Virus record (IMG/VR): IMGVR_UViG_3300033121_000493
Span: 96,001 to 160,000 of that record
Source: a virus
Taxonomy: Duplodnaviria; Caudoviricetes
Strand: one strand, 5' to 3'
DNA length: 64,000 nucleotides
In this document: positions 1 through 64,000 of the stretch, piece after piece
How the letters are laid out: every line of letters begins with the position of its first letter
Numbering within the stretch: position 1 is the first letter of the stretch
Translations under genes and position numbers: made by a program
The notes under the pieces: generated by a model
The model's database searches: none
What the model was told of the DNA's origin: nothing
Seen by the model: the letters and a program-made list of their open reading frames with translations, nothing else

Positions 1-717
1 TATAGCCGTAGGCTTGCTTTTCTCGTCGTCTAGCTTGTCACCAAATTCTTTTCTAATAGCATAATCAGTAAACTTCTCGTACGCTTTAGCGATAGCCGGT
101 TTATTAGCTTGCGTAGCGTTTGCCGCTAATAGATCTCTACCCCATATAGCTGATAACTCTTTATCTGACACGCCAAGCCCACGTAATAGTGGGTATAACG
201 CAAACTTAGACTGACCTACTTTAACGTCAAACACACCTGTCTCTGGTTCCATAAACACACGAAAGGACGGACCAGACCCAGGCATAATGTTGAAGTGCGA
301 TTCTAGTTCGCCGTTTTCTTTTTTGCGCGTATACACACCAGGTAACAGTCGTGCCTGGTGCGACAGCGTGTATTCATTACCACGGTAAATAAACGTACCG
401 CGCTGTGTCATCTGCGGTATATCAGCAATCTTTGCACGCCGCTGTTCTACTACAGAATTGTCGGCTACGTTACTTAGCCGCCACGTACCATGTAACGGTC
501 GCGTTAATGACTTACCTGTTAATATAGCCTTACGCTGTGCGGTAATAGGCGATACTTCTGTAGGATCGTCATATCCGACATCGGCTAACTCTAGTTTATA
601 TTGGCTGTTGGTTATTGGATACGCGCTAGCGTACGCATTTTTGACGTTGTCATAAATGCTACTGCGCAGATAATCCACATCATCAAAAGCATGAATAGAC
701 GGCTTACTGATATCCAC
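1..717 (-). CDS. Phage multisubunit RNA polymerase beta (RpoB-like) subunit, N-terminal part; runs off the window edge
   Basis: Not in the ORF track; translated by hand from GTG at 717 (GGAG upstream), open to base 1. ADIPQMTQRGTFIYRGNEYTLSHQARLLPGVY matches the RpoB motif IPLMTxxGTFxINGxERVxVSQLxRSPGV. Confidence 0.85.
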   Translation of the reverse strand, partial: MDISKPSIHAFDDVDYLRSSIYDNVKNAYASAYPITNSQYKLELADVGYDDPTEVSPITAQRKAILTGKSLTRPLHGTWRLSNVADNSVVEQRRAKIADIPQMTQRGTFIYRGNEYTLSHQARLLPGVYTRKKENGELESHFNIMPGSGPSFRVFMEPETGVFDVKVGQSKFALYPLLRGLGVSDKELSAIWGRDLLAANATQANKPAIAKAYEKFTDYAIRKEFGDKLDDEKSKPTAI

Positions 718-757
718 AATAGTATCTCCGTAGCTATACAGAAATAGAAGTATACAA

Positions 758-795
758 TAAAAAACCGCCGCCAGCAATATGCCAATCGGCGGTTT
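758..795 (-). terminator. Probable intrinsic terminator
   Basis: AAACCGCCG (762-770) / CGGCGGTTT (787-795) inverted repeat with a T run on the minus strand, downstream of 831..1361; the loop is long. Confidence 0.5.
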
Positions 796-830
796 GGCGA
801 CCAAACGCCAGTAAGCCCGAGTAATTTAGA

Positions 831-1361
831 CTAAGTTACGGTTACTGTGCTTTTTGACTCGATAAGCAATGTCGCTACAACATCCCGGCTCAGTTCTTGA
901 CCCACAGTAGCCGTATTGTTTGGCAATTTTTTGATGATGCCGTCGCAAAAAGCGGCTACGTTTAGACTGCCTACGGCTGAGCGAACAAGATTTTGACGAT
1001 GTGCGTGCAGGTCAACAGCGGTGCAATCTTTTAATAACTTACCGCCAACAGGCAAATTATGAATAGACAATACTTCGTTTAACTCTTCTGGCGTTAGTTT
1101 AGAAAGACTACTACCAGGACGAATAAAAAACTCTGGATCTTTAATAGAATTTTTGATGTTCGCAATGTGGTGTTCTCGCGCAAGGCTGGCGATTTTTTCA
1201 ACCGCAGGAGCCATCAAAACACGCACAATAGCTACGACTTCGTCAACGGTTCTAGCGGCAGCTAGTTTTTTTGTGACCGCTGCCTGCAGGTCAGAACGCA
1301 GTGCCACTAAATTGTGCTGGCGTACTGCAAGATCATTTGCCATTTGGCTTAGCCAGTTCAC
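831..1361 (-). CDS. Hypothetical protein
   Basis: 176-aa ORF co-oriented with its neighbours. Confidence 0.7.
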   Translation of the reverse strand: MNWLSQMANDLAVRQHNLVALRSDLQAAVTKKLAAARTVDEVVAIVRVLMAPAVEKIASLAREHHIANIKNSIKDPEFFIRPGSSLSKLTPEELNEVLSIHNLPVGGKLLKDCTAVDLHAHRQNLVRSAVGSLNVAAFCDGIIKKLPNNTATVGQELSRDVVATLLIESKSTVTVT

Positions 1362-1364
1362 TGG

Positions 1365-1598
1365 TCAGCTCACTCTTGGTGTGCCAAAAATTTTACTAAC
1401 TGTCGACTGTGGTAAATCAGTATTATTGTGTAAGAGACTAGATAGAAACGCAGGACTAACTAGTCGCGCTAAAAATTCATAGTTAGGCGGATAGGCTATA
1501 AATGACTTGTCTATAACTACAGGAGTGAGATCAGATACATCAAGATTACCGGCGATATTTGAAAATGTTCTAGCGGTCATAAGTAGTGGCATAGGCAT
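1365..1598 (-). CDS. Hypothetical protein
   Basis: 77-aa ORF with AGGAG upstream. Confidence 0.65.
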   Translation of the reverse strand: MPMPLLMTARTFSNIAGNLDVSDLTPVVIDKSFIAYPPNYEFLARLVSPAFLSSLLHNNTDLPQSTVSKIFGTPRVS

Positions 1599-1612
1599 TT
1601 TGGCTCCTAAAG

Positions 1613-2587
1613 CTACTGTAAAACATTCAATCCAGTTGCTGCAACTTTTTTAACGTGGGCAAACATATCGTATAACGTACTGTTACCAATAGGAAATCTC
1701 GTGCCTACAGAATTTACGGCATACTCCCATTTAACGGCGTCTATGTACATACTGTGGGCACCGTCGTTGCCCATGTAGTGGGTTTCTATGGTATCAGAAG
1801 TTAAAAGTTCATTTAGCCGTAATTGTTTGCCAGCCAGATTATCAAACCCTACACTCCGACACCAAGCCACCAGTCTAGCTAGATAGAAGCGCCACTTGTC
1901 AATATTGTCCATATTTGGACCTTGGCCTCTACCATATGACTTAGCGCCTAACAACAAAATATTACCATTGATACTATGCGCATCTGCGCCACCGTAAAGC
2001 GACTGCGCAAAAGAAATTACATCATTTACGTCATCAATACCAACGATACAGTGTAATACTGAATTTTTACGCAGCGTGTCTGCCATTCGTTCCATCGCGT
2101 CTGACAACAGTGCCGTACCGCCAATTGCTTTATTGTACGATAAACCTAAGCCGTGAAATAGTCCCCAAAAGTCTAATTCAGCTAATTTGTCACTGTATCT
2201 GTTTAAGTGCACAGTGTTAACAGTCAGATTAGCTATACATTTTTTATGGTGCAGTACGCGTAAGAAATCTTCTAATCCTGGATAAGCTAACGGGTTACCG
2301 CCGCCTACCGCTAATTCTATTCCAGGCGGTATGCACTTAGTCGCAAAGTCTAAAAGCCGCGTTTCGTCAGCGTGCACGCCGTTTTTAGTAGAGTCTTCGT
2401 GACAATGTGGGCACCTGGCGTCGCAAAAATCAGTAACCTTTATGTCAATTGACTCTGGAAAATCAGGTACGCCTGTTACGTCATTCTCTACTCTGCGCTT
2501 ACTACCGTCGATATATATGACAGCAGTGTATCCTGGACGAATGATACAACTAACTGGAGCGCTAAAACGATTTGGATTAGTTGTCAT
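1613..2587 (-). CDS. Radical SAM protein
   Basis: CDARCPHC (CxxxCxxC), GGGNPL, LTVN, PESIDIKVTDFC. Start moved to MTTNPN (2587). Confidence 0.9.
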   Translation of the reverse strand: MTTNPNRFSAPVSCIIRPGYTAVIYIDGSKRRVENDVTGVPDFPESIDIKVTDFCDARCPHCHEDSTKNGVHADETRLLDFATKCIPPGIELAVGGGNPLAYPGLEDFLRVLHHKKCIANLTVNTVHLNRYSDKLAELDFWGLFHGLGLSYNKAIGGTALLSDAMERMADTLRKNSVLHCIVGIDDVNDVISFAQSLYGGADAHSINGNILLLGAKSYGRGQGPNMDNIDKWRFYLARLVAWCRSVGFDNLAGKQLRLNELLTSDTIETHYMGNDGAHSMYIDAVKWEYAVNSVGTRFPIGNSTLYDMFAHVKKVAATGLNVLQ

Positions 2588-3059
2588 TGCCTGTCCGCAG
2601 CACAGAGCTAGGATTGAATATGAACTGTACCATAGCTTCAACTGACGCAAACGCCGGAGCACACGCGTCGCCTTCACCTTCGTACGACTGATGATCAATA
2701 GAACCAAATTCGTAATAGCTGTCGTCTAGCCGCATGATTTTTATCTTATGTCCTGGCTGTACTTTGCGAATAGCGCTCTTTAGTATAGTTAGCCTGCGCC
2801 GCATAGCGCCCGCTATACTCGTATTCAAAGCGTACGTCAGCGCGTAGCTTGCTTTGGTACACGCATCAGTATATTCCGCTTCTTCCCAGCCAAAATCACC
2901 AGGCCAAATCTTTATTACGCCTTGAATCGTTACAGGTAACTTATCTAGTATAGCTGCTTCTTTGTGATTAATAGATATTGAATGAGTAGAGCTACTATTA
3001 GTCTCAAACATAGCTACTCTGATTTTGCAGTATGGTTTAGCAGTTTTTCCAGTTTCCAA
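2577..3059 (-). CDS. Conserved phage protein (FETNSSSTHS motif)
   Basis: KIRVAMFETNSSSTHSISI ... GSIDHQS ... FIFNPSSVLRTGNDN, a motif set I recognise from phage proteins encoded beside radical SAM genes. Confidence 0.7.
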   Translation of the reverse strand: METGKTAKPYCKIRVAMFETNSSSTHSISINHKEAAILDKLPVTIQGVIKIWPGDFGWEEAEYTDACTKASYALTYALNTSIAGAMRRRLTILKSAIRKVQPGHKIKIMRLDDSYYEFGSIDHQSYEGEGDACAPAFASVEAMVQFIFNPSSVLRTGNDN

Positions 3060-3352
3060 TAGCCGTGAACTCCTTCCATGACAATGGCTTCGGCTTTGAC
3101 GATCGCAGACTCGTCTAGAAACTTAAACGCTATATGTAGAACTTCATGAATGATTTTAGCTAAGCGCCCTTTAGATTTAAGATGTGGCGACAGTTTGATA
3201 CGTCGCTTCGTGAAATCTACAAACGCCCAGTTATTTTTTCCTGGCGGCTCTATTGCTATACGCCACATTTTTTTGTCTAGCTTTATTTTTACTGATTTTG
3301 CTCGCTTTTTCTTTTTTGGCTGGCGAGATGCTTTCGGTTTCATTAGCGGCAC
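3014..3352 (-). CDS. Small HExxH (zincin-like) putative metallopeptidase
   Basis: RIKLSPHL ... IIHEVLHI ... DE. Confidence 0.55.
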   Translation of the reverse strand: MPLMKPKASRQPKKKKRAKSVKIKLDKKMWRIAIEPPGKNNWAFVDFTKRRIKLSPHLKSKGRLAKIIHEVLHIAFKFLDESAIVKAEAIVMEGVHGYWKLEKLLNHTAKSE

Positions 3353-3662
3353 CTACCATAAAGTAGACAGGTTTATGACACACTCTTCCAGCCGAATCTG
3401 TACTACGGCGCAAACTGCATTTCATTTTACCGTGTCGCATGAGGGGTTCAATGACGCGCTTGTATATCCACTTGTCACTGCGGTTAAACGCTCGTTGCAG
3501 CTCTACGGCCGTAAGGCCTTTTGGTTGAGCTTGGTTTAGTTTATCCAGCTCAGCTACAACATCCTCAACCGAAATAGTGGGTATTGAATTATTTACTTCG
3601 CTGGGGTTTGCTTGTCCTACGACCTCTATATCCCGCAGCGTTGGTTTTTGCAGTTTTAACAA
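3231..3662 (-). CDS. Hypothetical protein, possible winged HTH (start uncertain)
   Basis: GLTAVELQRAFNRSDKWIYKRVIEPLMRHG. Confidence 0.45.
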   Translation of the reverse strand: MLKLQKPTLRDIEVVGQANPSEVNNSIPTISVEDVVAELDKLNQAQPKGLTAVELQRAFNRSDKWIYKRVIEPLMRHGKMKCSLRRSTDSAGRVCHKPVYFMVGAANETESISPAKKEKASKISKNKARQKNVAYSNRAARKK

Positions 3663-4515
3663 CTTGTGTTACCTCTTCTGGCCCGTCTAGAACTTCAATT
3701 TCTGACCTCTCAATAGGTCTCACGAAATGTCTTGTATACAAAACACCGCTGTGGTGTAGGCGGATTAAACTACCGCCTATTTGCGGTGACGACGTACGTG
3801 CTCCGGCGATTTTATACGCGAACGGAGTCTTTAATTGCCAAGCAGGAGTAACGTATATAAACGACTCACCTTTGGCTGTAGGAACTTTGACTTCGCAATG
3901 GCGATGTCGATGAGACCGAACTGCTGCTGTAGGGATTGGTACTCCCCATCTACCACACTCATTGATTAATTCGTTTAGCTCTTTTCCGACTGCTGACGAT
4001 TCGTAGGCGTTTGATGAAACAGTACTGATGTGGTGTAAGAAATTGATATAGTGCCCGCCCAGCTGTAGCCAAAGATCGTATCGTGCATGCTGCCCAATAC
4101 TATTTGGCTTAGCGCCTAAACGCTTAGCTAGACGTTCCTCTTCAATACCACTTTTGCCTACGTGGGCTTCAGTGCCTCGTATATGGAAATACCCACTAGA
4201 TCGATCTACGATCGGGGCAAGTAATTCATAGGCTATGTTAGCTTGATCTTCTAAATTTTGAGTGATTTGAGTTGTAGAGTCGTGATGCTTGCCGTCAATA
4301 ACATCGCCGTTATGTACTAATATAAATGGCTCATCGCCTATTTCTGACGGCAACCAGGTATTCCAAAAGTAATCCCATATATCATATAACTTAGCTTGAA
4401 ATTTAGAAGGGGTGTACACACCACCTTCATCGAGCCTGACGCCGGTTGGCGGACAAATTGATAACTGGCATCCACAATGTGTGTCTGAGATAGTGACTAC
4501 ATTTGTTACGTTCAT
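3589..4515 (-). CDS. Calcineurin-like metallophosphoesterase
   Basis: SDTHCG, NGDVIDG, RGTEAH, HH, SHRH motifs. Confidence 0.85.
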   Translation of the reverse strand: MNVTNVVTISDTHCGCQLSICPPTGVRLDEGGVYTPSKFQAKLYDIWDYFWNTWLPSEIGDEPFILVHNGDVIDGKHHDSTTQITQNLEDQANIAYELLAPIVDRSSGYFHIRGTEAHVGKSGIEEERLAKRLGAKPNSIGQHARYDLWLQLGGHYINFLHHISTVSSNAYESSAVGKELNELINECGRWGVPIPTAAVRSHRHRHCEVKVPTAKGESFIYVTPAWQLKTPFAYKIAGARTSSPQIGGSLIRLHHSGVLYTRHFVRPIERSEIEVLDGPEEVTQVVKTAKTNAAGYRGRRTSKPQRSK

Positions 4516-4582
4516 TTAAAGCTACCTTATTTATCCCGACCATTCTAGCTACGTGCAGCATAAAAGCAAAACTAGTAATACG

Positions 4583-4804
4583 CTACGACTCGTTAGATTG
4601 TATGGCATTGTACACGCGACGCAATTCAGCGCTGTATTCGCTAGCCGGATACTTAGCTAGGTAGCGCGCTAGCAACAACAACACGCGTCTACGTTCTACG
4701 TCAACTCCGGCGTTAAATGAGTTTGCATGAAAACCTACAATGTTATATTCGTTTACAAGTGTATTGATTTTGTCGAGCTCTGACATATTTGGTTTGGTTG
4801 GCAT
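4583..4804 (-). CDS. Hypothetical protein
   Basis: 73-aa ORF. Confidence 0.6.
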   Translation of the reverse strand: MPTKPNMSELDKINTLVNEYNIVGFHANSFNAGVDVERRRVLLLLARYLAKYPASEYSAELRRVYNAIQSNES

Positions 4805-4884
4805 ATTAATCTGCTGTTAAAACTGCTAAGAATACATATCCCGTTAGAAACACGACAATAATGACCCATAACGCAGGACACACA

Positions 4885-5298
4885 CTATGTAATGTGGTAC
4901 GACGTTGAGATTGACGCTACAAATCGATAAGAGCGTACATCATTATACATAGCAGATATATCTGTATAGACTGGTTTATTAAGACGCCTGAACAAAGCGC
5001 ATTCTCGCTCAGCGCCGGGCGATTCATACTGCTCATAATTAAGCGGCGCATACGTTGACGCTAGGCGCAAACATCCGTCGCAACGCGGAATTATGGCTAA
5101 ATCATAATCCATCCACGATTCATATGATCTGGGAAACGCGGCATGCTGTAGATGGCTCCACAGCGGAACAATAGGTACGACTATATTGTCATTCCGTAAC
5201 TTATCGAAGAGCTCCATCTGAAATCTGACGTTAACTCCGCTGTCACCTTTTGTATACGGCGATGAAATGTACACGACCGGTCTGTCTATTTTTGTCAT
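4885..5298 (-). CDS. DUF4406 / nucleoside 2-deoxyribosyltransferase-like protein
   Basis: VYISSPYT, WMDYDLAIIPRCD, SPGAERE, KPVY. Confidence 0.75.
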   Translation of the reverse strand: MTKIDRPVVYISSPYTKGDSGVNVRFQMELFDKLRNDNIVVPIVPLWSHLQHAAFPRSYESWMDYDLAIIPRCDGCLRLASTYAPLNYEQYESPGAERECALFRRLNKPVYTDISAMYNDVRSYRFVASISTSYHIT

Positions 5299-5517
5299 CT
5301 ATATAACCTTTATATCCGCGTCACGTAGCGCGGTTTGAAGTTCAAAGTTGCTGCTGTACTTAGCCATGAAAAATTCCAGAGTAGCAAGCACAGATGAAAC
5401 GTAGTCCGAGCTTTCACCTCTACGTTCTAGGGCAAGCTTTTCACGAACAAGTAGGGCTTTACTTACACTTAGCGCTTGAGTTAGCCCAAGGCTATTCTGT
5501 TTTTGCACAGTCACCAT
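5299..5517 (-). CDS. Hypothetical protein
   Basis: 72-aa ORF abutting the downstream gene. Confidence 0.6.
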   Translation of the reverse strand: MVTVQKQNSLGLTQALSVSKALLVREKLALERRGESSDYVSSVLATLEFFMAKYSSNFELQTALRDADIKVI

Positions 5518-8500
5518 ACGTCAGTTTCGTCTTTCTTAGTACGTCCTCGAACCAATTTCGTAATGATAGCAGTGCTGTCATGTACGGATATCGCCAGAAC
5601 ATATCAACATACAGCGCGCGACCCATGTCCCATACGCCGTGTATCATTATGGTTTCACGTATGTGCACACGTGCTGTTAGGGTCAAACTATCCGTAAAAT
5701 TACTGCCAGCCATAATACAGTGTAATCCGAACCAAGCAACAGATTGCTCTGCTCTTACCTCTATCTCGTAAGATCTATTCGTAGACATGATAACCTGTAT
5801 TAGCCAAAGCGATTGCGGCTTCGCGTTTAGTCATGCGATAATTCCATACTTTCCGACGTTAGCCTTAGCAAGTCATGTAACCATTGATACAATACTCGCG
5901 TACTCCTATACCGGTCATCCGACAAGCTATAATTGATTTTTTTATAGTCAAACATCGGTATCGCGATTGTTCGCGTAGGTTGGCTAATTCTGCTAACGCC
6001 TAAGTGCGCGGCACAGAATAGCACTACACGCACTTCCCGACCGTTATATGCTTTAATGCTGTTAGCTATTTGGCTACGCGTAAAATACTCCTCACTGGCC
6101 AAGTATGTCCTCTAGATTAGCATTCAGTGCCTGTAGCGCGCTACCAGGATTTATCTGTATGCCGCACCGCTCTAGTGTTTGCACCAAATGGCTTAACTGC
6201 ACTTCAGTACCGTCATACATACATTTGGCTAGGTCTAGCAGTGCGTCAAATTCGTTAATCGACATTACCACACGCTGTGCGTTGGCTGGTGTAAGTGTAA
6301 GCGGTCTATTTTTAGCGTCAACAATAGTTTCCGTAGCCGCGTCGTAGCGTAGGGGTAAAACAAAATCGATATCCATTTTTCACCGTTGGGTTAGGCTTAG
6401 CTACAATTCAATTCTTAGAAACAGTTGCGTCATTTTACGGTACACGTAAGAATATGCCATACTTGCTTTGCGTGTGTAAGCCAAGCATGGGTAGCCGTAA
6501 GCAGAATAAAGCTGAACCATTATTTCTCGATAAACTGCTCTTGGACCAAAATGTGCCACACGCATATTTACGCTATCATATAAAAAACCATCTAACTGTA
6601 TACAAAACTCTACATCGCGAGAATATGTGCTTAATTTGCGCGTCAAAATTAACCTTTATGTTTCGGTAAAACGGATGGTATAAGACCAGCCAGGCGCAAA
6701 ACTTTTTTTAACGTACGGGTCACAAGTATATTTGGCTGCGTAGCGTAGGGTGGTCTACTAAGTAGCGACTCCTGTGAAAAGAATTTACGGTACGTATTAT
6801 GGTGTAATTTATGTCGTATTATTACGTGCCACCACACGGGACGTACAAAGTCGTGCTTGTTTACGCGAAAAATTAGACGCGATAACTCAATGTCTATGAT
6901 TGGTCTAAACGATATATCGCCGCTATGTTTACTGCGTTTGTGCATCAAGACTATACAACCCAGTCACCAGGCCACGCACGTAGCTCTTTTTTAGTTTTCG
7001 GCTGTAAATCTCTAATCATACCTTCCCATTCAAACAGGTACAGCCGAGTATATGTTAACCTACAACCTGTTTTGGTATTAACGGCTTCGTCAAAATAATC
7101 AAACGTACCGCAATCCCTAAACACGCGTACTTCAAAGTCACCAACTTTGTATTTTGCTGACATTACCTCGAAAGACAGGCGCTGAGGAAGGATATTACCT
7201 AATTTTACGTCTATAAGCGTGCGAATAAACTCAAGTAGAGTTCGCTGTATCTGTTTTGGTGACTGCTTCGAGACTCGCTTCATCGCTGGCCTGCGCTTCA
7301 ATCGGAATGACGCATATCATAAAAGTTTTGCCAGCAGGCAACCCATCTACTATATCACTACCGATATTACCTATTGTGTTATTTACTGAACGTATGACTT
7401 TAAACTCTGGGTCTATGTAGTACTTATGCGGACCTTTAAGCGCAGCTTCCAACTCATCAATCATTGGTTGAAAAATTGAATTTGTCTGTTGCCCAGCGGC
7501 GTACTTTAGATAGCTAATAGCCGTCATTACAGTTTCAACGTTTATATGGCGTGCCACGGTTCGTTTTCTCCTTTAAAGTATGGGTGTTCAATATGGCCTG
7601 CGCCACTGATAAAACCACCAACTGCAACGCACATCCAGCCAGGAACAACGCATCGCGCAGTATGTCAGTATAGGCGTATACAAACGTAGCCGTGCTACAA
7701 GCAACGTGCTTTGTTACTGGATCTCGATATAGTTCGCCGTAATGATCTGCATACAAAGCCATTGCCGTATCGCCAGCATGCGTAAGCTGTATGTAGTGCG
7801 TGGGTTCTAATAGTAAACCAAACGGCACAAATAGAATAGGACAACTTGACGCAGATATCTCTGTACGGCATAAATTGTTAAAGTTAAAAATTACTACCGC
7901 GCCTTTCACTCTACCGCCAGTTTATCGATGCTATACGTCATTGCCGCGAGTATTTGCAGATTAAAACTACGAATATCGAACTTTATGAGTGCTAAATAGA
8001 ACGCCTGATGAATGGTTGCTACACGCGTAATAGCATTAACACACACGCTATACGTTGAATAATGGCTAAGGTCATGCGAAAATACTATTTCATTAGATTG
8101 ATTTTTTTTAAACCAAAGTTTTGGGTTAGCCATTTACAGCATTCTCTTTGATTTTCCTCATTGCAGCCTCAACACTGGACACACACTCAAGGTACGCGGC
8201 ATGTAAATCTGGCTTTATTAGATCAGGCTTTAGTCTTTCTTCCATTACTTCTAGCCTATATCGTACGCTCTCTAACTCTGAAACAAAGCTATTATTAGCG
8301 TGACGAGCCATAGCAGCGTCTCTGTCGCGTCTATTGGCGTAAATTTCGATGCTAGATATTGAATAACGTTTGGAAAAAGACACGTATATATTAGACATAT
8401 CAGGAGGTGGACTAAACATACTCGGTTTTATTGGACGCGCCTCTACAGTTTTATCGTTAAGATGAGTGTGTGTTACTATCGCGGTATATGGTACAACTGC

Positions 8501-8569
8501 GCCACTGGAGTATTTGTAAAACACGTAAATTGGCATGCCTATGACTATACGCACACCATCAACAGTCAT
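5492..8569 (-). other. Run of ten short hypothetical ORFs (5492..5788, 5827..6102, 6092..6376, 6401..6646, 6649..6948, 6951..7301, 7231..7557, 7535..7909, 7906..8133, 8126..8569)
   Basis: Tightly packed, co-oriented, 75-147 aa; no recognisable domains. Confidence 0.6.
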
Positions 8570-8629
8570 AAGTTTGTTAGTAGTATTTTTACGAAGAAAA
8601 GACCGTCTAATAAGTCACCTGTAGTTTGC

Positions 8630-8665
8630 AAAAAAAAATGATTAGCTGATTAGCTAATCATTTTT
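8630..8665 (-). terminator. Intrinsic terminator (possibly bidirectional)
   Basis: AAAAATGATTAGC-6 nt-GCTAATCATTTTT with a long T run on the minus strand, just after 8689..9603. Confidence 0.75.
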
Positions 8666-8688
8666 GAGTTCATTGATACAGACCAAGA

Positions 8689-9603
8689 CTACGCACGCTT
8701 GGCACTTGCAGTCAACCTTGCGCCAGTCGATAGCTCGACAGGATCACAGTTAACAGACGTTGCCCACTGAAGTTTGCACTCACTAAACGTAGTATTGGGC
8801 GTTGTCGTTGTTGGACGCGCCCAGCCATTACTGAAGTTAATACCTTCCTGATAAATACCACGTCCGGTCTTAACAGCTTCAACCCAACAACCGTCAAAGC
8901 GCGTCCTATACACCGCACCGCGAATAAGAATATCCGCCTGCGGAGCTGCAGTACCAAACTCAGCCAAAACTTTGGAAAGTACTGGCAGTATTTCTGGTGC
9001 ACTTTGCGCAAGCGAAATATCAGTTACATCTACCTTGTTGTCGCAGTTTAGATCGCCTTGTAAAGTTACGCCGTTACCCTGGATCGTACAGTCGCGGAAA
9101 ACGGTGTCTAGAAGCTCTGCATAGCGGCCTTCGGTCTGTAGAACTACACCGTAGCCTTTGTTGTTCTGCATGTTGCAAAAATCAAATAAGATTCCGTTAT
9201 AAGTGCTATCGGCAGGTACGGTAATAGTCACACCGTTACCTTTGCTACCCCAGAACACACAGCCAAAGAACGGCGACCGCTCACCAGTACCGCGAATAAT
9301 CAGACCGTCGCCATTAGGATTTGTAAACCACACGTTTTCTATTGCCGTGTGTTGTGCCAGCTTATCCAGAACAACGCCGCCTTCCAGCGTCATATCACGA
9401 ATATAGCTACCATAGATATTAGCTGTCGTTGGATCATCTTTCATTGCGGGAAAATTGCCGGATGCGCGTACCACTGTTCTAGGACCAGACCCTTCAAACA
9501 AGCAATTATGCCGTCTGATTAATGGCGCGTTAACTACGAACGTGCCAACAGGCAACTTACAATAACCTGAATCTAACTGAGCTTGAATCTCTTGTGTTGT
9601 CAT
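8689..9603 (-). CDS. Pectin-lyase-like right-handed beta-helix protein with a dockerin-like insert
   Basis: IQAQLDSG..LPVGTFVVNAPL..LFEGSGPRTV start, beta-helix repeats, GDLNCDNKVDVTDI insert. Confidence 0.75.
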   Translation of the reverse strand: MTTQEIQAQLDSGYCKLPVGTFVVNAPLIRRHNCLFEGSGPRTVVRASGNFPAMKDDPTTANIYGSYIRDMTLEGGVVLDKLAQHTAIENVWFTNPNGDGLIIRGTGERSPFFGCVFWGSKGNGVTITVPADSTYNGILFDFCNMQNNKGYGVVLQTEGRYAELLDTVFRDCTIQGNGVTLQGDLNCDNKVDVTDISLAQSAPEILPVLSKVLAEFGTAAPQADILIRGAVYRTRFDGCWVEAVKTGRGIYQEGINFSNGWARPTTTTPNTTFSECKLQWATSVNCDPVELSTGARLTASAKRA

Positions 9604-10010
9604 GCAGAACCCCCTTTGGCGAGATTATACGTAACAACACACAGACTAAGAAATATTAACCCGTCAGGTGATCTGTAACCTAAATCTTTCGTTAATACTA
9701 ATTAGGCGGCTGTCCATGAGAGCTACCCAACGCGCAATTCTAGTGCTGTTAAAGTAAGTTATCGCCCTAGTCTGGTGGCTACCAAAATATCCTAGGCGGT
9801 CTATATACACCGCCTCAGATTCAAATTTGTGCTCGTGCCGGTATACCGTATAGCATAGATGAAATGTATAGTTAAATTCGCTTACTCGGATCGGGTAGAC
9901 TATCACGGCAGTCGTCTTGTCCACATTTTGTAAATCATCCGCATGGTAACTAGCATCCACAACGCAAAAATAATGTAATACACCATAGATATGAGCTCCG
10001 TTAAATGTAG

Positions 10011-10084
10011 TGCGACCGGTGGGATTCGAACCCACAACGACTGGTTCCTAAGACCAGCGCCTCTGCCAGTTGGGCTACGGTCAC
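10011..10084 (-). tRNA. tRNA-Leu(TAG), short variable loop
   Basis: GTGACCG/CGGTCGC acceptor, CTGGT-CTTAGGA-ACCAG anticodon arm, GTGGG-TTCGAAT-CCCAC T arm; no encoded CCA. Confidence 0.9.
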
Positions 10085-10881
10085 ATGCTTACTTGAACAC
10101 TACGCGACGATAAAGGTCACACACAATACTGTATAGGCTATCAACGACTCTGCCTGATATTGTGATTACACTAAATCCTGTCACTACATATCCACAACCC
10201 TTCATAATCATAGCCGATGTAGTAACTGGCACAAATACGCATCTATAATATTTTTTTGTCGGATCTTGACTATTCGAGCTAAAACAAGCGCAGCGGTACG
10301 TTTTATCCGTTATGTAGAAATACACACAAAGAGACTTTGCGGGCTGCTGTAGTAACATCACATTTGTGATTGTTCTAGTATTATACGTGCAAAAACTGTA
10401 CTATGAATTATACGCAACCTTATGTAGTTACGATAATTAGCGATCACACGTGCATGAATATCTTTGTTGTATCGTGTGGTAACAAAACACCAAATTAATC
10501 CAGGCAAAAAATATACAGAAATGGCTAGCCTCCAACCAAGTGGCAATATGTAAATCCTAGCGCAAACCACACCCACGCTAGAACCAATACAGCGATTCCG
10601 TCTCGCGGCTTAGACACGTGCCACTTATCTACCACATAAGCAAATGTAATAATAGCCATTACGATGACAAGGACACGCGTCACATCTGCCACGCTGAGTT
10701 TCCTCGCTATTAGCGGTAATCGCGGTTTGGTTTATGGGCAACGTGCTTTAGCTCTGTTATTTTTACGAAAGTTAACCGTGTTCCCTTCATCTTGGCTACA
10801 GTGTGAATTGTCCAGTCAGGTTCCCATAGACATACCAGCGTATTACCGCGCCACTCCCCTATGCGTTTAGTTGTAGCCGGT

Positions 10882-11460
10882 TTACGCTTTTTCGATTTCT
10901 GTGTTCTCATTTTGGCTTTCCGTACTTGATGTGTGCGCGCCGCAAAAACAACTGCCTGGCGTAGATCGGCATAACTCAACGGCATGAGCGTACGGGCTAG
11001 ATAGGTCTTCCGTAGCACCAGGAAACGCTCGTAATATTTTTACCAACGAATGCAGAACGTGAGTTAACCGTTCATTGGCGGCTTCTGCTGCTTTACACAA
11101 ATCATGCGCGCTAGGCTTATCCGCTCGCCTCACAACAACTTCGTATCTATCATTGTGCACGGGCGAAGAGAATGTTGTGATGGTATAGTTGTAATCACCA
11201 TTTAGGGCGCGAAAGGATTCCACTAGACTAGACATGGTTTCACGAGCCACAGATAGAGCCACCTCGGTATCGGTTAAATCGATTACTTTCGGCTCGTACA
11301 CGCGTAACCGCGCTATCTCAGCATCTTTTTGACGTATGACCTTGCACACTTCATGCTGGCAATCATCGTGATGTGTTCTGTTATTAAGGGCTGCATTTTC
11401 ATCACGTAGTCGCTTAATCTCATTCAACAAATCACTAACATCGATAGCTGGCTCTTCCAT
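10882..11460 (-). CDS. Hypothetical coiled-coil phage protein
   Basis: LLNEIKRLRDEN, KDAEIARLR. Confidence 0.6.
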   Translation of the reverse strand: MEEPAIDVSDLLNEIKRLRDENAALNNRTHHDDCQHEVCKVIRQKDAEIARLRVYEPKVIDLTDTEVALSVARETMSSLVESFRALNGDYNYTITTFSSPVHNDRYEVVVRRADKPSAHDLCKAAEAANERLTHVLHSLVKILRAFPGATEDLSSPYAHAVELCRSTPGSCFCGAHTSSTESQNENTEIEKA

Positions 11461-11463
11461 ATA

Positions 11464-11796
11464 TCACGCTTTCGCATATTCAGTTGTAAGAACATTAAAA
11501 ATAGCCTGTGCCCATACTTCTGGGTCTAGCAATAGCGCATCTTCAAAAGATAGGGTTTTATCTGTCAGAGTTTCCAGTTCACTGATAACGACATGACGCC
11601 ATATAGGCATATCAGCGCAAAGCTTATCCCACAGTTTAGAGACAGCGTCAAGACTTTCAAAGTAATTTGGTATTTCCTGGAATCCGCGCGTAGGACCATA
11701 GCAACCAATCCACACGCCAAAATCGTTACACCTTATCTGCGAATAACCGGCGAACTCAGCCAATAGTCGCATCATGTGATCTCTCGTATCACTCAA
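11464..11796 (-). CDS. Phage protein resembling the ABA-sandwich family
   Basis: LAEFAGY ... IPNYFESLDAVSKL ... WAQAIFNVL. Confidence 0.5.
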   Translation of the reverse strand: MSDTRDHMMRLLAEFAGYSQIRCNDFGVWIGCYGPTRGFQEIPNYFESLDAVSKLWDKLCADMPIWRHVVISELETLTDKTLSFEDALLLDPEVWAQAIFNVLTTEYAKA

Positions 11797-14219
11797 AGGT
11801 TTCTCCTATGATAGTTTGTACTGTAGATACCAACTAATATGTGTTCCAGCCTAACGCCGTATGCGTTCATAATCGGCATAAGATCATACAGACTTACAAC
11901 ATTCTGGCGTACGTTGTTTATACAGTTAAGCCAAATGGTACAGCGTGAATCGCGATTCTGAGCGTTTAGACCATTAAAGACTAATATAGAACTATGTATG
12001 GACGCATTGTAAACCGATATAAATCGTATTTCTCGAGAACTAATCCACTGCGACATAATGGTCCACATATCCCAACAAAGAATTAAACAACGTTGTGCGC
12101 ACATTAGATGACTTGGTCATTAATTCACGCCTGCGTTTAGAGTATTGAGACATGCCATGCTCTATGTGTAGCGCCTGGTATATAAGCATACGACGGTCAA
12201 GATACAGATTTGTTCCATAAAACGCCCACTCGATGTCAAAAATAATCTCCTTACACATCCGCATCGTAGCAGTGTTTTTTTAAAAGGCGCTATTGTTTAA
12301 CCAAGATTTATACAGTCTCAGATTAAGCAGCCTAGTTACGCGCCAGATTTGCGCAGGTCCGCGAAACTGAGTAACGGTAAAGTACCCTTTAGCCACGCGA
12401 CCAGTTAGCAATTTAAACGTTTGGCATGTTTGGGCGACATCTAACCTAGTTTTAGTATAGATAACTTTAACATTCGCCCTATCATTGTACCATTCCTTAA
12501 AGTCTACTTCATAAGATGCCCACTTATCTGTCAACTGCATTTCTGGCCGCTCTACTACAGATTCGATAAATGTGTTCTCCTGCAAGTGGCATAAACTGGT
12601 CACACACAAGAAAATTGTCGCTAAGAAGAGCGAATGCGCTGTCCCATTTAACGCCCTGGCGCATATGCGATTTAAGCCGTGTACCCATCTTACTGTAAAG
12701 ATACCAAAACGTGAGTTTAGCGCAGGCCTAGCATACGGTATTTGAATACGATACAGTGTGTGCGTTAATGTGCCATTGATAGTTAACCAATCTTTTTTGC
12801 TAGAGTAATTAATTACTGCTATAAAACTAACAGAATTACTGGCGTATGCTCTGGAAAAAGCTTGCCGCACGATGTAGCACCATTGCGCACCTACCGTTTA
12901 TGCGCCGTATACGTCTTTCTGCGAAATTACTAATGCGAGGGGTTGGAAAACATTTAGGTTTAACGTTTGGCACTCTAACATAATACAACGTGTGTGTTGA
13001 CGCCATATTAATGGCTAGCCAGTTTTTTTCTTGCAAAACATTAATCGTTAAGGCTAGCAAAATAGCCTTACTGCCGAACGAACAAGGAGTGTTGCTCAAC
13101 CAGCTTTGCCTCGCAAATGTGTGCAATTCTATTGGCTACATGTGTGGTTATTATGGCGCGTATACCAGGCCGCGAACACAGCGAATATTCTTACGCATTT
13201 GCTAATTATAGAAGCGTGAACACGCTCGCCACGAACAGCTATGCGTTGCGCTAATGTACGTCTACCTAGAAACAGAACATAGCGATGTTCTCTTAAATCT
13301 GTGCGCTGCATCGTTACATTATCAACATCACGAGCGTAGACTAATACCCACCAAACAGGCATACAAACGTTCATCGTTGGTCTCTTTTCAGCTACACCTA
13401 AAAATGCGAGCGTGGTAAGTAACCAGACGCGACATTCCAACATAAACCTGGCTATGTTTACGCCATGCGCGCAGTATTGCGTGTTGATAGTCTGCCTCGT
13501 GCTCAATCAGAGTAAATGCATACCCACAAAAGCCCGCAAAGAAATACGGTATGGTTACTAATATACGCCCCTGCCATTTACGAAAATCAAAGTTAATTTC
13601 TACTGAACGTTGTATGCTACCTCGGCTGCCCATCTAAACCATCGCCTTTCGGGTATTACCCGCCTCTCCTTGGCACATACGTAGTACCAAATCTGCATGT
13701 AACTGCATTAATGCCATGCCATCAAACACAAAAGCTGGATGACGCTCGAAAAAAGAATCAAAAGCGGTGAACATACATACGTGAAAACCACCAGGCGTTA
13801 ATTCAAGCTGTTTTAAGTTGTAACCATTATCACACAGCACAGACCAGAATGAAACTTCTAGGGATGGTGTTAGCATGCGCCTGGCGTACTCATTGTGTGA
13901 CAAATATTAGTCAACGCGACACGACAGTGCTTTTATACGGGATCAAAGAACTCTACCTGAGCAAATTTCAATTATAAGCTTAGCTACAGGCCGCATAGCT
14001 ACACATACAGTGTGGTGTAAACCCGACACCTTTCGTGTAACAGCTAACCAATTAACTGAGCCAAAGGCTAAACAAACGTAGCATAGCAGCGCTGAAGACT
14101 TATTAAAGTACAAAGGTTGTATTAGACCTGACGCAATACAATGATGTAAAAAGCAAACCGATAGCGAACGGCGTCTCGCCGCGCGTTTAGGCATATAGAC
14201 CTACTAAGCGGCTAATAGC

Positions 14220-15347
14220 TCACGCCATAGTCGCCGATGGTGAATTGTACTGCGGCTGACCCCAGCCGATTCCTGTTAGCGTAGACAATATCGGATGGCG
14301 CTGGGCAAATTGCTGCTCCATAGCTGGCATAAGCCTTTCTCGTATGGCTTTCATTGCAGCCGGGTTTTTAAGGAAGTTGTCAATTTGGTTTTGCATAAAT
14401 GTAGGCGATGACATCGCGTTTCCGGCTCGCGCTGCGATCCAGTTACGCCCAATATCAGTATTAGTAGCCAGCCAGCTAGACAGTGCGCCGCCTAAAGCAG
14501 CAGAACCTGTCCACTTAGCTGCACCTCCAATATAAGGCAGAACACGTTTACCAAGAGCGCCCCAGTTAACTCCAGCATCTTTAACTTGGTACGCTTTAAT
14601 TGGAGAAGGTGACGCATATTCGCTACGTTGCTTTTGCTCTTTATACTTTTTGATATCTTCTTTTTCAGCTGTGTTACCGGCCATATTCCAGCCTGCATAA
14701 CCACCTAAAGCCGCTGACAATGTAGCCAGCGTGGCTAGCACGCCTGGAATCGTGTGCGTGAACGGGGTAGTCCAATTACCTAGTGGACTGGCGTCGGCTT
14801 GCTTTGCTTGCGCTATGGTATCTAATGATGGCTGTACTTCGCCGCGAATGTATTCGTCGGCTAGGTCATCAAGCATTGCAGCAAACTTGGTACCACGTTC
14901 AGACTTCAGGGCCGCGTCAAAAGACTTTTCAGCTGTATCCAGATCTTCATCATCTATCTTGCGCTTATGCGCTTTTACCAGTGCACCAGTTCCATACCAG
15001 CCACCTAGAGCAGGTAATAGTGCCGCAGCCAACATTGCCGGGTAGTACTTAGCCGGTAATGGATAGCTAGCTGTCGTATTCGTAGTGGATGGCACTGCGG
15101 GCGCGGACGCAGGGGCTTGTGCGGCTTTCACGCCTGTATTAAAAATGAACTCGCTAGGAGATACTTGTTCTGCTTTACGCTTAGCGTTGGTACGCTGCTG
15201 ATTGAATTTAATTACTTCCGGTATAGCCAGTACAGATCTAAGCCCAGCGCCAAGCAACAAAGAGTTTAGCGCAGTGTACTTCATGTCTTTACGGGCCAGA
15301 CTATCAAGAAACTCTTGTGCTTTATCTGGAGTTAGATTGCCGTCCAT
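14220..15347 (-). CDS. Putative virion-internal protein, Gly/Ala-rich hydrophobic segments separated by K-x-A sites
   Basis: Glycine-zipper-like segments; VKAA, TKFA, AKQA, VKDA; lies near the putative portal. Confidence 0.5.
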   Translation of the reverse strand: MDGNLTPDKAQEFLDSLARKDMKYTALNSLLLGAGLRSVLAIPEVIKFNQQRTNAKRKAEQVSPSEFIFNTGVKAAQAPASAPAVPSTTNTTASYPLPAKYYPAMLAAALLPALGGWYGTGALVKAHKRKIDDEDLDTAEKSFDAALKSERGTKFAAMLDDLADEYIRGEVQPSLDTIAQAKQADASPLGNWTTPFTHTIPGVLATLATLSAALGGYAGWNMAGNTAEKEDIKKYKEQKQRSEYASPSPIKAYQVKDAGVNWGALGKRVLPYIGGAAKWTGSAALGGALSSWLATNTDIGRNWIAARAGNAMSSPTFMQNQIDNFLKNPAAMKAIRERLMPAMEQQFAQRHPILSTLTGIGWGQPQYNSPSATMA

Positions 15348-15349
15348 AG

Positions 15350-15742
15350 TTATTTTCTCGCATAAGTAGGTGGTACTTCAACCTGCGCTGCGTCATATTT
15401 TACAAAGTCTATCCACTCTATGTAAACCTTCCAGTTACCATTATGACATTTTCTGTCTATAAACACAATAGCTGACTTACCACTAGTGGCATTCGTGTAT
15501 AGAGTAGAAACTAACTTTGTGTACTCATCAAGGTCTTTTTGGACAGCCAGATTAAACACAGCGGCGTGAAACACGCCACCTTTTTTTACGTTAGATTTTT
15601 CACCATTTCTATATAGCGGAGGACGCGCGCCTATAAATGGAGCGTCATTATCTCTGTTGAATACTTTTAGACCATTTTGATCTGGATGGTCCTGTCCAGA
15701 CATTATACGAATGATCTCATCATAACTGATCTGTCTGCTCAT
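15350..15742 (-). CDS. Hypothetical protein
   Basis: 130-aa ORF within the putative structural block. Confidence 0.7.
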   Translation of the reverse strand: MSRQISYDEIIRIMSGQDHPDQNGLKVFNRDNDAPFIGARPPLYRNGEKSNVKKGGVFHAAVFNLAVQKDLDEYTKLVSTLYTNATSGKSAIVFIDRKCHNGNWKVYIEWIDFVKYDAAQVEVPPTYARK

Positions 15743-17315
15743 CTGTTATACCGCTTCTTCTACGGATGTCAGCCGTCATTTGTCTATAGTAATCAGCTAA
15801 ATCTCGTTTACGTAAATCGTCAACATTATCAGACGTTACGGATAAGCCTTTTCTAGTTAAGCTGCCTAATCCAGCCCCAGCTATAAATGGGATTCCTAGT
15901 AGCGTAGCTATAGCCGTTGGACCTAATTTTGACAAACCCAACCCGCTGGCAATAGCGGCTGTAGTCATTTCACCAGATGTTGGTAAGGCTGCTGTGCCAG
16001 CTAGATTAGTAGCAGCAGCTGGTAGCGCTACAGCAGGATTAGCTTGCTTAGTAATCAGTTCATCTAAACTATCTGGCGTGTACCCTAGCTCTGCCATCTT
16101 AGTCAAAAATCCAACTTTAAATGCTTGCTTGCTATCCACGTTAGCGCCTTTCATAAATCCTTTTAAAGCTGAATATATTGTAGCTGCGCCTAGGGCTGTG
16201 TTCTTGAACCAACTAGGCGCGCCTAGCGCGCTAGACACAGCGTAAGCTGCACCGACGGTAGGAATAGCGTTACCTATTACATCAGGCAACGCAGATAGTA
16301 ACGAGCCCGGACTCGCGCCACCAGTAAGGCCGACACCTTGTTCATGCCCGGCCTGGGCTATCAGCTGCTTCATCTTAACCCGTTCCATCAGATTAGGATA
16401 CGGATTACGCTCAATCTCATCCATCGCAGTTGACACAGAAAAGCTAGGTCGCCAAAGCTGGTCGTTATAGCCATCTGCTTTCTTTGTCAACACATCAGGT
16501 AAATGTACCGGCGTGGCTGCAGGTAATTGAAACTCTGGCTGCGGCAGAGAATGCAACATCTGTGAGCGCCAATCAGAAAAGTTACGTACAGCTGGCGTAT
16601 TAAAGTAACCGCCATATAGCTTTTTGTGAACAGACGATTGCAGTAACCCTGGCAAACTTCCCAGCAGAATGCCAGCTAACGTCATAGTGGTACGCGATCT
16701 GGATGGGTCAAAGCCAAGACGCTCTAGAATAGGGCTACCTATAAATCTACCGCCCAGTCCGCCTAGCGCGCTACCGACACCCAATGTAACACCAGGCTGC
16801 TGAAACATACTATTAGCTTTCTTTTCAGCTAGTTCTATTGGGGTCTTGCTGCCGTCAGTAGAGCAGAAGGACAAATCAGTACACGAAAACTTAACGCCAG
16901 ATAACTTATCGTTACCAGCGTATGCTTGTCCTCTATCTTTTTTTACGTAAGCAAGTGTCACGTGAGGTACAAACCTTTTGCGCGTATCCACAACGTCTGT
17001 TTTATCCCGTACAGCATCTCGCAATCTTGAAAGACCGTCGCCGGTTACTGATACAAAAACCACATCGCCATCGTCATTAGAAAAGTAGTCAGTACTACCT
17101 AACTCCACATCACAACCGTACTGGTCTTGTAACGCAGCCTGTACACTGGCTACGTCATTATCCTTTATGCCGTACTGTACAGTTACATGGGGTTGTTTCT
17201 CAAATTCAACCACATCATCCTTATTGATAATCTGTAAAGCTAAATTGACAACGCGTTCAGCTATATCGCTGGGTAGGTCTAACTGAACAGAGCAGTACTT
17301 ATACGTATCAGACAT
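15720..17315 (-). CDS. Fusion of an N-terminal 2H phosphoesterase (Acb1/T4 gp57B-like) with a Gly-zipper-rich putative virion protein
   Basis: PHVTVQYG and PHVTLAY (two HxT motifs) within aa 1-165, followed by Gly/Ala-rich modules bounded by KKA, KKA, KGA and KQA. Confidence 0.8.
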   Translation of the reverse strand: MSDTYKYCSVQLDLPSDIAERVVNLALQIINKDDVVEFEKQPHVTVQYGIKDNDVASVQAALQDQYGCDVELGSTDYFSNDDGDVVFVSVTGDGLSRLRDAVRDKTDVVDTRKRFVPHVTLAYVKKDRGQAYAGNDKLSGVKFSCTDLSFCSTDGSKTPIELAEKKANSMFQQPGVTLGVGSALGGLGGRFIGSPILERLGFDPSRSRTTMTLAGILLGSLPGLLQSSVHKKLYGGYFNTPAVRNFSDWRSQMLHSLPQPEFQLPAATPVHLPDVLTKKADGYNDQLWRPSFSVSTAMDEIERNPYPNLMERVKMKQLIAQAGHEQGVGLTGGASPGSLLSALPDVIGNAIPTVGAAYAVSSALGAPSWFKNTALGAATIYSALKGFMKGANVDSKQAFKVGFLTKMAELGYTPDSLDELITKQANPAVALPAAATNLAGTAALPTSGEMTTAAIASGLGLSKLGPTAIATLLGIPFIAGAGLGSLTRKGLSVTSDNVDDLRKRDLADYYRQMTADIRRRSGITDEQTDQL

Positions 17316-17323
17316 AGTTACGC

Positions 17324-17830
17324 CTAGGCAAAAGGATTATGGCTAAACGTAGACGAATCAGTTAAGCGTGGCATTAACGACGCTCTTAGATAGGGATTTG
17401 TTAATGCTGTCTCTGGGCTAGCGCCAGGAGTACGCAAATATCTAGCCATATTAGGCGAGTATTGAGCTACAGTACCAGCTGCTTCTGCCATAGTTGGTGC
17501 TTTAGGAGCAAAGTGATCCAGAGCCGCAATGGCTGCACCTGTGCCTAGCGTAAACTTAGGAAAGCGATAAGCCCAATAAGCAGAACTTACTGGATCAAGG
17601 CCAAACCCAAAATTCGACAGCATCGCTGCGTTATCTGTAAATCTAGTTGAAGGCATAAATTTCGGTAGAAGCGTTTCTGTTTTATCGCCAAAGCTAAACA
17701 GCCGCTTAGCAAAATTGCCAACGTACGGCGATACTTTATTCCATAGAGGCTTAGCCGCTTGGCCAATGGCACCAATGCCTTCGCTTACAACATTAGCACG
17801 TTTAGCTATTAGCTCATTTAAAGTGTTCAT
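17324..17830 (-). CDS. Putative virion-internal protein
   Basis: N-terminal MNTLNELIAKRA leader. Confidence 0.5.
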   Translation of the reverse strand: MNTLNELIAKRANVVSEGIGAIGQAAKPLWNKVSPYVGNFAKRLFSFGDKTETLLPKFMPSTRFTDNAAMLSNFGFGLDPVSSAYWAYRFPKFTLGTGAAIAALDHFAPKAPTMAEAAGTVAQYSPNMARYLRTPGASPETALTNPYLRASLMPRLTDSSTFSHNPFA

Positions 17831-18126
17831 TTACTGCCTCTAAGCTTAGTGATAAGCTCATTTAGTCTGCTGTGCCGCTGGCTAGCAAGCTTTTCCAACC
17901 GGCTTATTATAGCCGGTGCTAACAAAGAAATCATAGCAAAAGCCGCCTCTTTCTTCACGTGCTGCGGCAAATCTGTGTGCTTAGTTGTGGCAAAATCTTT
18001 TGCATCCTGCTTAGACATAGACGATGCGGCTCGCTGCACTTCCGGCGAAGGATCTTTAAGCTTACCTTTTTGGGCCGCGCGTACCATACCCATAAAGCGT
18101 TGTTGAGCTACTGATTTAGCTGGCAT
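17827..18126 (-). CDS. DUF3008-like protein
   Basis: MPAKSVAQQRFMG ... SMSKQDAKDFATTKHTDLP matches the DUF3008 pattern MPAKSxAQQ ... SMSxxxxxxFAxTKxxxLP. Confidence 0.8.
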   Translation of the reverse strand: MPAKSVAQQRFMGMVRAAQKGKLKDPSPEVQRAASSMSKQDAKDFATTKHTDLPQHVKKEAAFAMISLLAPAIISRLEKLASQRHSRLNELITKLRGSK

Positions 18127-18136
18127 ATATAGATCC

Positions 18137-18694
18137 TTAGAAAGTAGTTCTGCTATTATTATGGTCTAGAAACGAATTTTGTAGATGAGCCTTAGTACCG
18201 TAATAAATCGTTTCTGGTATGGCCTTTAGTGTGTCCCAGCCGAGGCTTAGTACACTGGGACCACCAATCGTATTATTTTTTAACTGCTCCAATCCGATAC
18301 CGGCACCTAACTGAGCTCCAATGCCGCCAGGGACGGCAAAGCCAGCAGTATCTAAAAGCGATTGCGTAAACCGCTTATACCACGGCTGACTAGAGTACTG
18401 ATCCAAGCTATCAAACTTGCGCATATTCAATTTTGATTGATTAGCAGCCTGAGTTTTGTTAATAAGGTTTTGAGAACCATAACTCAACTGTGATCCTAGT
18501 GACCCAACGCCAAACCCATCTGTACCAAAAAAAGCTACTTTAGGTATTGGTGGCGCTGCCGGTTTACGTCGGCCAAGTGCCCACGGAGTTATTTTGTTGT
18601 TCAACAAGACTTTAGCGATCTGCCCCACATCTGGCTTATCAGAGTGCAGAACAGACGTATCAGCCGCTTGTTTGATAAGGGTTAATAGTGTCAT
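18137..18694 (-). CDS. Putative virion-internal protein
   Basis: MTLLTLIKQA leader; Gly-zipper GGIGAQLGAGIG. Confidence 0.5.
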   Translation of the reverse strand: MTLLTLIKQAADTSVLHSDKPDVGQIAKVLLNNKITPWALGRRKPAAPPIPKVAFFGTDGFGVGSLGSQLSYGSQNLINKTQAANQSKLNMRKFDSLDQYSSQPWYKRFTQSLLDTAGFAVPGGIGAQLGAGIGLEQLKNNTIGGPSVLSLGWDTLKAIPETIYYGTKAHLQNSFLDHNNSRTTF

Positions 18695-18732
18695 AGCCTG
18701 TAGTATAAATCTTCTGGCGTAGTTATCAAAAT

Positions 18733-19405
18733 CTAGAATCTCAACACTGTCATCATGCGGTCGTATAAACGCCGATAGTATAGAGATAAACTTCTGCGAT
18801 AACTGTACAGCTGGTCCGAAAAAGTAAATAGTGACATAAGCGACAACGAACGGGCAAAGTATATTTCTTTCGATTCATGTATACGGTTACTGTTGGTGTT
18901 GTAGTCAATACTTATGCGTATGTAGTTATCCGAATAGCGCTTATCGATTGTCATCGGCTAAAGAATTGCCTTTTTATCATGTAAACTACATGTTCTAAGC
19001 GATAATGAGCTCGTCGTGTAATTTGGCTAAATTGGATTGACTTAATGCGCATAAATCTTTGCGGGTAAAACCTTACACTTTGAGACCTACGATCTGTACG
19101 ACGAGCTACGCGTTTATTTCGTTGATCAAAATTTATAGTTACGCTAATGCCATATCTACCGTTTACGAGTTTAATCATAATTAGAAGTCGCCACGATACC
19201 TGTAGAATAGGCGCTGCAAAATACGCACCATAGACCAATGAACGCGAATAGGCATACCTCCACGCGCGCCAATAAACTGTATACGTTTCCGAGATCGACG
19301 CATCTGTGGATAAAATTGTACTTCTTTAGATTTACGAGGCTTAGGTAGGCTATTACAATTCACAGTCGTATAAATATTGTAAGCGGAGCACGTTGTTTTA
19401 AGCAT
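18733..19405 (-). other. Three short paralogous-looking ORFs (18733..18954, 18951..19238, 19181..19405)
   Basis: RRSQSVRFYPQ..RIKSIQF vs RKSKEVQFYPQ..RKRIQF vs ESKEIYF. Confidence 0.5.
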
Positions 19406-19596
19406 TTTTAACCAAAAAGATAAGAGTTGAGTTAAACGCAGTTTTTTGCAGCGTCACTAGTTGCCAAACAAGCGGTGCTGTATATCGAGTAATAATAAGA
19501 CGTGTGGCTACAAACATATTAAAATCAGTGTTACTGTTTGTAGTGATTACATCTTTAGATCTAGACTCAGTATGTTCAGTCGTGATAGACTTCGTG

Positions 19597-21408
19597 TTAC
19601 TGGCCTCCGGCCATTTGCTGCAGCACTTGCTCTTGTCCAATGCTGCGCGCTTGTGTTCTGAGATTTGACAATTTTTGTTTAACCACGGCGTGCAGCGTCT
19701 CGTCTTGTTGCTTAATAGCAGACAGCTGACGTCTACGCTCACCTTCAGGAATTACTGATAACTGCTGGGCGATCTGATCAGCTTGGCCCAACACATCAGC
19801 TGGTGTTACTCCACCGCCCTGAGCACTACCTGGAGCCCCCATACCACCACCAGCCCCACCACCTGGGGCCACTGGAGCACCGCCTGGTGGCATCATACCG
19901 CCCTGCATAACTTGATTAGTTTCTGCTAGACGTTTATCCATTTCCTGCTGCTGCTGTTGCTCGCGCTGCATCTTAGTTGTTTCATCGCGGAGCATGCGCT
20001 GCTCGTCAAACATACGACGAATCTCTTCGCGAACATCGATACCAAACGGACTCAATGCTGTGGTATCAGATATCTTTTGCGCTGCAGCAAGCTGTAATCT
20101 AACAACGCGCGCTTCCATATCGTCTGCGCGTGAAATAGGTGTCAGCCGAGCTCTAGCTGGCTCCCAGTTGAGTGACGCTGCAAGAATACCCATAAGCCAA
20201 TTTAAAAATTTGTTAAGCGCAGCAATTAAATGCGGCCACGTAGATTCAAATAATCTTAGCGCAGCTGGAAGAGCTTGTAGTTGCAGCGATCCCTTATATA
20301 GATCCGCTGGAACACCGCACGAATTTAGCAACTCATCTAGCCCTAACGTTAGCAAATCACTGGGAGCGAGCTCTCTACCTTCACCGCTTAGGGCTTGATA
20401 CTCTATTGGAAACGGCAAAACGTGAACGCTGAGCGGGTCAATACGGTGTTCACGAATCATAGTTTCAACAAAATTACCAAAGTCGCCTAAGTTGGCCTGT
20501 AGCAACGGATCAATCTTATCAGCGCCACGTGGACCACCTGGCGTTATAACGCGCCAAGGCACAATATAGTCTAATGCCAAAGCTTCATTATACCTCTTAA
20601 GTACTTGTACATAAAAGGCTTGTCTAAAGTTAGACATAGCTCGTGGAATACCCCAGCCTCTATTTTCAAACCCAGCTAAAGTATCCTCACGCATGTGATG
20701 TATCATGTCATCAAAAAACGCGAACAAAGTGTTATCATACGCGGCTCTTATGAGCTCATCTGGCATATTCTGAATGTAGAAAGGCGTACCTAATTGTACG
20801 TGTCTACGCATATCCCCAGTAGGACGCAGCAGGTATTCTGCTGTATGGGAAATAGGGTGAAACATTAACTGAATGTTGTGCGGGTTCCACCGAACAATCT
20901 TAAACTTGTCGTGCTCCATAGTAGAACGGTCGATTGATTCGAGCTCGCCGGTGGCTTTGCACTTTTGACATTTACCGTAGTATTTCAACTGCTTAAAAGT
21001 ATAGATTACTTTATCAATAGGCTGCTCGAACCTACACGACTTACAGCTTAGATACCGACGAAACGGTATGTATGGGCTACTAAACGAGTTACCATAAAAC
21101 AAAAAGTCAAGAGCGACTGAACGCAACAATGACGTAATGTCTAGACTATCGTTCAAAAACTCTTTGTACTTTTTCTTTACACCGTCAGGCACATCCAATA
21201 TTTCAACTTCTGTTAGAAAGTATGAGCATACTCGCTCCATAGCCATACGATAAGTGCCGTTGCCAGACCACAGCATTTCGCACATGGTCAGCATAGAACT
21301 TATGTTGTTGGGAGCGTATAGCGAGCCCTGGTCAAAGAACGGGTTACCAAACCACTGCGTAGGCTGCGACCCGCCAATGCCTAGAGACGAATTTGGAGAT
21401 TCTGACAT
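19597..21408 (-). CDS. Putative portal protein with a zinc-ribbon insert and Q/G-rich C-terminus
   Basis: 603 aa; LDFLFYGNSF, IVRWNPHNI, IHHMR, RGWGIP, YQALSGEG..LAP, LLNSCGVPADL resemble portal-fold features. Assigned from pattern and context. Confidence 0.6.
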   Translation of the reverse strand: MSESPNSSLGIGGSQPTQWFGNPFFDQGSLYAPNNISSMLTMCEMLWSGNGTYRMAMERVCSYFLTEVEILDVPDGVKKKYKEFLNDSLDITSLLRSVALDFLFYGNSFSSPYIPFRRYLSCKSCRFEQPIDKVIYTFKQLKYYGKCQKCKATGELESIDRSTMEHDKFKIVRWNPHNIQLMFHPISHTAEYLLRPTGDMRRHVQLGTPFYIQNMPDELIRAAYDNTLFAFFDDMIHHMREDTLAGFENRGWGIPRAMSNFRQAFYVQVLKRYNEALALDYIVPWRVITPGGPRGADKIDPLLQANLGDFGNFVETMIREHRIDPLSVHVLPFPIEYQALSGEGRELAPSDLLTLGLDELLNSCGVPADLYKGSLQLQALPAALRLFESTWPHLIAALNKFLNWLMGILAASLNWEPARARLTPISRADDMEARVVRLQLAAAQKISDTTALSPFGIDVREEIRRMFDEQRMLRDETTKMQREQQQQQEMDKRLAETNQVMQGGMMPPGGAPVAPGGGAGGGMGAPGSAQGGGVTPADVLGQADQIAQQLSVIPEGERRRQLSAIKQQDETLHAVVKQKLSNLRTQARSIGQEQVLQQMAGGQ

Positions 21409-21461
21409 ATGTAACTCTTCTACGTGTAGCTATAAAAAGAGTAGTATACACTACCAGCGTA

Positions 21462-22100
21462 CTAATTGTCAGCTGATAGCTTAGCGAATGATACCGTCTT
21501 TATACAAACAGTGGGGATTTCTACACTTACACCGCAGTGTTTTACTTTGTGTTCGGCATTACTGCCATCGCTTAAAAGAATAACTAGAGTGAAATCGCTG
21601 CCTATGGGCGGCTCAAAGTGTAAGTCATCGTCGCCAACTGTGGTGGAGAACACCAGCGTTATAAGATTGTCGTCGGCAATAACATCAGCCGGACGCGTTT
21701 TAAACTTACCAAAGTCACCAACCATAGTAACTTGCATAGGGCGGTCAGCATACTTTGGAAATGGCGTACCACTAGAAGTAGTTTCTTCTCTAACTACTAC
21801 CGGCGGCAGCACTGGCTGCGTGGCTACTACTGAACGTTTAGTGGCTGCTGTCTTTTTTTTAGCGCTGTTTTGTGGCGAAGGCGATTCAGACTCGGCCGAT
21901 ATAGTCGTAGACTGACCGATGGTCTGTAGCGGAATAGTGATTATGCCATTTGCCGAATTCATATCTGGCCTACCACCTTCTGAATCTTTATACGAACTAG
22001 GTATTACGGTCATACCTTGTTCGTGGTCTCTGTAATACTGGTTATTACGCTCTACGCCTTCAGCGCCTAACAGTGAACTTAGATCTTTCGCCGCTTTCAT
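21462..22100 (-). CDS. Hypothetical protein
   Basis: 212-aa ORF with GAGG RBS. Confidence 0.75.
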   Translation of the reverse strand: MKAAKDLSSLLGAEGVERNNQYYRDHEQGMTVIPSSYKDSEGGRPDMNSANGIITIPLQTIGQSTTISAESESPSPQNSAKKKTAATKRSVVATQPVLPPVVVREETTSSGTPFPKYADRPMQVTMVGDFGKFKTRPADVIADDNLITLVFSTTVGDDDLHFEPPIGSDFTLVILLSDGSNAEHKVKHCGVSVEIPTVCIKTVSFAKLSADN

Positions 22101-22191
22101 ATTTACCTCAATCGTGTAGCGCGCTACAGTCTATGATCCCTAAAAATTTGCCAACTGTTTAATCGTAGTTTTGCCCACTCGGGCTTGTGAC

Positions 22192-22261
22192 AGTAACTAG
22201 TATAGTGTCAGCCTGATTTGCTTCAAATAGGAAGCGTACAGGAGATACCATACTAGTTACT
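22192..22261 (-). ncRNA. Long imperfect hairpin downstream of tRNA-Lys (unknown structured element)
   Basis: Perfect 12-bp AGTAACTAGTAT/ATACTAGTTACT closing stem plus inner CCTG/CAGG and GCTTC/GAAGC helices. Confidence 0.45.
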
Positions 22262-22300
22262 ATACTCTACCACGCTGAATACGTCCAGCTGGCTACATAC

Positions 22301-22373
<73 letters not shown>

Positions 22374-22376
22374 GTA

Positions 22377-22430
22377 CCACACTGCGCGTAAACCACAGAG
22401 CCATTACTGGCAGGGAAAAGCACGGTGTGG
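22377..22430 (-). ncRNA. Inter-tRNA structured element E1
   Basis: 11-position terminal stem (one mismatch, one G-U), internal loop, GCCA-GUAA-UGGC GNRA hairpin. Confidence 0.6.
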
Positions 22431-22433
22431 AAA

Positions 22434-22506
22434 TAGGAGTGGGTGGAATCGAACCACCGACCTAGACTTTATAAGAATCTTGCTCTTACCACTGAGCTAC
22501 ACTCCC
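22434..22506 (-). tRNA. tRNA-Ile(TAT)
   Basis: GGGAGTG/CACTCCT acceptor; AGATT-CTTATAA-AGTCT. Confidence 0.9.
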
Positions 22507-22507
22507 A

Positions 22508-22569
22508 TTCATACCGCGCGTAGCGGGAAAAGGCCATTACTGGCCGCGACGTTGAATGCGCAGTATGAA
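22508..22569 (-). ncRNA. Inter-tRNA structured element E2 (paralogue of E1)
   Basis: 12-bp terminal stem UUCAUACUGCGC/GCGCGGUAUGAA, internal loop, GGCCA-GUAA-UGGCC hairpin. Confidence 0.6.
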
Positions 22570-22571
22570 CA

Positions 22572-22645
22572 TGGGCCTAGCAGGGCTCGAACCTGCGACA
22601 AAGGGATTATGAGTCCCCTGCTCTGACCAACTGAGCTATAGGCCC
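22572..22645 (-). tRNA. tRNA with CAT anticodon, Ile2-like (elongator Met not excluded)
   Basis: GGGCCTA/TAGGCCC acceptor; GGGGA-CTCATAA-TCCCT; overall resemblance to bacterial tRNA-Ile2. Confidence 0.85.
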
Positions 22646-22867
22646 AAAAAACCCCGTAACTTGCCCTAAAGCCCTAATAAGGCTTGCGTTACAGCAAGCA
22701 GCCACTACTATTGGAACAGGCTTGTTTGAGGCCGGTACAGGTAACGGGGGCGTCAAGCAAGATCGCCAAGACTATAATAGTGACAATATTGTCACACCCA
22801 GCTTTCTTGCTTGTTTCCTACATAACACTTGACCTACTAGTAACTATACGACTAGCAGGCTTAAGTC

Positions 22868-23290
22868 TCAACTGCGCCAAAACGACTTACACAGACTCGC
22901 AAAAGAAGCTTTAATACGATGCCACCAGGATGCGGATTTTTGCTTTAGTCGTTTTGCTTCGTCATCAAAATCGCCTAGTGCTGCGCCGAGGCATATAATG
23001 TTATGCCCGGCTAGCGCAGCATTGTAAGAAGTGTAACGACGACTACCAGATGCAATCTCGGCACCAGCGAGGTTATTCTCGTTACGCACAAACGTCGCTG
23101 TAGACCAGAGTACCGGGTCTCCTTCTACAGTAGAATCAGTAGCTACACCTAGAAAAATTGTACTGACTATAACGTGCTCGAAAAAAACACAACCTACATC
23201 AAATCTTCCAGTAGCACCTTGTGCCATAGTTAGCTGGGATGACGGAACTTTTACCGGATTATTATCGTCATCTAGTATGTAATAATTCAT
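22868..23290 (-). CDS. Conserved phage hypothetical protein
   Basis: YYILDDDNNPV ... VSTIFLG ... PVLWST ... RRYTSYNAALAGH. Confidence 0.7.
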   Translation of the reverse strand: MNYYILDDDNNPVKVPSSQLTMAQGATGRFDVGCVFFEHVIVSTIFLGVATDSTVEGDPVLWSTATFVRNENNLAGAEIASGSRRYTSYNAALAGHNIICLGAALGDFDDEAKRLKQKSASWWHRIKASFASLCKSFWRS

Positions 23291-23475
23291 ACGCGCCTAT
23301 TTGCAGCGGCCTGCTTTTCTTCTGCTAGACGTAACTTGATATCACCACTCAGTTTAAGAAGTGGGTAGATTACTTCTTCTTGTAACCGCCGCTTCTCGTC
23401 TTGTGTTAAGCCGTACAGAGACACCCCGGTTAGCTTAAAATATGCCTCTTGTAACAGCTGGTTGGCTAGTACCAC
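23287..23475 (-). CDS. Hypothetical protein
   Basis: 62-aa ORF overlapping the next start by 4 nt. Confidence 0.55.
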   Translation of the reverse strand: MVLANQLLQEAYFKLTGVSLYGLTQDEKRRLQEEVIYPLLKLSGDIKLRLAEEKQAAANRRV

Positions 23476-23478
23476 TAA

Positions 23479-23592
23479 TCACCGCTTAGCGCTGTGTAGT
23501 AACACAGCCAGCGTAAACGAACACGCGAAGATAATTAGCGTTATGGTTGTAATTGTAGAAACAACTTTCGGTTCGAAAAGGATGGTTGCCAT
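23479..23592 (-). CDS. Small membrane peptide (37 aa)
   Basis: MATILFEPKVVSTITTITLIIFACSFTLAVLLHSAKR; start placed just after tRNA-Gln. Confidence 0.4.
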   Translation of the reverse strand: MATILFEPKVVSTITTITLIIFACSFTLAVLLHSAKR

Positions 23593-23594
23593 AT

Positions 23595-23665
23595 TAGGGC
23601 TACCTGGTGTCGAACCAGGGACTGCTGGTCCAAAGCCAGCCGCGTTACCGCTACGCCATAGCCCT
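23595..23665 (-). tRNA. tRNA-Gln(TTG)
   Basis: AGGGCTA/TAGCCCT acceptor; GCTGG-CTTTGGA-CCAGC. Confidence 0.93.
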
Positions 23666-23675
23666 GAAAAACCCT

Positions 23676-23941
23676 GACTCATTTAGGTCACCTATAAATG
23701 TGTAAAATAATTACACGTACAGGTTGAACTGCTGCCAGTATGCGTATGCATCCGCTACTGGCACAACGAGTGACGCCTATATAAGTCAGGTACATAGTAG
23801 CAGACTGCGTGTTAATAGCTGTCTACTTTTAGGTCGACAGCTACACCGTAGTGGCTGTGCCAGTACGTCTTAAGTCTGCTACCTCTATAAAGTTGCAAGC
23901 ACTACGGTGCTGGATTTTTCAGCCGCACACCTAAGTGATTC
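23676..23941 (-). ncRNA. Unknown ~265-nt highly paired (pseudoknotted) RNA between tRNA-Arg and tRNA-Gln
   Basis: Three perfect 10-bp crossing complementary pairs, an 8-bp hairpin and an end-to-end stem; no ORF. Strand inferred from the flanking tRNAs. Confidence 0.65.
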
Positions 23942-23946
23942 CAACA

Positions 23947-24020
23947 CGTGCCCGGAGGGACTTGAACCCCCAGTTAGGGGATTAGAAATCCCCTGTTTTG
24001 TCCAATTAAACTACGGGCAC
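23947..24020 (-). tRNA. tRNA-Arg(TCT)
   Basis: GTGCCCG/CGGGCAC acceptor; GGGGA-TTTCTAA-TCCCC. Confidence 0.93.
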
Positions 24021-24042
24021 AATGCAAGCGGTCAAGAATCAA

Positions 24043-24580
24043 TCATGGCAATACGATCAAACCGTACATAGGACTGGAATTCATTATTGCACAAATCTTG
24101 GTAACTAAGTCTATATCAGACTGTAGCACCACCCATGATTTATGAATTCGACCGCCGCAATTAACACACCTATCAAAAACGAGCTCCGCACACATCAGCT
24201 TTACTACACCTGGCGTATCGGCGGTTATGCTATATGTGCTGTCAGTAAACAGTAAGGAATTTACTATCGCCACGCAATGCATACGCGTAATCACAGTATA
24301 CGGCAATTTGCGTAAAATGGCATTAACCTAGCTACAGTTTGCGGGCTAATGTACGGTATATATGATGCATACGATAGAGCAGATCTAGCCACATATCAGA
24401 GTGTAACTTTCCCCAGAAAGAGATGCGGTGGTTATAGAGTACGTTAAAGTAGTGGTTTGTATGTATAAGTATTGGATTTACCCAGTAATTAGGACGTTTG
24501 CGCTTTATTACACGGGTAGCTCTAGGAAAGATGGATGAGCGCCCATTGTACACGATAAACTTAACGGCTAGACTTTCCAT
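24043..24580 (-). other. Two short hypothetical ORFs (24043..24306, 24332..24580)
   Basis: Same character as the other short R/Y/I-rich ORFs. Confidence 0.45.
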
Positions 24581-24894
24581 GTAATAACAACGTTCCAGCC
24601 ATATTGTGAGCCGTAATCACAACTCTCGCAACCGCGATAGCTTATGTTATCGACATCGTCGATATCTGCTACATCATCACCAAGTGCTTCTTTGATGACA
24701 CCAGCAATAGACTTGTATTTGTCACGTACCGTAGGAACCTCGTACATTCTTGTGATTGTTAGCCTAGACTTATTTGGTTTATCGGTTGGTTTAAGATTTA
24801 ACTTCATGCCAACCAAGTCTGGATCTGACCCAAAATCTACATGCGGCTTAAGCAAATTATATAACTCAGTGCTAGTATAAGTACGAACTGCCAT
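24568..24894 (-). CDS. Phage hypothetical protein (GCESCDYG motif)
   Basis: 108 aa, GGAG RBS, C-terminal GCESCDYG. Confidence 0.75.
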   Translation of the reverse strand: MAVRTYTSTELYNLLKPHVDFGSDPDLVGMKLNLKPTDKPNKSRLTITRMYEVPTVRDKYKSIAGVIKEALGDDVADIDDVDNISYRGCESCDYGSQYGWNVVITWKV

Positions 24895-24925
24895 GCCCGG
24901 ACTCCATATAGTGATAAACCACGAA

Positions 24926-24998
24926 TGGGTGAGAAGGGAGTCGAACCCTCACTGAAGGGTTTTTAAAACCCCTGCCTCTGCCGTTGGGCTACCCACCC
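24926..24998 (-). tRNA. tRNA-Leu(TAA), short variable loop
   Basis: GGGTGGG/CTCACCC acceptor; GGGGT-TTTAAAA-ACCCT. Confidence 0.9.
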
Positions 24999-25013
24999 AC
25001 TACAAGAAATGAT

Positions 25014-25086
25014 TAGCGGAGGCTGGACTCGAACCAACGACCTCCAGGTTATGAGCCTGGCGAGCTACCGACTGCTCTACCCCGCC
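25014..25086 (-). tRNA. tRNA-Met(CAT), initiator-like
   Basis: GGCGGGGTAGAGCAGTCGGTAGCTCG resembles the tRNA-fMet D arm; CCAGG-CTCATAA-CCTGG has only two of the three G-C initiator pairs. Confidence 0.88.
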
Positions 25087-25098
25087 ACTAAGACAAAG

Positions 25099-25167
25099 TC
25101 GTGACACTAGGATTCGAACCTAGAACTTCTACGATGTAGACGTTTTGTTTCATTAAACTACATCACG
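25099..25167 (-). ncRNA. tRNA-like RNA with an anticodon arm 4 nt short (pseudo-tRNA or tRNA mimic)
   Basis: Acceptor CGTGATG/TGTCACG, D stem GTTT/AAAC, perfect T arm CTAGG-TTCGAAT-CCTAG, but anticodon arm TCTAC-ATC-GTAGA. Confidence 0.75.
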
Positions 25168-25171
25168 GTTT

Positions 25172-25242
25172 AGCCTTCTGTAGGAATCGAACCTACATCA
25201 GCTGATTACAAATCAGCCGTTTTGCCGTTAAACTAAGAAGGC
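25172..25242 (-). tRNA. tRNA-Thr(TGT)
   Basis: GCCTTCT/AGAAGGC acceptor; GCTGA-TTTGTAA-TCAGC. Confidence 0.95.
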
Positions 25243-25333
25243 GTCGCATCCAGTGGGTTACGTAGACCGCCTACGTTGAGGGCCACTGGATGGAGTGAGG
25301 AGTTTATCAATGCAGCAATTTGGAGTCAAACTG

Positions 25334-25870
25334 CTACACGGCGGACGTTGGCTCTGTGTTTTGTTGTGTTGTCTGGTCGGATTGCTCGACAGTTGGTTCA
25401 GCGGTGGAGCTGGCCTGTGGGCGCTCCGTGTTCATGAACGCAACAAACTCGTCGTTGTAGTCGTCGATCAGCGAGTCAAAGACAGCCCAGAATTTTGGTT
25501 CTTCTCTAGCCACGTGCTTAATATCTTGTAGTATTAAACTTAACGAGTAATCTTCTTCGACTGCGTATGCTCTTGCCAGGCAAAATAAATCAATAAACAT
25601 TCGTATGCGGGTCTCCGGTCGTACGGTGAGCGGCATACTATGAATCATAGTCTTCAATTCCAGTAGCTTTAACGTAACTGCGTCTTCAACCAGCGGCGGG
25701 TTGTCATCGTCTAGTTCCGATTTGTTACAAAGACAGAAATTGTCTGTTTTGTTACTCACGGCAAAACGATTTTCAATATCAATCATCTTAAAAGCAATGT
25801 AAACAGACAGTAACATACTGGCAACGGCGATAATAGCAAAATATATGTCCACCAACTCTCCTTTGGCCAA
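25334..25870 (-). CDS. Hypothetical protein with an N-terminal transmembrane helix
   Basis: IYFAIIAVASMLLSVYIAF. Confidence 0.7.
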   Translation of the reverse strand: MAKGELVDIYFAIIAVASMLLSVYIAFKMIDIENRFAVSNKTDNFCLCNKSELDDDNPPLVEDAVTLKLLELKTMIHSMPLTVRPETRIRMFIDLFCLARAYAVEEDYSLSLILQDIKHVAREEPKFWAVFDSLIDDYNDEFVAFMNTERPQASSTAEPTVEQSDQTTQQNTEPTSAV

Positions 25871-25894
25871 TAGCTAAAAATTTTGCGTGTGACA

Positions 25895-25933
25895 GAACAA
25901 ATGTAGCCCGCCCCCACACACGGGGCGGGCTAC
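25895..25933 (-). terminator. GC-rich hairpin, probable terminator
   Basis: 12-bp GTAGCCCGCCCC/GGGGCGGGCTAC stem followed by ATTTGTTCT on the minus strand. Confidence 0.55.
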
Positions 25934-26041
25934 GCTCAACACAGACAACAAAGTCAAGTTTGGCTGGTGAATAAACTTGAATAGTTCAAGCTATTACACA
26001 GTCAAACTTAAAAAGACGTGCTCGCGCCGTGGGTCGACCAA

Positions 26042-26077
26042 TTAGTTGGCTTCGTCAAAGAAATTGAAAGTTTTCAT
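26042..26077 (-). CDS. Minigene MKTFNFFDEAN
   Basis: GAAAGGAGGTTAGCC-ATG: perfect SD with 6-nt spacing. Confidence 0.55.
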   Translation of the reverse strand: MKTFNFFDEAN

Positions 26078-26160
26078 GGCTAACCTCCTTTCTACTTGAA
26101 AAAGGTGACAAAGCGACAGGTGGCACGCTTCAAGCGGTTCGTACCAAATGAACAAAGTAG

Positions 26161-26187
26161 CTACGCGTAACCGTCAAACATAGACAT
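26161..26187 (-). CDS. Minigene MSMFDGYA (or MFDGYA)
   Basis: TAGGAGGTGA-ATG-TCT-ATG: perfect SD. Confidence 0.5.
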   Translation of the reverse strand: MSMFDGYA

Positions 26188-26643
26188 TCACCTCCTATTC
26201 TTACGCTGCGGCGAAATACCGCCTACAGCTTGCTGCGTTTGCTTACAGGCTGCTTATGCCTGTAGCGCGCTACCGACAGGCCGGCAACAATACCGACAAA
26301 TCCGCCAGCAACACACCCAAAAAATGCAAACAAAGCCCACCAGCCGATGCTGACCGCTACAGGTAGTGTCATCACCGGCCCTTCGCGGCGGCTGCGATGA
26401 TGCCGAACAAGACCAGCAGAAAAATAAGCAGCGTGGACAGAAAACACGCGTCTGGCCACTCAAGAAGTGCCAACATGATTTGCTCTCGCATATGAGACGT
26501 GTTTGACGCCGAACTCAAACCCAAGAGCTAGCAATTTGGCAGCGCAAAAAGCCAACTCTTGGGTTTTACAATCTGCAATAACTACGCGCCCGAAAAAGGT
26601 AACCGACGTGTCGACTACCTCGAACGGCGCTACGTTACTACAG

Positions 26644-27684
26644 TTATTTGTTGCCGTCAACGCGGTCACGCAGCTCCGACACTTCATCGCCGAAGATGGT
26701 GTCGGTGCCGATATCGCTCGAAGTGCGCAGCTGGCCAGCGATCTGCGCGGCAACGTCATCGCCGATGATGGGGCGGTGCTCGCCAGCACTGCGGCTGCTG
26801 GCAACTTCGGTCCGATCTTGATTGTCATTCCGCCTGTTGTGACGATTGCTGCGGTTCGCAGGGTTGGTGTCGGCCCGCAACGTGTAGTCAAGCGAGCCGA
26901 TGGCCAGCTTCGCGGAAAGCTGATCGTCAGGGCGAATGTAGACCGGAGTGTTGACCTTGACATAGATGTTGCTGACGTCGTACACGCCGGAAGACCACCG
27001 AACCGGATACAGCGGGCTGCCGATGTGATCGACAACGTGTTGCGTGATCACGTGCTGCAGAAGCTTCTCGCTGTCTTCGGGATACTGCTGCAGAAGCTTG
27101 GCGAATGCCGCTTGTGACAACCGCGTCGCGCACGCATCGCTGAATGGCTTGCTGAGAACGCCGACAGGAATGGTTCCTTGCGTTTGCCCGGTGACAATTT
27201 GCCAGGCATCCCAGCGCACCACTTCCATGTTGAGCGGCTCAGACGCGGCCGCGCTGAAGTAGATCGGCAGATCACCAAACGGAGTTTCGATCGGCTGGAT
27301 CTCAGAGTCTTTGCCGAGAAGCAACATCGCCGAATCGTAATTGTTGTACGCGTGGCGCGCACGCGTACGATCGGTGATTTGATTGCTCCGCGCCGCCTCG
27401 TAATCCTGCACGATGAACTTGTAATCCCACCACTTGTTCCCGCGCAGCGCGAAAACGCCAGACGTGCCGACATCGAAGCGCAGGTAGCAGAACCGGTTCA
27501 CGGTGATGCTGTTGCCACGGACGCGGTCGCTCCCGGTGCTCTGTCGAGCGGACGGGGTAACGACGTCGATGAACATGGAAAACAGCTTCGAATCAGTGAG
27601 TCGGGCGATCCCGTTCACGGCACGCGCCGACAGCGCCACGAAACCAACGCGATTGATGAATTTGTCCGGAGCAACTGACGTCAT
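26644..27684 (-). CDS. Hypothetical protein with GC-rich codon usage
   Basis: 346 aa, AGGAG RBS, clearly higher GC than the rest of the window. Confidence 0.85.
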   Translation of the reverse strand: MTSVAPDKFINRVGFVALSARAVNGIARLTDSKLFSMFIDVVTPSARQSTGSDRVRGNSITVNRFCYLRFDVGTSGVFALRGNKWWDYKFIVQDYEAARSNQITDRTRARHAYNNYDSAMLLLGKDSEIQPIETPFGDLPIYFSAAASEPLNMEVVRWDAWQIVTGQTQGTIPVGVLSKPFSDACATRLSQAAFAKLLQQYPEDSEKLLQHVITQHVVDHIGSPLYPVRWSSGVYDVSNIYVKVNTPVYIRPDDQLSAKLAIGSLDYTLRADTNPANRSNRHNRRNDNQDRTEVASSRSAGEHRPIIGDDVAAQIAGQLRTSSDIGTDTIFGDEVSELRDRVDGNK

Positions 27685-27693
27685 GACAATCTC

Positions 27694-28020
27694 CTAGTGG
27701 CTATTAGCCACAATTACTGTTCCGTCGGCGGCGGTCAGCTTCACTTGCACTGTGCGAGTGATTTTAGGCTGTAGCCGTTGGCCTTGGAACATCAGCAAAC
27801 AGTCTGCGGAAATAATTGAAGTGTACTCTAAATAAGTACTAGCCATAGCGTCTACGTCATCAAATTCTAATACCTGTATATCGTTGTGGTTAACTACTAC
27901 TAAGTAGCCATGAAACAACGGTAATACAGAACTTGAGCTGGATTCTTGCGGCAATGCGTCGCCCAAACCAGATGAAGCTAATTGCTCATCCGGTTTGGGC
28001 GAACCGTCGGACTCCACCAT
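27694..28020 (-). CDS. Hypothetical protein
   Basis: Start moved to MVESDG, just after the upstream stop. Confidence 0.65.
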   Translation of the reverse strand: MVESDGSPKPDEQLASSGLGDALPQESSSSSVLPLFHGYLVVVNHNDIQVLEFDDVDAMASTYLEYTSIISADCLLMFQGQRLQPKITRTVQVKLTAADGTVIVANSH

Positions 28021-28021
28021 T

Positions 28022-28501
28022 TTACTTCCTTGGAGGCTTGGCAGGCATGGAGAATGTTCGTTTATTAGAATCACTCTTCACAGCCTGGTTTGGTTCTGGT
28101 TGCGGAACGCTCGGCGGCGTATCATTTGTGCTAGCAAGTAACTGGGCTACTTGTAGTCTAGCGCTTATGTCCACGGCGTAAGCGTCGTCAAGTGTCATTA
28201 CAGCTACAGCGAGAATCTCAGTGACCTGAACATACGTATCGCCGTTTTGCTGTATGACTAGAGAACTGGAAGTTATTACAGGACTGGTGCCTGGAGCAAC
28301 AGTCATTTTATTTTCGTCGGCCCACTTGTTGAACTCTTCGTCAACTGGTGGCTGCTCAGAGACAAGTTCCCACTCAGAGCCAGCGGCCCTGTAAACAGTT
28401 ACCGAACTTAACTTTATCAGTTTAATAGGCTTATTGGCTGCGCTAGAAAGCACGATCGATTCTCCCCCGGCTGGTAAGAATTTTCTGCGCACAATCAACA
28501 A
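28022..28501 (-). CDS. Hypothetical protein
   Basis: 159-aa ORF. Confidence 0.7.
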   Translation of the reverse strand: MLIVRRKFLPAGGESIVLSSAANKPIKLIKLSSVTVYRAAGSEWELVSEQPPVDEEFNKWADENKMTVAPGTSPVITSSSLVIQQNGDTYVQVTEILAVAVMTLDDAYAVDISARLQVAQLLASTNDTPPSVPQPEPNQAVKSDSNKRTFSMPAKPPRK

Positions 28502-29033
28502 TGTGTGACGGCGCAGTGTCCCAGACCAGCTTAGCGGGTAGGCCGGGAACTATGTTTAGCTTGCCCTTATTGCCAACGGGCAAAAATACCTGCACACGCG
28601 CCGGTAGCGCGCTAGAGGTGAGAATGAGATCCTCACCTATGTCCTCAACGTCGATGATCCTCGAATGGGTAAACCAAACAAGGTTTTTATTGGCGCTATA
28701 AAAACCTAGAGTACTGACATACCCTGCAAAGGCATCCCAGGCCTCTAGGTTTATAGCTTCCACATAGCGTCCCCAATTGTACACGCCGCTGATCACCGTT
28801 TTGCGGTAATCAATTATGACGCGATCCTGTATGCCTGCTTCCAGTTCAAACTGATCTGGAATGCTGTAGGCAATACCGGCGTGTACGTACAGGGGAGCTA
28901 AAGAAAACATCGCATATTGTCCAACTACTTCTCGTACTGACGCTGGTCGAATTGTTTTGATTTCACGACGTTGTGCACGTCGAGTATCGTGGATTTCACG
29001 CGACCAAGTGTCATCAGAGTTTCGTATAAACAC
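28443..29033 (-). CDS. Hypothetical protein
   Basis: 196-aa ORF. Confidence 0.7.
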   Translation of the reverse strand: MFIRNSDDTWSREIHDTRRAQRREIKTIRPASVREVVGQYAMFSLAPLYVHAGIAYSIPDQFELEAGIQDRVIIDYRKTVISGVYNWGRYVEAINLEAWDAFAGYVSTLGFYSANKNLVWFTHSRIIDVEDIGEDLILTSSALPARVQVFLPVGNKGKLNIVPGLPAKLVWDTAPSHIVDCAQKILTSRGRIDRAF

Positions 29034-29091
29034 GATGTTAGTTCCTGACTAATATCAAGTACATCTTATAGTAACACAATTGTGTCTGAAA

Positions 29092-29661
29092 TTAAGCAGG
29101 AATAACCTGCCCAAATTTTAACACGGCAACGATAATGTCTGTCTCAGACAATGGCTTATTAGATCGTATAAGCCCGGTTAACTTAGCGTAATTAACGAAT
29201 GTGTCAATTGTAGCCTGGGCGTTGCTACCCAGAATCAACGCAAACGGATCTTTCATACACGCTTGTATGCAGTCAAATGAATCGCAATACGGTACAACGC
29301 CTGGCGAAACAGTTACTTTATCTACTAGTAGTGAGTTAACTAAAAGACTCCAGGCGCGGGCCCACTGTTTAGCGTAGAACACAACAGAATCACGGCTGCA
29401 GTTAGTAACAAACTCATACGCGTCTTTGGCGTCTAGAGTCTGTACTTTATCTCCGTTAGCCAGATCTGAAATATGCACACCTGTAACGTTAGCCAGAAGC
29501 GGTGTAGTACCCGCCTCTTCATGAATCTGTTCGGTTCTACGCTCAGTCCAGTCGTTAATAGCCTTATCTGTCTTATAGTTACTGGGCGGTGAGCCTATAG
29601 CAACAATATCTTTATAGAAAGGACGTGGCTCGGATTCTACTGCCAGAATAAACTTGTGCAT
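29092..29661 (-). CDS. Degenerate 3'-5' exonuclease-like protein
   Basis: FILAVESEP ... PPSNYKTDKAINDW ... TPLLANV resembles the phage DIET..PPxNYK exonuclease family, with the first Asp replaced. Confidence 0.4.
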   Translation of the reverse strand: MHKFILAVESEPRPFYKDIVAIGSPPSNYKTDKAINDWTERRTEQIHEEAGTTPLLANVTGVHISDLANGDKVQTLDAKDAYEFVTNCSRDSVVFYAKQWARAWSLLVNSLLVDKVTVSPGVVPYCDSFDCIQACMKDPFALILGSNAQATIDTFVNYAKLTGLIRSNKPLSETDIIVAVLKFGQVIPA

Positions 29662-29673
29662 TTTTACAAACCT

Positions 29674-30210
29674 TTAAGTCACCGCGTTGAAATCAGGAAT
29701 GTACGTTCGTTTTCCATAGTGAGCAATGAGTAACGCGGCAGCTTTGTCCGCGTCACTCTTTCTAGATAAATTCCCGCTCTGTGTCGGGTGCTGTCTGATT
29801 GCTTGGGCTCTATACAATTCTAGTCTTTCATTTCTATCTTTGGGACACTGCTGTAGCATTACGGACTGCCATCGCTTTGAGGACACCAGCAGGTATGGTA
29901 AATTGTTACACGCTAAAACCTGCTGAATGGCCCAAAACGATCCGCCGAAAGTAAATGCGCTTGATACGCCGTCTCTCGGCATGGCGGATACATTTTCTAA
30001 GAATACAAACTTGTTACCGGGTAAGTCACTAATTTTTTTGAAAAGTGATGCCATTTCTGGAAACACGAACGTTGTCTTGTGGCCCGAACTAGTTTTCTTT
30101 TCTTTAATCGTAGGGAACTTTTCAAGTAGTAGTACGTTTAAGTCATTGTCTAAAACGGCAACTGCCCCATTCACACCTGGGTCTATGCCTATCCATATGT
30201 CAATTCCCAC
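29674..30210 (-). CDS. ruvC: RuvC-like Holliday junction resolvase
   Basis: IGIDPGVNGAVA, FLENVSAMP, GVSSAFTFG, KRWQ, DADKAAALLIA. Confidence 0.88.
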   Translation of the reverse strand: MGIDIWIGIDPGVNGAVAVLDNDLNVLLLEKFPTIKEKKTSSGHKTTFVFPEMASLFKKISDLPGNKFVFLENVSAMPRDGVSSAFTFGGSFWAIQQVLACNNLPYLLVSSKRWQSVMLQQCPKDRNERLELYRAQAIRQHPTQSGNLSRKSDADKAAALLIAHYGKRTYIPDFNAVT

Positions 30211-30958
30211 AAATTCTATTCCTTATGTTTTGGTATACAATATGCGTCATGTAACAATCGTTAGCTGCGTCGTGTGCTGTAATGATGCGGTCTGTACTAT
30301 CACTACACGCGTCTTTGTACGCCGCAGCTAAATTCCAAAAAACACCTTTAGCCCGTATCTCACGAACACGTAACGACCACTCGTAAATGGACTCATATTC
30401 ATATGGTGTGGCTTTGATTTTGATTGCTTTAACAAACGCACCAGTATCAAACCAACGAGATACGTCAAACGTAAATTTATCAGCATACTTGAGAAAAGCA
30501 ACTTCTAAAAATGGTAAATCAAACTGTATGGCGTTATGCCCTAGCATAATAGACGTTTTATCTAATGCCAGCGTGTGCCTAATCAAACTGATTATAGAAT
30601 TCAGCGCAGCTTGTCTAGGCTGCCCCAAGGCGCGCACGTCGGCAGATTTAACATAATCAGTTTCACCATTAGCTATTTTATTCCTAACGTACGATGAATT
30701 GTCATACGCGTCTAATATATCATCGTCTGTTTGTATGAAGATGGAATTATTAAACGCCACCTCTCCATTGATACAAGACAAGAATCCTACCTGCAGAATC
30801 TCGTCTTCTGAGGGGCTAACGCCTGTTGTCTCTATGTCAAGCACCGTATACGTATTTGGCAAACAGTCCATGCCGTGACGGTACAGGTGTTCTTTAAACT
30901 TTGAGTCAAAACCGGCGTCATCGAGCTCTCTATCTAAAATTAGCGTAGGACTACTCAT
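30200..30958 (-). CDS. DEDDh 3'-5' exonuclease (DNA Pol III epsilon-like)
   Basis: LDIETTG, GHNAIQFD, DT, AHDAAND. Confidence 0.9.
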   Translation of the reverse strand: MSSPTLILDRELDDAGFDSKFKEHLYRHGMDCLPNTYTVLDIETTGVSPSEDEILQVGFLSCINGEVAFNNSIFIQTDDDILDAYDNSSYVRNKIANGETDYVKSADVRALGQPRQAALNSIISLIRHTLALDKTSIMLGHNAIQFDLPFLEVAFLKYADKFTFDVSRWFDTGAFVKAIKIKATPYEYESIYEWSLRVREIRAKGVFWNLAAAYKDACSDSTDRIITAHDAANDCYMTHIVYQNIRNRICGN

Positions 30959-31835
30959 GACCTTTTAGTATCCTAACAAACTTGTCACAGTCTATGTCTA
31001 GCGCGGATGTCGCCGCTGGTGATATAACAAGACTAGACCAACAGTCTAAATACGACCGTACAAACAAATCAACAAACGCCGCACAAAACTCAAGCTGTAA
31101 TTGGCTGTTCGTGTTTGTGAACATATCGACAGCCGTTGAGTTTGGAACTCTATTTGCTATATCAAAACAAAGCGGCTCTAGGCTAGCCGCTAGTGTGGCC
31201 AATTGACTCAACTTATCTGGCGTAGATAAGAAGTTGTTGCTAGATAACATTTGCTTTTGCAGCCGGTCGATTACAGTACCAACTATTTTTGGTACAAACA
31301 CCGATATGTCTCTAGCTGGGTGAACGCGAGTCGTCGTAGCCTCGAAAGGGAAAAGCTCTTCAGTGTTAGCTGCAGTATGTTCTATTGATGCCGACGCTTT
31401 AACGTGATGCAACTGCCGCAGTAGCCTACGTATTGTGGGAAGATTAGGATCTTCGGAATGCTTATTAAGGCTAAGCGTGTAAGTTTCAGCAAACTTGTGT
31501 AATAGTGTTATCGTAATAGCCATATCGACAACGTCAGCCGCCGATGTTCTATTATTGCAGTATAAGTCCCAAACATCGTAAGGCGGGTTCTTAGATCCAG
31601 CCGTTTTTATGAACTCAGCGTAGAATTTTACTACGCGCTTTATCTGCTCGTACAGATCGTCGCCACTTTGTTCGCAAATCTGTACAAGAAAATTGATAGG
31701 TTTATTAGCATCTTTATATATCATATCACCAAGGGCGTGAAACGTTGACGACAGAGCGTTTGGAAAAATTACGGTTAAGTCACGCTCAACCATCCACCAT
31801 CGTTTGTCGCCGTCAGGTTGTCGTATTCGCAGCAT
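30951..31835 (-). CDS. Hypothetical protein
   Basis: 294-aa ORF. Confidence 0.75.
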   Translation of the reverse strand: MLRIRQPDGDKRWWMVERDLTVIFPNALSSTFHALGDMIYKDANKPINFLVQICEQSGDDLYEQIKRVVKFYAEFIKTAGSKNPPYDVWDLYCNNRTSAADVVDMAITITLLHKFAETYTLSLNKHSEDPNLPTIRRLLRQLHHVKASASIEHTAANTEELFPFEATTTRVHPARDISVFVPKIVGTVIDRLQKQMLSSNNFLSTPDKLSQLATLAASLEPLCFDIANRVPNSTAVDMFTNTNSQLQLEFCAAFVDLFVRSYLDCWSSLVISPAATSALDIDCDKFVRILKGHE

Positions 31836-32715
31836 TTGTAGTCCCTATGCACGGATGCCGTCTTCTACACGCCACGCAAAAGCCACCATCGTGTGGTGTT
31901 TGCTTATCGCAAACTTTACACGATCTTACAGTAAGTGAAACGAGCCTACAAGCGCGAGATATGGGTGTCTTTACCGGACAGTCATTCTCGCCTAGTGGGC
32001 ATTTGTTACACGGAAATTTAAAACCTTTAGGGCACGGGTCATAACGTAAGCGTATTAACGTTTGATTACGGTTCTTAAACTGTCCAATAGCAAATCTATC
32101 TATGTCCACAGCTTTAGCGTCAGTCTTAGACTTTACTAAAACAGCTAGTAGCCGCATACCGTACAAGTCATTTGGCGCTGTGTACTTATACTTGGAGCTA
32201 GGCTGTAGTATGCCAATATCTTTGGCCATAACAAACAGAAATTTGCTAGAAAACCACTTCTCAAAAACTACTGGGCAAGCCTCACCGGCTATGACCTTGA
32301 ATGTAACAATGAAGCCGAGTTTAGGCTCTTTGTGGCGAGACCAGCCAACTTTAACATGGACTATCTGTAGCGGCGCAAGTATTGGCTTAACCAAACCTTG
32401 CCACGGCGGTATAACTTCATTTAACCGAAAATTGTCTAAGTTTGCAGCTATGCGCCAACACACAAACTCAAACAATTTCTGATTTATAGGCTCTGTAAAT
32501 AGAGACGATATTGACGATAGCATAACCGGCAAAGACGGTCTAACTGTAAGCAAGTCTAAAAAGTCATTTGCCAACTCTATTTGTCGTTTAACATCGTTAC
32601 GTAAATCTTCATTATCCCATTTATGCAGTAATCCAAAAACACCGCTATCGGTGCCGTGTAGCAAACGATTGGCTACCCTGGTAACTGTTGCAACATCGAA
32701 TCGTTTATTTAGCAT
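31813..32715 (-). CDS. Hypothetical protein with a Cys-rich C-terminus
   Basis: 300 aa; CP..CNKC..CP..C..CKVC..CVAC. Confidence 0.75.
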   Translation of the reverse strand: MLNKRFDVATVTRVANRLLHGTDSGVFGLLHKWDNEDLRNDVKRQIELANDFLDLLTVRPSLPVMLSSISSLFTEPINQKLFEFVCWRIAANLDNFRLNEVIPPWQGLVKPILAPLQIVHVKVGWSRHKEPKLGFIVTFKVIAGEACPVVFEKWFSSKFLFVMAKDIGILQPSSKYKYTAPNDLYGMRLLAVLVKSKTDAKAVDIDRFAIGQFKNRNQTLIRLRYDPCPKGFKFPCNKCPLGENDCPVKTPISRACRLVSLTVRSCKVCDKQTPHDGGFCVACRRRHPCIGTTNAANTTT

Positions 32716-32748
32716 AAAAAGTACGACGGGCTAGTTACCCGTCGTACT
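32716..32748 (-). terminator. Intrinsic terminator after nrdJ
   Basis: AGTACGACGGG-7 nt-CCCGTCGTACT followed by a T run. Confidence 0.75.
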
Positions 32749-32768
32749 CCTATTAAAAGTCGTAATGT

Positions 32769-35700
32769 CTAGCAAGACGACTGTCCACAACTGTAGCACT
32801 TTTTACAACCCTCTGCTATCACTAGCGTGCCGCGACAATTAGGCGACGGACACGGCGTAGATAGCATGTCTACGGCGTTGATCTTTCTTGAAAGATCTTT
32901 AACTACACTAGTAGGCGCTGTACTACTCGGCGACGAACAATTGTTGCCGTCACTAGCGGATAGACCTAATCCACTCCACGGCATACACGTAATAAGTCCA
33001 TCTGAATTGCGACAATCTATTGTCGCCGCGTAGTAGGCTAGTAAGCCAGCAGCTATTTCATTAGGAAGACTAGTAGTAAGCCCATTAACGTTATGCTTCT
33101 CGCCTAAAGACTTACCACCGCTCAACTGATCAATTATCACTTCTAGTCCTGCGCCAGTCTGAAGCAACTTGCTACACAAACGAGCAACGGCGTCTAGCAT
33201 GGCGTTCAACGGATCGCCACTGCGCCCAATCTCAAAGAATACCTGGCACTCTCGCCAAGTACCGTCTGGCAAGCTTTCAAACGAAACGTTGATATGCATA
33301 GTACCGTAAGTACACTTATGCTTGTAGTACAAACCAGGCATAAGCGTCGGCATGGTAGATAGCTTTTTATTAGTAATAGGTGGTACCTCTTCTTTATCCT
33401 TTGCCGCTTGCTTGAGCGCCATAGGCTGCCCGGCCCTACAATTATCGCGGTACACCGTCACGCCTTTGCACCGCAAATTGTAAGCAGTGATATAAGCGGT
33501 ACGTACATCATCAAGTGACGCCGACTCGGGTAGATTGATCGTCTTAGAAATAGCACTAGTCACATGCTCCTGGAAAGCAGCCTGCATCTTAATATGATCT
33601 TCAGGAGATATATCTCTAGCTGACCGCAGAATGTTCTTGATGTTGTCAGGAATGTCAGGACAGCCCTGTACCGTACCATTCGTAGCTACGTACTCATACA
33701 CTTCTGGCTTATCAAAACCATATAGCTTAGCGAGCGCTTTAAAGTTCTTGTTAACTTCAACCAGTTTCTTATCACCAAGAACATAACGATAGAACGCAAA
33801 ACTAAACAACGGCTCAATACCACCAGAACAATCAGCGATAATGCTGATAGTACCAGTAGGAGCAACCGTCGTGACGCACGCGTTACGAATAGGCGCACCG
33901 TTAAGGCGTTTTGGCCAAACACTCTTATCGTAGTTAGGGAACGCTCCACGCTCCTTCGCTAGATTGATACTGGCGTTAACAGCTCGGTTGTTGATAAACG
34001 ACATCAAGTTACGACCGAACTCAATACCTTCTGGCGAGTCATAACGAATGCCTAGCTGCACCAGCATGTCAGCAAAGCCCATAATACCCAAACCGATTCG
34101 TCGATTAGCGTCGTTAGCGGCGACAATTTCCTTTACAGGGTGATTGTTTACGGTAACAACATTATCTAGGAATCTAACAACCATATCGACGTCGTCACCA
34201 AGTGCGACCATGTCAACGTCGTCAAACGATCCCTGTTCGGTGATTCTATCGGTAATTGGCTTAACGTACTTAGCAAGGTTTATTGATGCTAGGTTGCAAC
34301 TTTCCCACGGGCCAAGTGGCTGCTCCCCGCAAGGATTTGTGGCCTGAATCGGCATAACATCTGGTAGCGCCTCAGTCTCTCGTACGCGAGAAATAAAGAA
34401 CAAACCAGGCTCACCAGTCTGCCACGCATTCTTAAGAATGATATCAAATATATCACCAACGCTTAAGCAATCGCTGATATCTGTAGTTGTGTCAGGCACT
34501 AAGTCGCTAAGCTGATAGCAAGTATCAAGCGTGCGTGGATGCACCTTACCGGAGATACCATCCGCTACCGCAGTCTTACATTTATCAACAATAGCACGAG
34601 GAATATACCAATTCTTATCCTTCCAGCTAACAACGTGTAGAGCAGCAGGATTTTCTTTCAACTGCTCCATAAAGCTATCTGGAACTTTGACTGAGATATT
34701 GTAATTCTCAAATTGCTTGAGGTCTTGCTTAGCAAATAGGAACTTAACTATATCTGGGTGGTGGACCGACATGACAGCCATGTTGGCTCCACGTCTAAAG
34801 CTTCCTTGCTGAATAGCACTGGTTGCCTCGCTGAACACACGCCAAAAAGACAATGGACCACTGGACTTTCCACCAGAGCTAGCCACGTATTGTCCGCATG
34901 GGCGTAGCTCGTCAAATGCGTAACCTGTGTTATGTACAATAGCCGGTAGGCCGCCACAGACAACAACATAACGAGAAAACTCACTAACAGTCAGATCATA
35001 CAAATCTGTGGCTACATCAGACGTCACCTCTTTGACAGATATAGCGTTAGCCAAATGCGATATAGCACTATCGTCAAGATTATCAGCAATGCTACTAAGA
35101 TTACGCCGTGAAGTAGACTTAGTCTGCGAATATACTAATGACTGTACATCAGGACCGCTACCCAAAGTTCCTCGGGTATCGCTACGCGTACTATCAAATT
35201 TTCCACTAGCCAAAATCTTATCGCGTACCCAGTCAGGCGTCTGGACCACACGGCTATCTGGAGACGCTAACCAATTTACTAGTCTATCTTTACGAAATTT
35301 CCTGTTTAACAAAGCTGGCAGCCAGGGTACATCGTGTGCCGCAAACGTAACTTCATAGCAATTACGTGTACCACGTTTACCCGGCAAACGCTCGCGCAGA
35401 CGTGTAGGACAGCCAAGAACACCAAGAACACCTTGTACACGCTCACACAGCTCGCGATGGACGGACGAAATAGAAACTCTCGGTCTGCTAGCTTCAACAT
35501 GTCCATCACTGTCTATTAGACCAGCGATGTAACTAGCCGCCTCATGTAACGAGGCTGGATTAAAACCAGGTATATCATTCTTAGCGCCAACACCAATCCA
35601 CTGTTTAGCTTCGGCTATTAGACTTTTATCTAATACCGTTAATTCATACACAGTTGCACCCGAAGCGTGAACAGAATATGGCTTACCACACAAATTAAAC

Positions 35701-36566
35701 ACGTAATCTTTAACAACATTTAACGTTGCTTCGTCGCCAGAAAAAATGCGCAGCCTGTCTGGACGACCATTCTTACCCTCTGATACTAGACCATCGCCTA
35801 CAATCACACCTGCAAGATACGCACGCTGGTCTAATTCTATCTGATTCGTGTACGGGGTGGGCCGGACAAGCGCCGTACCAGCTCCTGTGTCTTCAGCCGG
35901 TACAAATGACGGCCCGTCTTTACCTACAACAAAACACGGATGCTCTTTACTGGCTGTTAGTGTGCCATATGAGGTAGCAATATTGCGCGTCTTTTTATCA
36001 ACAAATCGCCAAACACGCGTAACTGGTCTAAAGCAAATTTTACCGAAATTATCGGCGGTTAGAACTTCTATATCCTTAACGTCTACGAAAACGCCATCTA
36101 CGTCCGGACGCGGCAAAATAGCACAAAGATCTGCAATGCGGGTAAGACCCTTACCACGCACAAATACTTGAGCATCACCGGCCACACATCCACCGCCTGC
36201 GCGTTGGACTAGCCCTGTCGCCTTAACAGAATCAAAGATGTTGTCTATAGAATCGCCAACAGGCAACACATAACACGCGCTAAGCAGATTGTTATTTCTA
36301 CCAGCGTTCATGAGAGTAGGCGAGTTGGGCATAAATCTGCCCTCAAGCATACCATTAAGGAACCGCTGGTACCACAGCTCCTCATCAGCGTCATTCTGTT
36401 CGGCTGACGCTACGTAGCGCGCTACGCGCGAGAAAAGCCCAAACGGCTCTTCTGTTAAAACGCCATCTTTTCTATTAAGATACCTGTCTTTAAGAACAAC
36501 CAACGCATTTTCTGTCAGCATAGGGACAGCAGGATCTACCACTACCTCAGTAGCAACTTGAGACAT
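32769..36566 (-). CDS. nrdJ: Class II (adenosylcobalamin-dependent) ribonucleotide reductase with intein
   Basis: FMPNSPTLMNAG, SAC, RRGANM, TNPCGEQPL, APTGTISII, KGVTVYRD, C-terminal TSCPD-like domain and EGCKKCYSCG. Confidence 0.95.
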   Translation of the reverse strand: MSQVATEVVVDPAVPMLTENALVVLKDRYLNRKDGVLTEEPFGLFSRVARYVASAEQNDADEELWYQRFLNGMLEGRFMPNSPTLMNAGRNNNLLSACYVLPVGDSIDNIFDSVKATGLVQRAGGGCVAGDAQVFVRGKGLTRIADLCAILPRPDVDGVFVDVKDIEVLTADNFGKICFRPVTRVWRFVDKKTRNIATSYGTLTASKEHPCFVVGKDGPSFVPAEDTGAGTALVRPTPYTNQIELDQRAYLAGVIVGDGLVSEGKNGRPDRLRIFSGDEATLNVVKDYVFNLCGKPYSVHASGATVYELTVLDKSLIAEAKQWIGVGAKNDIPGFNPASLHEAASYIAGLIDSDGHVEASRPRVSISSVHRELCERVQGVLGVLGCPTRLRERLPGKRGTRNCYEVTFAAHDVPWLPALLNRKFRKDRLVNWLASPDSRVVQTPDWVRDKILASGKFDSTRSDTRGTLGSGPDVQSLVYSQTKSTSRRNLSSIADNLDDSAISHLANAISVKEVTSDVATDLYDLTVSEFSRYVVVCGGLPAIVHNTGYAFDELRPCGQYVASSGGKSSGPLSFWRVFSEATSAIQQGSFRRGANMAVMSVHHPDIVKFLFAKQDLKQFENYNISVKVPDSFMEQLKENPAALHVVSWKDKNWYIPRAIVDKCKTAVADGISGKVHPRTLDTCYQLSDLVPDTTTDISDCLSVGDIFDIILKNAWQTGEPGLFFISRVRETEALPDVMPIQATNPCGEQPLGPWESCNLASINLAKYVKPITDRITEQGSFDDVDMVALGDDVDMVVRFLDNVVTVNNHPVKEIVAANDANRRIGLGIMGFADMLVQLGIRYDSPEGIEFGRNLMSFINNRAVNASINLAKERGAFPNYDKSVWPKRLNGAPIRNACVTTVAPTGTISIIADCSGGIEPLFSFAFYRYVLGDKKLVEVNKNFKALAKLYGFDKPEVYEYVATNGTVQGCPDIPDNIKNILRSARDISPEDHIKMQAAFQEHVTSAISKTINLPESASLDDVRTAYITAYNLRCKGVTVYRDNCRAGQPMALKQAAKDKEEVPPITNKKLSTMPTLMPGLYYKHKCTYGTMHINVSFESLPDGTWRECQVFFEIGRSGDPLNAMLDAVARLCSKLLQTGAGLEVIIDQLSGGKSLGEKHNVNGLTTSLPNEIAAGLLAYYAATIDCRNSDGLITCMPWSGLGLSASDGNNCSSPSSTAPTSVVKDLSRKINAVDMLSTPCPSPNCRGTLVIAEGCKKCYSCGQSSC
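34929..36188 (-). mobile_element. Intein (420 aa) with LAGLIDADG homing endonuclease in NrdJ
   Basis: AGGG|CVAGD ... IVHN|TGY; block B ASKEHP; LAGVIVGDG and IAGLIDSDG. Confidence 0.93.
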
Positions 36567-36586
36567 TTTTTACTCCAACTGGCTAA

Positions 36587-36871
36587 TTATGAATAAGTTT
36601 GTTGCGTTAAATCGCGTTTATTGATTACAGCAAAAACAGATACCGCAAACGAGTAAGTACAGTCATCGACTTGTGCCTCTGTAATAGTAGACACTGGCGA
36701 GGAAATTACGGCGTGGCTGTCAAGGGCCAGAAAATCATTAATCTGACTCGATATAGGTCTACTAACCAAAAAATTGGCAGTTTCGTTTAGCAACGAGCCT
36801 TTTACAGGCCGTGAAATGCGTTTTTCCGAAAACCGTACTACACGAATGCCACAAAGTTTCTGCTGTGTCAT
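36587..36871 (-). CDS. Hypothetical protein
   Basis: 94 aa, GAGGA RBS. Confidence 0.65.
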   Translation of the reverse strand: MTQQKLCGIRVVRFSEKRISRPVKGSLLNETANFLVSRPISSQINDFLALDSHAVISSPVSTITEAQVDDCTYSFAVSVFAVINKRDLTQQTYS

Positions 36872-36901
36872 ACAACTTTCCTCGTTATTAGCGGTGCGGC
36901 A

Positions 36902-36910
36902 TTATAGCAA
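36902..36910 (-). promoter_or_regulatory. Possible extended -10 promoter (TGCTATAAT) upstream of the nrdJ unit
   Basis: TGnTATAAT in the gap between 36871 and 36923; boundaries approximate. Confidence 0.4.
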
Positions 36911-36922
36911 AAACGACTCAAG

Positions 36923-39900
36923 CTACAAAGCCACGAGATAGGTATCGTCGGCGATTGTGAACGGTCCACTTAATCCATACGTCACAAAATTGAAAAGAAA
37001 GCCACACAACTTGCACTCTATGTACTTATTCGCGTGCGCGGTACTAACAATTAATTTAGAGTTTTTACAAAACGGGCAACCGTTCGTAATAACGTCATCG
37101 ACTATAACGTATTTGTTTATGTCTGGTAGGTATATGCATAGAGACAGGTCTTTAAGCATAGCTGCTTCTTTTCTAATGGACATATCGCTGTCTCGCATAT
37201 CTGGAACATAAAGCGTACGTTAAAATATTGTTCGGTAACGTGAAAGTGAATAACAAAAAATCAGCGGGATACATATCCTTGGCGGTTACCAACACTACAG
37301 AAAAACCACAGGTAGAACATTCAAAATCAACGAATTCCCTAACGCGTATGAGGTCACAGTTAATGTCTAGTGTCCATGACTTACTCTTTTTAAGCGATAT
37401 ACTACCGCGGCATAGCCAACATTCCGTAGCTAGACACAGATCTTCGATTTTGATAGCTAGCTGGATAGAGGCTTCATCTATGGTTAGTATGTTGTTTACA
37501 ACACGACACGTTGCCACTACGGATTGACCTACTCAGCTGAGCAACCGAGAAGATATGGTAAAGTGGTATCGTATATTGATACGATTGCAATATCACGATG
37601 ACCGTAACTGTAACCGTAACTATTGTAGTACATTATAAATACATCAAAATTACACACCGTACAAACAGACTGCCTAGTGGCAGAATATACGAATATCTCC
37701 GTACGCCCACCACATAACGCACATGTCGGGTATTCGTCGTTAATATACGCACGCTTAAATTTATACACACTATCCGAGTACGTAAAGTAGAATGAATCTT
37801 CATCAACCACAAGTCGCCATGTTTTTGAATCAGCAAACCAACCAGGCTCAGAAATATATTTAGCTACTAGTTGCTTCGCTTCAGGTGACACGTGCTATAG
37901 ACTCGTAGGCTAGGAGGTATGGTAAAGTGGTATCGTATAGATCGACGAATAAAATGGCGCTATAGGTAAAGCCACTACAGACAGTACTTCTTTCGCGCCT
38001 ATGTGCTTTAATTACGCTGAAATCACATATATCACAAAGATAGTGAACGCTATTAGGGTACTCTAATGTCGTAACTAGCCCGCCGCAAAGTAGACAGTTT
38101 TGACCCTGCAAGCGGCTAAATTTGTACGTATTACCTAAATACTTAAACCAAAACGATTCCTCGTCAGTATTAAGACAATATGTACTTCCATCTCCAAAAA
38201 TAGGATTAGAGGCATATCTAACTACCAGGCGTGAGCTAGTCGACACGTGTGACATTCTTACACGCTAATAAATACGGTAAAGTTCCTGCAGCAAGCCACA
38301 TTATCTCCATACACCGTATATCTCCTGGGCTCCTGCCGCTCCAGCCAAAATAACAACATTGACACTCCTCATAGTAATAATCAGCTGCTATGTGGCCCAT
38401 CATTGTTTCTAGCCGCGCGTCGCCTCTACATACCGGGCAAGTGGGCCAACCAGAAAATTTGAATTTATATCGATATTCGCCATATATAAACGAAAACTCA
38501 TTGTAGTCTTTATCTAGACGGCTAAGTAAAGAAGTATTCGTAGAGTCATTGTTTACCGAATAAACTGCAATAGTCTCGCTATCCGGTAACATTCGCTGTA
38601 GGCTCGTAGGCTAGGAGGTATGGTAAAGTGGTATCGTATATCTGTACACCAGTAACTTCAAAAACTGGATTAGCATAAGTACCGGCTAGCATCGAAATCC
38701 GGACTACGTACTCAAAGTTACAACAGCTGCATGCTACTACAGCATACAGGGTCGTAGGGTTAAAGCGTAGCTTAGTACCACATAACTGACATTTTTCAAA
38801 TTCTTTAATACGGAACGTATATGCATTTCCTAAGTATTTAAACCAGAATACTTCATGGTTGTCCGTTACTAAACCAGTTGCACCGTTAAATAGTACAAAA
38901 GCACTTGTATAGCTAGCTACTAGTTGCAATGTCCGCAGGCTCGTGCGCTAGAAGATATGGTAAAGTTGATGTCCGTATACACGCTGTTTTTATCTGGTAT
39001 GGCTGTGACCTAGTCGGTGTCGTAAACGCGGTATAGCCTGAAAAGCTAAAACCACAACACGTACAAAAATTATGGTCTACATATTGAAGGTCGCTAACAC
39101 CTGTGTGATCGAGTACACCATTACACACCGGACAGCAGTCAGTAGGCGGTTTAAACTTATAGCCGTATACCATGTAGTAGAACCAAAAACAGCCGTTATC
39201 CGCAATAAAAAGTTTCCCCCAGCCCGGATACGGCAAACACTTATCAGTATGCGGGATATCGCGCAGGGTAGCATACTGCGCAACAATAGCAGAAGAAGAT
39301 AAGCAGTCGTTCACGGTGTGCTCTCAAGACCAAGAAGATACGGAAGAGCTTCAGGAGCTAGTATCAACGTCAATAAATAGGTTTCCTTTATAGCCCAGTA
39401 AGCAGTTTTACATACTGTACACCTCACAGAAAACTCACCTGTGAATATTGGACTAATTTGGCTTAATGTATCACCTTTACATATAGGACAGTGATTACGT
39501 GGTAAAAAATTCTTGTTAATAGTGTATTTACGCTGAGCGTACATAAACGATATAGTATCGTCGGTTTGTGCTAAAATTTTAGATTCAAGACTACTAGTAA
39601 AAGCCGCATACCTAACTAGTTCGTCGTAGCGTTGCATTTTTGATTAGCGCACTATAGTGTCATCACATACAGTCTAAACGCGAGCTCGTTATGTAACTTG
39701 ACTGTAAACTTAGGTACATTATTTAGATTATACCCTAATACCGCTATGCCACACGTTGAGCACGCCGCCTCGAAGGTATCAAGAGTATCAAGAACAAAAT
39801 AGCTTACTGGTGTACCGCACATCGCGCATCGGTGATAAAATAACTCTGAACACACATCAAATTTTTTCAATATCTTTTTACCAAAGCGTATAGTCACATG

Positions 39901-40713
39901 GGCTATGTGCGGATCATTTTTGTCTACGTGTATATTTGCTACAAGATCAGCTGTTAGTAACTTTTTTATCATATAGACTACTGTTTACCGGCAAACCCGA
40001 GCAAGTACGTGAGGCTGTCAATTGTCAGCTTCTCCAGAGAGAACACACCATCTACTATAGTAGCGTAATAGTATAGATGACATTGATTACACGTACCAAA
40101 AACAATCGGCGCAGGCTTATCCGCAAACGGGCCAAGCGTAATTCTAGCCACACCTACGACGAACGCCGCGCCTTCTGTATCGCCGACTCCGACTTTGTAC
40201 ATATCTTTTAGCGGTAGAGTAGCTGAGATATACCGGTCTGACTGACAAATAGGACAACGCCCAGTAAACTCGGTGAACGCTGAAATAGGTAGTTTACCTA
40301 CTTCTACACCGTCAGCCAGCAGAGTTACGGAGCATGCCTCTAAGTCTACGGCATACGCTATCGTCATTATTCGTACACTCTTCGTTTGCGTTTTTTGCTG
40401 CTATAAATATATACGTTAAATCTTCTATCATACACTTTTCTACACTTATAAACTGCGTTGCATTAATCTTACCTGTTAGTAATAAGCCACAATTCCTACA
40501 TGAAAAAGTAACATGATGCCCATTATGACGACGAAATGCTTTTTTCTCCCACACGCAATCCAAGCTAGTGCATACAAAGCACTTAGGAGAAGCGCGGTGG
40601 CGGTAACGCTGCGGTGTCCAGCTTTCTGGCGGTAACGGCAGTTCAACAAAGTATACCTGGTCGTATACTAAAAATGACCTTGTTCCAACAAGCGCCCACG
40701 AAAGAGTCGTCAT
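36923..40713 (-). other. Tandem array of 11 small zinc-ribbon (CxxC...CxxC) paralogous genes: 36923..37198, 37173..37517, 37529..37891, 37881..38255, 38236..38592, 38579..38929, 38913..39314, 39311..39637, 39652..39972, 39978..40367, 40312..40713
   Basis: Each has two CxxC pairs; most end in an L(P/T)YLL-type motif. Confidence 0.8.
37902..38640 (+). repeat. 38-bp identical direct repeat (37902-37939, 38603-38640; partial copy 37554-37575)
   Basis: CTCGTAGGCTAGGAGGTATGGTAAAGTGGTATCGTATA, encoding YDTTLPYLLAYE on the minus strand. Confidence 0.9.
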
Positions 40714-40714
40714 A

Positions 40715-41539
40715 TTATACCTTATAGTATGTCGGCACCCAGAAACCGTCAACTTCTTTAAAGTCCCCCATCAGTGACGGCAACCTGCCTGAAATAAGTT
40801 TTAACATACACCCAACAATACATGCGATTTCCTCTTCAGCGTGTGGCGATGAACGCATAGTTATAACGTGCCGAATGGCTCGAATATTGAATGACCACAT
40901 TCCGCCAGTGCATATTCCCATAGGAAGAATCCGGCGAAGCATGGACGTTACAGTCTTTTTATACTTGAAATCCTTATCAGGTTCGTCAAGACCCCACAGT
41001 TTAACTAGCTCAGTATATGTTTCTTCAGTCTTAGCAAGTAACTTACTGCACTCATCTAGGGTAGCCTTTTTCTTCTTGGCCTCTTCCTCAGTGTCATTAG
41101 GGTTTTCACGGAGTGACGGCGGCACCCAAAAAGGAATTTCAGTAAATCGAACATAGCGTAACGACTGCTCACTGATAGCGACACCGGCTCTATGCCGATT
41201 CAGTTCTGCTGTAGCTACACGAGTAAGATTTTCAATACCAAAGTTAAACATAGCATGCTCAAAAACAGAGCCGTGTCCTTGCTTCAGAACATTACCTAGG
41301 TGGTCAGCAAGACTTTCTCTTACCTTAGTAACGTTTGGATTCGCGCCGGGTTTAAAGCTGTTGTAACACCGTTTAGCGGCAAGCGACACCAGCATTTCAC
41401 CCTGGTTAGGCATAGTATCAATGTCAGGCGGCAACTTATAGTCACTGCAACCGTTAATGCCGCGAATCCAATCTTCGGCAGCCGTAGTATCGATAGTTGG
41501 AAATCCGATCAAACTAACTTTGATTTCTTTAAACTGCAT
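40715..41539 (-). CDS. thyX: FAD-dependent thymidylate synthase
   Basis: GHGSVFEH, ELNRHR, SEQSLRYV, NIRAIRHVITMR, HAEEEI. Confidence 0.95.
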   Translation of the reverse strand: MQFKEIKVSLIGFPTIDTTAAEDWIRGINGCSDYKLPPDIDTMPNQGEMLVSLAAKRCYNSFKPGANPNVTKVRESLADHLGNVLKQGHGSVFEHAMFNFGIENLTRVATAELNRHRAGVAISEQSLRYVRFTEIPFWVPPSLRENPNDTEEEAKKKKATLDECSKLLAKTEETYTELVKLWGLDEPDKDFKYKKTVTSMLRRILPMGICTGGMWSFNIRAIRHVITMRSSPHAEEEIACIVGCMLKLISGRLPSLMGDFKEVDGFWVPTYYKV

Positions 41540-41566
41540 GACGTTGGTCTTCCTACGCGTAGCGCG

Positions 41567-42337
41567 CTACACGCGATACACTTTGTAAGTTTCTTGTATT
41601 CCGCCAACCCTGTTAATGATATTAGCCATAAACGGGTGTACAGACTTGTTTTCTTGTGCTAATTGCAAATGACGTAAAAAAATCGCTGGTGATCTTGGCT
41701 GTTCTTTACTTACGAAATGCTTATTGCGTAAGTCATCGGTATGACTATTGTGACTAGTCAACTTTGCGGCGTAGCTATCAATACTACCACCGGCTAATTG
41801 CGCACGAACTATTATATCCGTGTCCTCATACCCCCAAGCAGTATCAAAGGACTCGTCATAATGCCCAATGCGTTCAAACAACCACTTACTAATAGCTAAC
41901 GTACCAGTTGAGCCGCCAGCGTCTCTACCGTGTAGTAAGAAATCGTTTACAACAATACCGCCTCGCGGCATATTGGCCAATTTTGTAGCGACAACGGTAC
42001 ACCACGATTTGTCCAACCATACGTCACAGTCGACGAACGCTATATCGCGCCCTGTAGCTAGTCTTCCGCCGATATTACGAAATCGACTAGCTCGGTAACA
42101 CATATCGTTAACGAGCTCAACAATCGTGACGTCTTTACCTGTAGCGTGCAGTATCTTAGATTGGGCTACATCGTTGTGGCCAATAACAAAAATATACTCA
42201 ATGTTAGGATACGATTGATCGAAGAAATATGGTAAAGCAAGTTTAAGAAATTCCCAGCGATCATAGCAAACAGATACTATACTAAGTTTCCTTAGTTGGT
42301 TTAGATTTAGCTTGTTTTGCAGCTTGTCGCCTACCAC
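41567..42337 (-). CDS. Glycosyltransferase (GT-A, GT2/GT7C-like)
   Basis: QSYPNIEYI, RNIG, FVDCD, GHYDESF..WGYEDTD. Confidence 0.85.
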   Translation of the reverse strand: MVGDKLQNKLNLNQLRKLSIVSVCYDRWEFLKLALPYFFDQSYPNIEYIFVIGHNDVAQSKILHATGKDVTIVELVNDMCYRASRFRNIGGRLATGRDIAFVDCDVWLDKSWCTVVATKLANMPRGGIVVNDFLLHGRDAGGSTGTLAISKWLFERIGHYDESFDTAWGYEDTDIIVRAQLAGGSIDSYAAKLTSHNSHTDDLRNKHFVSKEQPRSPAIFLRHLQLAQENKSVHPFMANIINRVGGIQETYKVYRV

Positions 42338-42851
42338 GCTCTTCTTCTCGTTTTATGAAGTAATCGTACGCCGCGTCCTCATCTTTACTTGTGTATACGC
42401 CACCTTTAATCAAAAACTCAGAAAACACTACAGCAAAACGCACGGCAGTATAGTCACGCCACGAAGATTCAAGTATCTCAGCGTACAGCTTATTGTAGCG
42501 GTCCGCCACTGCCGGATCTGTGCCATTTTGCGCGAGCAGTATAGCATGCTTAGCTGCTGTAGCTTTTGCTTTATATGCCTTACCTATTAGCAACTTAATT
42601 ATGTTATACAAGTACTCTACGGGTGCGTCTCGAATATCTATAAACTTACCGTCTGCAGTTCGCCATTTGTATGCGTTGATAACTACAGCACGACCACTAT
42701 GGCCGATACTGTTAAACATTTGATGGCGGTGTAGCCAAGTTTTGGGCGTACCACACGTAGGACAAATCCGGCCTGGTCCACCTTCGTACACACCGGCTTT
42801 TTTGCACAAAGGGCACGGACGTACACTATCTGACTTCATACGTATAAGCAT
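42282..42851 (-). CDS. Hypothetical zinc-ribbon protein
   Basis: CPLC..CPTC; WRTADGKFIDIRD..EYLYNII. Confidence 0.6.
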   Translation of the reverse strand: MLIRMKSDSVRPCPLCKKAGVYEGGPGRICPTCGTPKTWLHRHQMFNSIGHSGRAVVINAYKWRTADGKFIDIRDAPVEYLYNIIKLLIGKAYKAKATAAKHAILLAQNGTDPAVADRYNKLYAEILESSWRDYTAVRFAVVFSEFLIKGGVYTSKDEDAAYDYFIKREEERGRRQAAKQAKSKPTKET

Positions 42852-43632
42852 TTTCGTCTGCACGCGGTAACCCGCCTTTTCCTGTTTCGCCTGGCAGTTC
42901 AAACCCAGATGTGACTATGCACGAGTTCGAAAACTTCTTATGTGCAGTATAAGATTGAGTAATATCATGTGTTGGATACGGCTCAAGCCTGGACTCATCC
43001 GAATGTGTTAAAAATGATAACCTCGAAGAATCGTAGTACTTAACAACTTCTCCGCAATCATCAGCTGCTAACCGTAATCTAGTAGTATAGTCTTCAAACT
43101 CATAGCCCCATCCAACAGGAGTTTCCATCATCAATTCGTTAAACCCGTTTACGCGGGTATGCAACCATCGCTTTACGACTACTAGCTTACCGGCTTCAGC
43201 GTTATGCGGTACGTTGTGTAAAAACACGTCATTAATATAAGCAGCCCACGAGAAGTTGTGGAGGTTTAAATCAGACAAAAAGTTATCGGCTGGCAAAATA
43301 TCAGCTGTTGTAAAAACAATGATCTCGCTGGTGGTGGCGCGAGCTCCGATATTAAACGCATTAGCTATATTCCAATTAGGTGTATTAATGAATACGTTAC
43401 GCGTTGTTTTGTCATTAAAAATGATAGAATCAGTCGAATAACTGGCCACAACGATCTCTAACTTGCCGTCGTATGTGCAACGTTGCCAGGCTGTAAGTGC
43501 TTCTCTGAGGTGATCAGATCTAGAATAGAACGGAATAACAACTGAAATGCTAGGTTTATTTTTAGGAGAACTGCTAATATCTAGGGGTACTTTACGTACC
43601 GACGCCGAAATCTGGCTCGTCGTCCTCATCAT
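42826..43632 (-). CDS. Glycosyltransferase (GT-A, GT2/GT7C-like; start uncertain)
   Basis: ISVVIPFY, FNIGA, FTTADI, GFNE..GWGYE. Confidence 0.8.
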   Translation of the reverse strand: MMRTTSQISASVRKVPLDISSSPKNKPSISVVIPFYSRSDHLREALTAWQRCTYDGKLEIVVASYSTDSIIFNDKTTRNVFINTPNWNIANAFNIGARATTSEIIVFTTADILPADNFLSDLNLHNFSWAAYINDVFLHNVPHNAEAGKLVVVKRWLHTRVNGFNELMMETPVGWGYEFEDYTTRLRLAADDCGEVVKYYDSSRLSFLTHSDESRLEPYPTHDITQSYTAHKKFSNSCIVTSGFELPGETGKGGLPRADENAYTYEVR

Positions 43633-43834
43633 CGGGGGTCTTAAAGGGCTCATCAGTTTCTTGCTTCCCAGCTTCGGCCTCAGCCTCGGCAGCGTTAACT
43701 TGACGCGCAAACTCTTCAAAAAAGAGATTCACCAAAGTAGTGCTTTGGCTTAAACTAAACGCCGGTAAAGACGCAGCCTCATCGTCTGTGATAAACCCTT
43801 CGTCGGCTTCATCAAGTGGAAACTCGTGTTCCAT
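43592..43834 (-). CDS. Small acidic hypothetical protein
   Basis: Starts MEHEFPL; D/E-rich. Confidence 0.6.
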   Translation of the reverse strand: MEHEFPLDEADEGFITDDEAASLPAFSLSQSTTLVNLFFEEFARQVNAAEAEAEAGKQETDEPFKTPDDEDDEPDFGVGT

Positions 43835-44453
43835 TTTCCTGTTCCTTGTTGTGTTTCTTGATTTTGTCACGGATACGATTGCATATTAGTTGCGTTAACA
43901 AACAGTGAACAGACTCAACACAATACGAGGATACTGGATCAGTATCACCTATGGCTTGAACGCGCATAGCTGTATGTGCAAACTTAGCTATTGGTGTACC
44001 AGGATATGACGTTGATACTATAACAGATATACCGGAGGCATGAGCTACACTAGCGGCCTCTATGATATCGTCAGAAGAAGGATCATAGGCAAAAGCCCAA
44101 AAACAATCACCGACTGACGCTTGTCTAGATATATCCATTGCTGGTATTCCATGTTTCTTAATTCGCCTGTTGGCTGGATTAAAAAAGTCTGTACCTACCA
44201 GTGAAGCACGCAGCCAGCTCTGCTTAATTTTATTGTTAGGCTCGTATTTAGTTAATAGCCTAGCTGCTTCTGCTGCCATCAAATATCCTGAATCCGATCC
44301 GTATAGCCATAATGTTCTATTAGCTGTGTAAGTTTTAAACAATAGTGCACATGTGGTGTCAACTGCTTTAATTAGCATATCGTCGTTTAATTGCTGAAAA
44401 ACAGTTTCACACGTTACACGTGCCGCTCTGAGATCAATAAGATTAGCTGCCAC
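43812..44453 (-). CDS. SIS-domain, GmhA (phosphoheptose isomerase)-like protein with degenerate active site
   Basis: Collinear with GmhA (LWLYG, GDCFWAF, IIEAASVAHASGISVI, VESVH), but GNGGS becomes GSDSG and STSG becomes AYDP. Confidence 0.65.
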   Translation of the reverse strand: MAANLIDLRAARVTCETVFQQLNDDMLIKAVDTTCALLFKTYTANRTLWLYGSDSGYLMAAEAARLLTKYEPNNKIKQSWLRASLVGTDFFNPANRRIKKHGIPAMDISRQASVGDCFWAFAYDPSSDDIIEAASVAHASGISVIVSTSYPGTPIAKFAHTAMRVQAIGDTDPVSSYCVESVHCLLTQLICNRIRDKIKKHNKEQENGTRVST

Positions 44454-44460
44454 AAAAGCC

Positions 44461-44922
44461 TCAAATATGAAAGGTACGTTTATTTACAACTACATTAGCT
44501 TTATCACCCAGCACAGCGAGCGCTACAATAGTTGGCAACCATGAAATATCGCCAAATGCGTGCTGTAGATAGTCTTTTGCTTGTTTGATAGTACAAGCGT
44601 TAGCCATTAAGTCAAATTGTATTTTCGATAAGCTAAATCTTGTTACCGATATAAATGTCAGTATTCTGGTTAGACTAATCTCACAATGCTCATTGAGGAC
44701 TTCTGCGCCATAAATGTTATCGTCATTTTTAGCAGATGACTCTGTCGCATCGTTCACCAAGAGCATCGCTTTGTCTTGCAGCAATTTATTCAGTTGCTGT
44801 AACAGTAGCACAAAATCTAAAACGGGACCGTCTTCTGGGTAGTCTACAATAGTATTATAAGCGCCAAACGCGGGCTGTAGCGCAACAGTGGCAATAGAGG
44901 CGCTTACTACTGGTCTATCCAT
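44461..44922 (-). CDS. Hypothetical protein
   Basis: 153-aa ORF. Confidence 0.65.
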   Translation of the reverse strand: MDRPVVSASIATVALQPAFGAYNTIVDYPEDGPVLDFVLLLQQLNKLLQDKAMLLVNDATESSAKNDDNIYGAEVLNEHCEISLTRILTFISVTRFSLSKIQFDLMANACTIKQAKDYLQHAFGDISWLPTIVALAVLGDKANVVVNKRTFHI

Positions 44923-45655
44923 TACTCACCGGCAAAAGTTTCACAAAAGATTGCTCCTGCAACAATCTGTTCAAAATAACAGTACGCACGTCCTCCACAG
45001 ATTCTAACGGACTGTACGGTACACCAATCACAGTTTTACCGCACATCTTGTACTGAGAGCCAGTAGCTAAATAGGCTACTGCGTTGTAGTCTTTTGCTCT
45101 AGCCTGGTATTCTTCAAACCCGTTAGCTTCGTATTTATCTTTTACGTTATCTTTACCAGCTGCTGCCAACGCGCGCGAATAAGCTACTTTATGATCCAGC
45201 ATTAAAATCATAGTTATGTCAGGAGGCTCTAAGCGCACAGCTGTCATCATTGAATACAACTGTCCAGCTAAATTATACTGCCCTGATGTTAACGTAGCGT
45301 CAGGCCAATTATTAAGCTTCGCTAGCGCCTGCCAGCCGTACACATAAAAGCCAACAGCAAACCTGTCTAACACAATTATGGCACCAGGATTATCAGTTTG
45401 TATTTTCTTAATCGCAGAAGCGCACTCTAGCTTAGCGGCAAGAAATAGCATCAATCTAGTAGCGGGATTTTCAAATTCAGAATAGCGGCCTAAACGTCTA
45501 AGTTCTTGCGCCGCCGTATGATTATCGTCAACGCCGGGATCGCGAAAGCTATAAACGCTATTAGGGTTACCAGTCTTTTCTTTAAGCCAGTCTACCAGAA
45601 GTTTAGCTTGCGTACTTTTGCCGGTTCCGTGTGGTCCTTCTAAGCAGATTACCAT
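44915..45655 (-). CDS. tmk: Thymidylate kinase family dNMP kinase
   Basis: LEGPHGTGKSTQ P-loop, RDPG, LFLA, LDRF, PDIT, DKYE. Confidence 0.9.
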   Translation of the reverse strand: MVICLEGPHGTGKSTQAKLLVDWLKEKTGNPNSVYSFRDPGVDDNHTAAQELRRLGRYSEFENPATRLMLFLAAKLECASAIKKIQTDNPGAIIVLDRFAVGFYVYGWQALAKLNNWPDATLTSGQYNLAGQLYSMMTAVRLEPPDITMILMLDHKVAYSRALAAAGKDNVKDKYEANGFEEYQARAKDYNAVAYLATGSQYKMCGKTVIGVPYSPLESVEDVRTVILNRLLQEQSFVKLLPVSNG

Positions 45656-46161
45656 ACATCTTGCTCCATTAAATAGAACGGACTAAGCATATCAGACGAA
45701 GGAATCAAACTAGCTATCTTACTAACAATATTAGCATGCCTGGCCTGTAACGATTGTGCGCTGGTGGCCGTATTAAAAAGTTGCGGATTTGTAAGCATAT
45801 TATAGACGTATATTAAGTCATGCACAGTTAGTTTAAGCACCCTAGTTTTAGCGAGCTCGTCTACGGTGACTGGTTTAAGTCGTTCAGACAAAAAGGCGGC
45901 TTCTTTCTTTTTACGCAACAACTCGTCAGGACGTATTCTGTAGTATGAGGACGATTTTGGAAGTCCCAGGCTATTGAGTATTGTTGCCATCTCTGAGTAA
46001 GTAGCGCACTCTACATCAAAACTACCGTAGGCTACGCCCCTGAGCTCTCTTGCCCGCTTATCACCATTAATTCCACATTTAGCTTTTAGCTCGTCTACAC
46101 TATGCCAGTTACCGTCTTTCAAAATATTAAACGCGTCGAACGGTGAGGCTGTTTTACGCAT
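45649..46161 (-). CDS. Hypothetical protein with an N-terminal winged-HTH-like segment
   Basis: LKDGNWHSVDEL ... KRARELR. Confidence 0.55.
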   Translation of the reverse strand: MRKTASPFDAFNILKDGNWHSVDELKAKCGINGDKRARELRGVAYGSFDVECATYSEMATILNSLGLPKSSSYYRIRPDELLRKKKEAAFLSERLKPVTVDELAKTRVLKLTVHDLIYVYNMLTNPQLFNTATSAQSLQARHANIVSKIASLIPSSDMLSPFYLMEQDVW

Positions 46162-47017
46162 GGCTTAGCTCAGCTACAAACTTAGTCATGGCAGCGTGAA
46201 GAATATCACGTTTGACGTACCACATAGGTGTCAAAAATTGACATGGGGTATTATGAGGATTCCAGTGTTTGGTGTACCTATCACGGATATTGTCACTTCC
46301 GCCACCCCATACTATATGTGGCGTTTTAGTATACGCCGCTAGATGCATAGGTCCAGATGACGACCCTATAACAAAACTAGCACAGTTATAAATGGCGATA
46401 AGATCATCTAGAGTAGTAGAGTTAGTGAGATTAATACCACACTCGTTATGAAATTTATCGTTTACATTACCTACAAAAATCAGCTTTTTACCATTATGAT
46501 CACACCACTCAGACACAGCGTCAATCGACAACTGAGAAGTATTCTTTTGCGGGCTTCTATGTAGCATACGCAAGTGCATAACGACAGCGTCGCCTGCTAT
46601 CTCGCTCCATTTGTCGCGATGCGCGGTGTCCGGCTTTAGCGTAATCGCCGCTTTTTCATTATTACGAAAACCAAACATACGATACGCGGCACGCGGCAAT
46701 TTAATAGTAGTAACTGTATGCCCTAACAGTTGTAAGCGTAATACTGCTTTGTCAGCGGCAGCATACAGTTCTCGAAAGTAATCGTGAGCTTCTGGTTTAT
46801 GTGTGAGAAAAGCGTTACACTCGGTAAACGCTTCAAACTTAGTAACACTAGTTATTTCAGGATTAAATATCCGGTATAAACCTTCTCTAGATACGCGTGT
46901 ACCTGCGTGTACTGCGTCAAATTCATGTGAAATAAACTCATGGTATACGCGCGGAAGCCAATTACCTAGCTCCCAGCCGAGTTCACCACAATATGGGTAT
47001 GCATATAGAATTTTCAT
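46154..47017 (-). CDS. GT9 (heptosyltransferase-like) glycosyltransferase
   Basis: INLTNSTTLDDLIAI, FVIGSSSGPMHLAA. Confidence 0.85.
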   Translation of the reverse strand: MKILYAYPYCGELGWELGNWLPRVYHEFISHEFDAVHAGTRVSREGLYRIFNPEITSVTKFEAFTECNAFLTHKPEAHDYFRELYAAADKAVLRLQLLGHTVTTIKLPRAAYRMFGFRNNEKAAITLKPDTAHRDKWSEIAGDAVVMHLRMLHRSPQKNTSQLSIDAVSEWCDHNGKKLIFVGNVNDKFHNECGINLTNSTTLDDLIAIYNCASFVIGSSSGPMHLAAYTKTPHIVWGGGSDNIRDRYTKHWNPHNTPCQFLTPMWYVKRDILHAAMTKFVAELSHA

Positions 47018-47844
47018 TGGCTTTTCAGTCCAAACTGCTCGGTAATATCCGAGCCAATAGTCTCACGAGTTCCACCGACCGATGTCACTTTTGATATGTT
47101 AGACCCGTTGTTGACTACGTATATAACAGCGCGAAATGGTAGCGGAAAAGTAACTTTACCTGCTTGCCTAATCCGCTCAAACACACTCGCGTGCCCCGCA
47201 AACAACCAGTGCGTTTTACGATCAAACGCATTTACGTTTCCATGCGTATTAAACAACTCACGGTCTTGTACTGTTATTCTATTGATATTACAAGAGCCAC
47301 ATGTCTTATGAAACGCGTCAAGTAGTCTTAGCTCATTAGTACCTAAAACGTGGCTATAGCCTTTAGTTACGGTATAACCGCCACAATCAGGCTGGTTACT
47401 AGTCATAACGTAACTAGCTAAATTGCGGTTTACCATGTCGTCAGCGTCTACTAACATAACGTATTCACATTCCGGATCTTTGAGTGCTTCTGTTAGGCAC
47501 ACTTTAATCTTTGAATACTTATCGTTAACTTTGCGACGTGTTATATCTGGCAAAGCAGGAAGTATTTTACCTGACAACTCGTTGTACTCATCCAGTTCTA
47601 TCGTTTTAGGTGTTGAAAACGTTACGCGATGATGTTTCAATCTGCTGTTCGCTAACAACTCAGTATCGGCTATTGGAAGATCGTCATGAGAAGCCACGTT
47701 GACCTGAACACCGTCGTACGACTGGCGCAGCAAAGACTGTAGACATAACGTAAACGTAGTCTCTACCGAGTTTAATTTACCGCTCCAATTATCTTGTACC
47801 ATGACACGAGGCATGAGAGGAACCAGAAAGTGGAATTTAGCCAT
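47014..47844 (-). CDS. Glycosyltransferase (GT-A)
   Basis: CLQSLLRQ, DKYSK, YVMLVDADD, CGSC, PLPFRAVIY. Confidence 0.75.
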   Translation of the reverse strand: MAKFHFLVPLMPRVMVQDNWSGKLNSVETTFTLCLQSLLRQSYDGVQVNVASHDDLPIADTELLANSRLKHHRVTFSTPKTIELDEYNELSGKILPALPDITRRKVNDKYSKIKVCLTEALKDPECEYVMLVDADDMVNRNLASYVMTSNQPDCGGYTVTKGYSHVLGTNELRLLDAFHKTCGSCNINRITVQDRELFNTHGNVNAFDRKTHWLFAGHASVFERIRQAGKVTFPLPFRAVIYVVNNGSNISKVTSVGGTRETIGSDITEQFGLKSQ

Positions 47845-48808
47845 TAGGCACCTGTCTAAGGCAGTTCAAGATGTTATCTACTGCTCGATCTATAGATAGA
47901 TGATTGGTGTAATGATTTCTCGGACTAAGTTTATTGTAATTACGCAGCGCCCAATCTAAGTCGTCGCTAAATGTGGTTTCATCAAAAACTCTACCGACAT
48001 TCTTAGGGCAGTATAAGTCAAAGTTTAGCCTGGTAGAATTACTTACCAGAATAGGACAACCACACGCTAACGCTTCCGGCACGACACGCGGGCATGAATC
48101 TTGTCCGCGCGTATGTATTACAGCAACTTTAGCTTGCGCGTACAACAGTGGTAATTCTTTGCGCGGTACCCAGCCCGTAAACGTACCAGTAGGACAAGTC
48201 TTTGCCCATTTACTGCGACTAATGCCTACGTGAATAAACGGCACGCCTTTCAGGGCGTCTAGCACAAACGTATGACCTTTATAGGCGTGCTTACTGTAAT
48301 TAGCCACAAAGATAACGTCATACCGTTTTTCAGCTGGCATCGGCATAAACACATTATCAGCAGCTGGCTTAACAAACAACGACGCGCAGTAGCCATTATT
48401 CTGCGCGGCCATTAGCTGTTTAAGAGTATCTACGAAAACCAGATCCCAAGGACCACCGGCTGGCGGTACAGCGCGGGCACCGGCACCATAGTAAATCTTT
48501 ACTGCAGACTTGTGTCTGGCAGCTTCAACAGTCATAAAGTCGAAACCGCCGCGCGCAAACACTACGTCTGGTGTGAATAAACACTTAGTTTTAGCGTATC
48601 TATCCACCCAGCGCTCTTTGAACGCGTCCGAATAGTCTACAACTCGGTTGCCTTTTTCGTACCACAGCTCGCCATACCCGTTTGTTTTAGTAACAAGTCT
48701 ATTAGCGAGCTGTAACCACATATCGTCATTTTCAGACAATGTATTAAACGTTATCTGACTCGCTGGGCGGTCAGACGGCACTTGTCCTCGTAGAAATAGG
48801 AGACGCAT
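47837..48808 (-). CDS. Glycosyltransferase (GT-B, GT4-like)
   Basis: YKGH, GWVPRKEL, DSCPRVVPEALACGCP. Start moved to MRLLFL. Confidence 0.85.
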   Translation of the reverse strand: MRLLFLRGQVPSDRPASQITFNTLSENDDMWLQLANRLVTKTNGYGELWYEKGNRVVDYSDAFKERWVDRYAKTKCLFTPDVVFARGGFDFMTVEAARHKSAVKIYYGAGARAVPPAGGPWDLVFVDTLKQLMAAQNNGYCASLFVKPAADNVFMPMPAEKRYDVIFVANYSKHAYKGHTFVLDALKGVPFIHVGISRSKWAKTCPTGTFTGWVPRKELPLLYAQAKVAVIHTRGQDSCPRVVPEALACGCPILVSNSTRLNFDLYCPKNVGRVFDETTFSDDLDWALRNYNKLSPRNHYTNHLSIDRAVDNILNCLRQVPNG

Positions 48809-48815
48809 TCTTATA

Positions 48816-49517
48816 CTATCCTGCAGGTTTACCGTCAGAGTAAACCCAATGAGTAAACTTGTCCTTAGAAAATCCAATATCTCTAGGCTTTAATAAACCA
48901 CGTTCGGCGCGCCAATCTGCGCCATTGTCCTTAACTATGCCTTTTTTGTTAGGATAAATAACGGCCAATAAGTGTGTACCGTATGTGTTTATCAGATGTC
49001 GGCAAAGTTGCTTCTCGGGATCACCGTCGCCGTGAAACGATTTTACCATAGCGTATATTAAATCGCTGCGTAAAACGCTAGGAGTCATACACACAGCAGG
49101 CTGATTAGCGGAATTTACTTTAGGCAATCTGCATTGCCACACAGGTCCGCTTTTATGCTTTGCTGCTTCGAGCGCAGTAATCATGTCGTCTAAGTTCACC
49201 TTACGTAACATCAGCCAGTCGTCTTCTAGATGAAACGTATATTTGTAATCCGCTACCTGCGACCACAACCACTTTACCGCTAATGGGAATGATGGTGAAT
49301 TAGTCAGGTTAGCTTTAACTTTACCAAAGAACTGCTCAGCCACGGCTACAACATCTTCATAGGTGTAATTTGTAGATACGGCAACGTTATCTATATTGAG
49401 AAACAAAGTAAACTGCTTAAAGTCTACGCCTAGATTTTCCTGAAACGAGCTATACGTCTCGCGCAGGATATCCGGTCGTATTACGGTAGGAGTAGTAAAA
49501 CACAGCGTAGTATTCAC
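48816..49517 (-). CDS. Glycosyltransferase (GT-A)
   Basis: RPDILRETYSSF, NID, FHLEDDW; paralogue of 49514..50227. Confidence 0.7.
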   Translation of the reverse strand: MNTTLCFTTPTVIRPDILRETYSSFQENLGVDFKQFTLFLNIDNVAVSTNYTYEDVVAVAEQFFGKVKANLTNSPSFPLAVKWLWSQVADYKYTFHLEDDWLMLRKVNLDDMITALEAAKHKSGPVWQCRLPKVNSANQPAVCMTPSVLRSDLIYAMVKSFHGDGDPEKQLCRHLINTYGTHLLAVIYPNKKGIVKDNGADWRAERGLLKPRDIGFSKDKFTHWVYSDGKPAG

Positions 49518-50227
49518 GGCTTACTTCCGAATACGACTCCAGAACTGTCACACCATTTAGTAAATGATGTTTTCAGCCCGCCCAGCTCGTTAGGTTTAAA
49601 TATCGAACGAGTTTTTCGCCACGCTCTACCTATATCAACAACCATATTGGTTTTTTTAGCGTAGGCAGTAATAGCGCACTTTCTCGTGCCAAACTGTGCC
49701 TCTACTAATTTCTTTACCTGCGACTCAAACGCCACAGCAGTATCTAACTTAGACGACACTAAATTGCACAAGGCGCGAGAGTATATACCTGGCGACGTAC
49801 ATATCACCCTGTCGTTCATTGGCTTTTCACGCGGCAATCTAACTTGTAGCAGCGGCGGACTAGTTATAGTGTAATCAGCAAAGATCTTTAACATCTCGCT
49901 TATATTAAATGGCGCTTTAGCTTCCCAATCATCTTCTAGCCAAAATACATACGGCTCGTTACTTCGAGTCATAAGATGTAAAGCTGAAGAAGGATAACCC
50001 AAATTTGTAGTATGGATGCAACTACGCACATTTTTGAAATACTTTTTGGCGCAGTTAATAACGTCATCAGCAGTACAATCTGGGTTTAGCGGCGCATTAT
50101 CAATACAGATATTTGCGTCAAATTCGCTAAGACCGGGCGTACAGTGTTTACTAAAACTAGACAGTGTTTTGTCTAGTACACTAGCCCGCAATACAGCCGG
50201 GATACAGAACACTAAATCGTTAGCCAT
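49514..50227 (-). CDS. Glycosyltransferase (GT-A)
   Basis: RASVLDKTLSSF, CID, FWLEDDW, SPG, DIGRAWR. Confidence 0.7.
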   Translation of the reverse strand: MANDLVFCIPAVLRASVLDKTLSSFSKHCTPGLSEFDANICIDNAPLNPDCTADDVINCAKKYFKNVRSCIHTTNLGYPSSALHLMTRSNEPYVFWLEDDWEAKAPFNISEMLKIFADYTITSPPLLQVRLPREKPMNDRVICTSPGIYSRALCNLVSSKLDTAVAFESQVKKLVEAQFGTRKCAITAYAKKTNMVVDIGRAWRKTRSIFKPNELGGLKTSFTKWCDSSGVVFGSKP

Positions 50228-50245
50228 GATAGCCTCAAGTTTCGA

Positions 50246-51184
50246 TTAAGCTGACAGTATAGAATCAATAGATTTTTCTATAGAAAACTGATTAACGGCA
50301 TCTGATCGACAAGCAGTGTGGTTAGCTTCACGGCGTAAGGTTTCAGCCAAAGCTACTACATTTTTGCTGTTTGCCCTGACGGATATGTTAGGTGAACCGT
50401 AGCAATCTGACCACGGCGCAGACTCATGATAAACAACGGGCAACCCGCACATAGCCATCTCAAGATAACTTTGTGGAAATCCTTCGTCTTCGTACGTGGT
50501 GAACACGGCCCCTACTTTACATTGCGCGAACAACGCCGGTAAACAATCAGTAGCCACATACGGAATAGTAAGACAGGAATGTTGGCTGATTTTTATGTCT
50601 ATGACCTCTTTGCTACCACCTATCCACAAAAACGATCTAGGTTCAGCCAGGTTGTCCGCTAACTCATTGATAAACCAACCCTGGTTCTTACCAGCTTTAG
50701 GTTTTCCTATGACGCAGTAGTCATACTTACGTTCAGCCGTAAGCAACGGCCACTTGTCCGGATCTTTACCTTTTATCCAAGTACGCATAGATTTGTGGTA
50801 TATACGTTGTTCACAATCTACAAGACTGACGTCACAGTGCGGATTATACAAGTCATGTGCGCCGCACGAGTAGTGGATTTTTCTATTGCGTATGCGCTTT
50901 AACAAATCGGCTTTAGCGTCAGTCCACTTTTTAAGTGACCAAACAACGGCGTTTGGCCACGTGTTACAGTAATCGACAATAGCGTCCGTATCCGAAGTTG
51001 CCAACTCATACGATGCCATATCTCCGTCAATTTCAAACGGAAATATCAGTGCTCCAGCTAGACGAGCGTAGTCACGATAGCCGAACGTTATGTTCTTGGA
51101 GAATATCCGATTGTATTTCGGGCTGATCTCTTTGTGCGGATTGCCACATATGATTATCAATCGCGGATTCGCTGGGAGACTCAT
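50246..51184 (-). CDS. Glycosyltransferase (GT-B, GT4-like)
   Basis: KNQ, EGFPQSYLEMAMCGLPVV. Confidence 0.85.
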   Translation of the reverse strand: MSLPANPRLIIICGNPHKEISPKYNRIFSKNITFGYRDYARLAGALIFPFEIDGDMASYELATSDTDAIVDYCNTWPNAVVWSLKKWTDAKADLLKRIRNRKIHYSCGAHDLYNPHCDVSLVDCEQRIYHKSMRTWIKGKDPDKWPLLTAERKYDYCVIGKPKAGKNQGWFINELADNLAEPRSFLWIGGSKEVIDIKISQHSCLTIPYVATDCLPALFAQCKVGAVFTTYEDEGFPQSYLEMAMCGLPVVYHESAPWSDCYGSPNISVRANSKNVVALAETLRREANHTACRSDAVNQFSIEKSIDSILSA

Positions 51185-51824
51185 CTGCTACCTCACGCGC
51201 GGACTCGGCACAATTGCATGGTTTATCTTTAATACAGAACAAAGTATGTCGTTTCTTAAACTCGGTATCTTGAACTTTACGAGACGTGTAGCCGGAGCAG
51301 TAACTGGTGATATCCGCATAACACGATAGTAGCTCAGGACGCTTGTCATTGATATCGTCAACAACCAGTGTACTACCATGTGCCAAAACGTGCTTTACAG
51401 TAGCTAGCCCGGCAGGAGCAACACGTGACTTCCACCTATCGGGACCATCTACAATAACTAAATCATACACGTCTTCGGCTGACGGCGTCCACGCGTACCA
51501 TCCAGTAGCCGAGTCAACGTCGACAACGACAAAGTCAATAGCCGGTAAATCTTTTGGCCACAGTGCTAAAAGCTTGTCATGCCACTCCCCAGGCATATTC
51601 AACGATTTTACTTTACAGCCAGTAGCTTTGGCGTATACTCCTAACAGCACAGATGACAGCCCAGAACCTAATTCAAGCACAGTTTTTGGTTTTGTAGCTA
51701 CAAGAACATCAATCAGCTCGCGTAACGCCTGAACCGACATCACATGCGATCCAAATACTTCGCGAAATGCTTTGACGTTAGTATCTAGTGCTGCGTTTAA
51801 TCGTTTAGCTAAACCACGTATCAT
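51072..51824 (-). CDS. Class I SAM-dependent methyltransferase
   Basis: VLELGSGLSS, YDLVIVDGP, LVVDD. Confidence 0.88.
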   Translation of the reverse strand: MIRGLAKRLNAALDTNVKAFREVFGSHVMSVQALRELIDVLVATKPKTVLELGSGLSSVLLGVYAKATGCKVKSLNMPGEWHDKLLALWPKDLPAIDFVVVDVDSATGWYAWTPSAEDVYDLVIVDGPDRWKSRVAPAGLATVKHVLAHGSTLVVDDINDKRPELLSCYADITSYCSGYTSRKVQDTEFKKRHTLFCIKDKPCNCAESAREVADESPSESAIDNHMWQSAQRDQPEIQSDILQEHNVRLS

Positions 51825-52753
51825 TTATTTTCCTTAATCGCTGTAAGTTTACTAACAAACTGAGTCATTTGACTAGCTCTAGACCCAAACTTGTCACTAA
51901 GTAACTTAAGCATATTGCTGTTTAACTCTTTACGCAACTTGTCGTCTGATAAAAGACGATTGACGTATTCTACAGCTTTATCTAAATTTCTGCTAGGATA
52001 CACCAGCGCCGTCTGCTCGTGTATTGCGTAGTCTTGCATACCGCTACGGGGATGGTCAGTACACACCAAAGCACATCCAGCTAGCGATGCTTCAATAGGT
52101 GGGTTGTGTAACCCCTCTAGCTCGGTCGGTGCAAACCATACCTTAAGCCCGTTATACCATTTATTTAAAGCACTAGGGTTTGGACTCTTTATATCCTTAT
52201 TCAAAAACAGCATTTTCTCATCGAGGCGCGACGCTATGTCAAGCGCATCTTTTGAACGCTTAGTTTTGTGTTTATTGTGCATTAGTGAGCCGACGCCAGC
52301 TCTACCAGTATCTTGGTTTACAAAAAACAAATCTGTATCTAGTCCGGGGTACTGCAAATGCGCCGAAATTCCATTATCGCGCATATAAGTCTGTAGCCAC
52401 ACAGAGTTAACAAAAATATTTGGAATAGCTGTAAATGACTTAATCAGATTTGATTCTTGTGTTTTCCATAGCTCCAGCCCACGTACGTAGTAACACTGTA
52501 GCGCGCTACGGTAAGCTGCCACAGTTTTCCAACTGTTATAGCCTGTCGCTATTGTCACATCGCACTTTGGGTGGTCTTTACCCGCTACAAGTTGCACAGC
52601 ATGTTTGTGCCACGTATATCGGCTTTTACCGGAGTGGAAAAACGCGTAATGCCCAAGTGAGTTAAGTGTCTCAGCACACCTTATAAGCGTTCTAGACCCG
52701 CCGTTATTAGCTAGCCCAACAGCGTACACATTAAAGCAAATGTTCACGCGCAA
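51821..52753 (-). CDS. Glycosyltransferase (GT-B, GT4-like)
   Basis: NGGSR, IAT, EGLHNPPIEASLAGC, DYAIHEQTAL. Confidence 0.88.
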   Translation of the reverse strand: MRVNICFNVYAVGLANNGGSRTLIRCAETLNSLGHYAFFHSGKSRYTWHKHAVQLVAGKDHPKCDVTIATGYNSWKTVAAYRSALQCYYVRGLELWKTQESNLIKSFTAIPNIFVNSVWLQTYMRDNGISAHLQYPGLDTDLFFVNQDTGRAGVGSLMHNKHKTKRSKDALDIASRLDEKMLFLNKDIKSPNPSALNKWYNGLKVWFAPTELEGLHNPPIEASLAGCALVCTDHPRSGMQDYAIHEQTALVYPSRNLDKAVEYVNRLLSDDKLRKELNSNMLKLLSDKFGSRASQMTQFVSKLTAIKENK

Positions 52754-52755
52754 CT

Positions 52756-53496
52756 CTACAGTGGTGGGTAAACCGTTGTTGATATGCCGTTATATCTATT
52801 TGCAAGCTCTATCGCTAAACGGCTCACTGCATCCGCATCAAACTCCAAGAGAGTTACAACAGAATTGTCCCCAGGCTGTACCATACTTTTTAGCATAGTA
52901 TCATGCTCGATGTCTTGCACAGACTGTTCAGGATGCGTGTTAACAGCATAAAGTTTACGTATATCTATATCAATCGTATACGGTACATAGTCACCGCCAG
53001 TATACAATTTAGCCGTTGATGGAAAAATAGCATAGCGGCGCTCTCGGAGCATTGTCGTAATTTTAACAGTAGGCCACTCACTGGAGAACTTTAAGCTTGT
53101 AAACGGGGTTTTTTCATCTTTAAACATTTTCTCTGCGCGCGTAAGATTTTTGGCCGCAGGGTGAATTTTGATACACATATTATAGTTGTCGTATAGATTA
53201 GTCAGTGCTAGCCAAAAATAGTCAGGCTCGCCTAGTTTACAATCATCTTTAGACCTAGTGCTAATGTATGTAAGCGACGTCCAGCGAGAGTGCGCCAGCG
53301 CACGTACATAAGATATATGCTTAGCGGTAGTTTTAGAGTAAGTGTTAGTAGTTATAGAAACACCATTAAAATTGTTCCACCTGGCTATTTCATACCAGCC
53401 ATACGAATATAGACTGGCTCCATCAGATACTAAGTTCTTTGATTTAGCAGAATCTCTTTGGAAAAAAGCTTCGACTACACTTTTATTCGTAATCAC
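52756..53496 (-). CDS. Phage hypothetical protein
   Basis: LYSYG..IA..YSKTTAKH motif. Confidence 0.7.
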   Translation of the reverse strand: MITNKSVVEAFFQRDSAKSKNLVSDGASLYSYGWYEIARWNNFNGVSITTNTYSKTTAKHISYVRALAHSRWTSLTYISTRSKDDCKLGEPDYFWLALTNLYDNYNMCIKIHPAAKNLTRAEKMFKDEKTPFTSLKFSSEWPTVKITTMLRERRYAIFPSTAKLYTGGDYVPYTIDIDIRKLYAVNTHPEQSVQDIEHDTMLKSMVQPGDNSVVTLLEFDADAVSRLAIELANRYNGISTTVYPPL

Positions 53497-53918
53497 TCAA
53501 ACCCCGTAAATTTCTTTGGCCTGTTGCCACGTGGCTGATCCGCAGCCGTACCTCCAATAATGGCCATAGCTATATCATTATCAAAGTTTGAAAAAACATC
53601 TTGTCTAAGTTTACTAAACAAGTCCGCAACGGCTGGCATGTTACTTGAGTGGAAACCGTAATACGAGCCAGCGTATGTAGTCATCGTTATGTCTAAACCA
53701 TCTATATTACAAGATCTACCATGTGATTTAATAAGATTTGCTATAGCGTCAGCTATGAGCGCTAACTGTATGGTTTCGCCCGTTTTGGGTGGGCTTTCTT
53801 TAGTTATACGTACAGTGTTTAAAACAGCTTTCTTGTAGTCTCTTACTGCTTCAACTACTTGAGTATACGACAATTGCATCTGATAGCTTCCAACACGAAA
53901 TAACATCTTTAACTGCAC
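53493..53918 (-). CDS. Hypothetical protein
   Basis: 141-aa ORF. Confidence 0.65.
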   Translation of the reverse strand: MQLKMLFRVGSYQMQLSYTQVVEAVRDYKKAVLNTVRITKESPPKTGETIQLALIADAIANLIKSHGRSCNIDGLDITMTTYAGSYYGFHSSNMPAVADLFSKLRQDVFSNFDNDIAMAIIGGTAADQPRGNRPKKFTGFE

Positions 53919-54118
53919 ATTCGATTGCTACTATCATATTGTTTGTGTACAAGAATGTAAACGTAGCGTACGCCACAGGCCGCACAAAGAATTCACCCTG
54001 TACACTAATGTGCGTACGTGATCGACGTTTTGATACGCGCAATAAAGCGCCAGCGGCCATATCCAGCAAGACTTGCTTTGTCGCTTTGTTGCATTTAAAC
54101 ACTTCAGACGAAAATTTA

Positions 54119-54703
54119 TCAAACACTACGATTGATAGAGTGTTCCGTCGAAAATTTTCCATCTGGGTATCTCTTGTACAGCTTTTTGAGATTTTCTGCG
54201 ACAATATCGGCAAGAGTACCGGCACCAGTAATGCTGGCGATTGTAACTATTTTAGAAATAATTGCGTGCGCAGAAACATTAACTTCAGATTTAACTTCAT
54301 CAGTTATTGGATGCCCGTGAAAAGCTGTTCTTTTCGCGTGCCGTATAAATGGATTAGAGATAATTAGCAGCGTATGAAATTCTTGAATGGCGTCATCGTC
54401 ATACAGCCAACTTGAGGCACTAGTTGTTATTCGCGCAGGATCAAACGTAGTCAACCCATACTGATACATGCCAACGCAGCAGTACCACAACAGGTCACCT
54501 AGCTCCTCACGTATATGAGCGATCTTAGTATCTTTATCAAGCCCAGCTTGTAGGCCTGCATCTGTAAAAAATATCTCAGCCAGCTCACCGAGCTCGTCTG
54601 CTACGCCTAGTCCGCAATTTGCAATCTTATCATTGATGGCTAGATTTTCGTTCATCAGACCAATCGCTTTAGCCTGATATTCTTGCAGTACTGTCATTAC
54701 CAA
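54119..54703 (-). CDS. MazG-like nucleotide pyrophosphohydrolase
   Basis: LGVADELGELAE, EELGDLLWY, NLKKLYKRYPDG. Confidence 0.85.
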   Translation of the reverse strand: MVMTVLQEYQAKAIGLMNENLAINDKIANCGLGVADELGELAEIFFTDAGLQAGLDKDTKIAHIREELGDLLWYCCVGMYQYGLTTFDPARITTSASSWLYDDDAIQEFHTLLIISNPFIRHAKRTAFHGHPITDEVKSEVNVSAHAIISKIVTIASITGAGTLADIVAENLKKLYKRYPDGKFSTEHSINRSV

Positions 54704-54715
54704 AAACTCCTATTG

Positions 54716-55174
54716 TTAACCTGGTCGAGCGCGAGAAGGTAGACGGTCTATGATACTGTCTAGCCGTCTACGTAGCGCTTCAAACTCTTCTGTTGCAGCT
54801 GATTGCTCTTTCAATGTATTAACAATCGTAGGATAGCTATGTACGAATGCCACGATTTCTTTGGTTATATCCAGCAAATTATCGTACTTGGTTGTTAACG
54901 TAAGCATCGCAGTAGTGATGGTACGACACTCGACGGTTAACGCCGCGTTTATTTCTTTGATCGATTTAAGATCCGCACTCAACGTGCGTATTGTCTCTAT
55001 GAGAATTTTAGTTGAATCGTCATTGTTTTCTTTTTTCTTTATTATGCCAAAGTCCATTAGACCTTTTGCAAATATGAACAAACATACTGCAATATAGGCT
55101 ACGTCCTGTGGTGACCAATCAATAGCGGCTAACAGACTACTGGACAATAGTACCCCCGACATGTATCCCAGCAT
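54716..55174 (-). CDS. Membrane-anchored coiled-coil protein (holin-like possible)
   Basis: Hydrophobic N-terminus followed by a coiled coil. Confidence 0.5.
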   Translation of the reverse strand: MLGYMSGVLLSSSLLAAIDWSPQDVAYIAVCLFIFAKGLMDFGIIKKKENNDDSTKILIETIRTLSADLKSIKEINAALTVECRTITTAMLTLTTKYDNLLDITKEIVAFVHSYPTIVNTLKEQSAATEEFEALRRRLDSIIDRLPSRARPG

Positions 55175-55347
55175 AATACCACCGCCATTTGCTAACGGAC
55201 AATCATGTTATGACAATTACAACTTTGATATCACATGTAAAGTTACGATAATCGTAAACAAAAACAGTGTCGTATCAAGGCTGCTACATCGCTTCGCGCG
55301 TTCGATTATATCACGCATAAAGCACACTGTGCAATTTTACGCAACCA

Positions 55348-55614
55348 CTAGAGTTGGATGTCAAGATCGTTAAAAAGTGCCTTGCCGTCATCGTCAGTCT
55401 CCTTATTTGGTAGACCGGCATTTATATTAGCCTTTACGGCAGGCGGCGTATAAGGAATGTTTAACTTATTAAAAACACGTTTCTTATCATCTTCATTATC
55501 TAGAGCCGACACAATAAGCCAATGTGTTCCGCATAAATTAACGCCCAAGTATCTTACAGCGTCGCCTTGTTTTGTACATTTAGGCCAACCGCACATATCG
55601 GACTGGTCAGACAT
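55348..55614 (-). CDS. Hypothetical protein (CxxxxC...CxxH)
   Basis: 88 aa, GGAGG RBS. Confidence 0.7.
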   Translation of the reverse strand: MSDQSDMCGWPKCTKQGDAVRYLGVNLCGTHWLIVSALDNEDDKKRVFNKLNIPYTPPAVKANINAGLPNKETDDDGKALFNDLDIQL

Positions 55615-55623
55615 ATACCTCCA

Positions 55624-56730
55624 TTAATACTCAATAATTCGGCTACCAGCCGGATTAGAAGTTTGTAGGTTGATTGGGACAAACGCAGCGCTAAGCACAG
55701 ACGTGTAATAGATGTTTGCCGAGGATGGCGTCATAGTTACACCGTCTAAAGTTATATTGTTACCGCCGTCGATATCAACTGCGCGTGGGTTCGGATTACC
55801 TATCGTGTTTGTGTACTCAATAGTCAGATTCTTCAACCAAGTAAACCCAGGATACCGCACAGTACCGGACTGGTTACGCTTTGAAAGTTTTACGCCAATA
55901 GTGGGTTTTGTTGTGTTAGGCCGCACAACGGTGTCTTCCACCACAGAATTACCGATATATCCGTAAATGAAAATCTCGGAATCGGTTACGCCATCTTGGC
56001 AATTGTACGTCACGGTACAGTTACTTATTGCGTTGTTAATACTATTACCTACGGCACTTGACGACGCATCTAAGTAAATACCATGTTGCATATTTTGAGA
56101 CGCTGTGAACTTATTAGCTAGAAATCCGTGTAAGTCGTAACCTACGACGTGTAATCCGTCTCCAGCACAACCTGTAGCAGAACACGAATACAGACTAATC
56201 CGCTCACCGGCATAAGTTGCGCCATTAAAGAAAAACCCATGCTCTGGAGCGTTATATACGTCTACATTAGATATAGCCGAAGCTGGTCCAGCTTTATCTA
56301 TGCGTATCCCGCCACCATACAGCTTAAAATTAGATACATAACAGTCATATAGCGATACGCCTGACTCGCCAAACAGGATGGCGTAACTACCAGTGCCAGT
56401 GTAGTTTATTGTAGTGCCTTCCGGATGTCCGCGTAGCAAATTGTTAAAGGATACCGTAATAGGCTTATCTAGTGTAACTATGCCTGGTTGCAGATTAACA
56501 GGGCGATTAGCGTCTAGCTCTGTCTGTATCTGATCGGCCGATGTGTACTGCGTATACGCACTAACGGTAGTAACCTGCGTTAGTTGTTCGCGATCGCCGC
56601 GTCGCGTGTCTGGTCGGATAATAGCAGCGCCGTCCAGCGATACTATGTCGCGTTCAGCTACAGGATTAGGTGCTTTTGGTCCAGCATTTGGATCAAATCC
56701 TAGTAGATCTGCAACAGTTTTAGTACCCAT
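55624..56730 (-). CDS. Right-handed beta-helix protein (tailspike/depolymerase-like)
   Basis: IQTELDA..LQPG..LDKPI..LRG..GTTINYTG plus beta-helix repeats. Confidence 0.8.
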   Translation of the reverse strand: MGTKTVADLLGFDPNAGPKAPNPVAERDIVSLDGAAIIRPDTRRGDREQLTQVTTVSAYTQYTSADQIQTELDANRPVNLQPGIVTLDKPITVSFNNLLRGHPEGTTINYTGTGSYAILFGESGVSLYDCYVSNFKLYGGGIRIDKAGPASAISNVDVYNAPEHGFFFNGATYAGERISLYSCSATGCAGDGLHVVGYDLHGFLANKFTASQNMQHGIYLDASSSAVGNSINNAISNCTVTYNCQDGVTDSEIFIYGYIGNSVVEDTVVRPNTTKPTIGVKLSKRNQSGTVRYPGFTWLKNLTIEYTNTIGNPNPRAVDIDGGNNITLDGVTMTPSSANIYYTSVLSAAFVPINLQTSNPAGSRIIEY

Positions 56731-56739
56731 CCGTAACCC

Positions 56740-57864
56740 CTAGACATTAACAATTTTATTGTCGGCCAGTAAATTTGTATTCAAATTAGTTGGCTTATAG
56801 TCATTTTGTGGCGATCCGTGCCAGCTAACAAGGGCAGACGTATTGCCTGCTATAAACAACGACTGAATAATAGACCTATACGCGTTCGTAAACTTAGCGG
56901 CATATGTTGTCTGCGCGGTAACTGTATTGGCGTATACAAATACGGCCTGGCCTATCACAACGTTTCGCGGCTGTAGATTCGTAGAAGATATTGTTGTGTC
57001 ACTAAAATCCATAGCTGTGATAGGAACGGCGGTACGATACGACTCGAAGTGCGTTGTTGTGATTAGTGCGTCATGGAATCCGCCCACAACCTTTAATTCA
57101 GCTGGATAGTCAGAATTTGAACCGTTACTCTGTAATGTTGAGTGGTCTATTTTGAAGTTTGTAACTATGCCGGTAGCTGCGACTGATCTGATAAATAGAC
57201 CGTATCCAGCATTATTTTCACTGGCTAAATGGGTAAACGTTAACCCATCTAGTGTGTGCGACGCTTCAACCAATACACCGTGTAACGGATTACCGTACGT
57301 GCCAAACGACCTAATCGTGACTGGACCGTCAAACGCCCCATCGGCGTCAGTGACGTATAACGCGGCTTGCGCGGCGTCTGTTACATAGACACTCGACACA
57401 GCGCAATCTGTGCCGCCATTGACAATCTTTAATCCGGCATCGTCTATATTTATGTCTTCTATTAGACCTGCGTTACATGGGATACCAGCTTCACCCAGCA
57501 CAACTGCGTAATTGCCAGCTCCAGTGTAGCGCAAAAGTGTGCCAAAATTATTACCAACGAGCCGCTGTCCGGCTCTAACTACAATGGGCGTAGATACGTT
57601 TATTGTTCCTGTAGGCAGCAAAGCGTAACCACTAGAATCCAGTGCTGCCTGAATCAGCGCCGCATTAGTCAAACCTGACGAATAATCTTCTTGTACCACT
57701 ACAAGTGTCGGTAATCTACCACCACGGCGCATATCTGGAGCTGGACCAGTGCCACCAGGATTACTTACTGGCTGAATAAGACCTGCCCTAGGGGTAAGGT
57801 TAGGAGCCAGATACGGTAACACAGTAAGGCCACCGAGCTCCTGCATCGCTGTTCTGGTTCCCAC
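56740..57864 (-). CDS. Right-handed beta-helix protein (tailspike/depolymerase-like)
   Basis: IQAALDS..LPTG..VSTPI..LVG..GTLLRYTG; paralogue of its neighbour. Confidence 0.8.
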   Translation of the reverse strand: MGTRTAMQELGGLTVLPYLAPNLTPRAGLIQPVSNPGGTGPAPDMRRGGRLPTLVVVQEDYSSGLTNAALIQAALDSSGYALLPTGTINVSTPIVVRAGQRLVGNNFGTLLRYTGAGNYAVVLGEAGIPCNAGLIEDINIDDAGLKIVNGGTDCAVSSVYVTDAAQAALYVTDADGAFDGPVTIRSFGTYGNPLHGVLVEASHTLDGLTFTHLASENNAGYGLFIRSVAATGIVTNFKIDHSTLQSNGSNSDYPAELKVVGGFHDALITTTHFESYRTAVPITAMDFSDTTISSTNLQPRNVVIGQAVFVYANTVTAQTTYAAKFTNAYRSIIQSLFIAGNTSALVSWHGSPQNDYKPTNLNTNLLADNKIVNV

Positions 57865-57938
57865 ATATAGCTCCAGCTAACATTAAACCCGAGTATCAAA
57901 ATGCAGTATAGCCCGTTTTTTACTACAACGCCAAAACT

Positions 57939-58163
57939 TTACAGCTGACGAACTAAGCCATAACGGCGTAAGAGACCGGCTCGTCTAAGTTTTCGTGATT
58001 TTTGATAGCGCAACGCTGTAAGAGATTTAGTATAAGTAGCTATGAGATCTTCTAAATTTTTGATCTTATCATCAAGATCGTCAGTAGTGCCGACTATATC
58101 ACGAGGGCACCACGTGCCTAAACGCTTTAAAATACTAGACTTAACGACAGCACACCGACTCAA
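57939..58163 (-). CDS. Hypothetical protein
   Basis: 74-aa ORF. Confidence 0.55.
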   Translation of the reverse strand: MSRCAVVKSSILKRLGTWCPRDIVGTTDDLDDKIKNLEDLIATYTKSLTALRYQKSRKLRRAGLLRRYGLVRQL

Positions 58164-58614
58164 CGAGTTTTCCTTTTCTGTTTGCGTTTTCCAAAGCTAG
58201 ACCTGAGCCGCAGTCTAAAGGCGTTAATACGCTTTAAGCTCAGAACACTGGCCCGACTAACGCCTTCTATAACGCGGAACAGATTAATGTATTTCTCGCA
58301 AAAACTAGACTCGTAAAAAGTATCATTAAGCCTTGAAAATGGGTAGTCTATTGGCGACGAATCCTCAAATAAACCAGCAATTTCATCCAGCATAAGCGAA
58401 GACTTCGCACAAACCTCATCACCTACAGACTCAAATCTAATAGCGAAGCTTTTTTTACTACGGTATATACGCCGATCATTACAGTCGTAATCACGTGCGT
58501 CAAGATGAAATATTACTGCTGGATTGCTTTGCCCGACTGTTAACCATTCCCAGGCCAACTTATCATGACGACTACTACTCAACGAGTTTTCCTTTTCTGT
58601 TTACGTTTTCCAAA
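58158..58614 (+). repeat. 38-bp direct repeat, 1 mismatch (58158-58195, 58577-58614)
   Basis: ACTCAACGAGTTTTCCTTTTCTGTTT(G/A)CGTTTTCCAAA. Confidence 0.9.
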
Positions 58615-60598
58615 TAACCGTCTAACCTCCAACCTTATTAAATTAGCAACTTCTAACATATAAGCATGGCGCAAACCAACTTGACCTATATGTGCACACA
58701 GACGTCCAAAGTTATCAAAAAATAACGAATCATAATCGGCATGTCTTGCCGAGTAGTGTAGTCGTAACACACCACGTACCCAATATCCAATTCCAGTTAT
58801 GTACGATAACTGTTCAGAATTAGTACATTCTATTTCGTCACCTGTGGGCGTAAATATAACAGCAAAACTTTTTTTCTTTCTATAGAATTTTTGCCATTCT
58901 TCCTTAGCGTTTAAGACATCGTGAGGTGAAAAACCGGCAGAGGTTAAACGCAGCACGACTGTGCGGGTGGTATCTACAATTAACCGCCAATATAGCTGGT
59001 ATAGTTCGCTATTCAATTACTCACTCCTCGAATAGTATTGTGTAAAGCTGTGACCGTAACTTGTTAACCCGATGTAAAGCCTCCAAATTTGCGATACTGG
59101 CAGCGCTTATACACATGGCAAGCGCATGAAAATTGCTCCAGAAAATTTTAGCGTACATAGCAAGTCGCGCCGACTCGTATGTATCGTTAAATATAGTTGA
59201 TATGGCTATGTTGGTTTGCATCTCCATATCGCGAGAAAACAGTGACGTTATTTCATCACCATTTGACGAAAAAGTAATACTCCAGCTTTGCGGCCGAGTA
59301 GAAAACCGTCGCGCGTATATCGGATGGTTTGACGAGTCGGCAACGAGTTGCTGGGCGACTGATGACTTAGGAGCGCGTAGCATGCACACTACAGTTGCAA
59401 TATCCGTATTGTATATATTCCAAACAAATTTAGTGTTCATATACCACGAATAGCGCATATATACGCAACTCTGACAGCATGGCCTACAAGATAACCGCGC
59501 CTAGCAATTGCGGTAATTATAGTTCTATCCCAACTGTAGGCCGTAGAGATTAAAGACAAATTAATCTGCATGTCGTATGACCTTGGGCTTGCCACATTAA
59601 AAAACAGAGAGTTCTCAATTTTAATATAAGGCACGCCCAGGTAAGATAATATATTTAGCATCATTGACGCTTTTTACTAAACGCGTCTTTACAAAAGTCT
59701 AGTACAGAATCAGTGATAACCGTAACACGGATAGAGACCGTCAAACGTGTAAGATCAAAAAACAACCGATCAAGATGAGCACGTGTGTCTAACAGCCTTT
59801 CAAAACAGTAATCTAAGGCGTAGCTATGACGCCTAGCTAGCGCTGTAGAGCTATTGTCCTCAAACTCGCCGGGCATAAATCTAAAGAAGTCAGACTGGCG
59901 ATTACGTAAAGATAATGCTTCCCAAATCTTAATTGTTGCTTCAGTCGGCTTTTGCACGGTGTAGGCTAGCCCTGGCTCGTGGGGTTTACATAGGCTGTGA
60001 AAACATAGATCTAACTAAACAACACGAAAATTCATTCTAACGCTCCTTGCAGCACGCTTTAGTATAGTCACTATACTGTCGACGTATACGCCAAGTGGAG
60101 CAGCGTATTGCGCAGTATTCCACTTGCTAGCAGAATAAGTATCAAACTCGACAAAACAAATCTCCAGGGCTACATCGTAAGACAATGCTTGCATATTACC
60201 CTTATTACCATGAAAAAATGTAGCAGTACCGATATAAATAGAGGTACGATCACTCTGTATCGAGGCTTGAGCTATAGATAACATGCCTACTTTAGACAAC
60301 ATCACGACCATGCCTTTGCGCAACAACTACTGTGTATCTCGCTACAGACTGTCGAAGTGTAGTTACCCACGACGTGCGAATGAGTAGATTGGTTAAAAAG
60401 CTCAGTAAAACCAGTAGGTACGCTAGTTTCAACCACGTCACACACGTAAAAATTCAAACCAAAGCTACGCTTTCGGTATATAGCCGGTTGAGTACCGTCA
60501 TGTCCAGATAGCACAAATGTAAAATTTGTCGAACAGCGTGGGTCGCGGTTTAATATACTTTCCCAAATCTTAATTGTTGCTTCAGTTGGCTTTTGCAC
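58160..60598 (-). other. Array of diverged paralogous ORFs (58160..58582, 58579..59016, 59021..59458, 59437..59664, 59661..59957, 60015..60326, 60302..60598)
   Basis: Shared (K/R)xS(F/W/Y)x(I/V/L)xF motif, with GDE in three members; two end FGKRKQKRKTR; two start MQKPTEATIKIWE. Confidence 0.7.
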
Positions 60599-60600
60599 GG
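59919..60600 (+). repeat. 41-bp direct repeat, 1 mismatch (59919-59959, 60560-60600)
   Basis: TTCCCAAATCTTAATTGTTGCTTCAGT(C/T)GGCTTTTGCACGG. Confidence 0.9.
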
Positions 60601-61869
60601 CGCAGTTTTGATCTCGCTCTCAAGGTTTTGTATGCGCGATAAAAATATGGCTCAAAGCTTAATTGGTCGCACGGTATCCACACTTCGCTACACTCGTTAG
60701 CTATTGAAATGTTTTTATGCCAGCTGACATGGCGACACTTTGCTATCTTGTAATTGGCGTGCTCTAGCACTTCTAAAACAACGACACGGCGTACACCGCC
60801 CTCAGCCCACATGAGCTCAGATGCGATATACGCCGTGTCGCCTGGTTTGACATCAGCGACGACAACAGCCTGTTTAAATTTTCTGGCTTGACGCGCCATA
60901 GTCAAAGTACATTAACAAGCTCGTCTGACACTAGTACCCACGTTTGCGGCGGGTCATCAAACGTCTCTATATTTACAGAAAAATTGCCAGACTCTTTACC
61001 AGCCTGCGCAGCTAAGATGCTGACAATTTTTACAAGTTTACCATGCGTGCTGTGACCTTTTTTGTTAACGTAAACTAGACTGCCTTCTTTCAGTCTACTA
61101 CTGTTCTTGTTGTAGTTTGACATCTTGAAGCAACCCGTCGTCACTAGAACAAAGATCATCAAACAATTTAAAATCGGCATCATTATCTGTTTGCATAGCC
61201 TCTACTGTAACCGTAGGCGCAGGAAACTCTGATACAGTTAAGTATTTAGACGATGCGCCTGCGTACTTAGTGGCGTACACTTTATCAAAGTATAGTCCAA
61301 AGTCTCGGGCGGTTCCGTGTACGTTGAATCTGGCGTTCGCTATCTTAAGAATGCAACCTATGATGCGTACAGTTCCGTCCCCGTCAAGCAATCTTACCGA
61401 CAAGACACCAGTTAAATAATCGATCAGAAATTGAAACCTGGAGTCTGACGGCGCAATCTTATTAAAATCACCTTTACCTAACGCTACAGGAACACCTGTC
61501 GGGTCGGCAAAGAAAAACGCTACACCGTTACTGGTGATAAAATGTAAACGATATACACCTTTGTTAATACGGTCGTTATCGGTGTCCACAAATACATTTA
61601 CTTGTGGATATTTTAAGAGTTTATGTTCAGGTATCAGCATCGACAATACCTGCTACTAAATCGTTATCCGCTCGCGTACATTCGCTGTCCTCGACTTCAA
61701 CGGTAAACAGACCACTGGCGATTTTGCCAATAGGTTTACCGGATTTGTCTACAAACTGGATGATAACTGAGGCTGCACTAATAGTTCGCTCTATGTCACT
61801 GGTACTACCAGACATAACAAACATACGCATGCAGCCTTCAATAATAAGAGATACTTCAAATTCACGCAT
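60582..61869 (-). other. Four hypothetical ORFs (60582..60905, 60902..61183, 61098..61646, 61627..61869)
   Basis: Overlapping co-oriented ORFs; the first two look SH3/KOW-like. Confidence 0.6.
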
Positions 61870-61871
61870 GG

Positions 61872-62576
61872 TTACTCGGCTTCAACGACCGCCTTAACCT
61901 GGTCGATACGAGCATCAATTGCCGCTTTAAGCTCTTCAAGTTTAGTCAGCACATCCGTACTAATAGTAATGGTATTCTGCTTAACCTCAGCGTTATCAAT
62001 GCTGTTAACCTTGTCGCCGATACCGTCCAGCCAGCAAATTTGCTCTACGGCTTTATCTGCCGTACGTATGAACTTGGCTAACGCAGCCGTAAGCTTAGCT
62101 GGCTTACGCGATTTTTTAGCCGTTCGCCCGGTGAGCTCGTCAAGCTGGTCTGGAAACTTATCGTTAGTAAGGTTGCCCTCTTTTAGTGCTTCAATAGCTT
62201 TGTTTTGCTTATCTTCGTCCTTAATGGACATAATAAGATTCATCATTCTTATTGACGGCGGGTTGTCAGACTTAGCTAGCGTTTCAATCTCTTCAACCGT
62301 CATCTTACTGGCTAGCCGCATAGACAGTTTAATAGACTGCTTTTTACAGTTAAAATTAGCGGCAATATCGTCTAACGATCGCTGCCCGTAAACGTTAGGC
62401 TTAGTCAAAATAGTATTAGCTGCATTACCGCGTAGATACATTAACTTGATATTAGATCCCTGAACCTGATTTTCTTTCTGCTTGAGCTCTTTGACGCGGT
62501 TAATAAACGCCGTGTTCTGATCCGACGTAATAGCCACAGCCGCTTGCTTAGCAGACTTTTCTTTCTTCTTAGCCAT
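61872..62576 (-). CDS. Hypothetical basic helical protein
   Basis: 234 aa; possible HTH (SLDDIAANFNCKKQSI). Confidence 0.7.
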   Translation of the reverse strand: MAKKKEKSAKQAAVAITSDQNTAFINRVKELKQKENQVQGSNIKLMYLRGNAANTILTKPNVYGQRSLDDIAANFNCKKQSIKLSMRLASKMTVEEIETLAKSDNPPSIRMMNLIMSIKDEDKQNKAIEALKEGNLTNDKFPDQLDELTGRTAKKSRKPAKLTAALAKFIRTADKAVEQICWLDGIGDKVNSIDNAEVKQNTITISTDVLTKLEELKAAIDARIDQVKAVVEAE

Positions 62577-62578
62577 GC

Positions 62579-63880
62579 TTATTCTTCCTCTTTTATCTTA
62601 AACACTTTGCAAACCTGTGCGTCCGATATGCCTGACGCAACTTTAGCTACCTTTTCCCAGTCCAAGTTGACCATCTTACCTGCGATCATATTCAATTGAA
62701 TACGACGAAGATGGTCATCCGTGGCGCGTGCTACACGTGTAAATGCGTTTTGAACAACAAACGCCGACAATTCGGACGTGTTAAGCGCGCTGCGCTCAGC
62801 GGCAGTCGCTACCGCCATTAGCCGAATATCTTTATTAGCCAACATGCCTCTAAAGAAAGATGCGGTAGCAATACACAGCCGCTCTAACGCATACTCGCTA
62901 TCAGTAGTAAAAATAGTAGTCTTTAGCGCAAGCAGTTTTTCAATCGCAATATCGACTAAAGGAATCTGCTCGTGAACAAAATCTTTCAACTTACTACGCA
63001 AGCTATCAATATTCGACACTGCGTTGTGTGTAACGTGCCAGCTAGAATCAAAGACGGAAACGCCTCGATTCCTAACACGAAAAACAAACGGCATAACACC
63101 AGCGCGGCGGTTGCCTACTTCCCCCGAGAAAAAGTACAGACCGCCGCCGTACTCACTCTCTTGCTCTACACGGCAGATGTCAGGCAACAACATCGCACCA
63201 GTAAGCAGATCGCCGTCAAAATACAAATCCGAAACATTACCGGTTGGACATAACTCAAATAATTGCTCCATGAGCCACAGATGACTAATGTCATCTCTGA
63301 AAGCCGAGTTAAGAACAGCTCTAGCGGCCCAATTGTTAGGCCACACGCCAGACACATCTGGCTTAAGCATACGCAGCTTAATTTGTTTATGCTGTCGGTC
63401 TTTGGTAACAAACTTCTTATTAAACTCGGCGCACAAGTGCTCCAAAAGAAGTTTAGCTGTTTCTAGCCCACGCTCGGCGTTTGGATTTCCAAGCGTACGA
63501 AGAAAAGTACCAGACAGTGACTTAATATGAGTGTTTGTGACGATAAACCGAGACAGCGTGTTAAAGAAGGCTGGCGACATTTTCATCGTACGGTCGCCAA
63601 GCTTTAACTGTATCTGACGCTCGTCAATAACAAACTGCAAATCACTAACAAATCGTACTTCATCGTGTATGAGCGATGAGAACCGCTTAACGTTGAGAAC
63701 TACGTCGGAGCACGGCAATGTGTTTGCGGCAACGTGTCCTGTCAGAGTATCGAGCCCGTCTACAGTCTGAACGCGTAACTTAGCGCGATCAAACTGAGAC
63801 AATTTAGGTATTTTCTTAGCACGCTCGATGAGTGTGCCTGTTTCTTTTATTGGCGCTGGAGCGACAGTCAAAGTAGTCAT
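62579..63880 (-). CDS. DUF932-like protein
   Basis: ARAVLNSAF, GGLYFFSGEVG...VMPFVFR resemble DUF932 motifs RAxLSxxY and NSEVG..PFxxRLVC. Confidence 0.55.
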   Translation of the reverse strand: MTTLTVAPAPIKETGTLIERAKKIPKLSQFDRAKLRVQTVDGLDTLTGHVAANTLPCSDVVLNVKRFSSLIHDEVRFVSDLQFVIDERQIQLKLGDRTMKMSPAFFNTLSRFIVTNTHIKSLSGTFLRTLGNPNAERGLETAKLLLEHLCAEFNKKFVTKDRQHKQIKLRMLKPDVSGVWPNNWAARAVLNSAFRDDISHLWLMEQLFELCPTGNVSDLYFDGDLLTGAMLLPDICRVEQESEYGGGLYFFSGEVGNRRAGVMPFVFRVRNRGVSVFDSSWHVTHNAVSNIDSLRSKLKDFVHEQIPLVDIAIEKLLALKTTIFTTDSEYALERLCIATASFFRGMLANKDIRLMAVATAAERSALNTSELSAFVVQNAFTRVARATDDHLRRIQLNMIAGKMVNLDWEKVAKVASGISDAQVCKVFKIKEEE

Positions 63881-64000
63881 GTTTCACCATGTGTATAGCT
63901 ATATAGCCGGAGTCCACGAGAATCGTAAGATGTTTACAAAATCTTTAAATGGCTGCATTATGAGTTGTGTATGTTTAGTGTTCCAGGTCAGCATAGTGCC

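Follow-up and report, generated by a model that had tools for sequence, protein, structure and literature searches.

The window, by which we mean the whole 64,000-nt stretch of DNA analysed here, comprises bases 96001-160000 of an IMG/VR phage record of 202,582 bp that is rated complete. The phage is myovirus-like: over the whole record it encodes a tail sheath, a head protease, a family-B-type DNA polymerase and a large terminase. Its TerL is never more than 27% identical to that of a cultured phage, and TerL together with a 603-aa protein assigns it to a clade that is large and uncultured. The large subunit of its ribonucleotide reductase (1265 aa, 32769-36566, minus strand) is interrupted at about residues 343-410, where a segment of LAGLIDADG homing-endonuclease or intein type is inserted, and an intein is also found in the terminase of one relative (P0009). 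The features on which we focus belong to a tRNA island and are listed below in window coordinates.

22101-26643, minus strand: tRNA island of 4.5 kb, which holds 8 tRNAs, one tRNA-like gene, six small ORFs, a structured gap of 265 nt, and the elements E1 and E2
25099-25167, minus strand: tRNA-like gene between tRNA-Thr and tRNA-Met (Rfam, 47 bits; no call by ARAGORN)
22843-22871, minus strand: sigma-70-like promoter (TTGAGA, 17 nt, TATAGT; 10 of 12 matches in a consensus scan)
22646-22836, minus strand: leader of about 190 nt, structured in the predicted fold (-60.6 kcal/mol), with a z score of -1.7 that is not significant
22572-22645, minus strand: tRNA-Met (CAU), called by ARAGORN and Rfam RF00005 (72.7 bits), CCA not encoded
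22508-22569, minus strand: E2, the whole spacer between tRNA-Met and tRNA-Ile(UAU); -26.6 kcal/mol, z -4.2, none of 200 shuffles as good
22532-22545, minus strand: apical hairpin of E2, with UUUUCCC at 22525-22531 in the 3' loop strand
22434-22506, minus strand: tRNA-Ile (UAU), called by ARAGORN and Rfam (70.4 bits), with a G1.U72 acceptor pair, CCA not encoded
22377-22430, minus strand: E1, the whole spacer between tRNA-Ile and tRNA-Lys(UUU); -21.9 kcal/mol, z -2.7, one of 200 shuffles as good
22400-22411, minus strand: apical hairpin of E1, with UUUUCCC at 22413-22419 in the 5' loop strand
22301-22373, minus strand: tRNA-Lys (UUU), called by ARAGORN and Rfam (75.2 bits), CCA not encoded

The anticodons of the island are Lys UUU, Ile UAU, Arg UCU, Gln UUG, Leu UAA and Thr UGU, plus that of Met. 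Anticodons of this A/U-ending kind are often supplied by the tRNA sets of phages. That the island tRNAs have an anti-defence role is only a guess. None of the small ORFs of the island matches Pfam or PHROG. In the closest relative in IMG/VR (G001; 216.5 kb, complete), TerL and the 603-aa protein are each 62% identical to those of the present phage. The G001 genome contains no tRNA at all, and the orthologues of the two genes that flank the island here (21462-22100 and 26644-27684) are separated by about 90 nt, in which a terminator is the only feature. It is therefore reasoned that the island, E1 and E2 included, is accessory and lineage-specific.

Two genes in the vicinity of the island deserve a remark of their own. 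The 346-aa ORF that flanks it (26644-27684, minus strand) has no match in Pfam or PHROG, and a word-based protein search with it returned nothing, not even itself. It has a syntenic counterpart in G001 that is 23% identical, and on this basis the ORF is probably a genuine gene that evolves fast. A 531-aa protein encoded downstream of the island, at a distance of a few kilobases (15720-17315, minus strand), carries at its N-terminus a 2H phosphoesterase domain of the 2'-5' RNA ligase superfamily (E 9e-13); gene 57B is placed likewise in T4 and Aeh1.

The sigma-70-like promoter at 22843-22871 is likely the start of a Met-E2-Ile-E1-Lys transcript, and such transcription would first pass through the leader, whose end is a hairpin with a U6 run that touches position +1 of tRNA-Met. 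In each unit, the leading tRNA (tRNA-Met at 22645, tRNA-Gln at 23665) is directly preceded by GGG(G)UUUUUU/C, the tail of a terminator-like hairpin (22646-22660 and 23666-23680, minus strand) that ends at tRNA position -1. Downstream of tRNA-Lys, the consensus scan picks up two weaker promoters. Between the tRNAs of the trio, neither the consensus promoter scan nor the terminator scan found any signal, and a single precursor is thus the natural reading; lying between tRNA genes of the same strand with no promoter or terminator intervening, E1 and E2 have the position of transcribed spacers. The -10 box of the promoter and the bases downstream of it form a repeat of 14-15 nt, TATAGTWACTAGTA, which occurs at 22835-22849 and 22251-22265, inverted at about 22189-22202, and nowhere else in the 202.6-kb genome. 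As a direct repeat with copies 584 nt apart, TATAGTWACTAGTA brackets the Met-Ile-Lys trio, and it could be a local duplication of the promoter or the scar of a cassette insertion.

E1 and E2 are predicted to fold into hairpins of the same general plan. In E2, a terminal stem of 12 bp is followed by an internal loop of 12 x 12 nt and an apical stem of 5 bp with a GUAA cap. In E1, the terminal stem has 11 bp with one C.A mismatch, the internal loop is 8 x 12 nt, and the apical stem, again capped by GUAA, has 4 bp. What remains of each spacer is very little: E2 is preceded by UG and followed by U, and E1 is preceded by UUU and followed by UAC, so that only 1-3 unpaired bases separate either hairpin from the tRNAs at each junction. 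When the 371-nt precursor is folded as a whole, it forms five separate domains, namely three cloverleaves and the two hairpins. The fold energies of the two strands are alike and do not separate them; the GNRA loop (GUAA) is present on the minus strand alone, which is the strand of the tRNAs. No U run comes after either hairpin, and the terminator scan was empty at both coordinates, hence neither shows the marks of an intrinsic terminator.

Comparison of the two elements indicates that they are paralogues with a conserved scaffold. Overall, 81% of the aligned columns agree, and the agreement is unevenly distributed. The apical hairpin, GCCAGUAAUGGC, is identical in E1 and E2 (12/12 bases), and so is UACGCGC (7/7), which lies where the loop meets the stem on the 3' side. 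By a hand estimate, an exact 12-mer common to two sequences of 60 nt has a chance expectation of about 1.5e-4. In the terminal stem, 8 of the 24 bases differ and the stem is still maintained: seven pairs are invariant, two show C-G to U-A double changes, one is U-G against C-G, one is C.A against U-G, and the outermost is U.U against U-A. Of the four positions that differ in the 5' strand of the stem, three face a partner that differs as well (P ~0.07, a hypergeometric value calculated by hand that does not require pairing to be retained). In a shuffle control of the covariation, 261 of 500 shuffles do as well; this control has no power with two sequences, and the covariation is therefore suggestive rather than proof. 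E1 and E2 look as if they were selected for their fold. The strands of the internal loop have diverged, with insertions and deletions. UUUUCCC, which occurs only six times on the minus strand of the entire 202,582-nt genome, has two of these occurrences in the loops of E1 and E2, on opposite sides of the apical stem. The two copies are adjacent, in the same orientation and 133 nt apart, and the three tRNAs of the trio are 66-74% alike pairwise, compared with 47-71% for the other tRNA pairs of the genome.

As a description of the locus, the initial annotation has thus stood up well. Its coordinates and sequences for E1 and E2 agree with the sequence and with the tRNA boundaries set by ARAGORN and Rfam; the fold that it drew (terminal stem, internal loop, GNRA hairpin) was reproduced with the z scores given above; and the compensatory changes in the stem, the common UACGCGC, the differing loops with UUUUCCC on opposite sides and the filling of the whole spacer were all found as it had claimed. 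Its further proposal, that E1 and E2 represent a family of small RNAs, was not borne out by searches for relatives. A covariance model built from E1 and E2 (R1; 62 positions, 17 pairs) finds E2 (86.1 bits) and E1 (71.4 bits) and no other copy in the 202.6-kb genome, in agreement with searches for the exact motifs. R1 returned nothing from whole records of the phage's own uncultured clade, first 5 and then 30 (about 5 Mb in total, with 0-10 tRNAs each), and nothing from 80 loci syntenic with the gene of the 603-aa protein (1.1 Mb), of which three contain any tRNA.

Pattern scans reached further with the same outcome. A scan of IMG/VR for the apical 12-mer together with UACGCGC gave a single chance match in a coding region of a high-GC phage. 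A strict three-part pattern had no match in JGI metagenomes or in GTDB genomes, and among the 53 matches to a loose pattern in metagenomes none adjoins a tRNA and none is E-like. A T-loop followed by CCAGTAATGG is matched 35 times in IMG/VR; the nine that adjoin tRNAs consist of terminators and simple hairpins unlike E1 and E2. Rfam 15 gave nothing on either spacer, each searched alone at E values up to 10. The anticodon-arm 17-mer of tRNA-Ile(UAU) retrieved no tRNA homologue from IMG/VR, and searches with the 212-aa and 140-aa neighbour proteins found no relatives. By TerL, the closest relatives of all (69% and 65%) are in Logan and ENA contigs (L012 and L010), of which 4-5 kb were viewed, and it is possible that these contigs hold orthologues of E1 and E2. 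Two candidate identities were tried and dropped: an integron attC site, for which the R box consensus is not at both ends, an integrase is absent and there are two copies only; and a 6S-like or Y-RNA-like RNA, on grounds of size and of the absence of an Rfam match.

Elements of another kind were seen in the tRNA arrays of two IMG/VR phages, L085 (about 4120-4190, minus strand) and L090 (about 3200-3274, minus strand). In both, a GUAA-capped stem of 7-8 bp is followed by a T-arm-like GGTTCGATTCC, and neither ARAGORN nor Rfam at E values up to 0.01 calls a tRNA there. They may be truncated tRNA-like elements.

A different picture is obtained when architecture rather than sequence is compared. 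We surveyed every same-strand inter-tRNA spacer of 40-100 nt in seven cultured or MAG phages (GodonK, Myrna, Lak-A1, T4, a T5-like phage, StarPlatinum and Aeh1) and scored as a whole-spacer hairpin any spacer that forms a single hairpin with its ends paired over at least 8 bp. Whole-spacer hairpins make up 5 of the 18 spacers, compared with 2.3% in shuffles (binomial p 5e-5). Four of them are in Gordonia phage GodonK (NC_048176, 75.8-84.6 kb), where they separate Gln-Arg, Phe-Arg, Ser-Gln and Pro-Ile, and one is in Mycobacterium phage Myrna. Three more were noticed in two IMG/VR loci that had been fetched for other reasons (L060 and L068); one of these is a 56-nt Ser-Ser spacer with a terminal stem of 12-13 bp and a z score of about -5. 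Spacers of this type resemble E1 and E2 in being single hairpins with paired ends (8-16 bp) and in their junctions, with 0-2 nt between the hairpin and the tRNA upstream of it and 2-5 nt between the hairpin and the tRNA downstream. They differ in having no sequence similarity to E1 and E2, no match to R1 and different interiors. In the phage records these hairpins are unannotated, and the papers searched contain no description of them as a class. In T4, the T5-like phage and Aeh1, tRNAs are mostly packed a few bases apart or separated by ORFs. Closed whole-spacer hairpins are thus a recurrent but sporadic feature of phage tRNA arrays, and E1 and E2 are an instance of it, distinguished as a conserved pair.

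Based on these observations, the explanation that we favour, with a confidence that falls a little short of an even chance, is that the tRNA precursor is polycistronic, that E1 and E2 are a duplicated pair of structured internal spacers transcribed as part of it, and that they are excised as by-products of its maturation. We infer the transcription of the operon, the cleavage sites, the release of the spacers and any benefit to tRNA maturation, and the course of events would be as follows. The sigma-70-like promoter would drive transcription of the Met-E2-Ile(UAU)-E1-Lys(UUU) operon. Each spacer would fold on itself into a closed hairpin with its first and last bases paired, and such a hairpin would stop the spacer from pairing with neighbouring tRNA sequence, leaving just the few unpaired bases of each junction open. 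RNase P would cleave at the 5' end of each tRNA, and because CCA is not encoded, an endonuclease of the RNase Z/BN type (or RNase E with trimming) would cleave after each discriminator. The tRNAs would then be completed by a CCA-adding enzyme. A search of the 202.6-kb phage genome shows that neither a CCA-adding enzyme nor RNase III is encoded, and the processing is therefore expected to be the work of host enzymes. The spacers would be released as hairpins of 60-65 nt with short overhangs, resistant to exonucleases, and may persist for a while as by-products. Cleavage by RNase P and RNase Z-type enzymes is an established scheme for the maturation of bacterial tRNAs and of the CCA-less tRNAs of T4. 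In so far as the initial annotation had E1 and E2 released as discrete RNAs by tRNA processing, the whole-spacer position, the CCA-less tRNAs and the expected action of RNase P and RNase Z make this plausible as a prediction from the layout.

Several observations are in favour of E1 and E2 being structured spacers of this kind. Their position and junctions fit, their folds are significant, and they form separate domains in the precursor fold; the differences between them preserve the stem, and their architecture recurs in other phage arrays. Moreover, no trans target was found in the phage genome, and the collections searched yielded no homologues of the sort expected of a dedicated RNA family. 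Other observations weigh against it. With a stable helix only 1-3 nt ahead of it, an RNase P site might be cut less readily, not more. Many phage arrays (T4, the T5-like phage, Aeh1) lack such spacers, and a hairpin is therefore not generally required. Finally, an identical apical hairpin, an identical UACGCGC and the rare UUUUCCC exceed what a pure folding insulator needs in the way of sequence, and the conservation of the apical loop and UACGCGC suggests that a sequence is recognised and not a shape alone.

Of the competing explanations, the one to which we give most weight is still unlikely: that E1 and E2 arose by a recent tandem duplication of a spacer (or of a unit of tRNA plus spacer, about 133-138 nt), now drift neutrally and carry an inherited hairpin without function. 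Two adjacent copies in the same orientation, the slightly greater likeness of the flanking tRNAs and the absence of the elements from all relatives searched, within an island that is itself accessory, are what such a history would leave. The initial annotation had allowed for a decaying spacer duplication, to be recognised by a lack of further homologues or covariation and of a stable RNA; homologues are indeed lacking in the collections searched, and covariation is nearly so, since it amounts to two pairs in two sequences. The divergence is nevertheless uneven in a way that neutral drift does not predict, with no change in the 12 bases of the apical hairpin, retained pairing in the stem and insertions and deletions in the loops, and under neutral decay eight changes in a 12-bp stem would be expected to disrupt more pairs than the single one that is lost. 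The flanking tRNAs, furthermore, are as diverged from each other as the spacers are, and a duplication that included the tRNAs is therefore not recent. If function is sought instead in the released RNA, E1 and E2 might be trans-acting small RNAs (sponges, decoys or guides) that tRNA processing sets free, with the loop strands, UUUUCCC among them, or the GUAA hairpin binding an RNA or protein of host or phage. We rank this next, as an unlikely reading with precedents, namely rnaC and rnaD of T4, which directly follow tRNA-Arg, and the 3'ETS of leuZ of E. coli (PMC8166272). The layout implies release as discrete, exonuclease-resistant hairpins, and the constancy of the apical hairpin and UACGCGC beside variable loops speaks in favour of this reading, as does the rare heptamer in both loops, on opposite sides of the apical stem. 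Against this, complements of the loop strands in the phage genome are not above chance (the strong matches are trivially the opposite strand only), no partner gene is recognisable among neighbouring ORFs, which have no Pfam or PHROG match, and the collections searched hold no homologue and hence no sign of a maintained RNA family. The guide or decoy function proposed initially finds no backing, and the statement made with it, that no partner protein can be identified, is upheld. More doubtful still is a specific version in which E1 and E2 would be a stable pair of small RNAs made by tRNA end-processing, with no promoter or terminator of their own: the GUAA hairpin and UACGCGC would dock a protein, and the loops with UUUUCCC would titrate or guide a host factor, for example as a decoy tied to an anti-defence role of tRNA-Lys(UUU), -Ile and -Met.

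The remaining two explanations look beyond the spacer as such, and we give little credence to either. That E1 and E2 are degenerate tRNA derivatives which kept an acceptor-like helix, either as dead genes or as mimics of tRNA for enzymes that bind it or defence nucleases that target it, is very unlikely. A terminal helix of 11-12 bp has the length of the coaxial stack of acceptor and T stem, the central arm is in the place of an anticodon arm, and the same island does contain a tRNA-like gene that ARAGORN missed (25099-25167). The Rfam tRNA model, on the other hand, is silent on both spacers at E values up to 10 and gives the flanking tRNAs 53-75 bits; there is no remnant of a T-loop or D-arm and no 7-nt anticodon loop, and at 54-62 nt the elements are too short. 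Least probable of all is that E1 and E2 act as DNA, being imperfect palindromes at which recombination or insertion would shuffle tRNA cassettes. The nearly equal folding of both strands would suit such sites, and so would the direct 15-nt repeat, unique in the genome, that brackets the trio. That repeat, however, falls on the -10 boxes of promoters; a GNRA loop and G-U pairs are in keeping with the transcribed strand; there are two copies only; no recombinase or integrase is recognised nearby; and IS110 recombinase (PF01548) has zero matches in the whole phage genome. Weighing these alternatives, we return to structured spacers of a tRNA precursor as the preferred account of E1 and E2.

Among known systems, the species 1 and 2 RNAs of T4 (rnaC and rnaD) are like E1 and E2 in being small RNAs, other than tRNAs, that are encoded within the tRNA cluster of a phage. 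Only 1-6 nt lie between them and a tRNA, and this placement, taken from the record annotation, implies release by tRNA-type processing. Unlike E1 and E2, they are 139 and 119 nt long, that is, twice as long, and are located at the end of the cluster and not between tRNAs. Further, rnaC has a tRNA-like T arm, the folds of both differ from those of E1 and E2, and R1 run on the T4 locus found no similarity to either. The stability of rnaC and rnaD has been established experimentally, whereas E1 and E2 are known from sequence alone. To our knowledge, the function of the T4 species 1 and 2 RNAs has been an open question for fifty years.

The 3'ETS of leuZ in E. coli is a 53-nt excised spacer that sponges the small RNAs RyhB and RybB by base-pairing (PMC8166272). 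It is a transcribed spacer of some 50-60 nt that the nucleases of tRNA processing cut out of a polycistronic precursor, as is predicted for E1 and E2. According to the same review, no stable internal spacer had been reported (PMC8166272). The 3'ETS of leuZ, in contrast to E1 and E2, is an external trailer that bears a terminator; E1 and E2 are internal, lack a terminator, and no pairing partner was found for them.

In the tRNA-miRNA units of murine gammaherpesvirus 68 and in synthetic tRNA-gRNA arrays, RNase P and RNase Z cut hairpins out of a transcript that includes a tRNA, as is proposed here for E1 and E2. Both of these are eukaryotic, and their hairpins feed Dicer or Cas9; the difference is that downstream machinery like Dicer or Cas9 is not evident for E1 and E2.

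H/ACA RNAs and the bridge RNAs of IS110 elements, to which E1 and E2 had been likened in the initial annotation, share with them the outline of stem, internal loop and stem, with two unpaired loop strands. The likeness ends there, since the defining features are not found. H/ACA RNAs require an ACA (or H) box that sits 3 nt before the 3' end, at a distance of about 14-16 nt from the pocket; they also need a synthase of the Cbf5/TruB type and an archaeal or eukaryotic setting. In E1 and E2, the stem is followed by UAC or U, respectively, and then directly by the tRNA, with no ACA in register; the context is a tailed phage; Rfam 15 has no match; and a TruB/Cbf5 synthase (PF01509) was not found in the 202.6-kb genome by a search whose control was positive in 14 of 14 genomes. 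A bridge RNA of an IS110 element is about 150-250 nt long, has two internal loops, one that binds target and one that binds donor, and lies beside an IS110-family (DEDD) recombinase. E1 and E2, in comparison, have one internal loop and 54-62 nt, in a genome with no PF01548.

If E1 and E2 are only structured spacers, they are an ordinary finding, one more example of closed whole-spacer hairpins that seem to be under-described, and such hairpins could matter for the maturation of dense, CCA-less phage tRNAs by host RNase P and RNase Z. If they turn out to be stable and trans-acting, one would have in them a compact phage equivalent of both the T4 species 1 and 2 RNAs and the spacer sponges of E. 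coli, and one that is easily put to the test, the whole operon being shorter than 600 nt.

Follow-up and report, generated by a model that had tools for sequence, protein, structure and literature searches.

The gap between two tRNA genes, tRNA-Arg(UCU) and tRNA-Gln(UUG), in the genome of an uncultivated phage is filled by a non-coding and unusually structured element that lies on the same strand as the tRNAs. This 280-nt element, referred to as X, is interpreted with moderate confidence as a discrete structured RNA that is excised from the transcript of a minus-strand tRNA operon, and which is predicted by folding models to have a ground state of three domains. One (B) of the three perfect 10-bp helices that can be drawn in X is part of this predicted fold; the other two (A and C) have no place in it, yet are too improbable to be the product of chance. 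The window, i.e. the whole stretch of 64,000 nucleotides that was analysed, corresponds to bases 96001-160000 of a single IMG/VR phage record of 202,582 bp, which is rated complete. X extends from 23666 to 23945 of this window on the minus strand, such that an RNA position p is 23946 minus the window coordinate (Table 1).

All sizeable ORFs of the window are found on the minus strand, as are its tRNAs, nine of which are detected by ARAGORN and supplemented by one further tRNA-like match to Rfam. As both of the tRNA genes flanking X are on the minus strand, this can be taken as the RNA sense of X as well. The element accounts for the whole of the gap between these two genes and sits inside a 10-tRNA island, and no second copy exists in the 202.6-kb genome. 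None of the ten tRNA or tRNA-like genes in the window (10010-25242) encodes a CCA end, which implies that the phage depends on a CCA-adding enzyme and on 3' maturation that is either of the RNase Z type or exonucleolytic. RNase Z acts on CCA-less precursors, while RNase P acts at the 5' ends of tRNAs. X would be co-transcribed with the tRNAs in one precursor, from which the maturation of its two neighbours would release it. Its 5' end would arise through an RNase Z-type cut, or through trimming by an exonuclease, behind the CCA-less tRNA-Arg, and its 3' end through cleavage by RNase P at the 5' end of tRNA-Gln.

Table 1. Position of X, its flanking genes, the helices that can be drawn in it and the domains of its predicted fold
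Feature	Window coordinates	RNA positions	Strand	Remarks
X, structured non-coding RNA	23666-23945		-	MFE -111 kcal/mol, z -7.24; no Rfam match; single copy in genome
tRNA-Arg(UCU), upstream flank	23946-24021		-	ARAGORN; Rfam 67.1 bits; no encoded CCA; 3' end sets the 5' end of X
tRNA-Gln(UUG), downstream flank	23595-23665		-	ARAGORN; Rfam 65 bits; 5' end sets the 3' end of X
Helix A	23756-23765 / 23856-23865	181-190 / 81-90	-	Perfect, 10 bp; crosses B and C; rivals hairpin E
Helix B	23797-23806 / 23873-23882	140-149 / 64-73	-	Perfect, 10 bp; present in the MFE fold, unlike A and C
Helix C	23844-23853 / 23900-23909	93-102 / 37-46	-	Perfect, 10 bp; crosses A and B; rivals the domain 1 hairpin
Helix D	23816-23823 / 23836-23843	103-110 / 123-130	-	Perfect, 8 bp
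Helix E	23733-23740 / 23756-23763	183-190 / 206-213	-	Perfect, 8 bp
Helix F, end-closing stem	23679-23688 / 23929-23938	8-17 / 258-267	-	9 of 10 paired, one mismatch
Domain 1, imperfect hairpin	23892-23945	1-54	-	-18.6 kcal/mol; segment c (RNA 37-46), which supplies the 5' strand of helix C, forms the 3' arm
Domain 2, three-way junction	23791-23889	57-155	-	-39.5 kcal/mol; closed by B, extended to about 15 bp
Domain 2 contents		79-99; 100-137	-	MFE fold: weak hairpin 79-99 (segments a, c'); hairpin D 100-137
Domain 3	23673-23790	156-273	-	-49.4 kcal/mol; closed by 14-bp stem 156-170/259-273
Domain 3 contents		178-217; 219-257	-	MFE fold: hairpin E 178-217 (arms a', a2; loop GAUGCAUA); hairpin G 219-257
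3' tail GUUUUUC	23666-23672		-	Single-stranded; directly before the 5' end of tRNA-Gln (RNase P site)

No convincing sign of coding capacity can be discerned in X. An initial annotation of this DNA had stated that no ORF was present, and indeed there is no credible one, as stops are found in every frame; this statement should nevertheless be amended to take account of a single 35-codon ATG frame (23688-23795), which is not preceded by a Shine-Dalgarno sequence. The same annotation had not recognised the class to which the RNA might belong, and the comparison with Rfam that it proposed agrees with this, since release 15 yields no match on 23666-23945 either at gathering scores or at E values up to 10. 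This includes the models of RNase P RNA, 6S RNA, SRP RNA, self-cleaving ribozymes and riboswitches, none of which matches X, and the tRNA clan, of which neither Rfam (E up to 10) nor ARAGORN finds a member inside these coordinates. The reported lack of tmRNA, RNase P and SRP hallmarks is thus borne out by these searches. A mimic of tmRNA, whether in one piece, in two pieces or devoid of the tRNA domain, can be rejected on the same grounds: ARAGORN identifies no tmRNA in X, the tmRNA families of Rfam give no match at E values up to 10, and the three minus-strand frames contain no tag-like frame. A Y RNA or YrlA acting with Ro60 (Rsr) was similarly discarded, as X does not match RF02553 and a search of the whole phage genome for the TROVE domain (PF05731), at E values up to 1, found none while matching its controls.

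Further evidence that X is an RNA comes from its folding energy. The MFE of the minus strand is -111 kcal/mol, corresponding to a z score between -7.2 and -7.5, and no shuffled sequence equals it. Ten non-coding stretches were compared within the island, and X is by far the most structured of them, the remainder having minus-strand z scores between -1.3 and -4.5. The plus strand reaches only -98.3 kcal/mol, making the minus strand 13 kcal/mol more stable, and when the minus-strand structure, which contains six G-U pairs, is mirrored onto the plus strand, it has an energy of -97.7 kcal/mol. This asymmetry favours the hypothesis that selection has operated on the transcribed strand. In the ensemble of the nested nearest-neighbour model, the probability of pairing is 0.99 for B, 0.94 for D and 0.96 for E, and is approximately zero for A, C and F.

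Folding of successive prefixes gives the same three domains at every length of the transcript. Hence the computed domains, each of them independently stable, would form in the order of transcription: the 5' hairpin, then the junction closed by B, and lastly the 3' domain with its U-rich tail. Both ends of the molecule would be buried in or beside helices, as in a nuclease-resistant stable RNA, and X might persist in a compact form. A hairpin at about 23690-23724 that had been noted previously is present in the MFE fold as 23689-23727, and the 8-bp hairpin at 23816-23823/23836-23843, as well as the alternative partner proposed at 23733-23740, are both perfect over 8 bp. The stem thought to close the ends of the RNA fares less well, in that nine of its ten positions pair and one is mismatched.

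The 14-bp stem that closes domain 3 (RNA 156-170/259-273) is followed by GUUUUUC; it encloses an 88-nt branched domain, with the tRNA directly after, and a scan for terminators called none on the minus strand at the 3' end of X. A run of G followed by U5 ends two spacers of the island, at 22647-22654 (before the tRNA-Met at 22646) and at 23666-23674 (before tRNA-Gln); a long closing stem precedes it in both. The common feature may represent a leader for RNase P or a module that protects 3' ends.

The island in which X is found covers 4.3 kb (22101-26459) and comprises nine tRNAs, one tRNA-like gene, four small ORFs and several structured spacers. In related phages the genes on either side of it are neighbours, so that it represents an insertion. 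The 603-aa ORF at 19597-21408 encodes the portal protein, which has hundreds of metagenomic relatives, the closest of them 72% identical. On the contigs of four relatives (five loci), the stretch running from the ribonucleotide reductase gene to that of the portal is collinear with the window, but the segment 22101-26459 is missing, and among portal relatives of 36-72% identity no tRNA island is observed at this place. The number of tRNAs in 13 near-complete relatives varies between 0 and 38. A comparison with 5.8 billion proteins gave no homologue of the island ORFs of 140 aa and 178 aa, and these two ORFs and the portal have each been seen on one contig only. The 108-aa ORF (24568-24894) is one member of a small family, as yet unnamed, of proteins about 100 aa in length, represented by 24 distant relatives among 1.8 billion representatives and characterised by a common C-terminal motif, G-C-E-[ST]-C-D-Y-G-S-x-Y-G; no Pfam or PHROG family matches it, and the contigs of its relatives are too short to show their context. 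Given that the island is missing from related phages and its ORFs are orphans, X could be young or neutral.

That the island is an accessory insertion also accords with a purely cis-acting role for X, in which the element would insulate the tRNAs from misfolding, present clean sites to RNase Z and RNase P and then be degraded. Other spacers of the island are structured as well (z scores of -2.9 for E1, -4.4 for E2, -4.5 for 22101-22300 and -3.6 for 25243-25333), and no partner or target of X could be found. However, E1 and E2 manage with about 60 nt, and many tRNAs in the island are just 4-13 nt apart, such that 280 nt with a z score of -7 and three perfect 10-bp helices far exceed what insulation would need. 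This explanation is therefore considered rather unlikely.

Two further structures in the island are of note. The 200-nt spacer at 22101-22300, downstream of tRNA-Lys, has a z score of -4.5 and contains an 18-bp hairpin with 89% complementarity (22192-22209/22244-22261). At 25903-25933 there is a strong terminator-like hairpin on the minus strand, with a 12-bp stem that includes 10 G-C pairs, and downstream of it are promoter-like sites at 25329-25301 and 24323-24295; together these may mark the transcription units of the island. An apparent promoter-like repeat, TATAG(A/G)(G/T)G, which is repeated three times, was set aside, as its other occurrences are scattered in coding DNA and their flanks are not conserved.

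The helices A, B and C had been described as perfect, 10 bp long and mutually crossing, and this is exactly what is observed: all of their pairs are Watson-Crick, and each helix crosses the other two. The shuffling test suggested by the initial annotation shows how exceptional this is. Dinucleotide shuffles of the 280 nt contain a mean of 0.05 helices of at least 10 bp, with three such helices occurring in none of 20,000 shuffles, and five helices of at least 8 bp are found in just 0.07% of shuffles. Moreover, when six points are joined in pairs, only one of the 15 possible pairings has all three connections crossing mutually. For single helices of this length the genome is close to shuffled sequence, with 5.8% of 280-nt windows containing one or more, as against 4.8% of shuffles. 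There are only two places in the 202 kb where three fall within 280 nt, namely X and 28681-28886. The latter is inside a conserved protein-coding gene (28443-29033), homologues of which are present in four relatives, and two of its repeats overlap and are mutually exclusive. This implies that clusters of this kind are rare, but that by themselves they are no proof of an RNA gene.

Forcing A, C or F into the fold raises the energy to -91.5, -100.1 or -92.8 kcal/mol respectively, the cost being 19.5 kcal/mol for A and 10.9 kcal/mol for C. The near-zero probability of A and C is explained by each of their arms having a local competitor: c pairs with RNA 9-19 in domain 1, a with c' in the hairpin 79-99, and a' with a2 in hairpin E. 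These local pairings are worth between -7 and -19 kcal/mol each, and the three hairpins together about -38 kcal/mol. In the sequence itself, segment c' matches the 5' arm of the hairpin of domain 1 at eight of 10 positions, and segment a repeats the 3' arm of E. If the four arms of A and C are left unpaired, the rest of X folds at -73.5 kcal/mol, and the long-range duplexes A and C have energies of -15.7 and -15.8 kcal/mol including initiation, with the pair adding approximately -31 to -40 kcal/mol. The sum of these terms implies that a state containing B, A and C is at best about level with the nested fold at -111 kcal/mol, before any penalty for loops.

These figures bear on the proposal that A, B and C all pair, either simultaneously or alternately, which would make X a multiply pseudoknotted or switching RNA. 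Of these three helices, the model places only B. The proposal draws on the perfection of the three helices, each of exactly 10 bp and jointly far beyond chance, and on the near equivalence of the knotted and nested states before loop penalties; furthermore, judging from the geometry implied by the coordinates, B and C alone would constitute an H-type pseudoknot that is sterically unremarkable, its loops measuring 17, 19 and 37 nt. Against it stand the price of forcing A or C and the local competitors of every one of their arms, and three mutually crossing full-turn helices are topologically demanding in one chain. The proposal is considered improbable. A and C are more plausibly selected alternative, tertiary or possibly intermolecular pairings, which would form once the local competitor hairpins open. 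Within the preferred model of a stable excised RNA they would act as conditional pairings, with A connecting the loop at the centre of domain 2 to domain 3, and C connecting it to domain 1.

A more speculative variant would have A and C form between molecules. The central loop (RNA 81-102) of one molecule would then bind two other copies, one by its 3' domain and the other by its 5' domain, with the palindrome AUGCAU adding a symmetric kissing contact, so as to generate a chain or a closed homo-oligomer. This palindrome is held in the 8-nt loop of hairpin E, GAUGCAUA (23745-23752; RNA 194-201), a layout like that of retroviral dimerisation-initiation hairpins. Cofolding of two copies gains 9.7 kcal/mol, although through a swap of hairpin E and the closing stem of domain 3, with A and C unused. 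Such an assembly, which would resolve the awkward topology of three crossing helices if it were true, is regarded as very improbable.

That the inverted repeats act instead in DNA, as protein-binding or recombination sites, as an origin-like element or as the product of template switching (a quasipalindrome) arising in the absence of selection on RNA, would suit A, B and C equally well, because their purely Watson-Crick pairs are the same on both strands, and the example of 28681-28886 demonstrates that such clusters need not be RNA genes, but it is highly unlikely in view of the 13 kcal/mol advantage and the G-U pairs of the fold on the transcribed strand, the lack of iterons and of any AT-rich stretch, a GC content (0.45) like that of the genome, a cumulative GC skew that is steady through this part of the window, and the inability of crossing repeats to extrude together as cruciforms.

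No support can be found for the suggestion that X pairs in trans with the spacers E1 and E2. The complementarity between the UACUGGCA segments of X and the GCCAGUA of E1 and E2 does exist, but it is not above the level expected by chance. The word UGCCAGUA occurs seven times in the window against an expectation of 2.45, a count reached by two of 100 shuffles, and GCCAGUA lies within a GNRA hairpin of E1 and E2 themselves (GCCA-GUAA-UGGC). Local alignment of X with E1, E2 or their complements is not significant (z between 0.1 and 2.1). The best duplexes of X with E1 and E2 are equalled by 28% and 57%, respectively, of shuffled versions of these spacers, and cofolding brings no gain. The trans pairing accordingly does no better than its controls, and the idea that X, E1 and E2 constitute a new RNA-based system finds neither a partner nor a target. 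An antisense regulator was also considered and rejected, since its antisense matches to phage mRNAs, four in number and 13-14 nt long, are all in mid-gene and fall within the background of random genomic windows (P ~0.06), and no significant paralogy links X to other spacers. If X does have a function in trans, the best guess is that it serves as a stable decoy or scaffold rather than as an antisense regulator.

The distribution of X outside this genome was studied through several types of search. Applying blastn to 50,697 GenBank phages gave no match with a 901-nt query, and with the 280-nt query at E values up to 10 a single 34-nt match attributable to chance. Among 50 IMG/VR relatives blastn found no homologue of X, the recurrent 16-nt matches being coincidences with coding sequence (collagen-like and other coding repeats), and a covariance model, R1, built from X and its MFE structure (self score 347 bits) had no match in the same 50. 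IMG/VR, JGI metagenomes and species genomes were also scanned with exact and gapped patterns, namely the central 22-mer, the tRNA-Arg/tRNA-Gln pair with a gap of 283-313 nt, the anticodon arm of each tRNA, the motif common to E1 and E2, and the arms of helix B; the matches were few, and all of them were due to chance. One candidate, a gap of about 289 nt after tRNA-Arg(UCU) in a relative with 38 tRNAs (G044, L108:5328-5616), proved to be an 88-codon gene with a Shine-Dalgarno sequence; in most of the long gaps of this relative's island, one frame runs without stops through the entire gap or the greater part of it, so that these gaps are probably small ORFs. X is thus known from one metagenomic genome, with no relative in GenBank phages, the 50 IMG/VR relatives or JGI metagenomes. 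As no homologue was found, none of its base pairs has covariation support, and for now it should be treated as a candidate rather than as a family.

The interpretation favoured above was already contained in the initial annotation, which had proposed a non-coding RNA excised with the tRNAs, and it is the best reading of an element that fills a gap between tRNAs on their strand, does not encode protein, is structured and belongs to no family. The most similar arrangement is that of phage T4, where two genes annotated as small stable RNAs, rnaD (119 nt) and rnaC (139 nt), come next to tRNA-Arg on its 3' side and on the same strand. Their products, known as the species 1 and 2 RNAs, were described half a century ago and presumably owe their release to the enzymes of tRNA processing. 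The T4 pair resembles X in being non-coding RNA in a phage tRNA cluster and on the tRNA strand, with both rnaD and X starting 1 nt after tRNA-Arg; in its size, 264 nt in all compared with the 280 nt of X; and in having no Rfam family. By contrast, rnaC (species 1) ends in a tRNA-like T arm and acceptor, whereas X has no tRNA-like module, and the T4 pair is less structured (z -4.1) and located at the end of its cluster, rather than between two tRNAs. Running model R1 over the T4 region with filters off gave a best score of 5.6 bits (E 0.19), for a 24-nt hairpin outside rnaC and rnaD. The resemblance is hence one of position only, and could be a coincidence.

Other comparisons can be made with larger phage RNAs and with the spacers of bacterial tRNA operons. 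ROOL (RF03087) and GOLLD (RF01998) are, like X, complex structured RNAs encoded by phages, and also by prophages, and are often found near tRNA islands; many members of GOLLD exceed 800 nt, and some of the pseudoknots predicted in ROOL and GOLLD turned out to be intermolecular contacts in homo-oligomers (PMC12286853). Both are much larger than X, widespread and supported by covariation, whereas X is a single orphan of 280 nt that matches nothing in Rfam at an E value of 10. Were X to form a homo-oligomer, it would represent a compact counterpart of the ROOL and GOLLD assemblies. In E. coli, the 3' external transcribed spacer of the glyW-cysT-leuZ operon, of about 50 nt, acts as a sponge for small RNAs by base pairing. 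X may be likened to such spacer RNAs as a stable by-product of tRNA processing that may act in trans, but these pair with known small RNAs, while X has no significant complementarity to phage transcripts or to E1 and E2.

X therefore seems best placed as an orphan of a loose kind, the structured passenger RNAs of phage tRNA operons, and in no defined family. Phage tRNA islands continue to yield structured RNAs that have escaped annotation, of which X is an extreme case with regard to its predicted structure. Its perfect 10-bp pairings, which exclude one another, are statistically striking as a set. If they do form, X would be naturally bistable, pseudoknotted or self-assembling, and its length of only 280 nt makes it tractable both for probing and for cryo-EM.
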